Source: Cyanophora paradoxa CCMP329
Taxonomy: Eukaryota; Plantae; Glaucophyta
Assembly (NCBI GenBank): GCA_004431415.1
Contig: QPMI01000549.1
Span: 133,762-197,761 of the forward strand
DNA length: 64,000 nt
Reading direction: 5' to 3'
Shown: in pieces, positions 1-64,000 of the stretch
How positions within the stretch are numbered: position 1 is the stretch's first letter
Layout of the letters: each line of letters starts with the position of its first letter
Notes under the pieces: generated by a model
Seen by the model: only the letters and a program-made list of their open reading frames with translations
What the model was told of the DNA's origin: nothing
The model's database searches: none
Translations under genes and position numbers: made by a program

Positions 1-1388
1 GTCCCCTGCAGCCCCTGCCCCGCCCTGCCCGTCGGTGCCCGGGGGGGGGGGCGGGAAGAGGGGGGTAGGGGCGCACCTTGACGAGGCCCGGGAGCCAGTC
101 GTCCTTCGTCGAGCCGTGCCCGAGCTGCAGAGGAGGGTGGTAGGGGAGGTAAGAGCTGGGCCCGGGCGCGGCACCCGCCGCGTTGCCGGCCCCGCACCTG
201 GCCGCAGCCGCCGAGGCCCCAGGTGTAGACCTCGCCCTCGTCGGTGAGGACGACCGTGTGGCAGCCGCCCGTCGCCACCCCCGTCGCCCGCTTCCCCGCC
301 AGCTTCGCAACCTGTACCCCGCCCCGCCCGCTCCCTGAGGCAAGCCGCTCCGCTGCCTGGTCGAGCCGGGGCGGGCGGGCGGGCGCACCCGCGCCGGCGT
401 GCTCTGGTCCTGGTTCGAGCCGTGCCCCAGCTGCCCCGGCGGCGTCCGTGCGGGGTACAGAGGCGTGCGGGCGAGGGGGGTAGGGGCGCACCTGCCCGAA
501 GTTGCCCTTGCCCCAGGTGAAGACCTCGCCGGCGGCGGTGCGGGCGACGCTGTGGCCGACCCCGCAGCGGATCTCGGCGACGCGGGCGCCCGAGAGGGCC
601 GCCACGTGCACGGGCGCCGCCGTGCCCTCCGTCGACCCGACCCCCAGCTGCCCGCACACGTTGCCCCCGAACGCGAAGACCTCCCCCGCGTCTGACGGCG
701 AGTCAGCGCCGGGTCGGGTCGGCTTAGCGGGGCGGGGCGGGGCGCGCCGGTGAGGCAGACGGTGTGGCCGGCGCCGGCGGCGACCTGGACGACGCGGTGC
801 TTGGACATGGCCGGCACGGGCACGGGGGCCAGCTGCGAGTCTCCCGCCGTCCCCAGCTGCCCGTACTTCGACCTGCGCGGCGGCGCCTCAGCGGCCGCTG
901 CGGCGGCGGCGCTGCTCCGCGCGGGCGGCGGGCGGCGGGGCGGACCAGCCCCAGCAGAAGAGCGCGCCTCCGACTGCGATCGCTCCACGTCAGCGGGCGG
1001 GGCGGGGCGGGGCGGGGCGGCCGGGAGCGCCCGCACCTGTGAACGCCGCGCTGTGCGCTGCGCCGCACGCGACGCCCGTGCAGCACTTCTCTGCGAGCGC
1101 GGGCACTTCGGCTGGACTCCGCCGGTCCCGCTTGTCCTCAAGCCCCAGCTGCCTGCGGCGCCGCACTCTGAGCACCACGAGCGCCTCCGGAAGCAGCGCA
1201 CGCTGTGCACCCGTCCTCGTTCACGCCCACGCTGAGCACCACGAGCGCCTGCGGCAGCGCGGCATGCTCAGGCGCACTGCCGAAGACGCAGCGCGCCGCC
1301 GACCCACCTGCTCTTCTTCTACGCTCTGCTCCAGCGGGCCGCCACCATCTTCGGACTTCGCCTTGGCAGGCGTGCCTGCTGCGGACAT
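1..1388 (-). CDS. RCC1-repeat protein, multi-exon, runs off the window start
   Basis: Spliced minus-strand translation gives RCC1 repeats: QLGLEDKRDRRSPAEVPALAEKCCTGVACGAAHSAAFT, LFCWGWSKYGQLG...VVQVAAGAGHTVCLT, GEVFAFGGNVCGQLGVG...IRCGVGHSVARTAAGEVFTWGKGNFGQ. Probable ATG at 1388. Confidence 0.85.
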
Positions 1389-1546
1389 GCCAGCCCGCTA
1401 GGCGCTGTGCCACGAGGCGCTCTCCGCTGGATGTCGAGTCTCTCCGGTCCGCGATTCCAACTGCGTCAGCGACTTTTTTTTGCGACGGGTACGCGCACAT
1501 CTAAACCAGGCGACTCTGACTCTCTGAGGCGATCCAGGCAGCGCCG

Positions 1547-2859
1547 ATGAGTGACGACGAAGCGCGGTCACGATATCGACGTCGACGTAGCTTGCGCGAA
1601 GTCTCCGTGAGTGATCATGAGGAAGAGCGCGCCAGGCAGCAACCTCAATCTTCGGCGGGGACGCAACAACTTTCGCAACAGCAGAGCGCGGAGCTCGCCG
1701 AGTACGCGAGCCTGAAGAGCGACCTGCTCGCAGACTTCGGCGACCTCTTCGAGCGCTGCTGCGTGCGCGGTGATTCTGCGTCTTGTCCCGTTCCGCCGGA
1801 TGTCGTCATCATCTGCCGTACGGAGCTCGAGGATCCGCACGCGTACGCTCCTGGTGCGATCGTTTCTCGCTAGCTCTTTCATCGCACCAGGCTCACAGCT
1901 TGCGCTTACGTTCTTCCAGCTCACAAGGAATCCCAGAGTAGCGCGCGAGGCGCCGGCTCGAGCTCTGCCGGGGGCGCTGGTGGCCACGGTACGCGCAGGC
2001 GCCCTGCCTCCTATCGCGCTAGCGTACGCGTTGCACATACTTTGCTTCACGACCTTCGTTTGCGCGCACATGCACAGAGCCCCCGGCGAAACGCACGCGG
2101 GCGTCGGAACCTCTCTCGCGAATCCCCGCGCACTCTTTCATTCTAGAGATCTGAAGGCGCGCGGGCACGCTCTCGCCGCCGGCCCCTGTCCCCACGCGGC
2201 GATCGCTGACCTGGCCCCGACCCCAAAGATGCGGAGCGAGTTCTTCCGGGCGATGCTGGGGGCGCGGCTGCGGGAGGCGGAGACGGGGGAGATCGACATG
2301 AGCGCGTACCCCCGGGAGACGGTCCTCGCCCTCCTGCGCTTCCTCTACACCGGCGACCTCCCCGTGCGCTCCGCCCGCGCCGCTTCCCCTGCGCCTCCCC
2401 TCACGCCGCGCAGGTGGCCCTGCGGCAAGCGAAGGCGGGCGGCGCGGGGGGCCAGCAGCTGCAGGCGCTGGAGGGCGCCCCCCTGGCGCAGCTCCTCGAG
2501 CTGGCGCGGGCGGCCCACTACTACCGGCTCCCGCGCCTGCTCGCCCGCGTCGAGGGGCGGGCGGCGGCCGCCGGGCTCGGCAGCGCCGCCGCCGCCCTCG
2601 ACGCCCTCGCCGCCGCCGAGGAGCTCGGCAGCGCCCCGGTCCGCCCCGCCCGCCGCGCCCGCCGCGCCCCGCCCCCGAAGCTAAGCTGAGCGGGGCAGCT
2701 GCGGGGGCGGCGCTGGGGTACGTGCGGGGGAACAAGGCGGGGGTCGCCTCCTCGGCGGCCTTCCGGGCCCTGGCGGGGCGGGGCGGCTGCGAGGACCTCC
2801 TCGTCCACGTCGCCGTCGCCCTCGCCTCGCCCTCCGATCCCGGTTGTAGCTGCGACTAG
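1547..2859 (+). CDS. BTB/POZ-domain protein (SPOP/BACK-like C-terminus), multi-exon, paralog 1
   Basis: PDVVIIC...HSFIL...RSEFFRAML...REAETGEIDMSAYPRETVLALLRFLYTG, then LLELARAAHYYRLPRLL and ALDALAAAEE, the typical BTB plus BACK pattern. Exon boundaries are approximate. Confidence 0.8.
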
Positions 2860-3377
2860 GATTGGATGGCCGCCGGGCGCGCCGGGGGGCCGGCCCGGGC
2901 GTGCCCCTCTCGCCCCGCCCCGCCCCGCCAGCGCCGCCCGCCGGGCGCCCTCGGGGCCTTGGCCTCAATCGTTTTTCCCTCGCCTGGCCTATGCCTTCAG
3001 GTCAGCGTGCAACGCATCCTTTTTCATGCATGTTAACTTTGATAGCAAACAAAATGCTATATATATGTACAGCCTGTTTCAAAAATCAAGCTAGTACGTT
3101 CCAGGATCCTTCTGTAAAGAAAATGTCATAATTACAGGAGCTGCGCATGCAGCAGCAGGCACGGCGTGGAGCAAAGCAATGCTGTGAACTAGATCTAGAG
3201 GTGAAATTTAAAAACGCGAGAGCGCGGCAGTAACGATTGCGGGGGGCGGCGTCGGGAGGGCGGTGGGGGCCGAAGCTGGGGGGCGAGCTCGAGGCGGGCG
3301 GCGGGCCGCCGGGCAGCGGGCGGCGGGGCCCACGAGGGGGCCCCCGCCCGGGTCGAGCGCTAGCGAGGGCAGCTAGC

Positions 3378-4077
3378 CTAGCAGAGCGGGCGCGCGGGCG
3401 CGGGCGCCGGCCCCGTGCCGACGCTGACGAGGGAGAACCGCTCCGCGTGCCGGAAGCGGGCCGCGAGGATGGCGAGGAGCTCGCGGTTGTGGGGCGCCAC
3501 GTAGGACCAGCCCACGAGCGGCGCGGCCGGCTCCGCCGCGGCGGGCTCGTCGTCGCCGGCAGACTCCGGCGCTGCGGCCGCCGGCTCCGGAAGCTCGCTG
3601 CAGCCGGCGGCCGCGGCCTCTGCTGAAGCGGGGGCGTCAGCGGCGGCTGCTGCCGCTGCGGGCTGCTCGCAGCTGGGCTCCGGAGCCGCCGGGGCGGGGA
3701 GCTCGGCGATCTCGGAGGCAGCGGGGGGCGCGGCAGCGATCGGGAGCTCCGGATCCGGCTGCAGCTGCAGCTGCAGGCAAAGCTGAACCTCCTCCGACGC
3801 GGCCCCGCGCGCTGCGACCGCGCGGGGCGACGGCGACGCCTGCAGGGAGCGCTTCTTCTCGCCCGCCTTCGCCTTCGCCGCCGACGGCTTGCGCGGCGCG
3901 GCGCGCGGCGGCCGGCGCCGGCCGGCGCCCTTCGACGCCGCGGCCGCGGTGCGGTTTGCCGTCGCCTACGGCACGAAGGACGTCAGCGACGAGTAAGACG
4001 CGACCGGCGGGACGCGAGCACACCATGTGGTTGTAGGCCTGCGCGGCGGAGATGGAGGAGGCGCGCTGGCGAGCCAT
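3378..4077 (-). CDS. Hypothetical Ala/Pro/Glu-rich protein, two exons
   Basis: ATG 4077, one GT-AG intron (~4025-3967), then an open frame to TAG at 3378 ending ...LVGWSYVAPHNRELLAILAARFRHAERFSLVSVG. No recognisable domain. Confidence 0.45.
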
Positions 4078-4588
4078 TGTCGATCAAGCTCCTGAACGGC
4101 GAGCGCGGTGGGCTCTACGGCTAATGATCGTATTCGAGGATGCTAGCCGATCGGTAATGTGTTATGATCGGATCCGCCCGGGGTTGGCTGCTGTTCGTGC
4201 TGTCAGGTGAATGTCCAGTGTCAGCTGCAGCTGACTGTCAGGAGCCCGAAGGCGGCTTCGCGTCGAGTCATAGATGCCTTCGGCGCTCCTTCTGAGTCGC
4301 TGCGGCATCGCGGCGGCATCGCTACGGCGGCAGCTCTGGTCCTTCTTCCTAGTCTTTCGACTGTCTTTGCAGCTTCGGGGTACGCGGATCGTGAAAAAAA
4401 TTTCGCGCCGTCGCGTCGGTTACTAAGTTACCGCCGCCGGGCCGCCGGCAGTTAGCGCATTGTCATCTAGGCATAGCGCCGAGCAGTCGCTTACGTGTCG
4501 AGCCGGCGAGTGAATCGGCACCGATATCGAGCCAGCGTGCGGCAGTAGCTATAGTGCCTATTCCAGATTACGGGTGAACAACAACGCA

Positions 4589-5822
4589 ATGCGGCAGATG
4601 GAATTCGATTGCCCGTTCGAAGACTGCGAGGAGGGGCTTTCTGTCAGCGAGCTCCAGGACCATCTCCTTGACGAACACCCAGACGTCTTTCCTCGACACA
4701 CGGAGTGTGAGAAACAGCTGAAGAGCCTGAAGAGCCTGAAGAGCGACCTGGTCGCCGACTTCGGCGCCCTCTTCGAGCGCTGCTGCGTGCGCGGCGACGC
4801 GGCGTCGTGCCACCTTCCCCCGGACGTTGTCATCACCTGCCAGGCGGAGGCGCCGGTGACGGGTACGCGCGGCTTTCCAAACGCACCCGTCACTCAATTG
4901 CAAGCTCCTCTCGCGCTCACGCGATGCGCTGCGCACGCAGAGCGCCCCGCTAAGCGCTCGCGGGCATGCGCCGCAAAGGGCAATGCCGCTCCAAGCGCGC
5001 CTGCTCCACCTCCTCGGATCCATGCGCACTCTTTCATTCTGAAGGTGCGCGGGTCCGGGCCGAATGCGTTCTAGATCTCATTCGAGGTTCGAGCTAAGCC
5101 TGCGCGCGGCTGCGCCCCAATCGCAAAGGCGCGGAGCGAGTTCTTCAGGGCGATGCTGGCGCCGCGGGAGGGGCCGCGGCTGCGGGAGGCGGAGACGGGG
5201 GAGATCGACATGAGCGCGTACCCCCGGGAGACGGTCCTCGCCCTCCTGCGCTTCCTCTACACCGGCGACCTCCCCGTGCGCTCCGCCCGCGCCGCTTCGC
5301 CCGGACCGCGATCACGATTCGCCTGTCCGGCCGCCCAGGATCACGACCAGGACCACGGGCGGCTCGTAGGGCTCCTGCGGCCGGCCCACTACTACCAGTT
5401 GCCGCGCCTCATCTCCAAGATCGAGGAGCGCGTGCTGGGGCTGGAGCTGGACGACCCCGCCACGGCCCTTGAGCTCCTTCATGTCGCCGACGAGGTCGGG
5501 GCCTCTAAGGTAGCGCTCAGCTGCTCGGCCCCGAGAAGCGCCTGCGGCCCTGCCGCCGCACCTCACCGCCCCCCTCCCCGGCGTCTCCCAGCTGCGGGCG
5601 GAGGCGCTGGAGTACGTCGAGGCGAACAAGGTGGCGGTGGCGGCCTCGCCGGCGTACCGGGCCCTGCTCTCCAGGGGCGGCTGCGAGGACCTCCTCGTCG
5701 ACCTCGCCATGGCCCTCGCCAAGCCTGCAGCTCGCAAGGGCGACGACGGTGAGGAGGAGAGCGACGACGAAGACAGCGAAGAAGAGCGCCCGGTCGTCGC
5801 CCGCCCGTACGCAAGCCGGTGA
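4589..5822 (+). CDS. BTB/POZ-domain protein with N-terminal C2H2-like finger, paralog 2
   Basis: CPFEDC...LQDHLLDEH finger; PRIHAHSFILK...RSEFFRAML...LLRFLYTG BTB core; the exon around 5175-5295 is nearly identical at nucleotide level to 2260-2385; acidic tail. Confidence 0.8.
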
Positions 5823-6236
5823 TGACTACGAGCGTCCGACGACGAGTGATCGAGGATGACCTCGTAGTCGCCGCTCACTGACCTCGATGATAAGGATGAG
5901 TGGCGTCGGTGGCAGCGGCGTCGATGACCTCGAGCTCCGGATCCCCCTACCCCCCCCCCCCCCCCCTAGATCTCGCCACTCCAGGGCCGGAGCCTCTCCC
6001 CCTCTTCCGGCCACCCCTTTCCCCCACCGCCTGTTTGCACCAGGCACGAGAGAACGCTTTGCAGCTAGCTGGCGAAGGGGCCGGGGCGCCCTGCAGCTAG
6101 CTGGCGAAGGCCGGGAATGCGATCATGTCCATAGCATTAGAGACGCTCGAGAGGGGGCCGAGGCCGGCGGGCGGGGGCGAGGGGGCGGCGGGGAGGGAGC
6201 TCGAGGGGAGGGGCGCGGGCGAGGGCCGGGGCGCCC

Positions 6237-9200
6237 TCACGAGAACATGGCCTTGGTGTACCTGCGCGCCGGCTCGAGGGGGGGCGCGGCGGGCGGGGGG
6301 TACGGGCGCACGCGGCGTAGTCGTAGCAGCCGGGGCGGCTCGGGTTCTTCGGCATCCGCGCCAGCAGGAACTCTGCTGCCTGCGCCGGCAGCACCCTGCC
6401 GGGGGGAGGGGTACAGCGTGAACAACGAGGCGGGGAGGCCAGGGCACGGGGCCGGGGCGCACGCGAGGTCGTCGGCGGTCACGTGGTCCTTGCCCTTCGC
6501 GAGCGCCTTGAACGCCTCCCGCAGCTGGGGGGTACGCGCTCGGACGGCGCCGGCCCCGGGGGGCGGGCGGGAGCGGGGTACGGGGCACCTGCTCGGGCCC
6601 CTCGATGTCGGACATGCGCCGCTCGAGGACCGAGATCAGATCCGAGAGGGTCACCCCGTCGTTCGCCTGCGGCGGGGGCTCGGACGGGGGCGGGCGGGCG
6701 GGCGGGGGGTACGGCGCGGGCGGGGGGCACCTTCGCGCCGAAGAGCTCCTCGAGCTGCTCGGCCTGCGGGCGGCGGGGCGCTCAGCGAGCAAAGCGGAGC
6801 ACTCCCCTCCCCGCGTACCCCCGACTCGATGTCGAGGGCCTGGAGGCAGGCCTCGAGCTCGCGCCGCTGCAGCACGCCGTCCATGTCTGCCCCCAGCCCG
6901 CCGGGGCCCGGGCGCGTCGGGCCGAGGGGCGAGGAAAGAAGGAAGAGAGGAGGGACGGCGTCGGACCCTTGTCGAAGTGGGAGAAGACCTCGGCGTAGGC
7001 GCGCTGCTGCTCCGCGCTGAGCCCCGCCGACCGCACCGACGCCATCGTCGCCTCCACCTCCTGCACCTGCACCCCCCGCCCCGCCCTCAGCACCGCGCCG
7101 GGCGGTGCGGATTTCCCTACCCCCCGCCCGGCGCGCCTTGTCGCCGAGGAGCCGCACGGCAGCGTCCTTCTCGAGCGCCAGCAGCTGCACCGACGCCTGC
7201 GCGTGCGGGGGTACCCCTCAGAGACAGAGGCGGGGGTACAGGTGATGAGCGGCGCGGGCGCGCCTGCGTGAAGGGGTTCTCGGTGACGCCCCGCGCCTGG
7301 AGGTTCTCGTCCAGCTCCTGCGGGGGGTATCGGGAGGCGCGGGAGGGGAACGGGCGGGGGTCCGGGCCGCTCGCCTTCAGGCGGACCCACTCGCGGGTCG
7401 CCGCCTCCTCGAACTTCTGCTTGAGAACTGCGCGCGGCGAGGGGCGCCGCCTCGGACGGGGGCCGGGCGCCCCGGAGGGGTACGCGGGTCGCGGACTCTC
7501 GAGGTGGCGGGCGCTCTCCTCGGGCGACGCGCCGGCGGCGATGATCTGGCGCCGGCGGGGTCGGCGCCGGGGGGCGGGGCCGGGCGGGGTGCGGGGCACC
7601 TTGACGGCGTCCTGGGGGGCCTCCTTGCAGGCCGCCAGCAGCCGCGCCGAGTCGTCCGCGAACGAGCGGCACTGCGCCGCCCCCGGCCGGCGGGTCAGGG
7701 AGATGTGGCGCTGTCCGGGGGGTACGCCGCGGACCAGGCGCTCGTTCTCGACCTGGCGCACGATCTCGAGCTCCACCGCCTTCGCCCGCTGGTCCAGCAG
7801 CCGCTGCGCACGCGCTCGCGGGGGGTACGAGGAAAGCGCTGAGGGGGTACGGGCGCGCCTGGGCCTCGGCGAGCTCGGCCTGCAGCTTGTCGGCGGGGAA
7901 GCGGCGCGAGTAGGGGTTGTCCGGCAGGCTCGCCCCCAGCGTCCGCAGCGCCTCCACCTGAGCGGATCCAGGTTCGGGTCTCGGCGCAGCGGGGGCAGAG
8001 CGGGGACGGGGTACGGACGTCGGCGGCCTTGGCCTGGAGGGTACTCCGCAGGGGCTCCAGAGCCGCGGCCATGGCCTGCGGCGGAGCCGTTCAGGGGGCA
8101 CGGAGGCCGGGGAGGGGTACGGGGGGTACGGGCCTGGGCCTCCTCGGAGGAGTACGCGTCCACGGGCTCCTGCGCCGTGTCGATGAGGTCCTCCAGCGCC
8201 CCGTGCACCGCCTGCCGTACCCCCCTCAGGCTCCTGGGAGCCGGGGGCCGGAGAGGGGTACGCGCCTCGGCCTTGGAGGCGTACGCGAGGCGCGTCTCCT
8301 CGAGCCGCTGCTGGACGGCCAGCTCCTTCGCGAGGGCCTCTGGGGGGGCGTGAGCGCGGGGGGGACGGGAAGGGGGGTACGGCCGCGCGCGCCCTTCAGC
8401 TTGGCGGACTGGATCTTGAGCGTCTCCCAGGCCTCCATCACGGCCTGAGGGGGGTACGGGGTCAGGCTCGGGAGAGGTGGGAGGGGGGGGGGGGGAAGAA
8501 GGGGGCTACGCACGTCGGTGCGGCGGTTGACCTCGGGGTGGTGGGAGGCGAGCGGCGCGGCGGCGACCACCTGCTCCCTCAGCTCCCCGACCTGCGCAGA
8601 GGGTCGGGGGAGCCAGCGGGAGGGGGGTACGTCGGCGCGGACCTTCGCGAGGCGGTCGGCGTTGGCGGCGAGCTCGTCAGCGAACGCGTCCTGCATCTTG
8701 ATCTTCGTCTGCGGGCGGTACGCCGTCGGACTCGGCGGGGGCGGGGGAGGGGTACGCGACGCGCCTGGACGGCGTAGAGGGAGGAGCGGGGGACCTGCTC
8801 GATCGCGAGCATCGCCGCGTGCTCCGACACGAACTGCTCCATGCCCTGCGGGGGGTACGGGTTCGTTGGGGGGCCGGGGAGTAGGGAGGGGGTACGGGAT
8901 CGCATGCGCGCCTTGCACTTGACGCGCCAGAGCTTGAGGAGGGCGTCGAGGCGGCGGCGGCGGGAGAGCGCCGCGCGCAGGGCGAGCTCGTACTCGTGCT
9001 CCGCCTGCGCCCCGGGGGCGGCTCGGGGGGCGCGGGGCCGCAGCGGCGTACCCCCGCGGACCTTGGACAGGCCGACGTAGAGGCCGTCGATGGCCTGGGG
9101 CGAGATCGCCTCTGGCGGCTGCCACGCCCCGCGGCTCTGGGCGGGGGGACTCAGGGGGGTACGGCACGGGAGCTGCGGGGGTACGCGAACCTTGGCCAGG

Positions 9201-11170
9201 ATGCTGGTGAAGACCTGGGCGAGCTCCAGCCTGGCGGGCGCCCGTGAGAGGCGCCCGGGGTGCGGGGGAGGCGGCGGGGGGTGCGGGCGCGCTTCTCCTG
9301 GATCTTGGCGGGCTTCTCGATCTTCTTGAAGGCGGCGAGCTCGCGGGCGGCGCGGTCGAGGTCCTCGAAGTCCCGCCGCTCGAAGCCCGCCTGCTTCTCC
9401 CGCGCCCACGCCGCCCACTGCGCCCCCCCCGCGGGGGATCAGAGGGCGCCGGGAGGGGGGTACGAGGGGGGCGTGTGGGGGTAGTACCTCGGCGGCGCGC
9501 TGGGAGTACGCGTCCTTCATCTCCTCCATGCGCGCCGTCCGCGTGACGACCCGCGCGATGCGGCGGCCCGCCACCTGCCCCCGGCGGTCAGGCGGGGGTA
9601 CCGGCACGCGACGGGAGGGTACGCGCACCTCCGCGCTGCTCTGGCTGGCGAAGCGCTTCCAGAGGAACGCGAGGTACGCCTGTACACCCTGCGGTGGGGG
9701 TTAGGGGGTACGGGGAAGCGCCGGGGGTACGGCGCGCCTTCTCGTCGGGGCGGCCGACGAGCAGGTTCTCGGGCTCGAGGAGGGCGGGGATACCGAGCTT
9801 GTCCTGCGCGAGGTACGGCATCGCACTCGGAAGCGCTGGGCGAAAAGGGCGCCGAGGGGATTCGAACCTGCGCGACGCGGAAGACGAGCTCGAGGTTCTC
9901 GCGGGCGTTCTCCTTGCGCAGCGAGTCGAAGTCGATGAGGTCGGGGTGGTGCTTGTGGATCAGCGCAGCGAACGCAAGCCCGTTCTGCCTGCTCCCCGCG
10001 CTCGACGGGGGGTACGCGCGCTCATAGGGGCGGGGGGCGGGAGGGGCACGGGCGCGCCAGCTGAACCCGAAGTTGTCGATCTTGACGTCGCGGTACCCCT
10101 GCGTCTTCTTCTTGCACCAGAGGAGCAGGCCCTCCTTGGCCGTCGCGTCCTCCTCAGTGATGTCAGTGATCGTAAACCGCAGAATCTGCGGCCCCGCGCC
10201 CATCCATCGGCGCCGGCCCCGCAGCGCGTTCGCCGGCTGGGCGCGCGGCGCGGCGCACCAGGACCCAAACCATGCCCTGCGGGAGGCGCGCTAGTCAGCT
10301 CGGGGGCGCGCAAGGCGCGGGAATGCGACGGAAACGGACCATAATCATCTTGCTCTCGCCCTCGAAGATCTCCTCAGCGCCGTACTGCAGACCGAGCTTC
10401 TGGTTCTTCACGAAGGCTGCGGGGCGGACGCTTAGCTGAGGCCGCTGGCGCCGGGCCGGCGGGATCGGGTGGCGCACTGTTGATGTACTGCAGAAACACA
10501 GCGAGACAAGCCGGGCGGGCGCACCGTGAGCCGCGAGCCGCCACCCTCGCGGCGGGAATGGCGCACCTTGAGCGCAACGTTCAAGTTCTGCACGCACATG
10601 AACTTGTACGCGCCGGGATTCTTCTCGTTCGATGCAGGAGGACGCTGGTAGCGCCCCGGCAGCGGCTCATGGCTCAGCTCCTCGACCAGCGCCATCAGTC
10701 GCATGCCTGCCGGCCGCGGATGGTCAGCCCGGGCTTGCCGGCCGAGCGAGGCCTCCGAGGCAAGCGCACCGTCCTCAAAGTCGCGGAACAGGTTCGTAAT
10801 GACGAAGTTTGGGCCCCGCTTCTGCAGGAACAGGTTGCACCACTTCGTCATCCACTTTGCCTGGGCATCCGTGTCGGAACGGCCGATGTCCCTGCCCGGC
10901 CCGAAGGAAGATTCCCGCCTGCGCAACGTGCGGCCCGGCGTGAGGCCGGTGCCCGATGATCGACGCGAAGCTGGCGCGGGCTGCTCACGGCAGCATCGAG
11001 CCCCGCGGGGAAGGAAGAGAGCTCTGACGTGGCAGCATCTCCGGAACTAGCTACGCGGGCGCCCGTCGCCTCCCGCGCTTGGAGCTGGCTTCCGTTTCGA
11101 AGTTGGCGATGCCTGTACCCCCTCGATTTGGACAGCCAGCGGGAGCGGGAGCGGCCTCGCTCGTCGCCAT
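6237..11170 (-). CDS. Alpha-actinin-like protein (2 CH domains, spectrin-like rod, EF-hands), many short introns
   Basis: CH1: QAKWMTKWCNLFL...NLFRDFEDG..LMALVEELS. CH2: [46 protein letters not shown]...LGIPALLEPE..RPDEK. EF region: EVFSHFDKDMDGVL...LREAFKALAKGKDHVT...LLARMP...YDYAAYTKAMFS*. Start codon tentative. Confidence 0.9.
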
Positions 11171-12358
11171 CGTATTGCCCACGTGTCCAGGAGCGTCGGC
11201 AGGCGCCTCTGTGCTCAGCGGGCGTCTTGAAGATCCCTCAACGTCGGCGCGTGAGTCGACGCGCTCCGTGGACAGCGCACATGGTGGAGAGAACCGCGTA
11301 GAGCCGTAGAGAACGTAAAGGCACGCGGCAAGCGGCCGAACATTCGGCTCGGCGACCAGGTCCGCTTGACCGCACGGCCATTCTGCGGCTCGCCGCACGG
11401 CCGCACGACGTGCACGCCGACTCCCGCGCAGATAGAGTAGGCGCGGCCGCTCATCGAATCAGAGCGCCTGCTCGCTCCGTAGGTGCGGCCGCGGCGCTCC
11501 GGTCATGGCATATGCATGCGCAAGTAGCTATATAGCTCCGGAGCTAGCTACGCATGTGTGATCATTCTGCGCCGACGTGCACGTGCATGACCTGCAGCTG
11601 ATCACAGCGTACGGATCAGAAGCCGGCTGATCATGACGGATCGCGATCGGGAGCTCGAGCGGCCTGCAGCTGGTACTTGACCATGGCCGTTCCGCGGCTC
11701 GCCACTGACGCGCACGACAGCGTACGATCGCGTGCAGAGAGCTTACAGAGCGCCTGCTCGCTCCGTAGGTGCGCCGGAGCCGGCCGTGGCGCGGCGCTTG
11801 TTTCAAATCATGATCAGCTGCACATGTAGATCTAATGCGCTAGCTACAGCAGCGGACGGATTCGGCCGCGCGCGTGAGCGCCCTCTCGCACCGTATACGT
11901 AGGTGCGCCAGCCGCGCTGAGGGTCGTTATCTTCAGGTCAGAGCTAGCTTTAGAATCGACGAGCGCTTTACGATCACCAAACACAGTCGCTCCGCCCTAG
12001 CCCCAAGTATAGAACAAAGTACGATACAAGTAGGATACAAAGTATCTGGGATGATTGCTGAGCCTCCGCACCTGCCTCTTCCCGGAGGTGATTGCTGATC
12101 GTTCGCCTCTTCCCCTTTTTGGCACCTGCGCCCGGCCCCCGGCCCCTCTCCCCTGCCCCATCCCACACCCCCCCCCCCCCCCCCCAACACACACACACAC
12201 ACCCTCTTCGCCATCCGCATCTGTCTTTCGCCTTTCGCCTAATCCCTATCGCCCTATCGCCCCTTTCGCCTTCTGATGTATATGATTGATACCTGATGTT
12301 GTCTCTCTATCCCTAGGCCTTCACTGCCCGGGTTCGTTTGATTCGAACGCGTGCAGTG

Positions 12359-15300
12359 ATGGACGATATGGGAGCAAGACTGCGGTTCTCGGTGATCAAG
12401 CCGAAGTCGGATGGACTTGGATTCGTTGACGAAAATGAAGAAATCATCAAGCACTGGGGATCGTCTCCAGCCGGGGTCGGTTCTTCAACGCAAGGTAAAC
12501 GTTATTGCCTGCGCTGCCAATTCTGATTACCCAAATTGATATACAGCTGTAGCTGCAGTTAATCAAGCACAGAGTCCTTCAAATCTCGCAGGTCCGGTGT
12601 TTTTGCACATCTCGATTATTTCTTTTTGTCGTTTTTAATTGACGTTGAAAACATTACGCCGACATTCGTGCTCGTAATCGCTTTTTTGACGCCGTAATCA
12701 ACAGCATCGCATTTGAACACGGAAATTCAAAACGCTCGATTGTACGAACTTCAAAACCACGAGGTCAATCGTTAGTTTTCCTGCTGTTGGTTTCTGAACT
12801 CCAGAGTTTCAGGAGCTCGCGCTCGAGGAGCGAATGGTCGTCTTTCTCTTACAAACGAGCGCGGACCCACGGCTGTTCCTCATCCTTGGCTATGGCTACC
12901 TGGCTTCGCCGGACGAGCTCAGAAGCTTGGAGAGGGAGCTGAAAAAACGCGTGCGTATTGTCATCTTTTGCATCGAATTTCGCTCAGTCGATATAGTTGC
13001 GATCAATATTTGCGTAGTGGAATCTTGAGAGGAACCTCGAGCCTGTACGCCAGCACGAATTTTTGCCAGTGAAACTTTTCGAAAGGACCCCGCCGGTGCG
13101 TTTCTGTAGCCGCGTCCGTTCTTTTAGTTTTGGAGCTGACATTTACACGGCTTCAGCACTTGAAAAGGGAGAGCAAATTTAGATCTCACGTGAGGCTTCC
13201 AGCAATTTTCATACCGGAAATCAAATCGAAATCGAAATCATCCTATCGCAATGAAGACGTTATGGAGGTCTGCTTCTATGTCGCGAAATATATAGACATT
13301 CGCGGTTTAATCTATAATTCGCAGTTCTACGACATCCTAGAAGGCCTTTCTGATCCCATCGCCGACGGAGACGCCAAGCCCAAGCCAGGGTTCCGCATTG
13401 CGTACCTCCCTCGGGCGATGCTGCGGGCGGTTGACTTCAACCCGAAACAAAAGGCTGAATTTGAGAACGCATTGAAGGTTTGTTTACGTGGATTTTCAAC
13501 TGCACGGAAAACGCGCATAATGCTTTATGCGCAGATTTCGACGGCCAAGGGTATGGAGTTTTCCGTCTCCGCGCAGATCCTTCCATCTTTCTGCATGGAG
13601 GAGAACTGCTGCGTTGAAGAACTTGTGATTGCTAGCGCTGCAGCCAGCGCGCCAGAACGACCGAAGCAACATCGCCCTGCATCCCGCCTGTCAATGTCAA
13701 GCGTGCCGTGCACATTACGAATGGTCAGCTCTGAATGCCGTGCTAAATTGCCATGCATATGCTGAACTCATCTGTCACCGATATTCACTAGAAATCTCAC
13801 TTCACAAAGTTATTCAAGATCCAGGTGACTCCCTTCCATGTTCGCTTTCCTTACTGCTCTCTGTATTTAGCTCTTTTTCAGTATCCCACAAAATCTTGAA
13901 GACCGAATTTGTGGGTTCCACTCCATTCAATGCTACAGACGTCGACTGCAAGCCTTCCATCCACAGCAGCTTAGTCGAAGTCAAGCAGCATGCGAGCTCC
14001 ACACTGACACTGAAGCCTCTCGCTACTTTCGTGCAGCTTGGAGGCGTCTACGTCGCGATCGCAGGCACAGACTCTGCTGGCAACGGCGGTCCGGATGTAC
14101 TGGCACAATGTGATGGCGATGCCGCTAAACTCCTCGACACCTCAGGCCACCAAATGGACATCCTGGCTAAAAGCCTCTTCAAGAGCGAGTCTCTAAAGAG
14201 CAATGCAGGCGCTGGCGTCATATTGCCTGTCCCAGATGTTGTTATCGTGGAAGTGCTCCCTGGTGCCTTGATCATGATCGCCTTTCTATCTCAATCTGCA
14301 ATGTAGTTCATATTTATATTGATCAGTTTTCCTCAGGTTTCAAGATTAATATCAAGCGATCGAAAGTGAAACTCCCAGAATACTGCTTGCCGTTGTCGAA
14401 TGCCGTGTCGGACAATAACAAGCAGTTCGTCATGTACATCGCTCTGCAAGTCTACGAAACCAAGTCAGAGGAGAAGATTGTCAAGGAAAAGCGTGCCGTT
14501 CTCGTCGCATACGATTCCCATAACGGTGCCACGGCGATTTTTCGCTTTTTCTTAAGTAACCTGTAAACCTCGAATACACGCAGACGTCGTTCGGACTGAG
14601 CCTCTCCCCTGTGGTGGAAATTCGGATTGCAATTTCGTCCCTGCCTGGGGATGCGCTCTTTTTGCAGAAGAGCAGTCCGCGGCTCAGAGCAACAAAGTAC
14701 GACTCATCGTCGTTGGAGGGCGCCTTTTTGATAAAACGGTATTTCCAACATGGCAAAATCGCAGACAGGTGTACGCCATCGATGTCTGTACGTTGCTGCT
14801 GCGCTTTGTATTCTTGCGCTTTACGTGCTATTTTTGCTTGACACTTTTGAACAATACAGATCTCAAAGATTTTGCTGTGGAATGTTTCGGGGAAAAGTCA
14901 CCGTCCTCCCTCCCACAACTTGGATTCTGTCGGGCCTTCGGGACTATACAGTTGCAGACGGCTGCAGGAATGAGGCCCAAGCCGGTCGTCTGCGCTAGCG
15001 TCCCCGGTGCAGGAACAAAGCCCACGCAAAAGTTGATCCCGATTGCATGCGGTTCGACTTTTGAGTCGCATGCCGTTCGAATTCGCATCTTTAATTTGTT
15101 TCTTTTTCCGTGTGCAGAATTCGACGAAGGTGAGGGTGCGCTTGCAGGTCCCTCTGCATGCGCAGAGGCCCCACCCGCCTCCTCAAGCGTTAATGACAAG
15201 CCCACACCGGCGGAGAACGACGACGACAACGATGAGCCCGCACAGGCGGAGAACGACGACGATGGCGACGAGGCGCCGGCACCTGCTTCGCCCGTCTTTG

Positions 15301-17343
15301 ACGACGCTGGCGATGCAGCGAGCAGCGCAGCGGTCGCTTCGGATCACGTTTCGCCGGCAGCAGCTCCGAATCCGGATGTCAACGATGTCAACAGGTCGCC
15401 CCGAGCTCCCCGATCTGATGCAGGCGTCGATTCCCCGATCGATGACGATTCTTCCGATCGCGAGGACGACGATGACAGGAGAGATGGGGGGCGGATTCAT
15501 GTGCCCAAGCAGAGCGGCGAGGCCTCAGGGTGCGGCATTTCACTCTGCATACGATGGGCTGCGCAGCCTGATGCAGCCCGCAGCTGCGCCTCGCCACCCA
15601 CACAGGCTCTGGCCCTGCACCTCGACGTTCACGGAGAGCAGTTCGGTGGCGATGCCGGCCTTGAACCGAGCAACACAGATGGACCATCTCAAAACTTCGT
15701 TCCTTCGCCTTTTGGTTCGAGACTGAATCCCTGTCTACAGCGTCATCACAAATCGCTGACAACTGCAGCCACAGACGGGCCGCCCGACACGCCAGTCGCA
15801 ATCGCCGTCGCTGTACCGGGTGGCGATGCGCTCGAGATGCCCCGGGCTGGACCCTCGTCTTCGTCTTCGCGAAAGCGGAGGTGCGATGTCAACAGTTCGC
15901 TGAAAATGACATATCTTCACGGAATTCGCAATGCGCAGGCGATCGGTCGCGGACGCTGCAACGCAGGCAGACCTCGACCCCCCAGGGCCATCCCCCCAGG
16001 CTCTTTTCGCAGCGTTTCTCGCCGCAGTCACGATTGCGGGGCTGCCCGTACCGGCTCCGGCATCGCCTGTCTTGCCGGCCGCAGCACCATTCGCTATGGA
16101 GGCACCAGCCGCGGCTGCCGTGGCACAGCTCCCCGCGGAGCAGCATGCCTGGGCACCGCCCGTCGCGGAGCCGCTCGCCGCAGCACCTCCCGCTGCCGCG
16201 ACGCTCCCCGCTGCAGTGCTCCCTGCGGCACTGCCCGCTGCAGTGCCACTCCTTATGGCGCCGCCTGCTGCGGCGCCACCGGCCGCGGTGCCGCTCCCCA
16301 TGGTGCCGCCCGTCAGTGCACTGCCCCCTGCCGCACCGCCCGTAGCGGTGCCGTCCGCTTTCGCCGCGCCCGGCTCGCGCTCCGCGGCCCAGGCCGGTCG
16401 TGGCACCTCATCCGCGTCCAGGCGTCCCCGCGGCGGCCGCGGCGCCTCGTCCGCGTCACGCCGGCCGCCGCCTGAGGCGGAGCCCCGCGCCCGACGACAG
16501 AGCGAACGAAAACGATATCCGCCGCTCAAGTTCTGGGAACTCGAGCAGATCAAACGGGATGGCTCTGGCTGCATTCTTAAGCCCCATGAAGACAACGTCG
16601 ATCCTGACCCGCGGCGACGCAAGCCGCGAGGAAAGGTCTGCGCGCCTCGTTGGGAGGTCCGCTTCCCTCTGCTTCGCTCAGCTTGCCGCAGAAGAGCCAT
16701 GAGCCCGGCCCCCTCGCAATCGAAGATGAGGAAAACTCTTCTGTTGTGTCGGACGAGGATGTAGAGGGCCCTGCCCGCGGGTCTCGGAAGCGGAAGACGC
16801 CTCCGGGGCAGGCGCCGGAGCCGCAGCCAAAGCGGCAGAAGCGGAAGATGGTCGATCTCGACGAGTGGGACGACGACGAGGACCAGGCCGCGAGGGAGCC
16901 GGCCCCGCCGGCGGTCGGGGCCTCCTCCTGGCCGCCGCCCTCCTCGTCCTCGGAGAGGCCCGCGGCCCTCGTCCCGGGCGGCGCGCTCGGGCAGCAGCAG
17001 CAGCAGCCGCGGCCGTCCCAGTGGGCCTCGAGCTCGAGCTCGTCGAGCTCCGCCCCGGGCCAGGGCTCCGCTCAGGGCGCCTCAAGCTCCGCTCCCCCGC
17101 GCCCCCGCAACCCTTCCGTGGCTCAGGTATTCTTCGAATCAGTTTTCCTGCTTTCAAATCCTGACGCAGAGCTTGCAGCAGGCGGCGGGGGAGGAGCCTG
17201 GGGCCTCGAGCTCCCCCTCGAATGCGGGTGACGCCGGCGTGGACGCGGACTCGGACGACGAAAAGGCGCCTGCAGCCCTCTCTTCCCGCTGCGCCTCCCC
17301 CGTCTTGGCTCTAACCGCGGCTGCGCAGGAGGACGGGCTCTGA
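12359..17343 (+). CDS. Uncharacterised multi-exon gene (or genes) with low-complexity C-terminal half and a CENP-C-like motif
   Basis: Chain of plus-strand exon-like ORFs (12359, 13240-13730, 13960-14280, 14340-14540, 15120-17343) with acidic, Pro/Ala-rich and basic tracts; RRQSERKRYPPLKFWELEQI at 16492-16551. Gene model uncertain. Confidence 0.45.
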
Positions 17344-17537
17344 CGCCCTCCAATACCAATACTCATGTACCCCAAAAATCATGTACTGAACTCCAATACC
17401 AATCAAATTTCATTTTGCCGAGATTCGCACACGGCACATTCCGCGCTGCCCGCCCCTCCCCCCCCCCCCCCCCCCCCCCCACTTCCCCCCTTCTCCCCCA
17501 CCCCCCGCCCCCTCTTCTCCCCTTCGCTTTCTTTTCC

Positions 17538-19620
17538 GCCGCATCGCGCGGGTCGTCACGCGGACGGCGCGCATAGATGAAGGACGCGTACTCCCAGCGC
17601 GCCGCCGAGGTGCCCCCGCACCCACACCCCTCGTACCCCCCTCCCGGCCGGCGGCGCCCTCTGATCCCCCGCGGGGGTGCGCAGTGGGCGGCGTGGGCGC
17701 GGGAGAAGCAGGCGGGCTTCGAGCGGCGGGACTTCGAGGACCTCAACCGCGCCGCCCGCGAGCTCGCCGCCTTCAAGAAGATCGAGAAGCCCGCCAAGAT
17801 CCAGGAGAAGCGCGCCCGTACCCCCCGCCGCCTCCCCCGCGCCCCGGGCGCCCCTCACCGGCGCCCGCCAGGCTGGAGCTCGCCCAGGTCTTCACCAGCA
17901 TCCTGGCCAAGGTTCGCGTACCCCCGCAGCTCCCGTGCCGTACCCCCCTGACTCCTTCCCCCCAGAGCCGCGGGGCGTGGCAGCCGCCAGAGGCGATCTC
18001 GCCCCAGGCCATCGACGGGCTCTACGTCGGCCTGTCAAAAGGTCCGCCGGGGTACGCCGTTGCGGCCCCGCGCCCTCCGAGCCGCCCCCGGGGCGCAGGC
18101 GGAGCACGAGTACGAGCTCGCCCTGCGCGCGGCGCTCTCCCGCCGCCGCCGCCTCGACGCCCTCCTCAAGCTCTGGCGTGTCAAGTGCAAGGCGCGCATG
18201 CGATCCCGTACCCCCTCTCCACCACCGGCCCCCCAACGAACCCGTACCCCCGCAGGGCATGGAGCAGTTCGTGTTGGAGCACGCGGCGATGCTCGCGATC
18301 GAGCAGGTCCCCCGCTCCTCCCTCTACGCCGTCCAGGCGCGTCGCGCACCCCTCCCCCGCCCCCGCCGAGTCCGACGGCGTACCCCCCGCAGACGAAGAT
18401 CAAGATGCAGGACGCGTTTGCTGACGAGCTCGCCGCCAACGCCGACCGCCTCGCGAAGGCCCGTGCCGGCGTACCCCCCTCCCGCTCGCTCCCCCGACCC
18501 TCTGCGGATGCGCAGGTCGGGGAGCTGAGGGAGCAGGTGGTCGCCGCCGCGCCGCTCGCCTCCCACCACCCCGAGGTCAACCGCCGCACCGACGTGCGTA
18601 GCCCCCTTCTTCCCCCCCCTCCCCCCTCCCACCTCTCCAGACCCTCACCCGTACCCCCTTCAGGCCGTGATGGAGGCCTGGGAGACGCTCAAGATCCAGT
18701 CCGCCAAGCTGAAGGGCGCGCGCGGCCGTACCCCCCTTCCCGTCCCCCCCGCGCTCACGCCCCCCCAGAGGCCCTCGCGAAGGAGCTGGCCGTCCAGCAG
18801 CGGCTCGAGGAGACGCGCCTCGCGTACGCCTCCAAGGCCGAGGCCCGTACCCCTCCCCGGCCCCCGGCTCCCAGGAGCCTGAGGGGGGTACGGCAGGCGG
18901 TGCACGGGGCTCTGGAGGACCTCATCGACACGGCGCAGGAGCCCGTGGACGCGTACTCCTCCGAGGAGGCCCAGGCCCGTACCCCCCGTACCCCTCCCCG
19001 CCCTCCGTGCCCCCTGAACGGGTCCCCCGCAGGCCATGGCCGCGGCTCTGGAGCCCCTCCGGAGTACCCTCCAGGCAAAGGCCGCCGACGTCCGTACCCC
19101 GTCCCCGCTCCGCCCGGCTCCCCGCTGCCGCCCGACTGCGCTCCCACTCAGGTGGAGGCGCTGCGGACGCTGGGGGCGAGCCTGCCGGACAACCCCTACT
19201 CGCGCCGCTTCCCCGCCGACAAGCTGCAGGCCGAGCTCGCCGAGGCCCAGGCGCGCCCGTACCCCCTCAGCTCTCTCCCCGCGCCCCCCGCGAGCGCGTG
19301 CGCAGCGGCTGCTGGACCAGCGGGCGAAGGCGGTGGAGCTCGAGATCGTGCGGCAGGCCGAGAACGAGCGCCTGGTCCGCGGCGTACCCCCCGGACAGCG
19401 CCACATCTCCCTGACCCGCCGGCCGGGGGCGGCGCAGTGCCGCTCGTTCGCGGACGACTCGGCGCGGCTGCTGGCGGCCTGCAAGGAGGCCCCCCAGGAC
19501 GCCGTCAAGGTGCCCCGCACCCCGCCCGGCCCCGCCCCCCGGCGCCGACCCGCCGGCGCCAGATCATCGCCGCCGGCGCGTCGCCCGAGGAGAGCGCCCG
19601 CCACCTCGAGAGTCCGCGAC
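17538..19620 (+). pseudogene. Inverted partial duplicate of the alpha-actinin-like gene (rod region only)
   Basis: Near-identical reverse complement of ~7490-9563, introns included. Lacks CH and EF regions and has a small deletion at its start (GCGCATAGATGAAG vs GCGCATGGAGGAGATGAAG). Confidence 0.85.
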
Positions 19621-19669
19621 GCGCGAGCCGCCCGCCCTTCCCCGCTACAGCTGGGCATCCTCGCCCCGA

Positions 19670-22006
19670 CACAGCTCGCGAAAAAAAGTCGGTCCCCGCA
19701 ATTCGACTTGGCTGGGACTCGACTTGGGACTCGAATAATTCTCCCCTACCAAAAGTTAAAACACCGGGGGTAGGCACACGCGACTCGGCGAAGCGCGGCG
19801 ACCAGCACGCGCGGCAGCTCCCGCGCGCAGCAGAGAGCGCTGCTGCTAGCTCTCAGTCACCATGGAGCCTCAGCAGAAGCTCGTCGGCACCGCCGCGTCC
19901 AAAGCCAAGAGGCTGGCCAAACTCGATCGCCTTCAAGGAAAGCGTGCGCGAAAGCTAGCCCTACGATTCTCAAAGCGCTCCCTATGAAGTCTCGGCAATC
20001 AAGTGAGGTATCTCTAGACGCGCTGGGAGCCCGCGAACTAATCGCTGCGCCGAGATTCTAAGCAAAACGCGCAGGGCCCCCCAGCGGAGAGGCGACGAAC
20101 GCGAGTGCGCAGGGCCCGGGCGCGAGGCCCAAGCGCCCCGCGGAGCGTCCAGAAGGTACGGGGAGTCGCGTACGCGCAGCTAGCTCGCCCCCCGCCGCGT
20201 CTCCAGCGCTCGAGCTCCCGCGCGCCGCGACGACGTCGACGTCGACCCGCGCGCAGTCGCAGCCTCGACTTCTCCGAGGAACAAAGAGAACTGCAATCGC
20301 ATCGAGAACACCGCCGGTGCGTTCGTTCCGCGGCCCCGCGCAGCCCCGCGCCGCGCGCACCGAAGTGCGGGTGCAGGTCCGGCGGCGACACCGCCCCGGT
20401 CTGCCGGGACCCCCAAGGCGAGCCCGCGAGCTCCTCTGAGTACGTCCTTTCGGTTTCTGCAGTCCCGAGTCCGCGAGCGCTAGCCGAAGCCACGCGCGCC
20501 CGCCGCAGGGACACTTCAGGAGTTGAGTACCGCGGCCGCGAACAAGAGCGAGACCACGTCTGCGGGCGCCAGGCGCGATTCTGCGGGCGATAGCACACCT
20601 CCGCAGGGCTCGGCTTCGTCCCCGGTCCTTCTGCGGACGGGCCAGCGCTCGCGTACCAATACCCCTACGTACTTCTATTCCCAGCCCAGCCAGCGTGCTC
20701 GCCGCGTGGCTAGCGCTTAGCTATCGCCTCATCGCAGCCGTTCCTCCGCGGCGCCAGTACAGCAGCACAGCAGTCCTGGCACCGGAGAGCCGCCGGCGCA
20801 GAGGCGCAAACTCGGCGACCAGATCCTGCGCGATGTCGAAAAGTACGAACTGTGGAACGCGTTTCATAACTACAACGTTCTTCGTGCGTGTCTCTGCCTC
20901 TGCTTGCGCCACGGATGCCGGCACTGACGGTCGGACCAGCCCTGGTGCAAGAGTGCAACCGGCTGCGGCAAGGTGCGCCCTCGGCCGCGTTGCGTTCTTC
21001 CTGCTGTGCTTCCCCTGAACTGGCGTTCAGAGTGCCAAGAGAAAGACAGGGCTATCGCGGAGCAACAGCTCGAGCTGGAGAGCGTGCGTGGCCGCGCCTT
21101 CCAGTACAAGCACCTGTACGAGCGGGAGAAGGATAAGCGCACGGAAGAGCTTCCCAGCAGCGACCAGCAGCAGCTACATCAGCTACAGGCGGAAGACGCC
21201 CGCGCTGTTCGGTTTTGGCTCAGCTTGCCTGAGGACGTGCGCGGCCTACACGTGCCGCGCAAGGAGCTGCTGGAGGCCGCGGCGTCAACGACCAGGCACC
21301 GGGTCGGCGTGCTGTACTCGCTCATCCTGTACCTCTCCGGCGAGCAAGGAACCGACGAGGGCGGGCGATGGGGCGAGAACGCGTACCGTGCGCTTCACGT
21401 GCGCTTTCTTTCACTTGTTTATGGGGATAAAAATGCCCTTCTGCGCGTCCGAAATGTGAGGAAGTGGCGAGAAGTGAAGGCAGAGGGCGGCGAGAGCGCA
21501 GCCACGTCGCGAACCTGCAAGGCGCGGGTCTGGATTCTGCAGGCTGCGCAGGGCGCCTCGACTGAGGCGCATACTCCGCGGCGGCGTGTAGTAAGGCGAC
21601 TGCTGCACGGCGTTGGCTGCATTCTGCGCTGCGCCTGCCGCCAGCGCCGCGAAAACGGGATGCAGAGGCGGGACGTAGTCCGAGAGGAACGCCGCTGGAA
21701 AGCTCGTGCGCACGTCGTCGAGGGCCATTGCGAGCGACGCTGAGCGTTGGGTCGCTGATCTGGGTCGCTGATAGCGCTGTGCAGGAGGCGCGCTGTGTGC
21801 TGACGTCTATACCCGGCGACCGAAATTCTCCCTTCCGCCGGCGTTAAAACCATATATGCATGCACTGATAGAAAGAAATAAGCTCTATGAGAATGTTTAT
21901 TAAAAAAGGTCTAATTGACTGGCGTAGGGATTTTCCAAGTCGACTTGCCCCCCCCCCCTGTCATACAAACCGAGTTGTGGGGACCGACTTTTTTTCGCGA
22001 GCTGTG
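19670..22006. mobile_element. CACTA/EnSpm (CMC)-like TIR element, probably non-autonomous
   Basis: 36-bp TIRs: CACAGCTCGCGAAAAAAAGTCGGTCCCCGCAATTCG (19670-19705) and the reverse complement at 21971-22006 (2 mismatches). 3-bp TSD CGA (19667-19669, 22007-22009). Subterminal TCGACTTG repeats. Confidence 0.8.
19862..21743 (+). CDS. Uncharacterised multi-exon gene inside the TIR element (coiled-coil plus helical domain)
   Basis: ATG 19862 (MEPQQKLVGTAASKAKRL...) and exon ECQEKDRAIAEQQLELESVRGRAFQYKHLYEREK...RFWLSLPEDVRG...LYSLILYL. No DDE motif recognised; 3' end approximate. Confidence 0.4.
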
Positions 22007-22632
22007 CGAGGGCCAGCGCGAGGCTAGCTATGGCGCCTGGCGAGGGCCACGGCCCGGCGGCGATCGCGAGGCCTCGGGCAGGGCCGCAGGCCCAGATCTA
22101 GAGCGCCTGTCTAGGCCCGCGAGGTCCACGAGGCCCCTCCCGGCCCCCAGGCCGCCCCCTCCACGAGGATATCGACCGTGGCCGTAGATCGAATCGATCG
22201 CGAAGAGGGGGACTCCCGGCCGCGGGGGCTCTGAGGCTCCGAGGCTCCGACTCGGAGGAGGCTCTACGGTGAGCCTCTAGTACCCTCTACCGTCCGGTCC
22301 GGTCCGGATCCTCTACGCTTGACCTACTTGCGATCGCGATCTCTAGAGTTTATACTCGCGATCGTGAGTCTATACTGAGTCTATAGACATGGCCGCCGGT
22401 TGACGTTACCAACCGTCGGGCCGGCGTCGGCCCCGCGGATTCCGGAGCCGCTGAGCTCGCGCGCGGCGGACTGCCGGGCGGCGGGCGCCGGCGGTTGTGC
22501 CGCCGCTTGTGCGGCGATCATCGGATGTGCGGCGTTGTGCGCAGGCCCGCCGCAGGGCCCCGCGGGCCGGCGCCGGCGGCGGCCCGCCCACCGGGCCACC
22601 GGCGCGGCGGCGGCGCGGCGCGGCGCGCCCCC

Positions 22633-23619
22633 GGCCGGCGCCGGGCCGGCGGGGGCCGCGGGCCCGCGGCGGCGGGGCCCCGCCGGCCCCCCGGCCGCGG
22701 CGCCCCCGCGGGCCGCGGCCCGCGGGCCCCGCGGCCCCCGCCGCAGGCGGCCGCGGGCGCCGCGGCGGGCCCCGCGCGCTTGAAGCCCTTGAGCATGAAC
22801 CTTTGTTAATGCAAAAAAAAAGTGCTGTCCATGATTCCCCATGTGCGCATGGCCGGCGCAATGGGCGCATTGGCCGCATCGGCCCGCATGCGTGCGCATG
22901 CGGAGGTTCGCTTTTGAGTTCTCGTTCAGAGTCGTGTACCCCCTGCCGGAAGCAGTTGCTGCACGCGCGCCCGCGCATGCAGGCCGCATGCTTGCAGGCC
23001 CGCGCAACCTGCAAGTTAACGTTGATCATCGGTGACATCGGATCGATATCGCACGACGAGCGGTCCGGCGGATCATGATCAGCGCCGAAGCTCGGCGGGG
23101 CAATCGCAATTATATACGATTGCCCCGCCGATTGCCCCGAGTGGCCGGCGCCGGGCCGGCGGGGGCCGCGGGCCCGCGGCGGCGGGGCCCCGCCGGCCCC
23201 CCGGCCGCGGCGCCCCCGCGGGCCGCGGCCCGCGGGCCCCGCAGCCCCCGCCGCAGGCGGCCGCGGGCGCCGCGGCGGGCCCCGCGCGCTTGAAGCCCTT
23301 GAGCATGAACCTTTGTTAATGCAAAAAAAAAGTGCTGTCCATGATTCCCCATGTGCGCATGGCCGGCGCAATGGGCGCATTGGCCGCATCGGCCCGCATG
23401 CGTGCGCATGCGGAGGTTCGCTTTTGAGTTCTCGTTCAGAGTCGTGTACCCCCTGCCGGAAGCAGTTGCTGCACGCGCGCCCGCGCATGCAGGCCGCATG
23501 CTTGCAGGCCCGCGCAACCTGCAAGTTAACGTTGATCATCGGTGACATCGGATCGATATCGCACGACGAGCGGTCCGGCGGATCATGATCAGCGCCGAAG
23601 CTCGGCGGGGCAATCGCAA
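22633..23619. repeat. Two-copy tandem duplication, period 510 bp, palindrome-rich
   Basis: 22633-23109 recurs at 23143-23619 almost exactly; the 33-bp linker contains an inverted copy of the unit end. Confidence 0.9.
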
Positions 23620-24239
23620 CCTATAGCTAAAACGTAGGCTCTGCGGCCGATGTTATTCGCTGCGCGAGCTCCGAGGCTACGCAGCGCATGCGCGTGTACT
23701 ATTTTGTCGGTTAACGTTAGTGGCTTAAGCTTACGGGTGGCTTGTGGTTGTGCTTTCCCTGCATGCGCAGCTGGCTGAGCAGCGACATGGCCATGCCAGC
23801 TGCAGCCACGGTGGCTCGTTGCCTGTAGATAGCAGTACAGCTTTCAGAGCCCTAGGCCTCGGCCTCGGCCTAGGCCTGCAGCTAATTCCGTGCTTACATG
23901 TGCAACCTCGATGAGTCCATGACCAGCCTTGGCCTGCACGTGCTGGACGCGCCCGCGCTAATTATAAATCGCATGCGGGAAGACGATGATCAAGAGCGCG
24001 GAGAGCTGCCCGCCGCGGCCGGCGACGAATTCGAGAGCGGTGTCGACCTCCATGCATATGGCCAGCTCCCCAGCGGCAGCGCCAAGCAGTCCACCGCCTC
24101 GTCGATGATCGTGAGTTCGAGGCCGGAAGCGCCCGTGGCCACGCAGCTGCAGGCGCCGCGCGCTCGAGCTCTCAGCGCGCATCCCGAGGCCCTAGGCCTG
24201 GCGGAGCTCGAGGGCCGCCCCGGCGGCGGTGCTGGCGCC

Positions 24240-27200
24240 ATGGCCAGCGCCGTCGCCGGCGTCGGTTTGGCGGCCGCGGTCGAGCGCCTCGTCCCCTACA
24301 TTGCGGCGGACGTGCTCTCGCTGGGCGCCGTGACGGCCCAGCTCGGGCCGCTTCGCGCGGGGGGCAACGCCGCCGTCGCCTCCGTGCCGGGCGCCGCCCT
24401 CTTCGTCGACGGTGCGCCCCGTGCACGTGGGTCGCCGCGCGCGGCGAAAGACCCCGCCCCCGGCCCATCGGCCAATCGAACGCGGCGGCGCGCGCGCAGT
24501 GAGCGGCTTCTCGTCGCTGGCGCGGAGCCTCACGCGCTCGAGCTCGGGCCTGGGGGCGGCCGCCGGCGCTGTCTCCTGCGAGAAGGTGTCCCCGACCCGC
24601 CTCCCGCCCGCCCGCCCCCCCGCCCGCGGTCTCCGCCCCCGGCAGCCCCGAAACTGACGGACGACCCCCCCCCCCAATCGAACGCAGCTCGTCTCCACAC
24701 GTGCGTCGCCGCCGCAGCGCCCTTCGCGCGCCAGCCCTCCCACCTTACACCCCATCGCAGTGAACGAGTACTTCTCGCTGCTCGTGAGCGCCCTGCACGG
24801 CAGGGGCCTCGAGGTCCTCTTCTTCGCGGGGGTACGTCTGCGCGCGCGCGCGCCCCTGCCCGCGAGCCCCCCGCCGCTCCTGCTGAGCGATGCGCAGGAC
24901 GCCATCGTGGCGTTCGTCCCCGCGACCGAGGGCCGCACCTTGCAGCAGGCCGCCTCCTCCGCCCTCGCCGCCGCCCTCGAGGGTCCGCTCTCGCTCTCTC
25001 GTGCGCTGGAACGCGCTCACCGCTGCGCTCTTCCTTCCCAGTTCGGGGCATCGCGTTCGAGAAGCAGGGGATCAGGCTCCAGGCGCACACGGGGCTCGGT
25101 CCGCCACCGAAGCCGCGCCCCCGCGGTCGCGACCGCCCCTCGTGATCGTCGCGACCGCGGCGGGGCGCGCAGGGGCGGGGGACCTGCTCGTGTACTTCCT
25201 GCGGGGCACGGGCCAGCGCGCGTGGAGCCAGGTCCTCTACGTCGGCGACCTCATGACCCAGGGTCCGCCCCAACCGAGCCCGCCCCCCCTCCCCCCCCCT
25301 TCCCCCTTCCCCCCTCCCCACCCCCCATCCCCCCGCTTCGGGATCCGGCCTGTGCGCCCAGCCCCGGCTCTCTTCCCCCCCCCCCCCCTTCCTCCCTCCT
25401 CCTCTCCCGCCCCTCTCCCGTCCCTTTCGCGGACAGCACTGATCAGAATCGCTCGCGATTCGCGCAGTCTGCGAGGCTCAGCGGGAGTCCTCCGGGGACG
25501 ACATCGTTCTGTCCGAGCCCGCCCTGGTCCTCCTCGAGGCCCGCCCGCTCCCTTGCTTCCCCGCCTCCTCCTGCTTAGAGGTTTCCTGGCAGGGGTGCTG
25601 CACGGTGGAGCAGGCCGAGGGGCTCGAGCCGGGCGGCCGCGCCTACTTCCGCCTGACCTCGGCGCCGGCCGCCGAGGCGGAGGCGGAGTCCGACCCGCCC
25701 AGCGCCAGCGGCGGCGCGAGCGCGCGGAACTCGCGGCCGTCCTCCCTGCGCTCCCTCAAGGGCCCGCCGTCGATGCCGAGGGCGCTTTCCACGAAATCGC
25801 TCGCGGCGGCGCTGATGAACAGGACGCAGTCGTCCCGCTCCCTCGCCCCCGCGGCCGCCGCGCCGCCGGCGGAGTGTCCCTGCGCCACCCGCCGGCCCGC
25901 CGCCGCCGCCGCGCTGGCCTCGTTCTCGGACGCCATCCTCCCTCTGCTCCCGGGTGCGGACGTCATCGACCGCGATCACAGCGGCGCGGATGCGCAGCGT
26001 GATCGCACTCGCGAGGCCGGGCTGACCCGTTGACGCCGCCTCGCCGGCAGCTTCGGGATCGAAGAGCGGCACCGGCGGCTACGATTACTTCCACAACGAC
26101 ATCCGCACCGTCTTCATCGTCTTCGGTAGCCCTGTTCCCGCGGCCGCCCAGATCGAATTTTGCGCCCGCCGGCGCTGAACTCGCCCTCGAAGCCTCGTTC
26201 CCGGAGCTCGACACCGTCAACCGCTCGATGCAGGAGGGGGACCAGTGGCACGCGGCGCGCTTCGCCCAGGTCCGTGGCTCTCGCAGCACGCGGTCCTTTG
26301 CGTGCTCTGTGAACTTAAGATTCGACTTAGACGTTGCGCGAACGACCACGCATTGCGGTAGCTGAGCTTTGTATTCAGGTGACTCGGGCGGTGTATCGGA
26401 TCGCCGAGGGGCTGGATGGAGACGTGAACAAGGTTTTCCTGGTGAGAAGCTGTACTCGTGGAGGAGCGCCAAGTAACTTCGAAATATTTAGCATCTAGAT
26501 CTAGATCTCCTCTTCCGGTGTTTTTCCTGCCTGACCGCTCGCTCCGCGCATCGGCGTCGCCTACCAAAGGACGACAAGGTGCCGAGCCCCGCGCGCTCCG
26601 CGGCGCGACGCCATATGCATGACAGCCGCCGCTGACTCGCGTGCGCTCGCCCGCTTTGCAGGGCGCGTCGGCGCTCCTGTCGTTCGGGAACCCGGGTCGG
26701 AGCCACGAGGACGACGCGGAGCGGGCCGTGCGCGCGGCGATGTCGCTCGCCGACTGGTTCGGCGCCAGCGGCTCGCCCTTCGCGGCCGGCGTCGCGGGCG
26801 GCCCCACCTTCTGCGGCACGCTCGGCTCGCCGTGCCGCAAGGAATACGCCCTCGTGAGCCAAAACATTCTGCAGAGATACATCTCCGCCCACATGCGTGC
26901 AGCCCCATTGATCCGCGAGCGATCGCGCAGATCGGCGACTCCGTGATCCTTGCTGCGCGCTTGATGGCCGCTGCGCGAGCGAACATCGGCTCCGGCAGCG
27001 GAAGGGTCCCGGTGCGCGATGCGCCCCTCGCTCCTACTCGCAGCGTGCGTCTCTCTCTGACCAGTGTCGCCGGGCGCGCAGCTCCTCTGCGACGTGCTGT
27101 GCGACTCGTTCGTCTCGTCGACCATCTCCGCCCGCCGCCGGAGGCTGGTGCGACCTTTCCGATTTCCCCTCCATCCGGAAGTCGATCCGCTGGAGAATTG

Positions 27201-30200
27201 TTCCTGATTTCCGTGCGCTCGAAATTCGAAGGGGTTCCGCCTGGACGCGCTGCCCCCGATCCGCGCCAAGGGCTTCAGCGAGCCCGTCTTCGTGTCCCGC
27301 CCCAAGGCGAGTCCTCCGTATCTCGCGCTTGAGCTCTGGTTCGATCGCGCGTTACATGTGCGCTTGCTGCGCGCGCGCTGCGGCAGGCCGTGGAGGACGT
27401 CCCGAGAGACTTCGAAGAGTCTCAGCGGCGGATGACGCGGCGACTCCCCATGCCCGGCTCCGGCTCCTTTGCCAGCGACGGCGCCGGCGCCGGCGCCGAC
27501 GCCGGCGGCCGCAACTCGCACCGCTCCGAGTCCTCCATCTCAGAATCGGCGTCCCGGCGCTCCCGGGTGCTGGATCGTCACCCGGTTCCGATTTTCGGGC
27601 GGTGCGCGCGCTCGCTGCGGCGCGCGGCTCTGACCTTGTCGGCGTACGGCCGCTGATGCGTGCGATCCTCGCGTGCGTGCGCAGCGACGCCGTGCTCGAG
27701 CGCTGCATCGAGGAGGTCAGGGCGTGTGCCGCGGGCGGGCAGGGCGGCACCATCTTCATCGAGGGGGACGCGGGGTTCGGGAAGACCCGCATCCTGCGCG
27801 AGGTCCGCCGCGCGCCAGAATTCCTAGCGACGTTTGCATTCCTAGAGACGTAGAAATCGGTTATGAACCTTTCCCTTGCGCCAGGTCGTGGCGTCAATCG
27901 GAGCCGAGCGATTCGTCCTGCTGCAGGGAGCGACGGCCGCAACCGAGGTACCGTAGCACATCGCGCCTCTTAGAGGACGCATGCCCACGTACGGGAAAGC
28001 AACTGACGCGCTCGACCGGCAGGAGAGCACGCCGCTCTACGCGTTCCGCGGGGTGCTGGCGTCTCTTCTCGAGGCGCAGGGGGCCCTCGCCCCGAGCGGC
28101 GGCCTCGCGAACCCACGCGAGAGCTGGCTCCCCGCTGCGGGCGCCGGGCAGACCAGCTGGGTGGCAGAGCTGGAGATCCCCGTTCTCTGGAGCGCAATCC
28201 TCGGCGGCGGCAGCGGCAGCGGCAGATCGGGCAGGGGCGGTGCGCAACTCTCCTCTCGCGAACTTTTCGGAAATGCGAAGCTTGCCATTGCTATTTACAC
28301 ATTGACGCCGACAGGCCGCGGAGTGGATCGCAAGCACTCGTACCAGAGTGGCTACCAGCCGCTCAACGCGCAGCTGCTCGTCCGCGTGGCCAACTCGCTG
28401 GCACGGTCCGCTGCTCGGCGCCCCGAACACCGATGTGCTCACTGGACGCGCTTTGGGCGCGTCGCTCACTGCTTCGGCCAGGCTCATCCACGCGCTGGAG
28501 ACCGCCGGCCGCGGGGAGAACCGCCGCGGCCGGCAGGTCGCCCTCGTCGTCGAGGTAGGAGCCGGCGACCGCCGCCCGCCGCTAGTCGACGTCGTTCTAT
28601 ATATCTGCAATGCGCTGATATCTGCTTTTACTTCGCGGCAGGACGCGCACTGGATGGACAGCTCGTCGTGGAACACCCTCCGCTCCCTTCGGGAGGCCTG
28701 CCCCCGGCTCCTGGTGATTGCCCCTTGTGCACGCGACTGCGCGCCCGCTCGCATCGGAGAGCTCTTCTGACCGCGCCTGCGCTCAGATCGTGATCAGCAC
28801 GCGGCCCATTCCACGTCCACCCGACGAGTACCTTATATTGTTGCAGGGCCAGGTGCGCCAATACTAATGCCTCCGGGTTGGCTCACGGTCCACGGCTTTG
28901 CTTCTGACAGCGCGTCTTCCCTTAGACGCCTGAGGAGCGCTGGCGCGCATACGGGAGCGACCTGGCGCCGCGCGCGAGCGATATCTATCGCGAGCCGGCT
29001 ACGCCCAAGACGCCGCAGTCTCGCCTCAGGGGACTCGGCTTCCTCGGGCACAACGCCTTCGGGAGCATCCGCAGGCCGTGGCAGGCGGCAGCCGACTCGG
29101 ACTCAGAGTGCGCTGGTTCAGAGTGCACGAGCCCGCGTTCGTCTCTGAGCGTGTGCTCCTGTCGAATTACCAGAACGCCGGTGATGGATTTCGACAGAGA
29201 AGACAGCCGCGATCGGGTGCGCTCGCCTCGATCGCGCTTTCGTCGGAGGGAGAGCGTTTCGAGGCGCCTCGCAGGCCCCGGCCGACAACGACGACGCGGG
29301 GCGGCGCGGGGAGCGCCGGGCGAGGGCCGAGGGGGCGCCTGGGCCGGTGCCGGGGATCTCGAATGCGAGCCCGACGGCCCGCCGGCCCGTCGTCGTCCAC
29401 CTGGGTCCCCTGGCCCGCGACGACGCCCGCATGCTCCTCCTGGTGCTGTCCTCGATTCGCTCGGCGCCTGCACGGTTGGAGTCCGTCGGGCGCGGCAGCT
29501 GACGCCGGGCGGTCGCGGCTTCGAATTCGCAGAACCTCTCCGAGCGGATGAAGATCTCCTGGCCCGCGGACTTTGTCGAATCCGTGCTCGAGAAGGCCTC
29601 GGGGGTGCGCATGCGGCGAAACCAGAGCCGGATCTCCAGCCTTGACTTCCGCATGTCTAATAGAGTTGTTTCCATTGCGATTGCCCAGGTTCCGCTCTTC
29701 CTGGTTGAGCTGTGCCGCCAGCAAATGGTGGGCGCTTGTCGAACTGCGTCTCATGCATAAGCATTTGCATGCGCAACTCAGTGGCTGTTCCGCTTTCGCT
29801 GGAACTAATTTATCGCACGCGCGTCAGGCGGCTGCGGACACTGAGGCGTCGAAACTGGCCATTCCAGATTCGGTGCGCTCAATTCGCTGCATGTGCATCT
29901 ACAGGCCACGTCAATCTACGCTTACACGCTGGATCCGCAGCTTCAGCAGCTTGTGCTACAGCACGCCGACGGGCTTCCGCCACAGGCACAGGCGCGTCAG
30001 CCTCAGCGGCCTGCGCCGCTGAAGGCGCCCTTGCTGAGAACGCGCCGCGGACAGGCTGTGCTCAAGCTGGCGGCCATCGTTGGGAACGAATTCACAGCGA
30101 CCATCATTCGCGCCGTCGATCCATCAGGTTGGCTTGCGGAGCGCGGCGGGAAAAGACCTCGGAGTGCGGCTGAGTGCGCCCCTGTCCCCGCAGGAATGAG

Positions 30201-33200
30201 CGCGAACGCGATCCACTTCGCGATCCGCCTCCTCTGGCGCGACAACCTAATCACGGCGCGTCGCTGGCTTCGATGTCTCCAGGCCGCCAGCGCTTCCTGC
30301 ATCGCATCTAAAGCGAGGCCTCCGCAGGTGGTGGACAGCGCGACGGGCCACCCGCAGCTTGTGGACGAGGAGGACGCGGAGGCGGAGGCGGGCGAGCCGC
30401 CGGGCTGGCCGCCCGAGGAAATGCGCCTCGACTTCCACCACCAGCTCGTCAAGGTCCGCCCCGCAATCGGCCCCGCCACCGGACCTCCTCGGCATCGTTG
30501 CTTGGTTGTAATTGTTTGCGGACTCGTTGTAGGAAACCATCTACTCTGCGACGGCGAACAGCCTGAGAAGGGAGGTCCACAGGCGCTACGCCGAGCACCT
30601 CGAGAAGCTCGACGGGGCCGACATCGAGGCCGCGAGCGCCCTCGTGTGCGTGAACGGCGCTTGCTACACACAATCGTGTTGTCTCCGTGGCTAGCCTAGT
30701 AGGCCAGTGCCGACGCTGTCGCTGTCGCGTTTGTTTGCAGGCACCACTGGCGCTGCGCTGAGGACCTGCCCAGAGCCCTCGTCCACCTTTCCAACGCGGT
30801 GCGTCAGCGCTGCAGTGCCATCCAAAGGGTGCCTCGGCGAGGGCTGACACGCCCATCTCGACGTACAGGCGTGGCAGGCCGTGCGCACAAACGCCCTCAA
30901 GGAAGCTTCGGCGATGCTTGCCGGTGCGCATCGGCGTGGGTCACATCCTTTGCGAGTCTAGACTGGCGCTGACCCTGCCGCAGACGTGTGCGCCACGATC
31001 GACGACCACGGCATCGCCGGGCCCGAGACGCGCCCGCTGCCGGCCGCGTTGCGGCTGGCGTGCTCCGGGGCCGCCACGGGCCGCCGCGCCTCCGTGCGCC
31101 GCTTCCGCGCTGAAATTCGGCGTTCGCCACCGGATCCGCAGCTGACGGCGCGGCCTCCGCCACGCCAGGTCGTCTCCGCCGACGGCTTCGGGATCGACGC
31201 GCAGGACCGGGCGCGGTGGCGCACGACGCGGGACGTCGCCTGCGGCGCCCTCGCCTCCATCGCCTACTACAACGGCAACATGGAGCTCAGCCACGAGCTC
31301 GCCGTGCGTCCCGCCCCTTCTGCGCTTCTCTTTCGCGACGGAACGTTCCATTGAAGCGGCTCTAAATTACATAATTAATTGTTTCTGTTGACGCTTCTGC
31401 TCACGTTCGCGTTCTTCAAGGTTGCCGTGCTGGTGAGCCTTGGCGAGGCCGTGCCTGCCCGCAAGGCGTCCCTCCTCGGCGTGGCGCGGCTGCTCGTCCG
31501 CCTCGCGCGGCTCGGCAGGCGGGCCGCCAAGGACGCCGCCGCCGACGGGCGCGGCCTGCCGGCGTACGCCGCCCACCGCGACTGCCGCGAGGTCGCCCTC
31601 GACTGCCTCCTCCTCGTCATGTGGTGCCCCGATCCCAACCGAAAACGAAAGCTGAAGACGCTCGAAATTGAGCGGCGCGCGCGCGCGCGCAGGATCAACA
31701 TGCGGAACGGGAAGCAGGGCGCCCCGAAGCAGGTGGAGGGCCAGGCCCCGCCGCAGGCGCGCGGCTTCGAGCTCGCGGCCTTCGCGATCGCCCGCTGCGT
31801 CGAGATCTCCTGCGCGACCCCCAAGCACGTGCGCGCGATATTTATTCGCGGGGAGCCGCCGGCGTCGGGTCGCCCGGCTCCGAACGCGCCCGCGCAGCTC
31901 CGGACCATACAGGACGTGAGGATCCTGTCGACCTTCTCCACCTTCCTCGACAGTGCGCCTCTCAAGCGATTCCCCTCGATGCGATCTCGCGTCGACGTTT
32001 TGACGCCGGCCACCGTCCGGTCCGCGCTCCAGTCGTCGGCATGACGAAGACGGCCCGTGGGGTCCTGCAGCGCGCCAGGGAGCGCGCCATCGCGATCGGT
32101 GACGACACGGTGCGCTGCTTTAATTTCAGCCGAACGTGCCATCGAAATTGAATCGTTCGAGTCGCTGAGCTCCGCCGCTCAGAGCCGCGCCTTCGTGGCG
32201 TCGCACACGGCGATGCAGGCGTGCCGGCACGGCCGCTTCCGCGAGGGCTGCGCCGAGTTCGAGATCGCCGTCTCGTGCGCCCAGACGACCGCCCGCGCTC
32301 TCGCTCTCGCGCGCGCGTCGCGGCCGGTGACGGCCCCGTGCGCGCGCGCCCGCCCGCAGGCTGGAGGGGACGAACCCGCGCATCAAGCTGGACGCCGGCG
32401 TCATCTACGCCCTCACTTTCGTCCTCCAGGCGCGCCCTCCGACGCCGAGCCGCCGCGGGGCGCCATCGGTGTCTGATTTCTACGCCGGCCGCAGGGCCAG
32501 TACGCGGCGGCGCGGAGGACGTGCGGCGAGCTCATCCGCGTCTCCAAGCACCTTGGGATCGACGGCCGCGGTGCGCTGGAGCTGGCGGGCCCGACGCGCC
32601 TCCCCGCTTCCTCTGACAAGCGTCCGGCGCCGCTCAGTGATCCAGGTGGTGGCGCTGGTGGACGCGTCGACGGCGCTGCTTGAGGGGCGCCCCGCCCGCG
32701 CCGAGCACGTCCTCCGCTTCGTCGAGCCGGTGCGCCCGCCCCGAAGCGAGCCGTCCGCGATCGCGCGGGGCGGACCGCACCACTGATCCACGCGGTTTCC
32801 GCGCGGCAGCTGAACGACTTCATTCAGCAGCAGGAATGGTGCGCCTTGGATCCGTCCACGGCCGCTAGAAAATTTTGGGGCGGTCGGATCATTAGCTATG
32901 ACACCAGCGCTGATCGCTTCCAGGTGGTATTTGCGGTCCCTGGACGTCTTCCGCGGAATCTGCGCGTGGCGCGCCGGCGACGCGGCCAGCGCCGCGGCCA
33001 GCTTCGAGGGCGCCTTCGAGTACTGGCGGGGCGAGGTCAAGACCGTCACCTGGCCCGCCCTGCGTGCGTCCGAATCGAACCGCGCGCGCCCTCCAAAACC
33101 TGAGATCTAGAGCTGATCGTGAGCTTTGTTTCGTGCCACGGCCAGTTTTCATATCCGTGCTCCTGGATTTCGCGCTCTGGTGGCAGTCCGACACGGCGGC

Positions 33201-34556
33201 CGCGCTCGCCGCCGCCCTCGACGCGAACCGGCCGAAGATTCGCCTCGGGTGAGCGTGGCCTCGGCTCGTCGGTCCCTCGGGAGCCCTCGCGCCGCCCCTT
33301 GACCGCGCGCGCGCGCGCGTGCGCAGGGCCGTGGCGCGGCTGCGCGCGCTCGCGTGCGGCGGCTCGCCCCGGGCCTCCGTCTCCGACTACGAGCTCGAGC
33401 TCGAGGCGGGCCGCGCTCGCGCGCAGATGCCCGCGACGCCGGCGCCGCTCACCGCCCGCTCCGTCCTCCTCGACACGGTGCGGCCGCCGCCGCGCGCGCC
33501 CTTCCGGAAAGGAAAGGAAGGGCCGACGGGGCCCGCCGGCGCCGGCGATCGGGACCAGGGCGGCGCGGGCGCGTCCAAGAGCGCGCGCGAGCGGCGCGTG
33601 TCGGCGGTGCGGATCGTGTCGGACCTGGACGCGGCGGAGGCGGAGGCGGAGGCGGGGGCGGAGAGGGACCGCGGGCAGGCCTCCGACATCGATCGCGGCG
33701 TGGACGCGCTCGCCCTCCTCGTGCGTGTCGGGGCGCGAGGCGCTCGAGGCGATAGACGGCCCGGACCTGACGCGCGGGGCAGGACCGGGCGGTGGCGGGC
33801 GGCTCGCGCGGACGCCCCGCGCGGCCGCGTCGGCGCCGGCGTCGGCGTCGGCGTCGCGCCGCGGCAGCCTCTCGTGGCGGGGGCCCGCCTCCTCGTCGCC
33901 CTCTCGACCCCCGCCAGCGCCTCCCGCCTATCGCCGCCCCCGGCGCCGGCCGCCTCTCCCTCCTCCGCCTGCGGCGCGCGCCGGCGGCCGGGCCGGGGAC
34001 GAGACCGTCCGGGCCCTCGCCGCCGAGGCCAGGCAGGCCGCCGCCTTCCTCCGCGAGGTCCCCCTCCCTGCCCGATTGCACAATTACGTAAAAGCAGGCG
34101 TATGGAGCTTGCTTGCCGTTAGAGCAACTCGGCAAGCCGAAGCTCGCCGGCAATAGAGACTGACCCCGCGCGCTCCTCGGCCCCCGCGCAGCTGGGTTCC
34201 CTGCTCGAGGAGACGTGCCGCCGGCGCCTCCCGAACCTGGCGCCCTGCTGCGACCTGCTCCGCGCGCAGCGCCCGGGCGTGCCCGCGCGCGCCGCCTGGC
34301 CTCGCTGCGCGCCGCCCGCGACGGCTTCGCGGCCGGCGGCCTGCGGCCCTTCGAGGCGCTCGCCTGCATGCAGCTGGCGCGGGCCGAGCCGGACCGCGCG
34401 GCGGCGGCCGCCGCGGTCGACGCCGCCGGCCGCATCGCCGACGAGACGCGCACGCTCATCCCCGCCCTGCAGCGGCTCCGCGGCGCCCGCTCCGGCGCCG
34501 GCGCCGGAACCGGCGCCGAGGCCGCCCCTGAGGGCTACCTTTCCCTCTTTGGATAA
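24240..34556 (+). CDS. Soluble adenylyl/guanylyl cyclase-like STAND protein (tandem class III cyclase domains, AAA ATPase, TPR-like C-terminus; ADCY10-like), multi-exon
   Basis: C1: LFVD|VSGFS...EYFSLL...FAG|DAI. C2: DKG...SFGNPGRSHEDDAERAVRAA...GPTFCGTLGSPCRKEYAL|IGDSVILAARL. Walker A IEGDAGFGKT, Walker B LVVE|DAHWMDSSSW, then VPLFLVEL, LKLAAIVGNEF, FHHQLVKETIY. Stop TAA at 34556. Confidence 0.85.
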
Positions 34557-35935
34557 CCGCATGCACACGTCTGTAGCCATCTTTGGATGATCGGATGCAC
34601 ACCTCTGTAGCCAAATCTTTCCGTGCCTCGGTGCGCGCCAGCTGCAGTTCAAGCAGTCCCGTGAATTCCGGGTTCAGTAGCTGTAGTAGCGTACAATCAA
34701 TTGCAATGCCTCGGGCCTAATCTTGTTGTATATTTCTGCGATCTCTCGTTGCTTCATCGTCAAGTGCAACATTTTTGAAGCTTAAGTCTGCGAGTGCGTG
34801 TGCTCGAGCCGCAATCTATCGATATCGTAGTATCGCGAACGATGGTTTTCAATCACTGCGCGTTTTCAATGATCACGAGTGCTAGTTTTCTTGCAGGCTT
34901 TCATGTGCGATTCTGATGATCATGATTCCTGATATTCTGCGCCCTGGCTTTCATGCGTTACTGGATTTGATGCGTTTTTTTTGATCATGATTCACGTGTA
35001 CACGTAGTGCAACCGAACATTGCAAATTGTAACAAGCGAGTCCCTGCGGAGCAGGAGTGGCCTTGGGTCTTGGGGCTTCAAGGCGTGAGGGTGGCAGCTC
35101 TTTGTTTTTTAACGGGGGCCCGCAACCGCGCGCGGTTACGGGGGAGGGGGGAGGAGAAATAGGGGGTCCACTCGGCAAGGGTACACACTCAAGTGAGAGG
35201 GTACAGAATTGTGCTGCAAGGGTACAGAGATATCGATGCGGGGCCCAATCGGCCGCAGTTGTACCGAGCACAGGCCCCGAGGGGCCCATTGGTCGTTTCA
35301 GCTGAATGAAAACGACTTTAATTTCGGCGCTTTTTGGAGGTGGTTAATAATAAGCTATGAATCATTTGAATGTAATTCGTAGTAATAAGGCTCTGTCTAA
35401 ATTGTCTATTTTAATTATCTTTCAATCAACGCATCAAATCCTTTTAAATCCCACATCGTGGCACACTACGACCCTGTCTCATACAAATTTGCTGGCCGGC
35501 AACGTGGCGCTCCGTTAATTTGGAGACTATTTCCTAGCGAATGGGGTGCGGCCTTTTCAAATTAAGAATTCTTAAAATTCGACTTGGAGGACCAATGTGA
35601 TTTGCGCTTTCAGTTTTTTTCCGGGAAAATGCTTTTCGATGCTTTTCGAGGTGCTGTTGCTGCCCATTAGAGGCCTCTCATAGGAAAACCGCCTCGGCCA
35701 TCGTGCTCTCCAGGGTCGAAAACGGGTACCTAGGTCCAAAAATTTTGCCCTGAATCGCAGTTTGAATCCACGGACAGGACAGGCACAGACCTAAGGGCCT
35801 CTCCTTTCCCCAAGGCCGATTCAATTAGATTGAGAGACCCCCGCCCCCCGAAGACGTACGCGTCATGATCACGATCACGTCAAGTTTTGAGTTCTTCATC
35901 TCCAAATTGGCAAGAACTCGGAAACCCGATAATTA

Positions 35936-38900
35936 GTAAATTTTCGCACGTGCGTCATGATCAGGCAACTGCACATGTACACCCTGAGGCCTCGAAACTG
36001 GCCATTAATGCCAGATTCGGTACGGTACCGGAGCCCTCAGCGCCGCTACGAGTTATGGCTCTATGGCGCAGTTTCCGCCATACAAACTTTTTCCGAGTCA
36101 AGTCGATTGACTAAACTCGGCCGAGTTTTTAGACTGGGAACACCTTCCAAGTCAAATTAGTACTGCGCTGGGACCGTCGAGGTCCCCGTACTAATTCGAC
36201 TTGAAAATGCCAGTGTTTTCCGATTGGGCGCGTGCCGGTATATTTCACATGCTATATAAAAGCTGCTGTTGGCAGTTACTAGCCGGCAGTTACTAGGACT
36301 GTACCAGGAGGCTACTAGAACCTACCAGGTAGCTAATTTACATAAGGGCAAGATCTGCCAGCCGCGCATCCGGCGCCTGCCAATCTGGAGTTTGGCCCCA
36401 GTTCGCCAGGAAACTCCGCCTAAGGCCCATAACTCGTAGCGCTCAGCGCCTCAATTGCAATCAACTACATGCATGTGTGCATCTGTCCGCATGCCATGCA
36501 TGGCCAGGCCGCTTTCAACTGGCAAACTTGAAAGTTTGCGTTTACACCTTGCCAAGTTGGATCGGGCAGCTTCAGCAGCTTGTGCTACAGTACGCCGACG
36601 GACTTCCGCCTCAGGCACAGGTCGCGGGCGCGTCAGCCTCGGCCGCCTGCGCCGCTGGAGGCACCCTTGCTGAGAACGCGCCGCGGACAGGCCGTGCTCA
36701 AGCTGGCGGCCATCCTTGGGAGCGAATTCACAGCGACCATCATACGCGCCGTCGATCCATCGGGTTGGCTTGCGGAGCGCGGCGGGAAAAGACCTCGGAG
36801 TGCGGCTGAGTGCGCCCCTGTCCCCGCAGGAATGAGCGCGAACGCGATCCACTTCGCGATCCGCCTCCTCTGGCGCGACAACCTAATCACGGCGCGTCGC
36901 TGACTTTGATGTCTTCAGGCCGCCAGCGCTTTCTGCATCGCATCTAAAGCTAGGCCTCCGCAGGTGGTGGACAGCGCGACGGGCCACCCGCAGCTTGTGG
37001 ACGAGGAGGACGCGGAGGCCGAGGCGGGCGAGCCGCCGGGCTGGCCGCCCGAGGAACTGCGCCTCGACTTCCACCACCAGCTCGTCAAGGTCCGCCTCGC
37101 AATCGGCTCCGCCACCGGACCTCTTCGGCACCGTCGCTTAGTTTTAATTATCTGCGGAATCGTTGTAGGAAACCATCTACTCTGCGACGGCGCACAGCCT
37201 GAGAAGGGAGGTCCACAGGCGCTACGCCGAGCACCTCGAGAAGCTTGACGGGGCCGATATCGAGGCCGCGAGCGCGCTCGTGTGAGTAAACGGCGCTTGC
37301 TTCATGATATTGCGTTGCCTCCGTACCTAGGAGAGCACTGACGCTGTCGCGTTTGTTTGCAGGCACCACTGGCGCTGCGCCGAGGATCTGCCCAGAGCCC
37401 TCGTTCACCTTTCCAACGCGGTGCGTCAGCGCTGTAGTACTGATCAAAAGAGTGCCTTCGGCGAGGATTGACACGCTCATCTCCACGTACAGGCGTGGCA
37501 GGCCGTGCGCACAAATGCTCTCAAAGAAGCTTCGGCGATGCTTGCCGGTTCGCATCGGCGTGGGGCACATTCGTTGCGATTCCGGAGAGTTGCCGACCCG
37601 GCCGCAGACGTGTGCGCCACGATCGACGACCACGGCATCGCCGGGCCCGAGACACGCCCGCTGCCGGCCGCTTTGCGGCTGGCGTGCTCCGGGGCCGCCA
37701 CGGGCCGCCGCGCCTCCGTGCGCCGCTTCCGCGCTGAAATTCTGAAATTCGGCGTTCGCCTTCGCCGCTGATCATGACGCCTCCGGCGCGCCGCTCGCGA
37801 CGCCAGGTCTCCGCCGCCGACGACTTCGGGATCGACGGGCCGGAGCGGGCGCGGTGGCGGACGACGCGGGACCTCGCCTGCGGCGCCCTCGCCTCCATCG
37901 CCTACTACAACGGCAACATGGAGCTCAGCCACGAGCTCGCCGTGCGCCGGGCGCTCTCTTTAGAACATTTCGCTTGGAAGCGGCTTTAAAATTAAATTCT
38001 TTCCGTTTCTGCTCATGTTCACGTCGATGTTCTTTTAGGTTGCCGTGCTGGCGAGCCTGGGCGAGGCGGTCCCTGCCCGCAAGGCGTCCCTCTTCGGCGT
38101 GGCGCGGCTGCTCGTCCGCCTTGCCCGGCTCGGCAGGCGGGCCGCCAAGGACGCCGCCGCCGACGGGCGCGGCCTGCCGGCGTACGCTGCCCACCGCGAT
38201 CTCCGCGAGGTCGCCCTCGACTGCCTCCTCCTCGTCATGTGGTGCCCGGATCCGAACCGCAAACGAAAGATAAAGGCGACAGAAAGTAAAGTGTGAGGCG
38301 CGCGCGCGCGCGCGCGCAGGATCAACATGCGGAACGGGAAGCAGGGCGCCCCGATAGCGAAGCGGGCGGAGGGGCAGGCCCCGCTGCAGGCGCGCGGCTT
38401 CGAGCTCGCCGCCTTCGCGATCGCCCGCTGCGTCGAGATCTCCTGCGCGACGCCCAAGCACGTGCGCCCGATATTCAATCGCGGGGAGCTCGAGCCGCCC
38501 GATTAAATACCGAACGCGTCCGCGCAGCTACGGACCATACAAGATGTTAGGATCGTGTCCGACGGTCGACTTTCTCCACCTTCCTCGACAGTGCGCCTCT
38601 CAATTGCGAATCATTCCCCTCGATGCGAGCTCGCGTCGACGTCGACGTTCTGAAAACGGCCGCCGTACGGTCCGCCCTCCAGTCGTCGGCATGACAAAGA
38701 CGGCCCGCGGGGTCCTGCAGCGCGCGAGGGAGCGCGCCATCGCGATCGGTGACGACACGGTGCGCTGCTTTAATTTCAGCCGACTGCGCCATCGAAATTG
38801 AATCGCTTCGAGTCGCTGAGCTCCGCCGCTCAGAGCCGCGCCTTTGTGGCGTCGCACACGGCGATGCAGGCGTGCCGCCACGGCCGCTTCCGCGAGGGCT

Positions 38901-39076
38901 GTGCCGAGTTCGAGGTCGCCGTCTCGTGCGCCCAGACGACCGCCCGCGCTCTCGCTCTCGCGCGCGTGTCGCGACCGGTGACGGCGTCGCGCGCGCGCGT
39001 GCCTGCTGGCTGGAGGGGACGAACCCGCGCATCAAGCTGGACGCCGGCGTGATCTACGCCCTCACTTTCGTCCTCC
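35936..39076 (+). pseudogene. Degenerate partial duplicate of the cyclase-AAA-TPR gene, interrupted by a MITE and by the endogenous virus
   Basis: Colinear with ~29807-32428, introns included. The 5' part is peppered with small insertions; similarity stops at ...TTCGTCCTCCAG where the viral TIR starts. Confidence 0.85.
36044..36441. mobile_element. MITE, 398 bp, ~33-bp imperfect TIRs, 8-bp TSD (hAT/P-like)
   Basis: Left end CGCTACGAGTTATGGCTCTATGGCGCAGTTTCC; right end GGAAACTCCGCCTAAGGCCCATAACTCGTAGCG; TSD CTCAGCGC at 36036-36043 and 36442-36449; absent from the intact paralog. Confidence 0.85.
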
Positions 39077-39482
39077 AGTGTTGTACACCCATGGACCCCG
39101 CTTACGGCCACTTCGCTTCGCTCCGGGCCGCGGTTCCATGGGTATTTAGCGTCTTCCCCTCACTAGATCGATCTGATTTTGCCGTGCGTGTACCAAAATC
39201 GTTTTACACGTTTCCCTCTGCTATTACGTGCCGGAGGGCGTGTGCGTGGGTACCTTAGGGGTTGAAAAATAAAATTCGATTTAGCTTCGAGGAGGTAGCT
39301 AACGGGAGAGCCTTTGAGGCTGATTGGGAATTCACTTTAGGGTATGAGCTTAGGCATTCTAGTGTCCACTGAGAGGCCGAAGGGTCGCAGACAAGCAGCG
39401 ACGCTGCGCCTAAGGAAGTGCGAAGCACAAGTAGCTTCTTGCCTACGGCCATCTTGGCTGACGCCGCACTAGAAATTCCCGG
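39077..39482 (+). repeat. Left terminal inverted repeat (318 bp plus 88-bp insertion)
   Basis: Reverse complement of 63681-63998 except for the extra segment 39375-39462. Confidence 0.95.
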
Positions 39483-39713
39483 GGAGGTGCCCAACCCACG
39501 CCAGCAAAGTGAATTTAGGGATGGCTCTGTGCATCTTCTTACATCCAGCCTACGTACATGTCAGATCGGATGAATGCGAAATACCCAAACAATGGACCAA
39601 AGAACGAATCTAGCCCGACTGGAAAAAGCAAAGGCTGCCGAAAGCGACCTCAGTAAAACCCAGTCTCAAAGATCAAACTCGATGTATATAGCCTGCTTGA
39701 TTTCGCGGCTGTT

Positions 39714-40755
39714 TCTCCTATAAGACTATAGGAGATCTGGACTAATATTTCGAAAGTTATTGTCGGGAAGTATGAAAATAAGACTATAGGAGATCTGGAC
39801 TAACATATCAAAAGTTATTGTCGGGAAGTATAAAAATAAGACTATAGGAGATCTGGACTAACATTTCAAAAGTTACAGCGATATCGATTGTCGGGAAGTA
39901 TAAAAATAAGACTATAGGAGATCTGGACAAATATTTCGAAAGTTATTGTCGGGAAGTATAAAAATAAGACTATAGGAGATCTGGACAAGTTATTGTCGGG
40001 AAGTATAAAAATAAGACTATAGGAGATCTGGACTAACATTTCAAAAGTTATTGTCGGGAAGTATAAAAATAAGACTATAGGAGATCTGGACTAATACTTC
40101 AAAAGTTATAACAAATACTAGAAGTCTCATACCCCTATTTTTATACCTTCCGACAAACAAATACTAGAAGTCTCATACCCCTATTTTTATACAGCGATAT
40201 CGATTGTCGGGAAGTATGAAAATAAGACTATAGGAGATCTGGACTAACATATCAAAAGTTATTGTCGGGAAGTATAAAATAAGACTATAGGAGATCTGGA
40301 CTAACATTTCAAAAGTTACAGCGATATCGATTGTCGGGAAGTATAAAAATAAGACTATAGGAGATCTGGACAAATATTTCGAAAGTTATTGTCGGGAAGT
40401 ATAAAAATAAGACTATAGGAGATCTGGACAAGTTATTGTCGGGAAGTATAAAAATAAGACTATAGGAGATCTGGACTAACATTTCAAAAGTTATTGTCGG
40501 AAGTATAAAAATAAGACTATAGGAGATCTGGACTAATACTTCAAAAGTTATAACAAATACTAGAAGTCTCATACCCCTATTTTTATACCTTCCGACAAAC
40601 AAATACTAGAAGTCTCATACCCCTATTTTTATACCTTCCGACAATCTACTTAAAAGTTACAGAAATCGATAGCGATTGTCGGGAAGTGTAAGAGCAAACG
40701 GCTGCGGTGGGAACTGGACAAACAAATACTAGAAGTCTCATACCCCTATTTTTAC
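39714..40755. repeat. Subterminal tandem array: 13 copies of TAAGACTATAGGAGATCTGGAC in ~47-70 bp units, higher-order ~444-bp duplication, interspersed inverted half-sites
   Basis: Unit TTGTCGGGAAGTATAAAAATAAGACTATAGGAGATCTGGAC plus a short variable linker; second motif ACAAATACTAGAAGTCTCATACCCCTATTTTTA occurs five times. Confidence 0.95.
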
Positions 40756-40893
40756 AGCTCTCGCGGCCAACTTAAGTGATCAGCTTCAGCTGTAGCTGTG
40801 CAAGCCTTAAAGAAAACGCGATGATAGTTATCAATCAGAGATTGTGCGCGCTGAATTTCGAAAAAGTTTTCTGATTGTATCATTAATCGAAAC

Positions 40894-43800
40894 ATGAGCT
40901 CCCGAGCCGTAAGAGCTAGCCTTAGAACCGAAATCAACGAGCTTGCACAGAGGCTGTATGAGCGAGGCTACATTAATGCAACGTATAGGAACTCGCTACT
41001 GCGGCCTCTTTCAAACACCAGGACCCACACTGACACACTCCGATCCTCTCTAGCATCACTGCTCAGGCTGCAGGGGACAGAAAGGCCTCAGCGTCCGCTG
41101 TACGGGCGAGACGTTGCCGCTCATTTTGAGAGGGCGCAGGCTGCGCGAGCAGCAGCAACACAGGAGATTGATGAAGTTGCGGAAGCTATATCAGGGCTAT
41201 TCCGCGAGCAGGCATCGGCCAACGTTAACGTAGTTCGCACCTATACTCACCACGAGTATCCAGGGCTGCTTTTCACGAAGGACATTATAGAGATAGAGCC
41301 GACAGCTGATCCAGAGAGAGTGAAAGAATTGACGATAGCGTTTCTGAATGAGCTGCGAATCCCAGAGAGGATTGGAGCTGCTGTTTTAATTCGCTTTCAT
41401 TTTGAGAATTTCCACATGTACCGCACGCAGCTTGCGACCATAGAGGAGGGCACGATGCAGTCACTTCTAGCAAATCTCGCGGAGAAGATGGAGAGTTGGA
41501 TGCTAGCGCAGCAGCCCTACGAGGACACTGATGTCTGGCCAGTCGTGCAGATCGAGGTGCTTATCGCAGAAAACGCAGCAGGGGCTCTGGGAAATGTACC
41601 TAAGCTGCCCTTTGGAGGGAAGGCTCTAACGATGAACAAGATCTACTGTCCGATCTCTCCAGAGGACAACTGCGTGCTTGAATGCTTTGAGCATGAGAAG
41701 CTCAATCCCGGTCGCCTGAACCTTGAGAGAGTATATAAGAAGCTTCAGCATGTTGATTACAGTTCAATTCGCACACAGCTGGGGCTTCCACGGGCCTAAT
41801 TGTAGTCGATGAACCTACCATACGCAAGCTGAGCCAGCACTATAGAATCGATGCAAGCATTTTCGAGTGGGTCTCGGACCGCAGCGCGTCGAAGTTCAAG
41901 CTCCTATTTTCAACTGAATTTGGCTTTGAACGCCGAGCCCACCTTTGCGTGGTCGATGCGCACTGCTTTCTAATTAAAGATAAGAGAACGTGCGAGATGC
42001 AGAAGTGCAGAGCCTGCGGAAAGATGCAGTATGATTTGGCGACTCACAAGGAAACCTGCCGCTTCTGCTATACCTGCCGCTGCGCCTACAATCCGAAGGA
42101 GGACCATGCAAGCAAATGCGATGAAGCAGTGAGGAACAAGAGCGTTATTGAACGCAAAATCAAGCCATGCGAGCCCGAGGAAGAGTTTACAGCCCTAAAC
42201 TCAGTCATAGCGGCAGACTTTGAAACGTTTGCACCCAACCGCACGACCCACGTTCCGTACGCAGTCGATATGGACATAATTAGCAAAGGAGAGATCACGG
42301 AAACGAAATCGTTCTGCGGCCCCGAAACTCTGGAACAGTTTATGCTCTGGCTTGACGACTGGAAAGAAAAGTCGACTCTAGTATTCTTCAATGGCAGCGG
42401 CTTCGACTTGATATTTATCTATAAGTGGCTTGTCCAGAACCGCCCAGACTGCCAGGTCAAGGTGATGCGCTCATCCGGAAAGATCAAGAGCATGGAGTGG
42501 AAGACGCTGGCTGGGGAGAGTTTAAAAGCTTTGACCCCTGTTTGCACATACAGGGCTCACTGCGGCAGGCTGGGAAGGACTACGGGTGCACCACCTTGAA
42601 AGGGGATTTTGACCACCGAAAGATAAGAGCGTGGGATGACGTTGAGATTCACAAGGAAGCCTGGAGCGAATATTTGAGAGCTGACGTTCGGTCGATGACT
42701 GAGCTGTATATTAAGTACGCTCGGACATGTTTTGATCTATTTGGGATCAATGTGAATTCGAAGCGCACCTTGACAGCATCGGCGATGGCTTTTCAGATCC
42801 ACAGGCAGCTGATGAAAACGGAAGTGCTGCTACCGAAATACAAGGAGGACCAGATTTTTCGCAAAGCGATTTACGGAGGGCGATGCCTACCATTCAAGCG
42901 GAAGTTTGTCTCGAAGGGTCCAGATGATTACTTGGTAGATCTGGATGTGGTCTCTCTCTATCCGACGGCTATGTACTTTAATTACTTTCCCACTGGTAAA
43001 TTCAAATGCATCACCGATCAAGCGGAGCTAGAGCGATTCCGCAAGTTTATGCTGAGCAGGAAAATGGAACAGCTGTTTGTTGCAAAGATTAGCGCTAAAA
43101 TTCCTCAGGATCTTGTGCTCTCTCCCCTTCCCCGCCACGAAGCCAATCTGGGATGGTCTAACTTGAAGCCTATTGAGAAAGAAATGTACACCTCAGTCGA
43201 TATCTACCGGGCAATAGCACTGGGAGTTGAGATCACAGAGCTGCACGAGGTGTACTTGTTTGAGGGCAAGGAACGAATGTTCAAAGATTACATTGAGAAG
43301 CTGTACTGCATGAAAGCACGCTCACGAAAGGGGACCGCCCAGTATGCTACGGCGAAGATCCTCTTGAATGGGCTCTATGGAAAATTTGCTCAGCGTCCAG
43401 TAATTGAGACAACCGAGCTGGTCTCAAACTACAGACGATTCAAGGAGATACAGCGATCATCGACGATTACAGACATTGACATAGAGAATGATACGAGAAT
43501 GTACGTCACATTTGAGATCCCTGAGTATAGGCGGGATGCCTGCGTTTCGAAGCCTTGCTTTGTTGGTGCATTTATCCTCTCCTACAGCCGCGAAATCATG
43601 GATCGATTTTTGGTGAGGATGAACTCATATAAGGACGTAGAGGCAATGCCATACTACACAGATACAGATTCTATGATCGTGCACAGGAGGTTTGCTGAGC
43701 TTCTGAAGGACTGCATGAAGCAGCCATATTCAGTTGAGGGAATGTCAGAGGAGGAAGGGAATAGAATGATCTGCGAGAGCGAGCTGGGGAAACTAGATTA

Positions 43801-44266
43801 TGACATCCAAGGGAGAATTACTGAGGCTTACTTCATTGGCCCAAAGGTTTATTGCTGCTACTTTGTGAGGTCGAATGGGGAACCAGATCTGCATGTGCGG
43901 GCAAAGGGAATTCCGAAGAGCTGGATAGAGGAGAACTGGCTCCCGAGTGATCCAGTGGCAAAGAAGGAATCCCTTGATAACCGAATTGCTTTGGAGGCCT
44001 TCACAAGGATGCTAGAGGAACGTTATCAGCCGCAGTGCACACTAGATTCTAAACTAGCGCGTGTTTTCAAGCCCAATGGAAAGCAACGCGATGCTGGGAT
44101 CGACTTCAGCTCTATAATTCAGATTCCATTCAGCCGAATACTCAACAAAACGGAGTATACGAAACGAAAGATTATTCCTGACGAATATTACAGCACGGTT
44201 CCCCATGAATACGTTCGAGCAACAGGCGGCAGCCAAGAAGGCAACCTTGACTTTGTCGATCTCTGA
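40894..44266 (+). CDS. polB: Protein-primed family B DNA polymerase with N-terminal terminal-protein/vOTU-like region; two apparent frameshifts (~41795, ~42520)
   Basis: ExoI AADFET, ExoII FFNGSGFD, ExoIII YLRADV; motif A DLDVVSLYPTAM, motif B KILLNGLYGKFAQRP, motif C YTDTDS, RAKGI. N-terminal EDNCVLECF...VVDAHCFLI followed by CxxC fingers. Confidence 0.95.
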
Positions 44267-45422
44267 TGCTTACTATGATCCTGAGACAGGGCTCCAGTCA
44301 GCTGCACGGATAGCTAAGAAGCTGAAGATGCCGCTGGCAAGGGTGCAGGCAGTGCTCGCGAAGCTGTCCACAGCTCAGCGCTTTGCAAAACCGGTGAAAG
44401 AGAAGCCGTACACCAGTATCACGTATAATCACCCAGAGAAGTATTATGAAGTGGATTTGATCGATGTCAGTCCCTATGCTAGAAGCAACCGCGGAGTGCA
44501 CTTCATCATGAACGCTGTGGATGTTGTAACCCGGAAAGCGTACAGCATCCCAATGAAAAATAAAAGCGAGGGGACCCTGCTTTCGACACTGCGGCAGCTC
44601 ATAGCAAGCTTTCCGGTGAAGCCCGATATCATTCAGACGGATCAGGAATTCAAGGCTACAGCTGCAACTATGCTAGCAGCCGAGGGGATAAAGCACAATG
44701 CTGTCGAGGCGCATCGTCCGCAGGCAAATGGAAAGGTAGAGCGCTTTAATGGTACTCTGAAGCGGATCATTGCAAGATACATGGAGGCGTACGACACCGA
44801 CCGATATATCGATAAGCTGCCATCCTTTCTGCGCAACTATAACAGCTCCGAGCATAGAGCTATTAAAACTACGCCTGATGAGGCAGCAAAGAACCCAGCA
44901 CCTGTTATTGCAAGAAACGATTATCAGAGAGAGGCGTACGAGCAGCAGCACTATCTGAAAGAGGCCGAGTTCAAGGTAGGAGACTCTGTGCGCGTAAAGC
45001 TGGCGAGGAACACGTTTGATAAATCAACGAAGCCGACGTACTCAAAAGAAGTCTATCAGATTGAAGCTATAGGAGGATTTGGCCCTCTGCTCAAGTTCAA
45101 GCTTGCTGGATACGACAAGGAGGTGAGCTACCAGCAGCTGCTGAAAGTGCCAGCAGAGACAGAGCAGCGGCGGGCTGGAAGTGCTGCACAGAATGCCCTT
45201 CGCCGTCGAAAGCAGGAGCTGAATTTGATGCAAGAGAATCTGGACAAGTCAGACATCGAAAAAAATAAGAGACTTCTCCGGGTTCAAAAGCAGCTGCTTA
45301 CTGCTGGAACCAAGGCGTTAAATCCAGGAGGTTCGACAGCTCGGTGGTACACGTCTTTTGAAAATGCGAAGGCCTCTTATTCTGCGCCCAGCAACACGAG
45401 GACACTTAGACCGAGACGCTGA
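44205..45422 (+). CDS. int: Retroviral-type (rve) DDE integrase
   Basis: YYDP...G, EVDLID, VDVVTRKAY, IQTDQEF, NGKVERFNGTLK, YNSSEHRAIKTTP, C-terminal FKVGDSVRV. Catalytic D, D, E intact. Confidence 0.95.
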   Translation: MNTFEQQAAAKKATLTLSISDAYYDPETGLQSAARIAKKLKMPLARVQAVLAKLSTAQRFAKPVKEKPYTSITYNHPEKYYEVDLIDVSPYARSNRGVHFIMNAVDVVTRKAYSIPMKNKSEGTLLSTLRQLIASFPVKPDIIQTDQEFKATAATMLAAEGIKHNAVEAHRPQANGKVERFNGTLKRIIARYMEAYDTDRYIDKLPSFLRNYNSSEHRAIKTTPDEAAKNPAPVIARNDYQREAYEQQHYLKEAEFKVGDSVRVKLARNTFDKSTKPTYSKEVYQIEAIGGFGPLLKFKLAGYDKEVSYQQLLKVPAETEQRRAGSAAQNALRRRKQELNLMQENLDKSDIEKNKRLLRVQKQLLTAGTKALNPGGSTARWYTSFENAKASYSAPSNTRTLRPRR

Positions 45423-45684
45423 TTCCAGCGGAAGCTAGGGCACTCTCAAGTACAGAGATTCGATTTATCAACCGAGTGCGATAGCGCTTGTTTGCCTCGT
45501 TGTGAGCATCTTTGTGCGAAGCCTGATATCTGCTGCTCTGCTCAATGTGTCTCTGGCGATATGCAGGGTCCTCGCTGTATTTTCTGCGGTGGTACTCTGC
45601 TTTCTTCTCCCTTCTTGCTTGAATAATCTCTGGCGTAAGAGCAATCGGTTTGCGCCCTGGTTTGCGACGCTGCGCTGACTCCAT
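45406..45684 (-). CDS. Small basic helical protein, putative DNA-binding
   Basis: 92 aa, ATG start, RRKPGRKP followed by an Arg/Lys/Tyr-rich helix; AT-rich upstream region. Confidence 0.6.
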   Translation of the reverse strand: MESAQRRKPGRKPIALTPEIIQARREKKAEYHRRKYSEDPAYRQRHIEQSSRYQASHKDAHNEANKRYRTRLINRISVLESALASAGISVSV

Positions 45685-45771
45685 TTCCCTCTTTCATTTA
45701 AGGATCTAAATTATTTAAGCGGTATAAATCGCGCTAGAATCACGAGATTTATTTCTATCTTTTAAAGCATC

Positions 45772-46107
45772 ATGGAATCGCCGCTGCGCCTGACAATACT
45801 GAGAATTGGGAAATACAAAGGGCATACACACCTTGAAGTTGCTTTCAGAGATCCATCATATGCTCACTGGTTGTGTCGATGGGCCAGGCTAAGTGATTAT
45901 GATCGCGCTCAGTTTGTCAAGGCATCTAAGCTAATCCGAGAGACAAAACCAGACATTATGTGGGGATTGTACAAAAAAGAAAGAGCTGCTAGGATTGCTC
46001 AGGCTGCAGCCCAAAATTCTACGCAGCCACAAAATGTGGAGTTATCACCAGCAGATGACCTTGATCTGGACTTATCGATATCAGAGGCGGATGGGCCGGG
46101 CTTTTGA
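45772..46107 (+). CDS. Small protein with GKYKG (DUF3820/QSregVF_b-like) motif
   Basis: LRIGKYKGHTHLEVAFRDPSYAHWL matches the FGK[YH]KG...dp.Y..W pattern. Confidence 0.65.
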   Translation: MESPLRLTILRIGKYKGHTHLEVAFRDPSYAHWLCRWARLSDYDRAQFVKASKLIRETKPDIMWGLYKKERAARIAQAAAQNSTQPQNVELSPADDLDLDLSISEADGPGF

Positions 46108-46157
46108 ACTCTGAACTAGGCTTAAAGAGATCGCAATCTCAGATTGTAAAGAAAGAC

Positions 46158-46727
46158 ATGGAAGTCACAATTCCAGAGGTTCCTGAAGGCGCTGTAGCAA
46201 TCCCGCTTGGTGGAATTCGCAATCGCCGCAAAGTCATCATTGCTTATGCTCTTGTTTCACAGGAAGATGCTGATCGTGTGCTTGGATTTCGCTGGAGTTT
46301 AGATAATGGATACGCCAAAACCATCATCAATGGTAAGAAGGTAAGAATGCATAATTTCATCAGTGGCGAGTTGGAGAATGGTTTAACTGTTGATCATATA
46401 AATCTGAACAAACTTGATAATAGACGCGAAAATTTTCGACTGGCAACAAAGCGGCAGCAGACTCTAAACCAGAATCGGCGGGTCACAAACACCAGCGGTT
46501 TCATTGGTGTTTCATTCAATCAGCAGCTTGGTAAATGGAAAGCATACTATCAGATAAACGGACATCGGAAACACATCGGCTACTATACTACTGCTGAAGC
46601 TGCTGCTAAAGCCAGAGACACCTATGCCCTTCATCATACGTCCGCCGAGGATAAGCCATTTCTGCATCTGAATTTTACAACCGAATCCTCTGGCCACCCA
46701 TCGCATTCTTCATCTGCGACCCAGTAA
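46158..46727 (+). CDS. HNH-AP2 homing endonuclease 1
   Basis: ALVSQED...GYA...RMHNFI...TVDHINLNKLDNRRENFR (HNH) plus NTSGFIGVSF...KWKAY...IGYYTTAEAAAKARD...LNF (AP2). Confidence 0.92.
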   Translation: MEVTIPEVPEGAVAIPLGGIRNRRKVIIAYALVSQEDADRVLGFRWSLDNGYAKTIINGKKVRMHNFISGELENGLTVDHINLNKLDNRRENFRLATKRQQTLNQNRRVTNTSGFIGVSFNQQLGKWKAYYQINGHRKHIGYYTTAEAAAKARDTYALHHTSAEDKPFLHLNFTTESSGHPSHSSSATQ

Positions 46728-47307
46728 CATTTGGCTCGAAAACATTTGGAGTTGCAGGTTTTACTTCGGCAGAGTCAAGCGATTGCTCGGCTTTAGCTTT
46801 TTCGTTTTTCAGATACCGCAAATCCGGCACGTCCATGGGTCTGTGCTTAAACATCTCGCTTCGCAACATCTCGCGGATCTTAGCTCTTTCTTGCTTATCT
46901 TTTACATATGATTCGATATTAGCCGACCTCGCTTCTAGATCACGCAATTTGGCAGCCAACTCGTCAATCTGACTTTTTGACACTGTTGCTGTCTTGATTT
47001 TCGGCCCTGAATAACGTGGTTCAGACGCCATGGCTTGGATAATTCTAGCAGCATCATCATCAATATCGTACTGCATTTCAGATACAGTTTTGACCTGGCT
47101 TTGTCGGTCGTCAACCGCACTGGCATTAGCTGCTGCCGAGGCGATCGTTTTAGCAACGGGTGCATTAAGACGTGGGTCACTAGCTAGTTCACCGCTAGGA
47201 GCAGCAACAGCTGCGCCCTCTGTCGCACCACTTTCGATGAGAGGGGCGTTTGGCTCTGGGAGCACCCTTCGTTCACGAAAACCCTTTCTTGGAATCCCAC
47301 GTGGCAT
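46675..47307 (-). CDS. Hypothetical viral protein (basic N-terminus, coiled coil)
   Basis: 210-aa ATG ORF directly downstream of the ATPase; MPRGIPRKGFRERR; heptad-like IDELAAKLRDLEARSANIESYV. Confidence 0.65.
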   Translation of the reverse strand: MPRGIPRKGFRERRVLPEPNAPLIESGATEGAAVAAPSGELASDPRLNAPVAKTIASAAANASAVDDRQSQVKTVSEMQYDIDDDAARIIQAMASEPRYSGPKIKTATVSKSQIDELAAKLRDLEARSANIESYVKDKQERAKIREMLRSEMFKHRPMDVPDLRYLKNEKAKAEQSLDSAEVKPATPNVFEPNVTGSQMKNAMGGQRIRL

Positions 47308-47316
47308 CTTCTGTTC

Positions 47317-48077
47317 TTATGCTAAGATTTTAAAACGCTTCTTTTTAGAGATAACAGGCGAAGACTCTTCTTTTTTAGACTCTTCTTCTTGTCTTAGCCC
47401 GAAGGGCAAGGAGCCCTCCTTGGGCGACGCCCATTTAGAGAAACGAAAACTCTTATCTTCAACAGCTTTATCAACATACCAGGCAGTATCATACTTCGTT
47501 CCATCAAGGACTAGGCACTGATAATCATGCGCCCAAGTCTCGAACAAAGCAATAAACTCATCTTTCGGGAGATGACTAAATTCTCTATAAATTGCCTCGA
47601 GCTCGGTATGATTAGAGTAACTGAAGAAAAAACAATAGTCGGAGTTCGATCTTATAGATTGACTCAATGCTGTAAGCTTTGGGTCATAAGAATCGTACTG
47701 ATATTAAAATGACGACCTTGTGTAAAAAGTCGATTAACGGTCTTGCTATTTCGCAGATCAACAGTTTCAGAGGCAGCAACGAGATCATCCAATACAAGCA
47801 ATATCTGCGGCGCTTTCTTTTTGTTTTCAATCAAATTTCGCTGTGAATCAATGATTTCTGCAACGATAGATGGCTGAAAATCGTCGTAAAGCTCTTTAGT
47901 TATTGCAGAGTATTCACCATTGAATTTGGTGGCCGTAAACACTACGACGCGATTGATCTTTGGATAAAGCAGTCGAAGCAAATGCTTTGTGCAATAGAAA
48001 GACTTCCCACTATTAGACTTTGAAATGAATAGGGCTTTGAATGGAACCCTCATATCGCTAGGCTGGAACTGATCCAT
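47317..48077 (-). CDS. A32/FtsK-like genome packaging ATPase, apparent frameshift at ~47670
   Basis: Walker A SKSNSGKS, Walker B LLVLDD, GRHFNISTILMTQ, then SIRSNSDYCFFF and YQCLVLD in the next frame. Confidence 0.92.
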
Positions 48078-48139
48078 CAAAAAATAGTCGGCAGACAAGC
48101 TGCCTCGGCTGCGCCCAACTACCGAGATTAGCAGATTCT

Positions 48140-49527
48140 CTAGAGGTTAACTTTGCGAAGACCCGCAGCATCAACAATTAGGACAGTGTGCAGGAGAGCG
48201 CGAATTTGGACGTAAATCTTGTTGTTAGCATCATACGCAGCAGGGTTCATGATATTCAGGAAGCAGCTGCTCGAGTTCGTCAGATCTACGAAACCAGTTT
48301 GAGCAGCATTTCGGATCGATTTATCCCCACTAATGCAAAATGGCAAACCAGTCAGAACATATCGATTAAGAGGCGCGTCGAGATTTGAGCACTTGAAGAC
48401 ATCAGCGATGAGTTCAGCACCTTGCAATAGAGGAACAGGCTCGTTTGAATAAAGCCGCTGGCCATTCAATTCGCAGGAAATAGTGATATCACGAGTATTC
48501 GCCTCGGTTTTGAGGACACTGTGTTTTCCGTCAGTTTGGTTCATGTTTGGCTGTTTGCGAATGCTAACGAACAGACCGTAGCAAAGTCCACTGATTTGAG
48601 ACAGATTAATCCGGGTGGGCGCTCCCGCACCAGCATATGTAATTGAATCAGCATCAACCCAGCCGACATCGGTAGCGGGAATGGCAATCCCCGAAGATTT
48701 GACTTTCTCAATCACCTGGGCAAAAGTGGCCTCATCAACATTGATGCAGTGAGCTATAATCTTCGGATTCGAAAGCTCGGGTTTTTCAGGAGTGACAGTG
48801 AGGACATTGGGAGTTATATTCTGGCCGATGTTTGCAGGGGATGCAGCAGCGGCTCCCACGCTCCCGAGTCCATCTTCTTTAGTCGCATCACCGCCTATGG
48901 CATATTCCGTTACAAACCTACCACCATAGCTGGTCTCAACAAAGCCCTGGGCACGATCACGGAACCAAACCTCGACAGACACCTCGCCAGAAAGAGCACC
49001 AATTGGGAGCACAGAACCCTCCCATGGACAGGGATTTTTACACTGAAAATACCTCCAGTGCGATTTGTCCCCTGAGGTGGTGTTCCATGTAGCCAGCCAC
49101 CTGACCGGTATTTCTTTTTGAGCTGAGCATCATCATTGAAAATCAGAGCGCTGTGAACAAGCCAGTCCTCAGGGACGATGTAGCTGTAGGAAGCATATTT
49201 GATTTCAATTCGCTTTACAAGAGCACCAACAGACCGCAGATAACCAGTGCGAACCAGGTCAGTGTCACCAGTAAAAGCGGTCAGCTCGGGCAGGGTAAAC
49301 TGGAGTTCAAGCCCCTGAAGGAAATTGTAACGGGGTAGGAAATAAGTAACCCTCTTTCCGAAGCAGTCTCCATAGTCATTGCTAGGGTTGACAACGACAC
49401 GCACAGGCTTTGTTTGGCTGGTTAGACCTAACATAAGCTCGTTATTCATAAAGAAATCCTTAGCTTCCTGCGGAGTTGTGAGCAGCTCCTTTAGACCAAG
49501 ACGTTGCAAGTTCTGGGTAACATCCAT
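48140..49527 (-). CDS. Double jelly-roll major capsid protein, apparent frameshift at ~49020
   Basis: ~460 aa when joined. FGKRVTYFLPRYNFLQGLELQFTLPEL, VKRIEIKY, VKIPV...LPIGALSGEVSVEVWFR, LNGQRLY, QTGFVDLT resemble the PLV/NCLDV MCP pattern; located between ATPase and mCP. Confidence 0.85.
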
Positions 49528-49657
49528 TGAAGTGTTTATAATTCAAACGGAAGAAAATAATTCAGCGCTTAGCCGCCGGCGAGCCAGCTTGGCGCAGCGG
49601 TCGCTGTGCGGAGCACAAGTGGCTCCTTGCCTTCGGCTTGTCTGCGACTCTGGCGAC

Positions 49658-50614
49658 TCAGTTTGACGAATTGATCCAAGGATATGTCTTTGACCTTTTC
49701 TGGAGCTGAAGCTTGGCGAGCTCGTAGACAACATCGCCATTGGGTTCATCTGGGCCATAACGAATTTCGAGTATAAATGAGACAGGACCTCCATTTAAAT
49801 CAGCAATTCGCTGCATAAAATCGTAAATCTCAATAGTCACAGAGTAGAGGTCCAGCTTTGAATAAATATACTTGTACAAAGGATGTGCTTCAGTTGAATC
49901 ATAGTATGCTATCTCGCCTGGACGAAGGACGCTTGGAATGCTCAGCTTCGAGAAGAAGCCAGGTATTGACGTGTTCGGCATACTGACAAGGTCACCAATT
50001 TCAGGAATTCGTAGGAGCACATGATCATCAGGAGTGACATCAGGCTCATAAGCGCCTGCTATATATTCAGTATTTATAGATAATGTCTTTGACCGAATCG
50101 GTAGAATTGATCTCAGCCCTAGAAGCTTTGCAGTTCGCTGAGCCCTTGCAACGGCCTGGTAGTTTCTGACTTCCCGCCCACCCTGGTTCGTTGGCAACAT
50201 CAGAGCAATAAAGAACTCGAAGTTAGCTGTGAACCCTATTAATTTGATCGCTGAATTATACGTGCACGTGATACCTGTTCCCGTCAACCTTTCGTTTATC
50301 TCTGTCACAAGCGAGGTGACGTCGTAATTTCCAGGTGGAATTGCAATGTTATTCCACGCTCCAAATCCGGCCTGAGGTGGGTCGGGTCCTTCATTAGTGG
50401 GATCATATTTGCACCAATATATATAGGTGTTAAAGACTAAATCCTCTGCCGGATCGAGTACATCGATTGTGCTCATAGTGTTGGGGATCTCAGCTGATAC
50501 CAAGCGCACGGCTTTCACATCCTGATAAACTTTAGGCAGTCTTACTTTAAATTTCGAGGTGGATGTCAGCTCCTCCGCTTGGTGACTTGCAATGCAGACG
50601 TAGTCCGTAGGCAT
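49658..50614 (-). CDS. Minor capsid (penton) protein A
   Basis: FKVRLPKVYQDVKAVRLVSAEIPNT, IAIPPGNY, VLLRIPEI, LYSVTIEIYD...DLNGGPVSFILEI, the PLV/NCLDV single jelly-roll penton pattern. Confidence 0.8.
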   Translation of the reverse strand: MPTDYVCIASHQAEELTSTSKFKVRLPKVYQDVKAVRLVSAEIPNTMSTIDVLDPAEDLVFNTYIYWCKYDPTNEGPDPPQAGFGAWNNIAIPPGNYDVTSLVTEINERLTGTGITCTYNSAIKLIGFTANFEFFIALMLPTNQGGREVRNYQAVARAQRTAKLLGLRSILPIRSKTLSINTEYIAGAYEPDVTPDDHVLLRIPEIGDLVSMPNTSIPGFFSKLSIPSVLRPGEIAYYDSTEAHPLYKYIYSKLDLYSVTIEIYDFMQRIADLNGGPVSFILEIRYGPDEPNGDVVYELAKLQLQKRSKTYPWINSSN

Positions 50615-50641
50615 CTTTTTTATATCAGTTAGAGAATAAAA

Positions 50642-51562
50642 ATGGTCAAAGACAAGCATCGACGCTGCGCCAGGCTTACCTTTGACAGCAGAGACAGAAG
50701 GCCAATCGATTCAGAGGCAAACTTCGTGCTCGAAATCAATGAACCGATAATCAATCCAGTTGCTGTTCGACTAACCCAGTGTGAGTTCGCAAACAGCCTT
50801 TACACCAGCATTAAAGCTGAGTATCTTTCCATCACCTTTCCCTACCTTGGAACGCAAAACGTGGAGGTGTTTGAGCCTGGCATAATTACGACTGCAAATC
50901 TGGGCGAAACAGATATTTACAACTTTGGCCTATCATTTAATATTGAGCTAGAAGGTATTTCAATTGCGTATTTTAAACTATTTCGAGACCCAGAGACGCT
51001 GAAAATGTCTGCGTATTGCAACCGTTCCTGCACACTGACCTGCCAGTTCAAAGCCTTATCGAATCTGCTCGGGCTGAACCGAAATGAGCCCCTCCAGCTG
51101 TCTCCTATTGTGCTTGAAGGGCCGCAAAGACCAGCAACTGCAGCTGAGCGGTATCTAGAGGTTGCTGGCATTCCAGTGACACCTGCTCACCCTGAGTACG
51201 GCGTGGATTTCACCGGAAGAATGCAGAGTATAGCACTTGGTTACGCCGTCGAATTTCCAAAGATAATCGACATGAACAGCGACCAGTACCTCTTCCTTGT
51301 CTGCGAAGAGCTACGGCCGTTTGCTTCGAAGCTTCGCCGTGGGGCTAAATCAATGTGTAATTACGGGCTCGCTCGAATCCAGATGAGCCAGGATGTTGGC
51401 AAGTTCGTTTATATAAATCAGGAAAATGACGAGTGGATCCACATCGAAGAGCGCCTGGTGCTGACCTCTTTGCGACTGCGCATTGTCGACAGAGATGGCG
51501 ATGATGTATCACTGAATGGATTGCCATGGTCTGGGGAGCTCCAGTTCATCACTTATAATTAG
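50642..51562 (+). CDS. Minor capsid (penton) protein B
   Basis: TFDSRDR...NFVLEINEPIINPVAVRLTQCEFANS, YLFLVCEEL, LARIQM, LTSLRLRIVDRDGDDVSLNGLPWSGELQF. Confidence 0.82.
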   Translation: MVKDKHRRCARLTFDSRDRRPIDSEANFVLEINEPIINPVAVRLTQCEFANSLYTSIKAEYLSITFPYLGTQNVEVFEPGIITTANLGETDIYNFGLSFNIELEGISIAYFKLFRDPETLKMSAYCNRSCTLTCQFKALSNLLGLNRNEPLQLSPIVLEGPQRPATAAERYLEVAGIPVTPAHPEYGVDFTGRMQSIALGYAVEFPKIIDMNSDQYLFLVCEELRPFASKLRRGAKSMCNYGLARIQMSQDVGKFVYINQENDEWIHIEERLVLTSLRLRIVDRDGDDVSLNGLPWSGELQFITYN

Positions 51563-52065
51563 AAGTTAAGTCGGAGAAATGGGTGATCCACTTCTGGAGT
51601 ATTGGCAAGCGCATAGGCACGAGCAGCAGCCTCAGCTGAAGTAAAGTCACCAATTGTCTTCTGTTGGCCGTTGAAACGATATGAGGCTCTCCATTTATCA
51701 GAAGTTTTACGATATGTTACACCAATGAACCCGCTGGTGTTATTGTGTTGCTTGTTACGATTCATAGTCTGCTGTCGCTTTGTTGCTACTCGTAAGTTTT
51801 CACGTCTATTATCAAGTTTGTTTAAATTGATATGATCCACTGTCAACCCTCTCTCAATATTCGGGTAAAGAAAATTATGCAATCCAATTGATCTTTTCTT
51901 TCCATCCAATTTCACATTGCTTTCTGCATAGCCATTGCCAGCATTCAAATGCCATTTCTTTTGAAACACTTTTTCAGCATCCTCTTGCGACACAAGGGCA
52001 TAGGCTCTGATATTCCCTCGGTGATCGCGAAGTGGAACTGGTATTGCTCCATGAGGAATGTCCAT
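51559..52065 (-). CDS. HNH-AP2 homing endonuclease 2
   Basis: TVDHINLNKLDNRRENLR plus NNTSGFIGV...KWRASY...IGDFTSAEAAARAY...LNF; clear paralog of 46158-46727. Confidence 0.92.
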   Translation of the reverse strand: MDIPHGAIPVPLRDHRGNIRAYALVSQEDAEKVFQKKWHLNAGNGYAESNVKLDGKKRSIGLHNFLYPNIERGLTVDHINLNKLDNRRENLRVATKRQQTMNRNKQHNNTSGFIGVTYRKTSDKWRASYRFNGQQKTIGDFTSAEAAARAYALANTPEVDHPFLRLNF

Positions 52066-52125
52066 TTCTACAGCTGGACTGCTCACCTTTTCAATTAGAA
52101 ACCTTTGATCCCTTTAAGTCATAGC

Positions 52126-52251
52126 GAGTGGATCCACATCGAAGAGCGCCTGGTGCTGACCTCTCTGCGACTGCGCATTGTCGACAGAGATGGTGATGAC
52201 GTCTCTCTGAATGGCCTGCCTTGGTCTGGTGAACTGCAATTTCTAGTTTAG
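52126..52251 (+). pseudogene. Displaced second copy of the 3' end of penton B
   Basis: Encodes EWIHIEERLVLTSLRLRIVDRDGDDVSLNGLPWSGELQFLV*, matching 51431-51547 for 39 codons; no start codon. Confidence 0.9.
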
Positions 52252-53727
52252 GTAACGTCCCCGGAAATCAAGCCGGAACGCGTTCACATTTATAAATTCG
52301 TTTGTTATAATTTGCACATAGTTATACACCTGTGGGGTGATCAAGTGCGAGTCACTATGCATTATATCGAAGCCTGTCATAGATGGGTTTGCAGCAAGCA
52401 CATTGGATAGGACCGTATTTTCAAATAGTGACCCGTCTCGTAAATATCCTAAATTGGTCAGAATGCTGAAATTAAATAGGACTCCGGCGGCAAAGGCTGG
52501 CCCATACATAATTATTTGATGTAGCTCAAAAGGCTTAGGAAACTCGACTTTGATCCAGGGATTAGGTAAAGTGCCCCCTTGGAACCCTGTTGAGTTAGGT
52601 CGAACGTGAGAAGGTGGGTGCAATTCCTCAAAGTCGTTGCTTGTGATGTTTGCATCTGGAATTATAAACCAGTTGACATCAAATGGCGGCTCAACTGTTA
52701 AGGTAGACGATATGATAAGTCTCTCATCGTTCAGTAGGTCGTAGTTCGCCAGTAGAAAGCTGCAGAGTGCATTTATTTTAGCATTTATTTCGGTTTGTTT
52801 CAGCCATAAATCAGTCGTGGAAATCAAATAAGAAATATTCGAAGGGGAGGCATCATCAAGCTTGCTCATAACTGCAGCTGGCAGCGGAACACTTAAACGC
52901 CAGTATCTAGTTAAATTTCTATCTGCATCAACTGGAAGCAGCTCCTGCATTTGAAAGTGCGATTCCAGCTCGCTCCCAGCCATTAGCATAGAAATAATTG
53001 GGCTGCCTGAGAGGGATAAGATCCAGCCCAGGGCGCCCCAGCCTGACGTCTCCGCATTCGAAAAGCCTGCAGTCAGTTGCTCACTGGCTTGGACCTCACC
53101 ACAGCTGATGCTCACAAGAACAATTGGATCCTCTGCATCATAAATTTTGCTGGCGTGGCTTAGCGCTGCAACTGAGGGATTATTTAAACAGGCGATGGCC
53201 CCATCAACAAGGTTTTTGTCTCCTAGAACCTTCGGTGGAAAGAATGTTGGCGCTGCAGAAGATGCTCTAACTGCATCACGAATCAGCGTGCTCGAGTATG
53301 GCCCATCTTTGGTGAAAACTACGGGCTGCATCCGAACTGTATCAAACGCTGTAATTAATATGTCTTTGGTCGATTCTGCAATTGTGTAGTCTAGGGCAAC
53401 GTCTGTGAGCACCGACTCCAGAGGGTTTCCATCATAGCGGCTTCCTGAGAGCAAGCTTGTGAGTGATCTCGGATTTGCGAATATTACAGGTAGGTTCGTT
53501 TGATATAAACTGAAGATATCACCTGCAGAATATCGATAAGCGAGAACAGAGCCTGGAGTTGATGGGATAGCCAAACCGGCCGCTATTATTGCCCCTGTTG
53601 AGGTGCCTGCAAAGAAATCAAACAGCTGTGGAATTGCTTTCCCAGTAATCGCCTCGATCCGCTGTAGAATTCGGGCAATGACTATGCCACGAGCACCTCC
53701 ACCTGATAGTGAGAGAATGACCTTCAT
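52243..53727 (-). CDS. Patatin-like phospholipase with C-terminal beta-sandwich (discoidin/F5-8-like) extension
   Basis: LSLSGGGARG, FDFFAGTSTG, VRASSAAPTFFPP, LVDGA; C-terminal PNPWIKVEFPKPFELHQIIMYG. Confidence 0.9.
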   Translation of the reverse strand: MKVILSLSGGGARGIVIARILQRIEAITGKAIPQLFDFFAGTSTGAIIAAGLAIPSTPGSVLAYRYSAGDIFSLYQTNLPVIFANPRSLTSLLSGSRYDGNPLESVLTDVALDYTIAESTKDILITAFDTVRMQPVVFTKDGPYSSTLIRDAVRASSAAPTFFPPKVLGDKNLVDGAIACLNNPSVAALSHASKIYDAEDPIVLVSISCGEVQASEQLTAGFSNAETSGWGALGWILSLSGSPIISMLMAGSELESHFQMQELLPVDADRNLTRYWRLSVPLPAAVMSKLDDASPSNISYLISTTDLWLKQTEINAKINALCSFLLANYDLLNDERLIISSTLTVEPPFDVNWFIIPDANITSNDFEELHPPSHVRPNSTGFQGGTLPNPWIKVEFPKPFELHQIIMYGPAFAAGVLFNFSILTNLGYLRDGSLFENTVLSNVLAANPSMTGFDIMHSDSHLITPQVYNYVQIITNEFINVNAFRLDFRGRYLN

Positions 53728-53750
53728 TTTTAAAAGGGGCTTATATAAAA

Positions 53751-56700
53751 ATGTCCTACATCTTGAAGAAGCCAGTACCACTTCGTAAAGCTCCAGATTT
53801 TGTGGATGATCGGCATATAAATATTCGCGTATTTGGGAGTACTCTAATTGACTACAATGCTGACAAAGATATACACCAGACTGAGTTTAATCGCCCAGCT
53901 GCATTAATTCTGCGCAACGCACATGTTGGCGCCCCAGATATTGCACAGAGATTTTGTCTGGGTCCAGCTGAGAATTATGTTGCTGAAATAATCGGATCCA
54001 GGGCGTTGCCGCGGCACCTGCGAATTGCCTCCTCAGGCACAGTTTCCAAATATGATTCTGGTAGATTAATCTTTAGGCTCCAAAATGATAGAGGGGTCCA
54101 CACATCAGCTCTACGTCTAATTGATGAATCCAATGCTGTCACAAACAAGACTGCGGCTCACATTACAGGGCGAATTCTCCTTGGCGAAGAGTCGCAGACA
54201 AGCCGAAGGCAAGGAGCCACTTGTGCTCCGCACAGCGACGCTGCGCCTGCTGGAATATCAGTGCTAGCATCGCAAATCCAGCCGTTTCCCTGGGATCTAC
54301 TTTTTACAGCTGCACGAGAAGCGAATATTTTATACGGTTTTGATGTAAATCAAATCGATACTGAGCCAGCCACCAGGTTAGATATTCCTGGATGCACCTT
54401 GGGCTCTATCCTGATTGAAGCTGACAGGCACCTGCTCCCTGCGTTGCATGACAGCTACGATCTAGGGCTCCGCACCAGGCAGTGGCGAAATATTCATGGA
54501 ACAAATATTTATCAGGATGGTAAGAAGGTTAGCACTGAAGAGGAGGTGATCAACATTTTCAACTACTACTTCGGACCTATTGTCCCTATACCACCTATAC
54601 CACCTCTTCCAGGGCTACCGAAGCCGCCAACCCGGACGGCCCAGGTCGAGAGCGAGTTGCTGATGAAACAGTTCCTTTCGGTCAACATATTGTCAGTTGG
54701 GAGCAAGTTCGCAATAAACCTATCTTCGAACCGAAAAAGCAAATAGATGAACAGTATTTACCTCCTGAAATCGATATATTAGAGCTTGAAGAATACCAAT
54801 TTGTCCCAGATGAGGAAGAGTATTTACCTGACGGTTTCGACCCGCAAGAGTATGAATATGATCAATATGACCCAATGAGGAAGAGTATTTACCCGATGGT
54901 TTAGATCCACAAGAGTATGAGTATGAACAGAACTATGAACCCCACGAGGATTATTTAGCAGATGGCCTCGAGCCTCCTGCTGTTGAGTATGCGCAGCCTT
55001 ATGAACACCATGAGGAATTATTGCCAGATGGTTTACAACCTGAGATTTTTGAGATGTACCTTGACTGGGAGCAGATCAACAATAAACCCGCGAGATATCC
55101 ACCAGAGGATCACAACCATGACTGGGATGAGATCTTAGGTAAACCTGAGAAATATCCACCTGAAGATCACAGGCATGATTGGGGCGATATTGATGGAATA
55201 CCACCTGAGTTTCCGCCGGAAGACCATTTACATATTTGGAGCGAAATACGAGAGCAGCCCACTTTTGCATCAGCAGGTAATGTTTTACTAGGAGATATTA
55301 ACAATGGGGTAAGTCTCTACCAAAATATAGACACACCAGAAAGATTACAATTAAATGATTACTATGTGAATCGCAAAGGAATCGATGCAGGCACCACAAT
55401 GGAAGGCGAATTATACATTAGACCCCTACAAGAAATGGAATATTGGGACTTGGTGGTGGTATTGAAATTAAAGACACCAAACCAGGTATCTATCTTACCA
55501 GCTACTATGCAGATGACATCCCAATGACAGGAGGATTGATCTCTCTACCATCTGATCCAGCAAACTATGATGATAAAAACGCAGCAATCCAAATTAATGT
55601 TACTGATGTGAGTGATTTAGATTCATCAAGACCGAAATTAATATTCAGCAGAGAGAGATTGTTACCAGATGCACTTTTGGGGAACCGAGATGACTATAAA
55701 CAATGCGAGGTTGCATGGATTAAAACGAATTATAATGGTGGAGTTGGTGAGGGAGTTTTAGAAATTAATCAGAGGGCAGCAGCAAAGAATATTCACAATG
55801 AGACCATATCAAGAGTGGTAACAGAGGATTATCTGAGAGACAATGGAGCAACAATCATCGCAGGAATTGCTGTGGAGGGTGCTTACCTTCCTCTCACTGG
55901 TGGAACTGTCACAGGTGATGTTCATGCTCCGAATTTCCTTGTTGATACTCCAAATGCTCAGACATTTCCTGTTGTTCACCCAGGTGCTGAATATATATTA
56001 GATGCAAACACTCCAATTAGTAGAGTCGAATTACCAACGAATTTCACCTTTAATCTTGTGGATGTGTTCCCAAACAGCCATAATCTCATGTATTTCTCTT
56101 CTGAGAATTACCTTTCAGGTGCATTTTCGCCCATTGAACTCTCCATACCAAAGCAAAAGGTGAGCTACAAAGAACTCACAGATGTCCCGGCAGGATTTAG
56201 TGGTAAATGGACTGATATTACGGAGAAGCCAACTTGGAGTAGTGTAGCATTCACAGGTGATTACTATGATTTATCAAGAATTCCCGATTTCACCACTTAT
56301 ATACCTCGTTGGATTGATCAAAGTGTAATTATATCAGAATCTACACTCCCTTTCAATGGGACATGGGATAGACTATTTACTAAACCGAATTTGCATGCTG
56401 TGGCTACAAGTGGTGACTACAATGATTTAACTAACACCCCTACTGCACCGACCTTGCATGCTGTGGCTACAAGTGGAAACTATAATGATCTCGTTAATAC
56501 ACCAAACTTGCATGCTGTGGCTACAAGCGGGAACTATGACGATTTAATTAACACACCCACTTCGCCACCTACTCACAATCACAGCATAGAGTTGCTTACG
56601 AATTTCGGTAATTATGTGAATGCAAATGCATATGTGCAACAGGGGACAGCGAATGTAGTCATTCCTGCCGGAGTCTATTACAAAGGGGATTTTACCACAG

Positions 56701-57080
56701 TATCGGGAACCGTTACATTTTCTACCCCATATAATAGTGATCCAATAGTTAATGCTACTCTCGAAAATGATATTATCTTAACAAGTGTCAATTTTACAAA
56801 CAGCATATATATCTCCGCTGAATTTGTGAGTGGGAACCGTGTTGGTTTCAAAAATAAATTCACTTGGATTGCTATATTTACTTGTTACTCGGACATCAAT
56901 TATACGAATGTGCCCCAAAACGAAAGAACCCTTAAACTCCATTGGATTGCTGTCGGACCTCTCCAAACAATAATATTCTCACGTAATTATAAAGAGCAAT
57001 TTAAAGATGACAACTGTATTCACGCCTGTGTTTTCTTTGAGTGCAAGTGCTGTCCACAATGTCCAACACACTGTTTATGA
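53751..57080 (+). CDS. Large fibre/spike protein split by apparent frameshifts (~54650-54750, ~54880, ~55440)
   Basis: LLPALHDSYDLG..TRQWRNIH, Pro-rich hinge, acidic EEYLPDG repeats, HxHDWxxIxGKP repeats, YLPLTGGTVTGD, three LHAVATSGxYxDLxNTP repeats, C-terminal VTFSTPYNSDPIV...LHWIAVG. These are phage tail-fibre-like motifs; the region could be more than one gene. Confidence 0.7.
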
Positions 57081-57960
57081 TTTATCTCCAAGCCACCCTT
57101 CGACTGAGACAGCGAAAACCGATTCTTTTAATGACCAAAGCATACTCAGAGTCAAAGAACTCCGAGCTGACAAGGCTGATGGAGTCGTTAAAGCTACTCA
57201 AATGATCGTATCTAATCGACCCGCAATCTCTTCGGGGCTGGTCACCAAAGAAAATCTATATGAAGGTCAACAGGATTCCAAAACGGCTTTTAATCCGGCT
57301 GATAGGAATTCGGCGGCTTTTCAAGTTTACAGTGGTGGGGCATGGATTGGGACTGGACTGAGTGTGAATGGGACAGTGACAGCGACTTCTTATGGGGCTG
57401 TGAGTGCAACCACTGGGACGTTTTCAGTCTCTTGACAGGAAATGGTGGAGTGAAAACAACTTCTGTCGATTCAGGAGCAGATTCTGATATAGTTTTGAAG
57501 CGAAATAATACAACGATAGCCACCATCACAACTTCTGGTCTCAGTTTGGCGGATACTAAATATTTGAAGGCTAATTTTACCCATCATGTCGTGTTTATCA
57601 TGCAACATCTACTGCTTATACAGCTGGTCAGGTGATCAAATGGGCAAACATTTACTACAATGTTGGGGATGCTATAATTCAGCTACTGGTATTTTCACAT
57701 GCCCTGTGGCTGGGATGTATGTTGTATCTTTTGGTGCATATGCTGATTCATCTACCTGTGATGTTGTGTGTCGACACAACGGTTCATCTACATTTTTAAG
57801 TCTTTTGAGTATAAAAACAACTTCAACACAAGGAGGAAGCCCTTGTGCAACATTTAAAGCCAATTCGGGCGATTACTTTGATGTTGCTGTGTCCCAAGGG
57901 ACAGCATCAATTATCGCAAGTCAACAGAGTTTCTGTGTTGCATTAATTTATGCAGTATAA
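57007..57960 (+). CDS. Fibre family member 1, with C1q-like C-terminal domain (apparent frameshifts)
   Basis: Shared N-terminus RVKELRADK..GVVK and GGAWIGTGLSVNG; C-terminus YNSATGIFTCPVAGMYVVSF...ANSGDYFDV is C1q-like. Confidence 0.75.
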
Positions 57961-57981
57961 TAAAATGTTTTGCTATAATAA

Positions 57982-58240
57982 ATGTCGAACATCTACCAAG
58001 TGGTTCTAACTGATACTGAAAAACTGGGAATGGAATACTGTGCCTACTCTGTTCAGGATTGGATCGATAATGCTGCTCATAATCGGGCGAGAATTGCGAT
58101 TGATGAGATTGTGGACAAAGAAGTTAAATCGTGTATTGCCGCTGGAATTCCGATTCCACTCACAAAGGAAGCGATTGTAGAGCAAGCGTTTGCAAGGGGA
58201 CTGTTCGAAAGGCAAGCGAAATTCCTGTGAGTGCTCCTAT
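57982..58240 (+). CDS. Small protein resembling phage fibre-associated proteins
   Basis: YQVVLTDTEKLGMEY...QDWIDNAAHNRARIAIDEIV...IPLTKEAIVEQAF; recalled similarity to aquatic phage proteins encoded next to C1q fibres (unverified). 3' end approximate. Confidence 0.6.
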
Positions 58241-58375
58241 GTAAAGAACTCGAATTCGAAGAATGAGAGATGGGTTAATTGTTATTTTTCATAGATCATG
58301 CATAAGAAAGGCATGTATCTTGCATGTCCTTCTTGAAAGTCGTTTATTTTTCTTTCCTTCTTAGTAAAAGAAGCA

Positions 58376-59219
58376 ATGGGTGAATATAATCGAGTTCAAC
58401 TTCCAATATATTCCCTTGGATCCCCTGCTATGCACTTTCGCCAGCATGAAGTAAATGATGAGGTTCGTGGATTAGAATCCACAGAGAGACCCAATTCCAA
58501 TGGTAACTCCTTTGATAAGAATTCGATTATTCGAGTTAAAGAACTTCGAGCCGACAAAAACTCAGGTGTGGTTAAAACAACTCGACTTCTTGTGACTAAT
58601 GCCAACTTCTTTCAACCTACCAATGGAGGCCCTGATGCTTACAGTGTAAATCTGAAAGCTCTTGATTTCGATAAAAACACTGCTGCTGCTACAATTCGTT
58701 CAGGCGGTGCTTTTATTGGTGGAGGTTGCCGTGTATCCGGTCAACTCTCTTCATCTGTTTCGTTTAATGATGTCCCTGATACTCTCGATCAAAATGTAGA
58801 GAATCCACAGCGTATTAGATTATATACACCTGTTGCACAGCAACCATTTGTTCAATTTTACGTAGGTTATACAGTTACACTTGCAACCTCTGAACTAATT
58901 GAAGGAACCAAAAGAGTAATGAGAGGTCTCGCCATTCCAAACGCCATGCTCTCTTTATGTAGAGCCAACAACAACCAGCCAGGTCACAGGTACTATTTCA
59001 GTGTGCAGGGATATGATCATTTCGGCACAGGCTTCTGTGTTTATAACAATAATTCACTTACGATTTGTTTGTTACAGACATTGGCAAATATACTATAACA
59101 ATTATCGGTTTGAGAACAGATATAGCAGCTGTTTCAGTTCTCAGAGGTGTTACTCCTGATACTCTTTCAGTATCAGGGTTTTACCAGGAACCAGATGTGA
59201 TCGATGACCCCACTCCTAA
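58376..59219 (+). CDS. Fibre family member 2 (copy 1; apparent frameshift at ~59053)
   Basis: RVKELRADKNSGVVKTT, GGAFIGGGCRVSG; C-terminus ...FSVQGYDHFG...IIGLRTD. Confidence 0.7.
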
Positions 59220-59243
59220 AATATATATATATGTTTAATATAA

Positions 59244-60087
59244 ATGGCTGAACCACCTCCAATTGAGCGTATTGTTACAGCACAGCTTTCATTAGCTGCA
59301 CCAGCTAACCACGTTCTGCAGCATGCTACTTTCGATGATGTAGAAGGTCTGCAATCAACAGAGGTTCAACCTACGATGAACACCTTCGGTTCCACCATAA
59401 ACTGAGATTGCAGGAACTCAGGTGCGATAAAAATAATGGTATAGTTAAGACCACGAAATTACTTGTAACTAATGCGAATTTTAGTGCCCATTATGGTGAT
59501 CCAGACAGTTATGGCGCCCCTCTTTCGACTTATTCTTTCGAGTCTAGGTCAGGAGCTATTAACTGCAAGACGGGGGAGCATATATTGGTGATGGTTTGCG
59601 GGTTGGTGGAGCTGTTGGTGCTCCTCTCTTTGTTAATGATCAACCAAACCCTATTGATCCTAACACGAGAATTCGAACCTATTTGCCAAGTATGAATGCA
59701 CCATATATTATAAAGATCTTCCCAATCGTTGTTAATGAGCAGACATCAGTAGTTGATTCTCTTGTGGAAATTGGTGACCACTACAAGGTGGTTGTTGATA
59801 TCCCTCCAGACGTCTACGCTGTCTGTCAAGTAGAGGGTGGAACCCCAAACATTGCTGTGGTGATTACTCCATATGATAATTTCGGGATCGCTTATCATGG
59901 TGTAAATTTCGGCCTTGAAGACTACCAGTTCTTGGTGAGAGCTACAAAATTCGGTATTTATAAATGCATTCTCTATGCAGAAAGAACCGATGCTATCGCA
60001 AGCAGAATACCTATGCGGAGTACTACGGCACTAATAGGTACTTCCCCATTTTCGGACAGGATACTGCCCCGTAGAGAATATCCCTAA
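59244..60087 (+). CDS. Fibre family member 3 (copy 1; apparent frameshifts)
   Basis: RLQELRCDKNNGIVKTT, GGAYIGDGLRVGG; C-terminus FVNDQPNPIDP...VVITPYDNFG...ILYAERTD. Confidence 0.7.
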
Positions 60088-60442
60088 TTATTTGCCGAGA
60101 CCTCTGATAATGGCCTCATGTCTTGCAGGAGTGTTTGAGTTGCTGCGTCACTTCCATTCGCATGCTCGCCTACAGTCGCATTGTTGTACAGCGGATTTAG
60201 ATCTTTCTTTTGGAGGTGATCATGACAGCAACAGCGCCAACCGTGAAGCTGAACTCGAAGCTCTTCAGCACGTAGAAGATCCAGCACCGCCGGTGTGCAC
60301 TACCAGAGGGCCGCTCCGTCAATAATGTACCATCTATATCAGGATGCTTGAAGGCTCGCTGAGGTGGCCTCGACATCATTTTGTTTGCTTTTGAAAAAAA
60401 GAAACAGGGACAGCCAGCCGTTTCAAACACATAGATAGCTTT

Positions 60443-60788
60443 TTATTTACGCCCTGTTTTCAATTGGGAAATTAAGACGTAGAAAAGGCCAGTCTGCCTC
60501 TGCAGTGTGCTCAAGTAGATACTGATCTCGAGCTCTGGCTGCTTCCTCCGCTGTGGAGAAGCATCCAACATCGATTGTTTTTCTATTTTGCCAATGGTAG
60601 CAACCCATCTGCTTTTCGATCTGTTGTAACTCACTCCAAGGAATCCGCTGGTGTTATTCGAATTCTTGTCTCGATGCATTCGGTGCTGCTGTTTTGTTAC
60701 GAACTTTAGATTATCTCTGCGACAATCCAGTTTATCCCCGCTGACACAGAGGATGCTATGATCTGCAGGAGCTTTCCCCTTCACCAGA
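60443..60788 (-). pseudogene. 5'-truncated copy of HNH-AP2 gene 3, created by the duplication
   Basis: Matches ~63105-63452 but lacks the start. Confidence 0.8.
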
Positions 60789-61043
60789 AGTTAAATCGTG
60801 TATTGCCGCTGGAATTCCGATTCCACTCACAAAGGAAGCGATTGTAGAGCAAGCGTTTGCAAGGGGGACTGTTCGAAAGGCAAGCGAAATTCCTGTGAGT
60901 GCTCCTATGTAAAGAACTCGAATTCGAAGAATGAGAGATGGGTTAATTGTTATTTGTCATAGATCATGCATAAGAAAGGCATGTATCTTGCATGTCCTTC
61001 TTGAAAGTCGTTTATTTTTCTTTCCTTCTTAGTAAAAGAAGCA

Positions 61044-61888
61044 ATGGGTGAATATAATCGAGTTCAACTTCCAATATATTCCCTTGGATCCCCTGCTATG
61101 CACTTTCGCCAGCATGAAGTAAATGATGAGGTTCGTGGATTAGAATCCACAGAGAGACCCAATTCCAATGGTAACTCCTTTGATAAGAATTCGATTATTC
61201 GAGTTAAAGAACTTCGAGCCGACAAAAACTCAGGTGTGGTTAAAACAACTCGACTTCTTGTGACTAATGCCAACTTCTTTCAACCTACCAATGGAGGCCC
61301 TGATGCTTACAGTGTAAATCTGAAAGCTCTTGATTTCGATAAAAACACTGCTGCTGCTACAATTCGTTCAGGCGGTGCTTTTATTGGTGGAGGTTGCCGT
61401 GTATCCGGTCAACTCTCTTCATCTGTTTCGTTTAATGATGTCCCTGATACTCTCGATCAAAATGTAGAGAATCCACAGCGTATTAGATTATATACACCTG
61501 TTGCACAGCAACCATTTGTTCAATTTTACGTAGGTTATACAGTTACACTTGCAACCTCTGAACTAATTGAAGGAACCAAAAGAGTAATGAGAGGTCTCGC
61601 CATTCCAACGCCATGCTCTCTTTATGTAGAGCCAACAACAACCAGCCAGGTCACAGGTACTATTTCAGTGTGCAGGGATATGATCATTTCGGCACAGGCT
61701 TCTGTGTTTATAACAATAATTTCACTTACGATTTGTTTGTTACAGACATTGGCAAATATACTATAACAATTATCGGTTTGAGAACAGATATAGCAGCTGT
61801 TTCAGTTCTCAGAGGTGTTACTCCTGATACTCTTTCAGTATCAGGGTTTTACCAGGAACCAGATGTGATCGATGACCCCACTCCCTAA
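61044..61888 (+). CDS. Fibre family member 2 (copy 2; apparent frameshift at ~61607)
   Basis: Duplicate of 58376-59219. Confidence 0.7.
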
Positions 61889-61910
61889 AATATATATATG
61901 TTTAATATAA

Positions 61911-62750
61911 ATGGCTGAACCACCTCCAATTGAGCGTATTGTTACAGCACAGCTTTCATTAGCTGCACCAGCTAACCACGTTCTGCAGCATGCTACTTTC
62001 GATGATGTAGAAGGTCTGCAATCAACAGAGGTTCAACCTACGATGAACACCTTCGGTTCCACCCATAAACTGAGATTGCAGGAACTCAGGTGCGATAAAA
62101 ATAATGGTATAGTTAAGACCACGAAATTACTTGTAACTAATGCGAATTTAGTGCCCATTATGGTGATCCAGACAGTTATGGCGCCCCTCTTTCGACTTAT
62201 TCTTTCGAGTCTAGGTCAGGAGCTATTAACTGCAAGACGGGGGGAGCATATATTGGTGATGGTTTGCGGTTGGTGGAGCTGTTGGTGCTCCTCTCTTTGT
62301 TAATGATCAACCAAACCCTATTGATCCTAACACGAGAATTCGAACCTATTTGCCAGTATGAATGCACCATATATTATAAAGATCTTCCCAATCGTTGTTA
62401 ATGAGCAGACATCAGTAGTTGATTCTCTTGTGGAAATTGGTGACACTACAAGGTGTTGTTGATATCCCTCCAGACGTCTACGCTGTCTGTCAAGTAGAGG
62501 TGGAACCCCAAACATTGCTGTGGTGATTACTCCATATGATAATTTCGGGATCGCTTATCATGGTGTAAATTTCGGCCTTGAAGACTACCAGTTCTTGGTG
62601 AGAGCTACAAAATTCGGTATTTATAATGCATTCTCTATGCAGAAAGAACCGATGCTATCGCAAGGCAGAATACCTATGCGGAGTACTACGGCACTAATAG
62701 GTACTTCCCCATTTTCGGACAGGATACTGCCCCGTAGAGAATATCCCTAA
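61911..62750 (+). CDS. Fibre family member 3 (copy 2; several apparent frameshifts)
   Basis: Duplicate of 59244-60087. Confidence 0.65.
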
Positions 62751-63108
62751 TTATTTGCCGAGACCTCTGATAATGGCCTCATGTCTTGCAGGAGTGTTTG
62801 AGTTGCTGCGTCACTTCCATTCGCATGCTCGCCTACAGTCGCATTGTTGTACAGCGGATTTAGATCTTTCTTTGGAGGTGATCATGACAGCAACAGCGCC
62901 AACCGTGAAGCTGAACTCGAAGCTCTTCAGCACGTAGAAGATCCAGCACCGCCCGGTGTGCACTACCAGAGGGCCGCTCCGTCAATAATGTACCATCTAT
63001 ATCAGGATGCTTGAAGGCTCGCTGAGGTGGCCTCGACATCATTTTGTTTGCTTTTGAAAAAAGAAACAGGGACAGCCAGCCGTTTCAAACACATAGATAG
63101 CTTTTTAT

Positions 63109-63613
63109 TTACGCCCTGTTTTCAATTGGGAAATTAAGACGTAGAAAAGGCCAGTCTGCCTCTGCAGTGTGCTCAAGTAGATACTGATCTCGAGCTCTGG
63201 CTGCTTCCTCCGCTGTGGAGAAGCATCCAACATCGATTGTTTTTCTATTTTTGCCAATGGTAGCAACCCATCTGCTTTTCGATCTGTTGTAACTCACTCC
63301 AAGGAATCCGCTGGTGTTATTCGAATTCTTGTCTCGATGCATTCGGTGCTGCTGTTTTTGTTACGAACTTTAGATTATCTCTGCGACAATCCAGTTTATC
63401 CCCGCTGACACAGAGGATGCTATGATCTGCAGGAGCTTTCCCCTTCACCAGATCTCTAAATTTCTTATGCCATCTCTCTTCAGGGTGGAATGCTACTGGA
63501 TAGCCATTCGAGTCTATGTAGAACCTCAGACCAGAGAATTTCTCCTCGTCATCTTTCGAGATTAGCACTGAGTGCACTGTGTTTGGTGTCTTCACCTGAA
63601 TTGCAGAGTCCAT
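63109..63613 (-). CDS. HNH-AP2 protein 3 with degenerate nuclease motif (apparent frameshift at ~63355, absent from the duplicate)
   Basis: LISKDD...NGYP...SILCVSGDKLDCRRDNLKFVT in place of TVDHINLNKLDNRRENLR; intact AP2 NNTSGFLGVSY...RWVATI...VGCFSTAEEAARARD...LNF. Confidence 0.85.
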
Positions 63614-63680
63614 GTATCTTCCTTTCGATAATATAAGAGATTGTGTTCTCTTTATGTCATACACACCCCTCATATTAAAA

Positions 63681-63998
63681 CCGGGAATTTCTAGTGCGGC
63701 TCTCAGTGGACACTAGAATGCCTAAGCTCATACCCTAAAGTGAATTCCCAATCAGCCTCAAAGGCTCTCCCGTTAGCTACCTCCTCGAAGCTAAATCGAA
63801 TTTTATTTTTCAACCCCTAAGGTACCCACGCACACGCCCTCCGGCACGTAATAGCAGAGGGAAACGTGTAAAACGATTTTGGTACACGCACGGCAAAATC
63901 AGATCGATCTAGTGAGGGGAAGACGCTAAATACCCATGGAACCGCGGCCCGGAGCGAAGCGAAGTGGCCGTAAGCGGGGTCCATGGGTGTACAACACT
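63681..63998 (-). repeat. Right terminal inverted repeat (318 bp)
   Basis: Ends ...CCATGGGTGTACAACACT, the reverse complement of AGTGTTGTACACCCATGG at 39077. Confidence 0.95.
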
Positions 63999-64000
63999 CC

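Follow-up and report, generated by a model that had tools for sequence, protein, structure and literature searches.

The 3' end of a viral capsid gene occurs twice in a 64,000-nt stretch of the genome of Cyanophora paradoxa CCMP329 (GenBank assembly GCA_004431415.1, contig QPMI01000549.1, forward-strand positions 133,762 to 197,761; hereafter, the window), and an antisense gene for an HNH-AP2 protein lies between the two copies. This arrangement raises the question of whether the intervening DNA is a homing cassette which entered the capsid gene and supplied it with a new end. An original prediction, made from the sequence alone, had proposed such a cassette and had added that the new gene end was synonymously recoded in order to resist cleavage.

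The integrated virus and its duplicated penton gene end

The principal features of the locus, in coordinates of the window, are as follows.

39077..63998, no strand: integrated virus of Polinton type, bounded by terminal inverted repeats of 299 nt (39077-39375 and 63700-63998)
49658..50659, minus strand: penton A, paralogous to penton B (hhalign probability 97%, E 3.3e-11)
50642..51562, plus strand: hybrid gene for penton (minor capsid protein) B, 306 aa, in which a native 5' part is joined to a 3' end brought by the cassette
51559..52065, minus strand: HNH-AP2 endonuclease gene 2 (HNH2), 168 aa, with HNH domain at 51766-51864 and AP2 domain at 51607-51735
52243..53727, minus strand: patatin-like lipase gene (Pfam E 1.5e-25), the downstream neighbour of penton B in the empty allele

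The 25-kb element has a GC content of 41-49%, that of the surrounding host DNA being mostly 56-76%, and its right terminal repeat ends 2 nt before the end of the window. In a Pfam scan of 16 element proteins a protein-primed polB (DNA_pol_B_2, E 5e-43), an rve integrase (rve_3 above the cut-off, rve below), an A32 ATPase and the patatin were named, together with two HNH-AP2 proteins and, more weakly, a third HNH and an ExoX-like domain; no Pfam match was obtained for 8 of the 16 proteins. Protein-primed polB plus rve integrase, which define Polinton/Maverick elements in the available text of PMC5499653, are accompanied in this element by the terminal inverted repeats, a packaging ATPase and a penton. 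The gene at 48140-49527 is labelled a putative double jelly-roll major capsid gene from its position and size; its product gave no Pfam match and no relative in viral contigs.

Some further observations concern the state of the element and its surroundings. In the assembly, the genes for the polymerase, the ATPase and the putative major capsid protein are broken up or truncated (41997-44266, 47664-48098, 48140-49527); since other virus copies in the sequencing runs show indel differences at some of these places, the breaks are either assembly errors or decay of this copy. A tandem duplication of 2.67 kb with 99% identity inside the virus (58119-63452) is either recent or an assembly artefact, and an AT-rich complex array of 46-58 nt units lies just inside the left terminal repeat (39720-40760). 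A repeat of 52-61 nt is found behind the penton A stop (49591-49651, minus strand) and in frame inside a 331-aa ORF (54188-54247, plus strand), with shorter relatives at 39387 and 48091. Contigs skip this repeat (joints 54190-54248, 54190-54255 and 49563-49655), and similar sequence comes after the penton B stop in the lineage termed B below (loose end at 51555). It has the look of a short mobile element akin to the terminal-repeat region; its two long copies folded no better than shuffles (z -0.4 to -0.5). The host gene at 9517-10203 has a calponin-homology domain and resembles an alpha-actinin gene interrupted by short introns.

The predicted identity of the capsid gene as a penton in a Polinton-type element was borne out by profile, structure-model and Pfam results. 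A HMMER search over 1.84 billion proteins recovered 7 relatives of penton B, and the profile built from them matched PBCV-1 P1 (E 2e-6), P1v1 (E 3e-6) and also the neighbouring penton A (97%). A structure model of penton B (pLDDT 77) matched the mavirus penton (E 3.7e-7) and the PBCV-1 and Sputnik pentons, with TM-scores of only 0.34-0.47, and in the ESM Atlas the protein scored 0.98 to viral clusters including Sputnik V18/19, with a recognition value below the threshold of the tool. The single-sequence fold (pLDDT 31) gave no usable model; no relatives of penton B were found in viral contigs, metagenome contigs or a word-indexed protein search, single-sequence blastp of penton A against penton B was uninformative (E 0.04), and the penton alignment contained no stretch conserved enough for a locus search. 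The two paralogous penton genes are arranged head to head (49658-51562).

The two copies of the penton B end (51431-51547 and 52126-52242) comprise 117 nt each and encode the same 39 residues with 13 nucleotide differences, all of them synonymous. Codons 1-13 are identical, one difference falls in codon 14 and 12 fall in codons 23-39. The repeat was recovered by self-blastn of 39001-64000 (E 1.5e-39). For random single-base changes, 26% of which are synonymous, an outcome of 13 out of 13 has a p of about 2e-8, and at least 12 of 13 differences in the last 17 codons a p of about 3e-5 (200,000 draws). The first copy, which is in frame with the gene and was called the expressed copy in the original prediction, ends I-T-Y-N-stop and overlaps the HNH stop by 4 nt, and the second ends L-V-stop and overlaps the patatin stop by 9 nt. 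The duplication, its differences and the stop overlaps had been described before, and a recount reproduced them.

Empty alleles and the origin of the replacement end

Of 24 sequencing runs listed, all carrying one species label, 20 contain the stretch, and five (X1, X6, X12, X15 and X18) were compared with the window. The comparisons use assembled contigs with the best matches listed; the runs have similar ratios and may be of one strain, and one of them may be the source sample. The parts of the hybrid gene and its insert are the following.

50642..51431, plus strand: portion of penton B in front of the insertion point, native and of lineage A type
51432..51469, plus strand: proximal replacement end, lineage A type (0/40 differences to the orphan over 51430-51469)
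51470..51562, plus strand: distal replacement end, lineage B type, with a 6-nt extension before the stop
51432..52123, no strand: insert of 692 nt missing from empty alleles, made up of the replacement gene end, the HNH-AP2 gene and its upstream region
52124..52251, plus strand: orphan native 3' end of penton B (1/127 differences to the empty allele of X6), overlapping the patatin stop

It had been predicted that alleles lacking the insert should exist and carry the second gene end directly next to patatin. Such an empty junction was present in all five runs, as a joint from 51431 to 52124 in X6, X15 and X18 and as an equivalent junction in X1 and X12, where it appears as 3 extra letters at 51429 (X1 has in addition a joint 51429-52124). 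A 311-nt contig of X6 follows the window over 51248-51431 with 0/184 differences and continues with 52124-52250 with one difference, and a contig of X1 (depth 1774) carries 52166-52275 into the end of the patatin gene. The orphan is the native end of penton B, matching the empty alleles, and its earlier designation as the ancestral end was correct. Its start has to be moved; the duplicate itself was placed properly at 52126, and the empty-allele joint puts the first base of the orphan two bases earlier, at 52124. The near identity of both flanks to the empty allele indicates that the insertion is recent. Empty lineage-A contigs were 13-19 times deeper than contigs identical to the HNH2 of the window, depth not being copy number.

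Since the two repeat copies are offset by 695 nt and the skip is 692 nt, the empty allele is one codon longer than the gene in the window, reading N-D-G-E-W instead of N-D-E-W. This 3-nt loss, which was absent from the original prediction, coincides with the first base of the orphan, and the proximal replacement end accordingly starts 3 nt downstream of the break, without one Gly codon of the empty alleles. Every other junction variant among the matches listed keeps the Gly codon; those of the lineage termed B below have it too but differ close by, and may or may not be targets. The insertion point lies 43 codons from the gene end in an indel-tolerant loop, gapped among 8 aligned pentons, while 5 of the alignment's 15 invariant columns, and in the model the final strands, lie in the replaced part.

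The distal part of the replacement end has close relatives elsewhere in the runs. Over 51480-51555 a contig of X18, at 20 times the cassette depth and running into unrelated DNA, differs from the window at 3/76 positions, compared with 16/76 between orphan and replacement (Fisher p 0.002). It belongs to an abundant class, referred to as lineage B, which occurs at 20-37 times the cassette depth, ends F-I-T-stop and has no HNH gene behind the penton. An abundant contig upstream shows 8/80 differences to the window over 51430-51509, among them 51466 and 51469; lineage B as used here consists of these two abundant contigs, joined by overlap and depth and unphased. Provided that both contigs form one lineage, the replacement end is by sequence a mosaic, with 13 codons of lineage-A type and the remainder of lineage-B type. 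The in-frame copy is foreign in its distal part, which comes from another lineage, and of native type in its proximal 13 codons. The excess of synonymous differences can be explained by selection on the capsid protein in two lineages, and their distal clustering by a crossover near codon 14, in both cases without recoding.

The HNH-AP2 nuclease and related cassettes

Two additional features belong to the nuclease genes.

46158..46727, plus strand: HNH-AP2 gene 1 (HNH1), with 55% aa identity to HNH2 (Pfam, alignment)
52107..52117, minus strand: 11-nt motif upstream of HNH2, with two matches beyond position 39000, at HNH2 and HNH1 only

The identification of the inserted gene as an HNH-AP2 gene was supported by its Pfam domains, HNH_3 with E 2.6e-10 and AP2 with E 1.9e-6 (28.5 bits, below the cut-off of 33.3), and by an intact catalytic motif. 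The residues D77, H78, N86 and N90 are invariant or nearly so among 26 aligned sequences, 24 of which were chosen from 255 hits. A profile of the HNH-AP2 family matched the I-HmuI entry 1u3e (E 1.2e-4) and plant AP2 structures (to E 5e-16); HNH2 as a single sequence gave no match to solved structures and no relatives in viral contigs. With an N-terminal HNH_3 domain carrying the predicted catalytic residues and a C-terminal AP2 domain, HNH2 is assigned to the HNH-AP2 family. The 11-nt motif ends 6 nt inside the insert boundary and, judged by its position and its second match, is likely a cassette-borne promoter element.

No duplicated gene end was found beside HNH1 by self-blastn. Further HNH-AP2 variants occur at other sites, and genes of this kind are missing from some virus copies: HNH1 is skipped by the joint 46076-46754 (in 3 of 4 runs), and a second such joint is 52068-53849. 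A third, degenerate HNH-like ORF (63317-63673) adjoins the right terminal repeat. A contig of 805 nt, found in each of the five runs, contains a more distantly related HNH-AP2 gene whose upstream side enters the 331-aa ORF at about codon 33 (joint 52068-53849); it could be a cassette supplying a new 5' end.

In X1, X6 and X15 the penton end is joined to HNH2 by contigs without any difference to the window (51526-51805, 0/280 differences), which reach 30 letters into the penton side of the branch point; a contig of X12 is likewise identical over 51552-51805 (0/254 differences). Contigs that link penton end and HNH gene extend only 28-30 letters on that side, slightly short of the bridging rule of the tool. 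A second cassette family, 7% diverged (14/197 differences) and at about 2.7 times the cassette depth, was found in 4 of 4 runs (X1, X6, X12 and X18). A contig of X12 with a depth similar to that of the second family has a lineage-B end, 6 nt shorter, followed directly by the HNH stop. The right junction of the second family was seen in one of the four runs: a contig of X1 fits 51989-52148 without gaps and with 12 differences, of which, by comparison with X6 and X18, 7 lie before 52118 and 5 in the last 30 letters, so that the contig passes from the HNH upstream region into DNA resembling the penton end. The contig of X6 does not fit over the 46 letters that follow 52118, and those of X12 and X18 stop 3 letters after this position. 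From these contigs, the second family may have more than one right junction. A contig of the second family in X12 fits 51528-51619 and then has 40 non-fitting letters just inside the AP2 domain, the HNH half being 93% identical; an exchange of the DNA-binding (AP2) domain is possible. Coverage holes, such as that in the AP2 region of the second family and 3 of 30 bins in X18, were not used as evidence.

Proposed homing, its alternatives and known systems

The insert probably is an HNH-AP2 homing cassette, of the design of the mobile ORFs of fungal mitochondria, and empty copies would be cut by its enzyme at the insertion point or close to it; a probability of about 0.58 is assigned to this reading. 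In a lineage-B virus, the HNH gene would at first have stood immediately after the penton stop. A break in the penton loop of a lineage-A virus would then have been repaired from this donor, the gene end, the HNH gene and its upstream motif being copied, with a left joint in frame at the cost of one codon and a right joint made without homology, which would have stranded the native end before patatin. Both halves of the site would now be broken and the carrier would be immune. With homology on both sides, i.e., the 5' part of penton B on the left and the orphan and patatin on the right, further spread could proceed by ordinary break repair, as long as several copies were active in one nucleus. 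Flanking homology together with the lack of an intact site would be the requirements of a homing cassette.

The position of the immunity is constrained by the orphan. Since it keeps the sequence of the empty allele at 126 of 127 positions, a site wholly within the duplicated part would still be present in a cassette genome. Only across the insertion point is the sequence broken in both copies, on the left without 3 nt and on the right without everything upstream. The 3-nt loss is, on this anatomical argument, a better candidate for immunity than the synonymous changes, if the loss is real. Some likeness of the junction to plant AP2 binding boxes was dropped as evidence, the 7-mer there occurring 3 times in the element. 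The free-standing enzymes of phage T4 cut hundreds of bases from their genes (available text of PMC2988022), so the target of HNH2 could also lie elsewhere.

In an alternative explanation, a lineage-A break of any cause was patched once from lineage B, and the HNH-AP2 gene was a passenger with its target, if it has one, at another place. In favour of such an accident, the cassette allele has not swept, since it is the rarest class (relative depth 1, compared with 13-19 in the empty alleles of lineage A and 20-37 in lineage B), many diverged copies coexist in one genome, the replacement end is itself a mosaic, and HNH1 has no duplicated gene end. Against it, the captured piece is almost exactly a gene end, a nuclease gene and the upstream motif, ending 6 nt past the latter, and the second family, 7% diverged, repeats the layout on the left and in X1 has a right side that resembles the orphan, in register. 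It is regarded as unlikely, while still the strongest of the alternatives. Far less probable is a chimera, in which two virus copies were misjoined or the 3-nt loss is a consensus error. Dozens of similar copies are present, and the 3-nt-shorter left junction of the window at 51431 and its exact right junction at 52124 were in no contig among the matches listed; in 3 of 4 runs (X1, X6, X12 and X15) all covering depth also departs from the window at 49030 and 53735, each time by a single-base indel, so an assembly error at the junction is possible. The contigs identical to the window over 51526-51805 (X1, X6 and X15) or 51552-51805 (X12) and the X1 contig of the second family, which crosses the right junction region, nevertheless speak against a chimera; an error is also opposed by the coincidence of the 3-nt loss with the first base of the orphan, and polishing by the deeper empty alleles would be expected to restore a codon rather than remove one.

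The lowest probability is given to the recoding of the original prediction, according to which the changes in the last 17 codons protect the gene from its own enzyme. Its appeal lies in the 13 differences, all synonymous and clustered distally, but the distal sequence proved to be for the most part a natural allele of a sister lineage, one far deeper than the cassette and without an HNH gene behind the penton, and the distal sequence presumed to be sensitive persists in the orphan, 560 nt away, so that the genome would still carry its target. This part of the prediction is not upheld, and the homing cassette with a gene end mostly of natural lineage-B sequence remains the preferred reading.

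The predicted likeness to the mobile ORFs of fungal mitochondria agrees with the layout described in the available text of PMC3630166, where mobile endonuclease ORFs form gene hybrids in Allomyces macrogynus atp6 and in atp6, atp9, cox2 and nad3 of Glomus sp.; cleavage has been shown for this class, as cited there, and C-terminal duplications of cob and atp6 in fungal mitochondria are reported in the part of PMC6279837 consulted. As in the Allomyces and Glomus ORFs, a duplicated 3' end has an endonuclease gene between its copies. The fungal ORFs so described and the present cassette share a foreign in-frame 3' end, an endonuclease gene and a displaced native end, and in both the native end matches empty relatives and the replacement comes from another lineage. 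The fungal enzymes are of the LAGLIDADG or GIY-YIG type, sometimes in phase with the host gene, and mitochondrial, whereas here an antisense HNH-AP2 gene lies in a viral capsid gene; unlike the fungal systems in these accounts, empty alleles and a candidate donor lineage are found in the same host species.

The original prediction knew of no description in this virus group. Intronless homing at capsid genes proved to have been proposed in print for this group: seg2 of PgVV-14T (Gezel-14T) and an HNH gene of the PLV Montjoie2259 are named as putative homing endonucleases in the accessible portion of bioRxiv 10.1101/2022.07.28.501842. Like HNH2, they are putative intronless homing endonucleases beside PLV capsid genes and absent from close relatives; they differ in lying between capsid genes, and that portion describes no duplicated or replaced gene end. 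The other part of the claim stood: in the full-text literature searched, which covers few subscription papers, no Polinton, Polinton-like virus or virophage was found described with a replaced gene end. In phages, the seg and mob genes of T4 are intronless homing genes, with an antisense segD between genes 23 and 24 (available text of PMC2988022), and the HNH-AP2 (IPA-HNH) genes of ICP1 are a recognised class of putative homing endonucleases (available text of PMC10448857). According to these texts, features in common are a free-standing nuclease by an essential gene, HNH with C-terminal AP2, and an antisense position at capsid genes. The T4 genes are described there as intergenic, cutting far from the insertion and without an orphan end, whereas the insertion here is within a gene and leaves an orphan; the T4-type layout, without gene-end duplication, does not describe this locus. 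The design is already known; new are the host element, the nuclease family, the orientation, and the empty alleles and candidate donor lineage of the same species.

A wider reading would have HNH-AP2 cassettes drive among dozens of endogenous virus copies in one nucleus, cutting a conserved codon of the penton loop, carrying capsid-gene ends between lineages and retargeting by AP2 exchange. This we consider doubtful; if true, target, donor lineage and two generations of the cassette would coexist in this host. According to the available text of bioRxiv 10.64898/2026.10.13.758929, few genes are more frequent in these viruses than nucleases, and their role is unclear. A nucleotide-exact candidate target, natural alleles presumed sensitive and immune, and an enzyme of 168 aa are in hand, and with them homing by an HNH-AP2 protein from a eukaryotic virus becomes testable, as does the binding site of an AP2 domain attached to a nuclease. 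The cassette would also show concretely how capsid genes of endogenous viruses can become mosaic.
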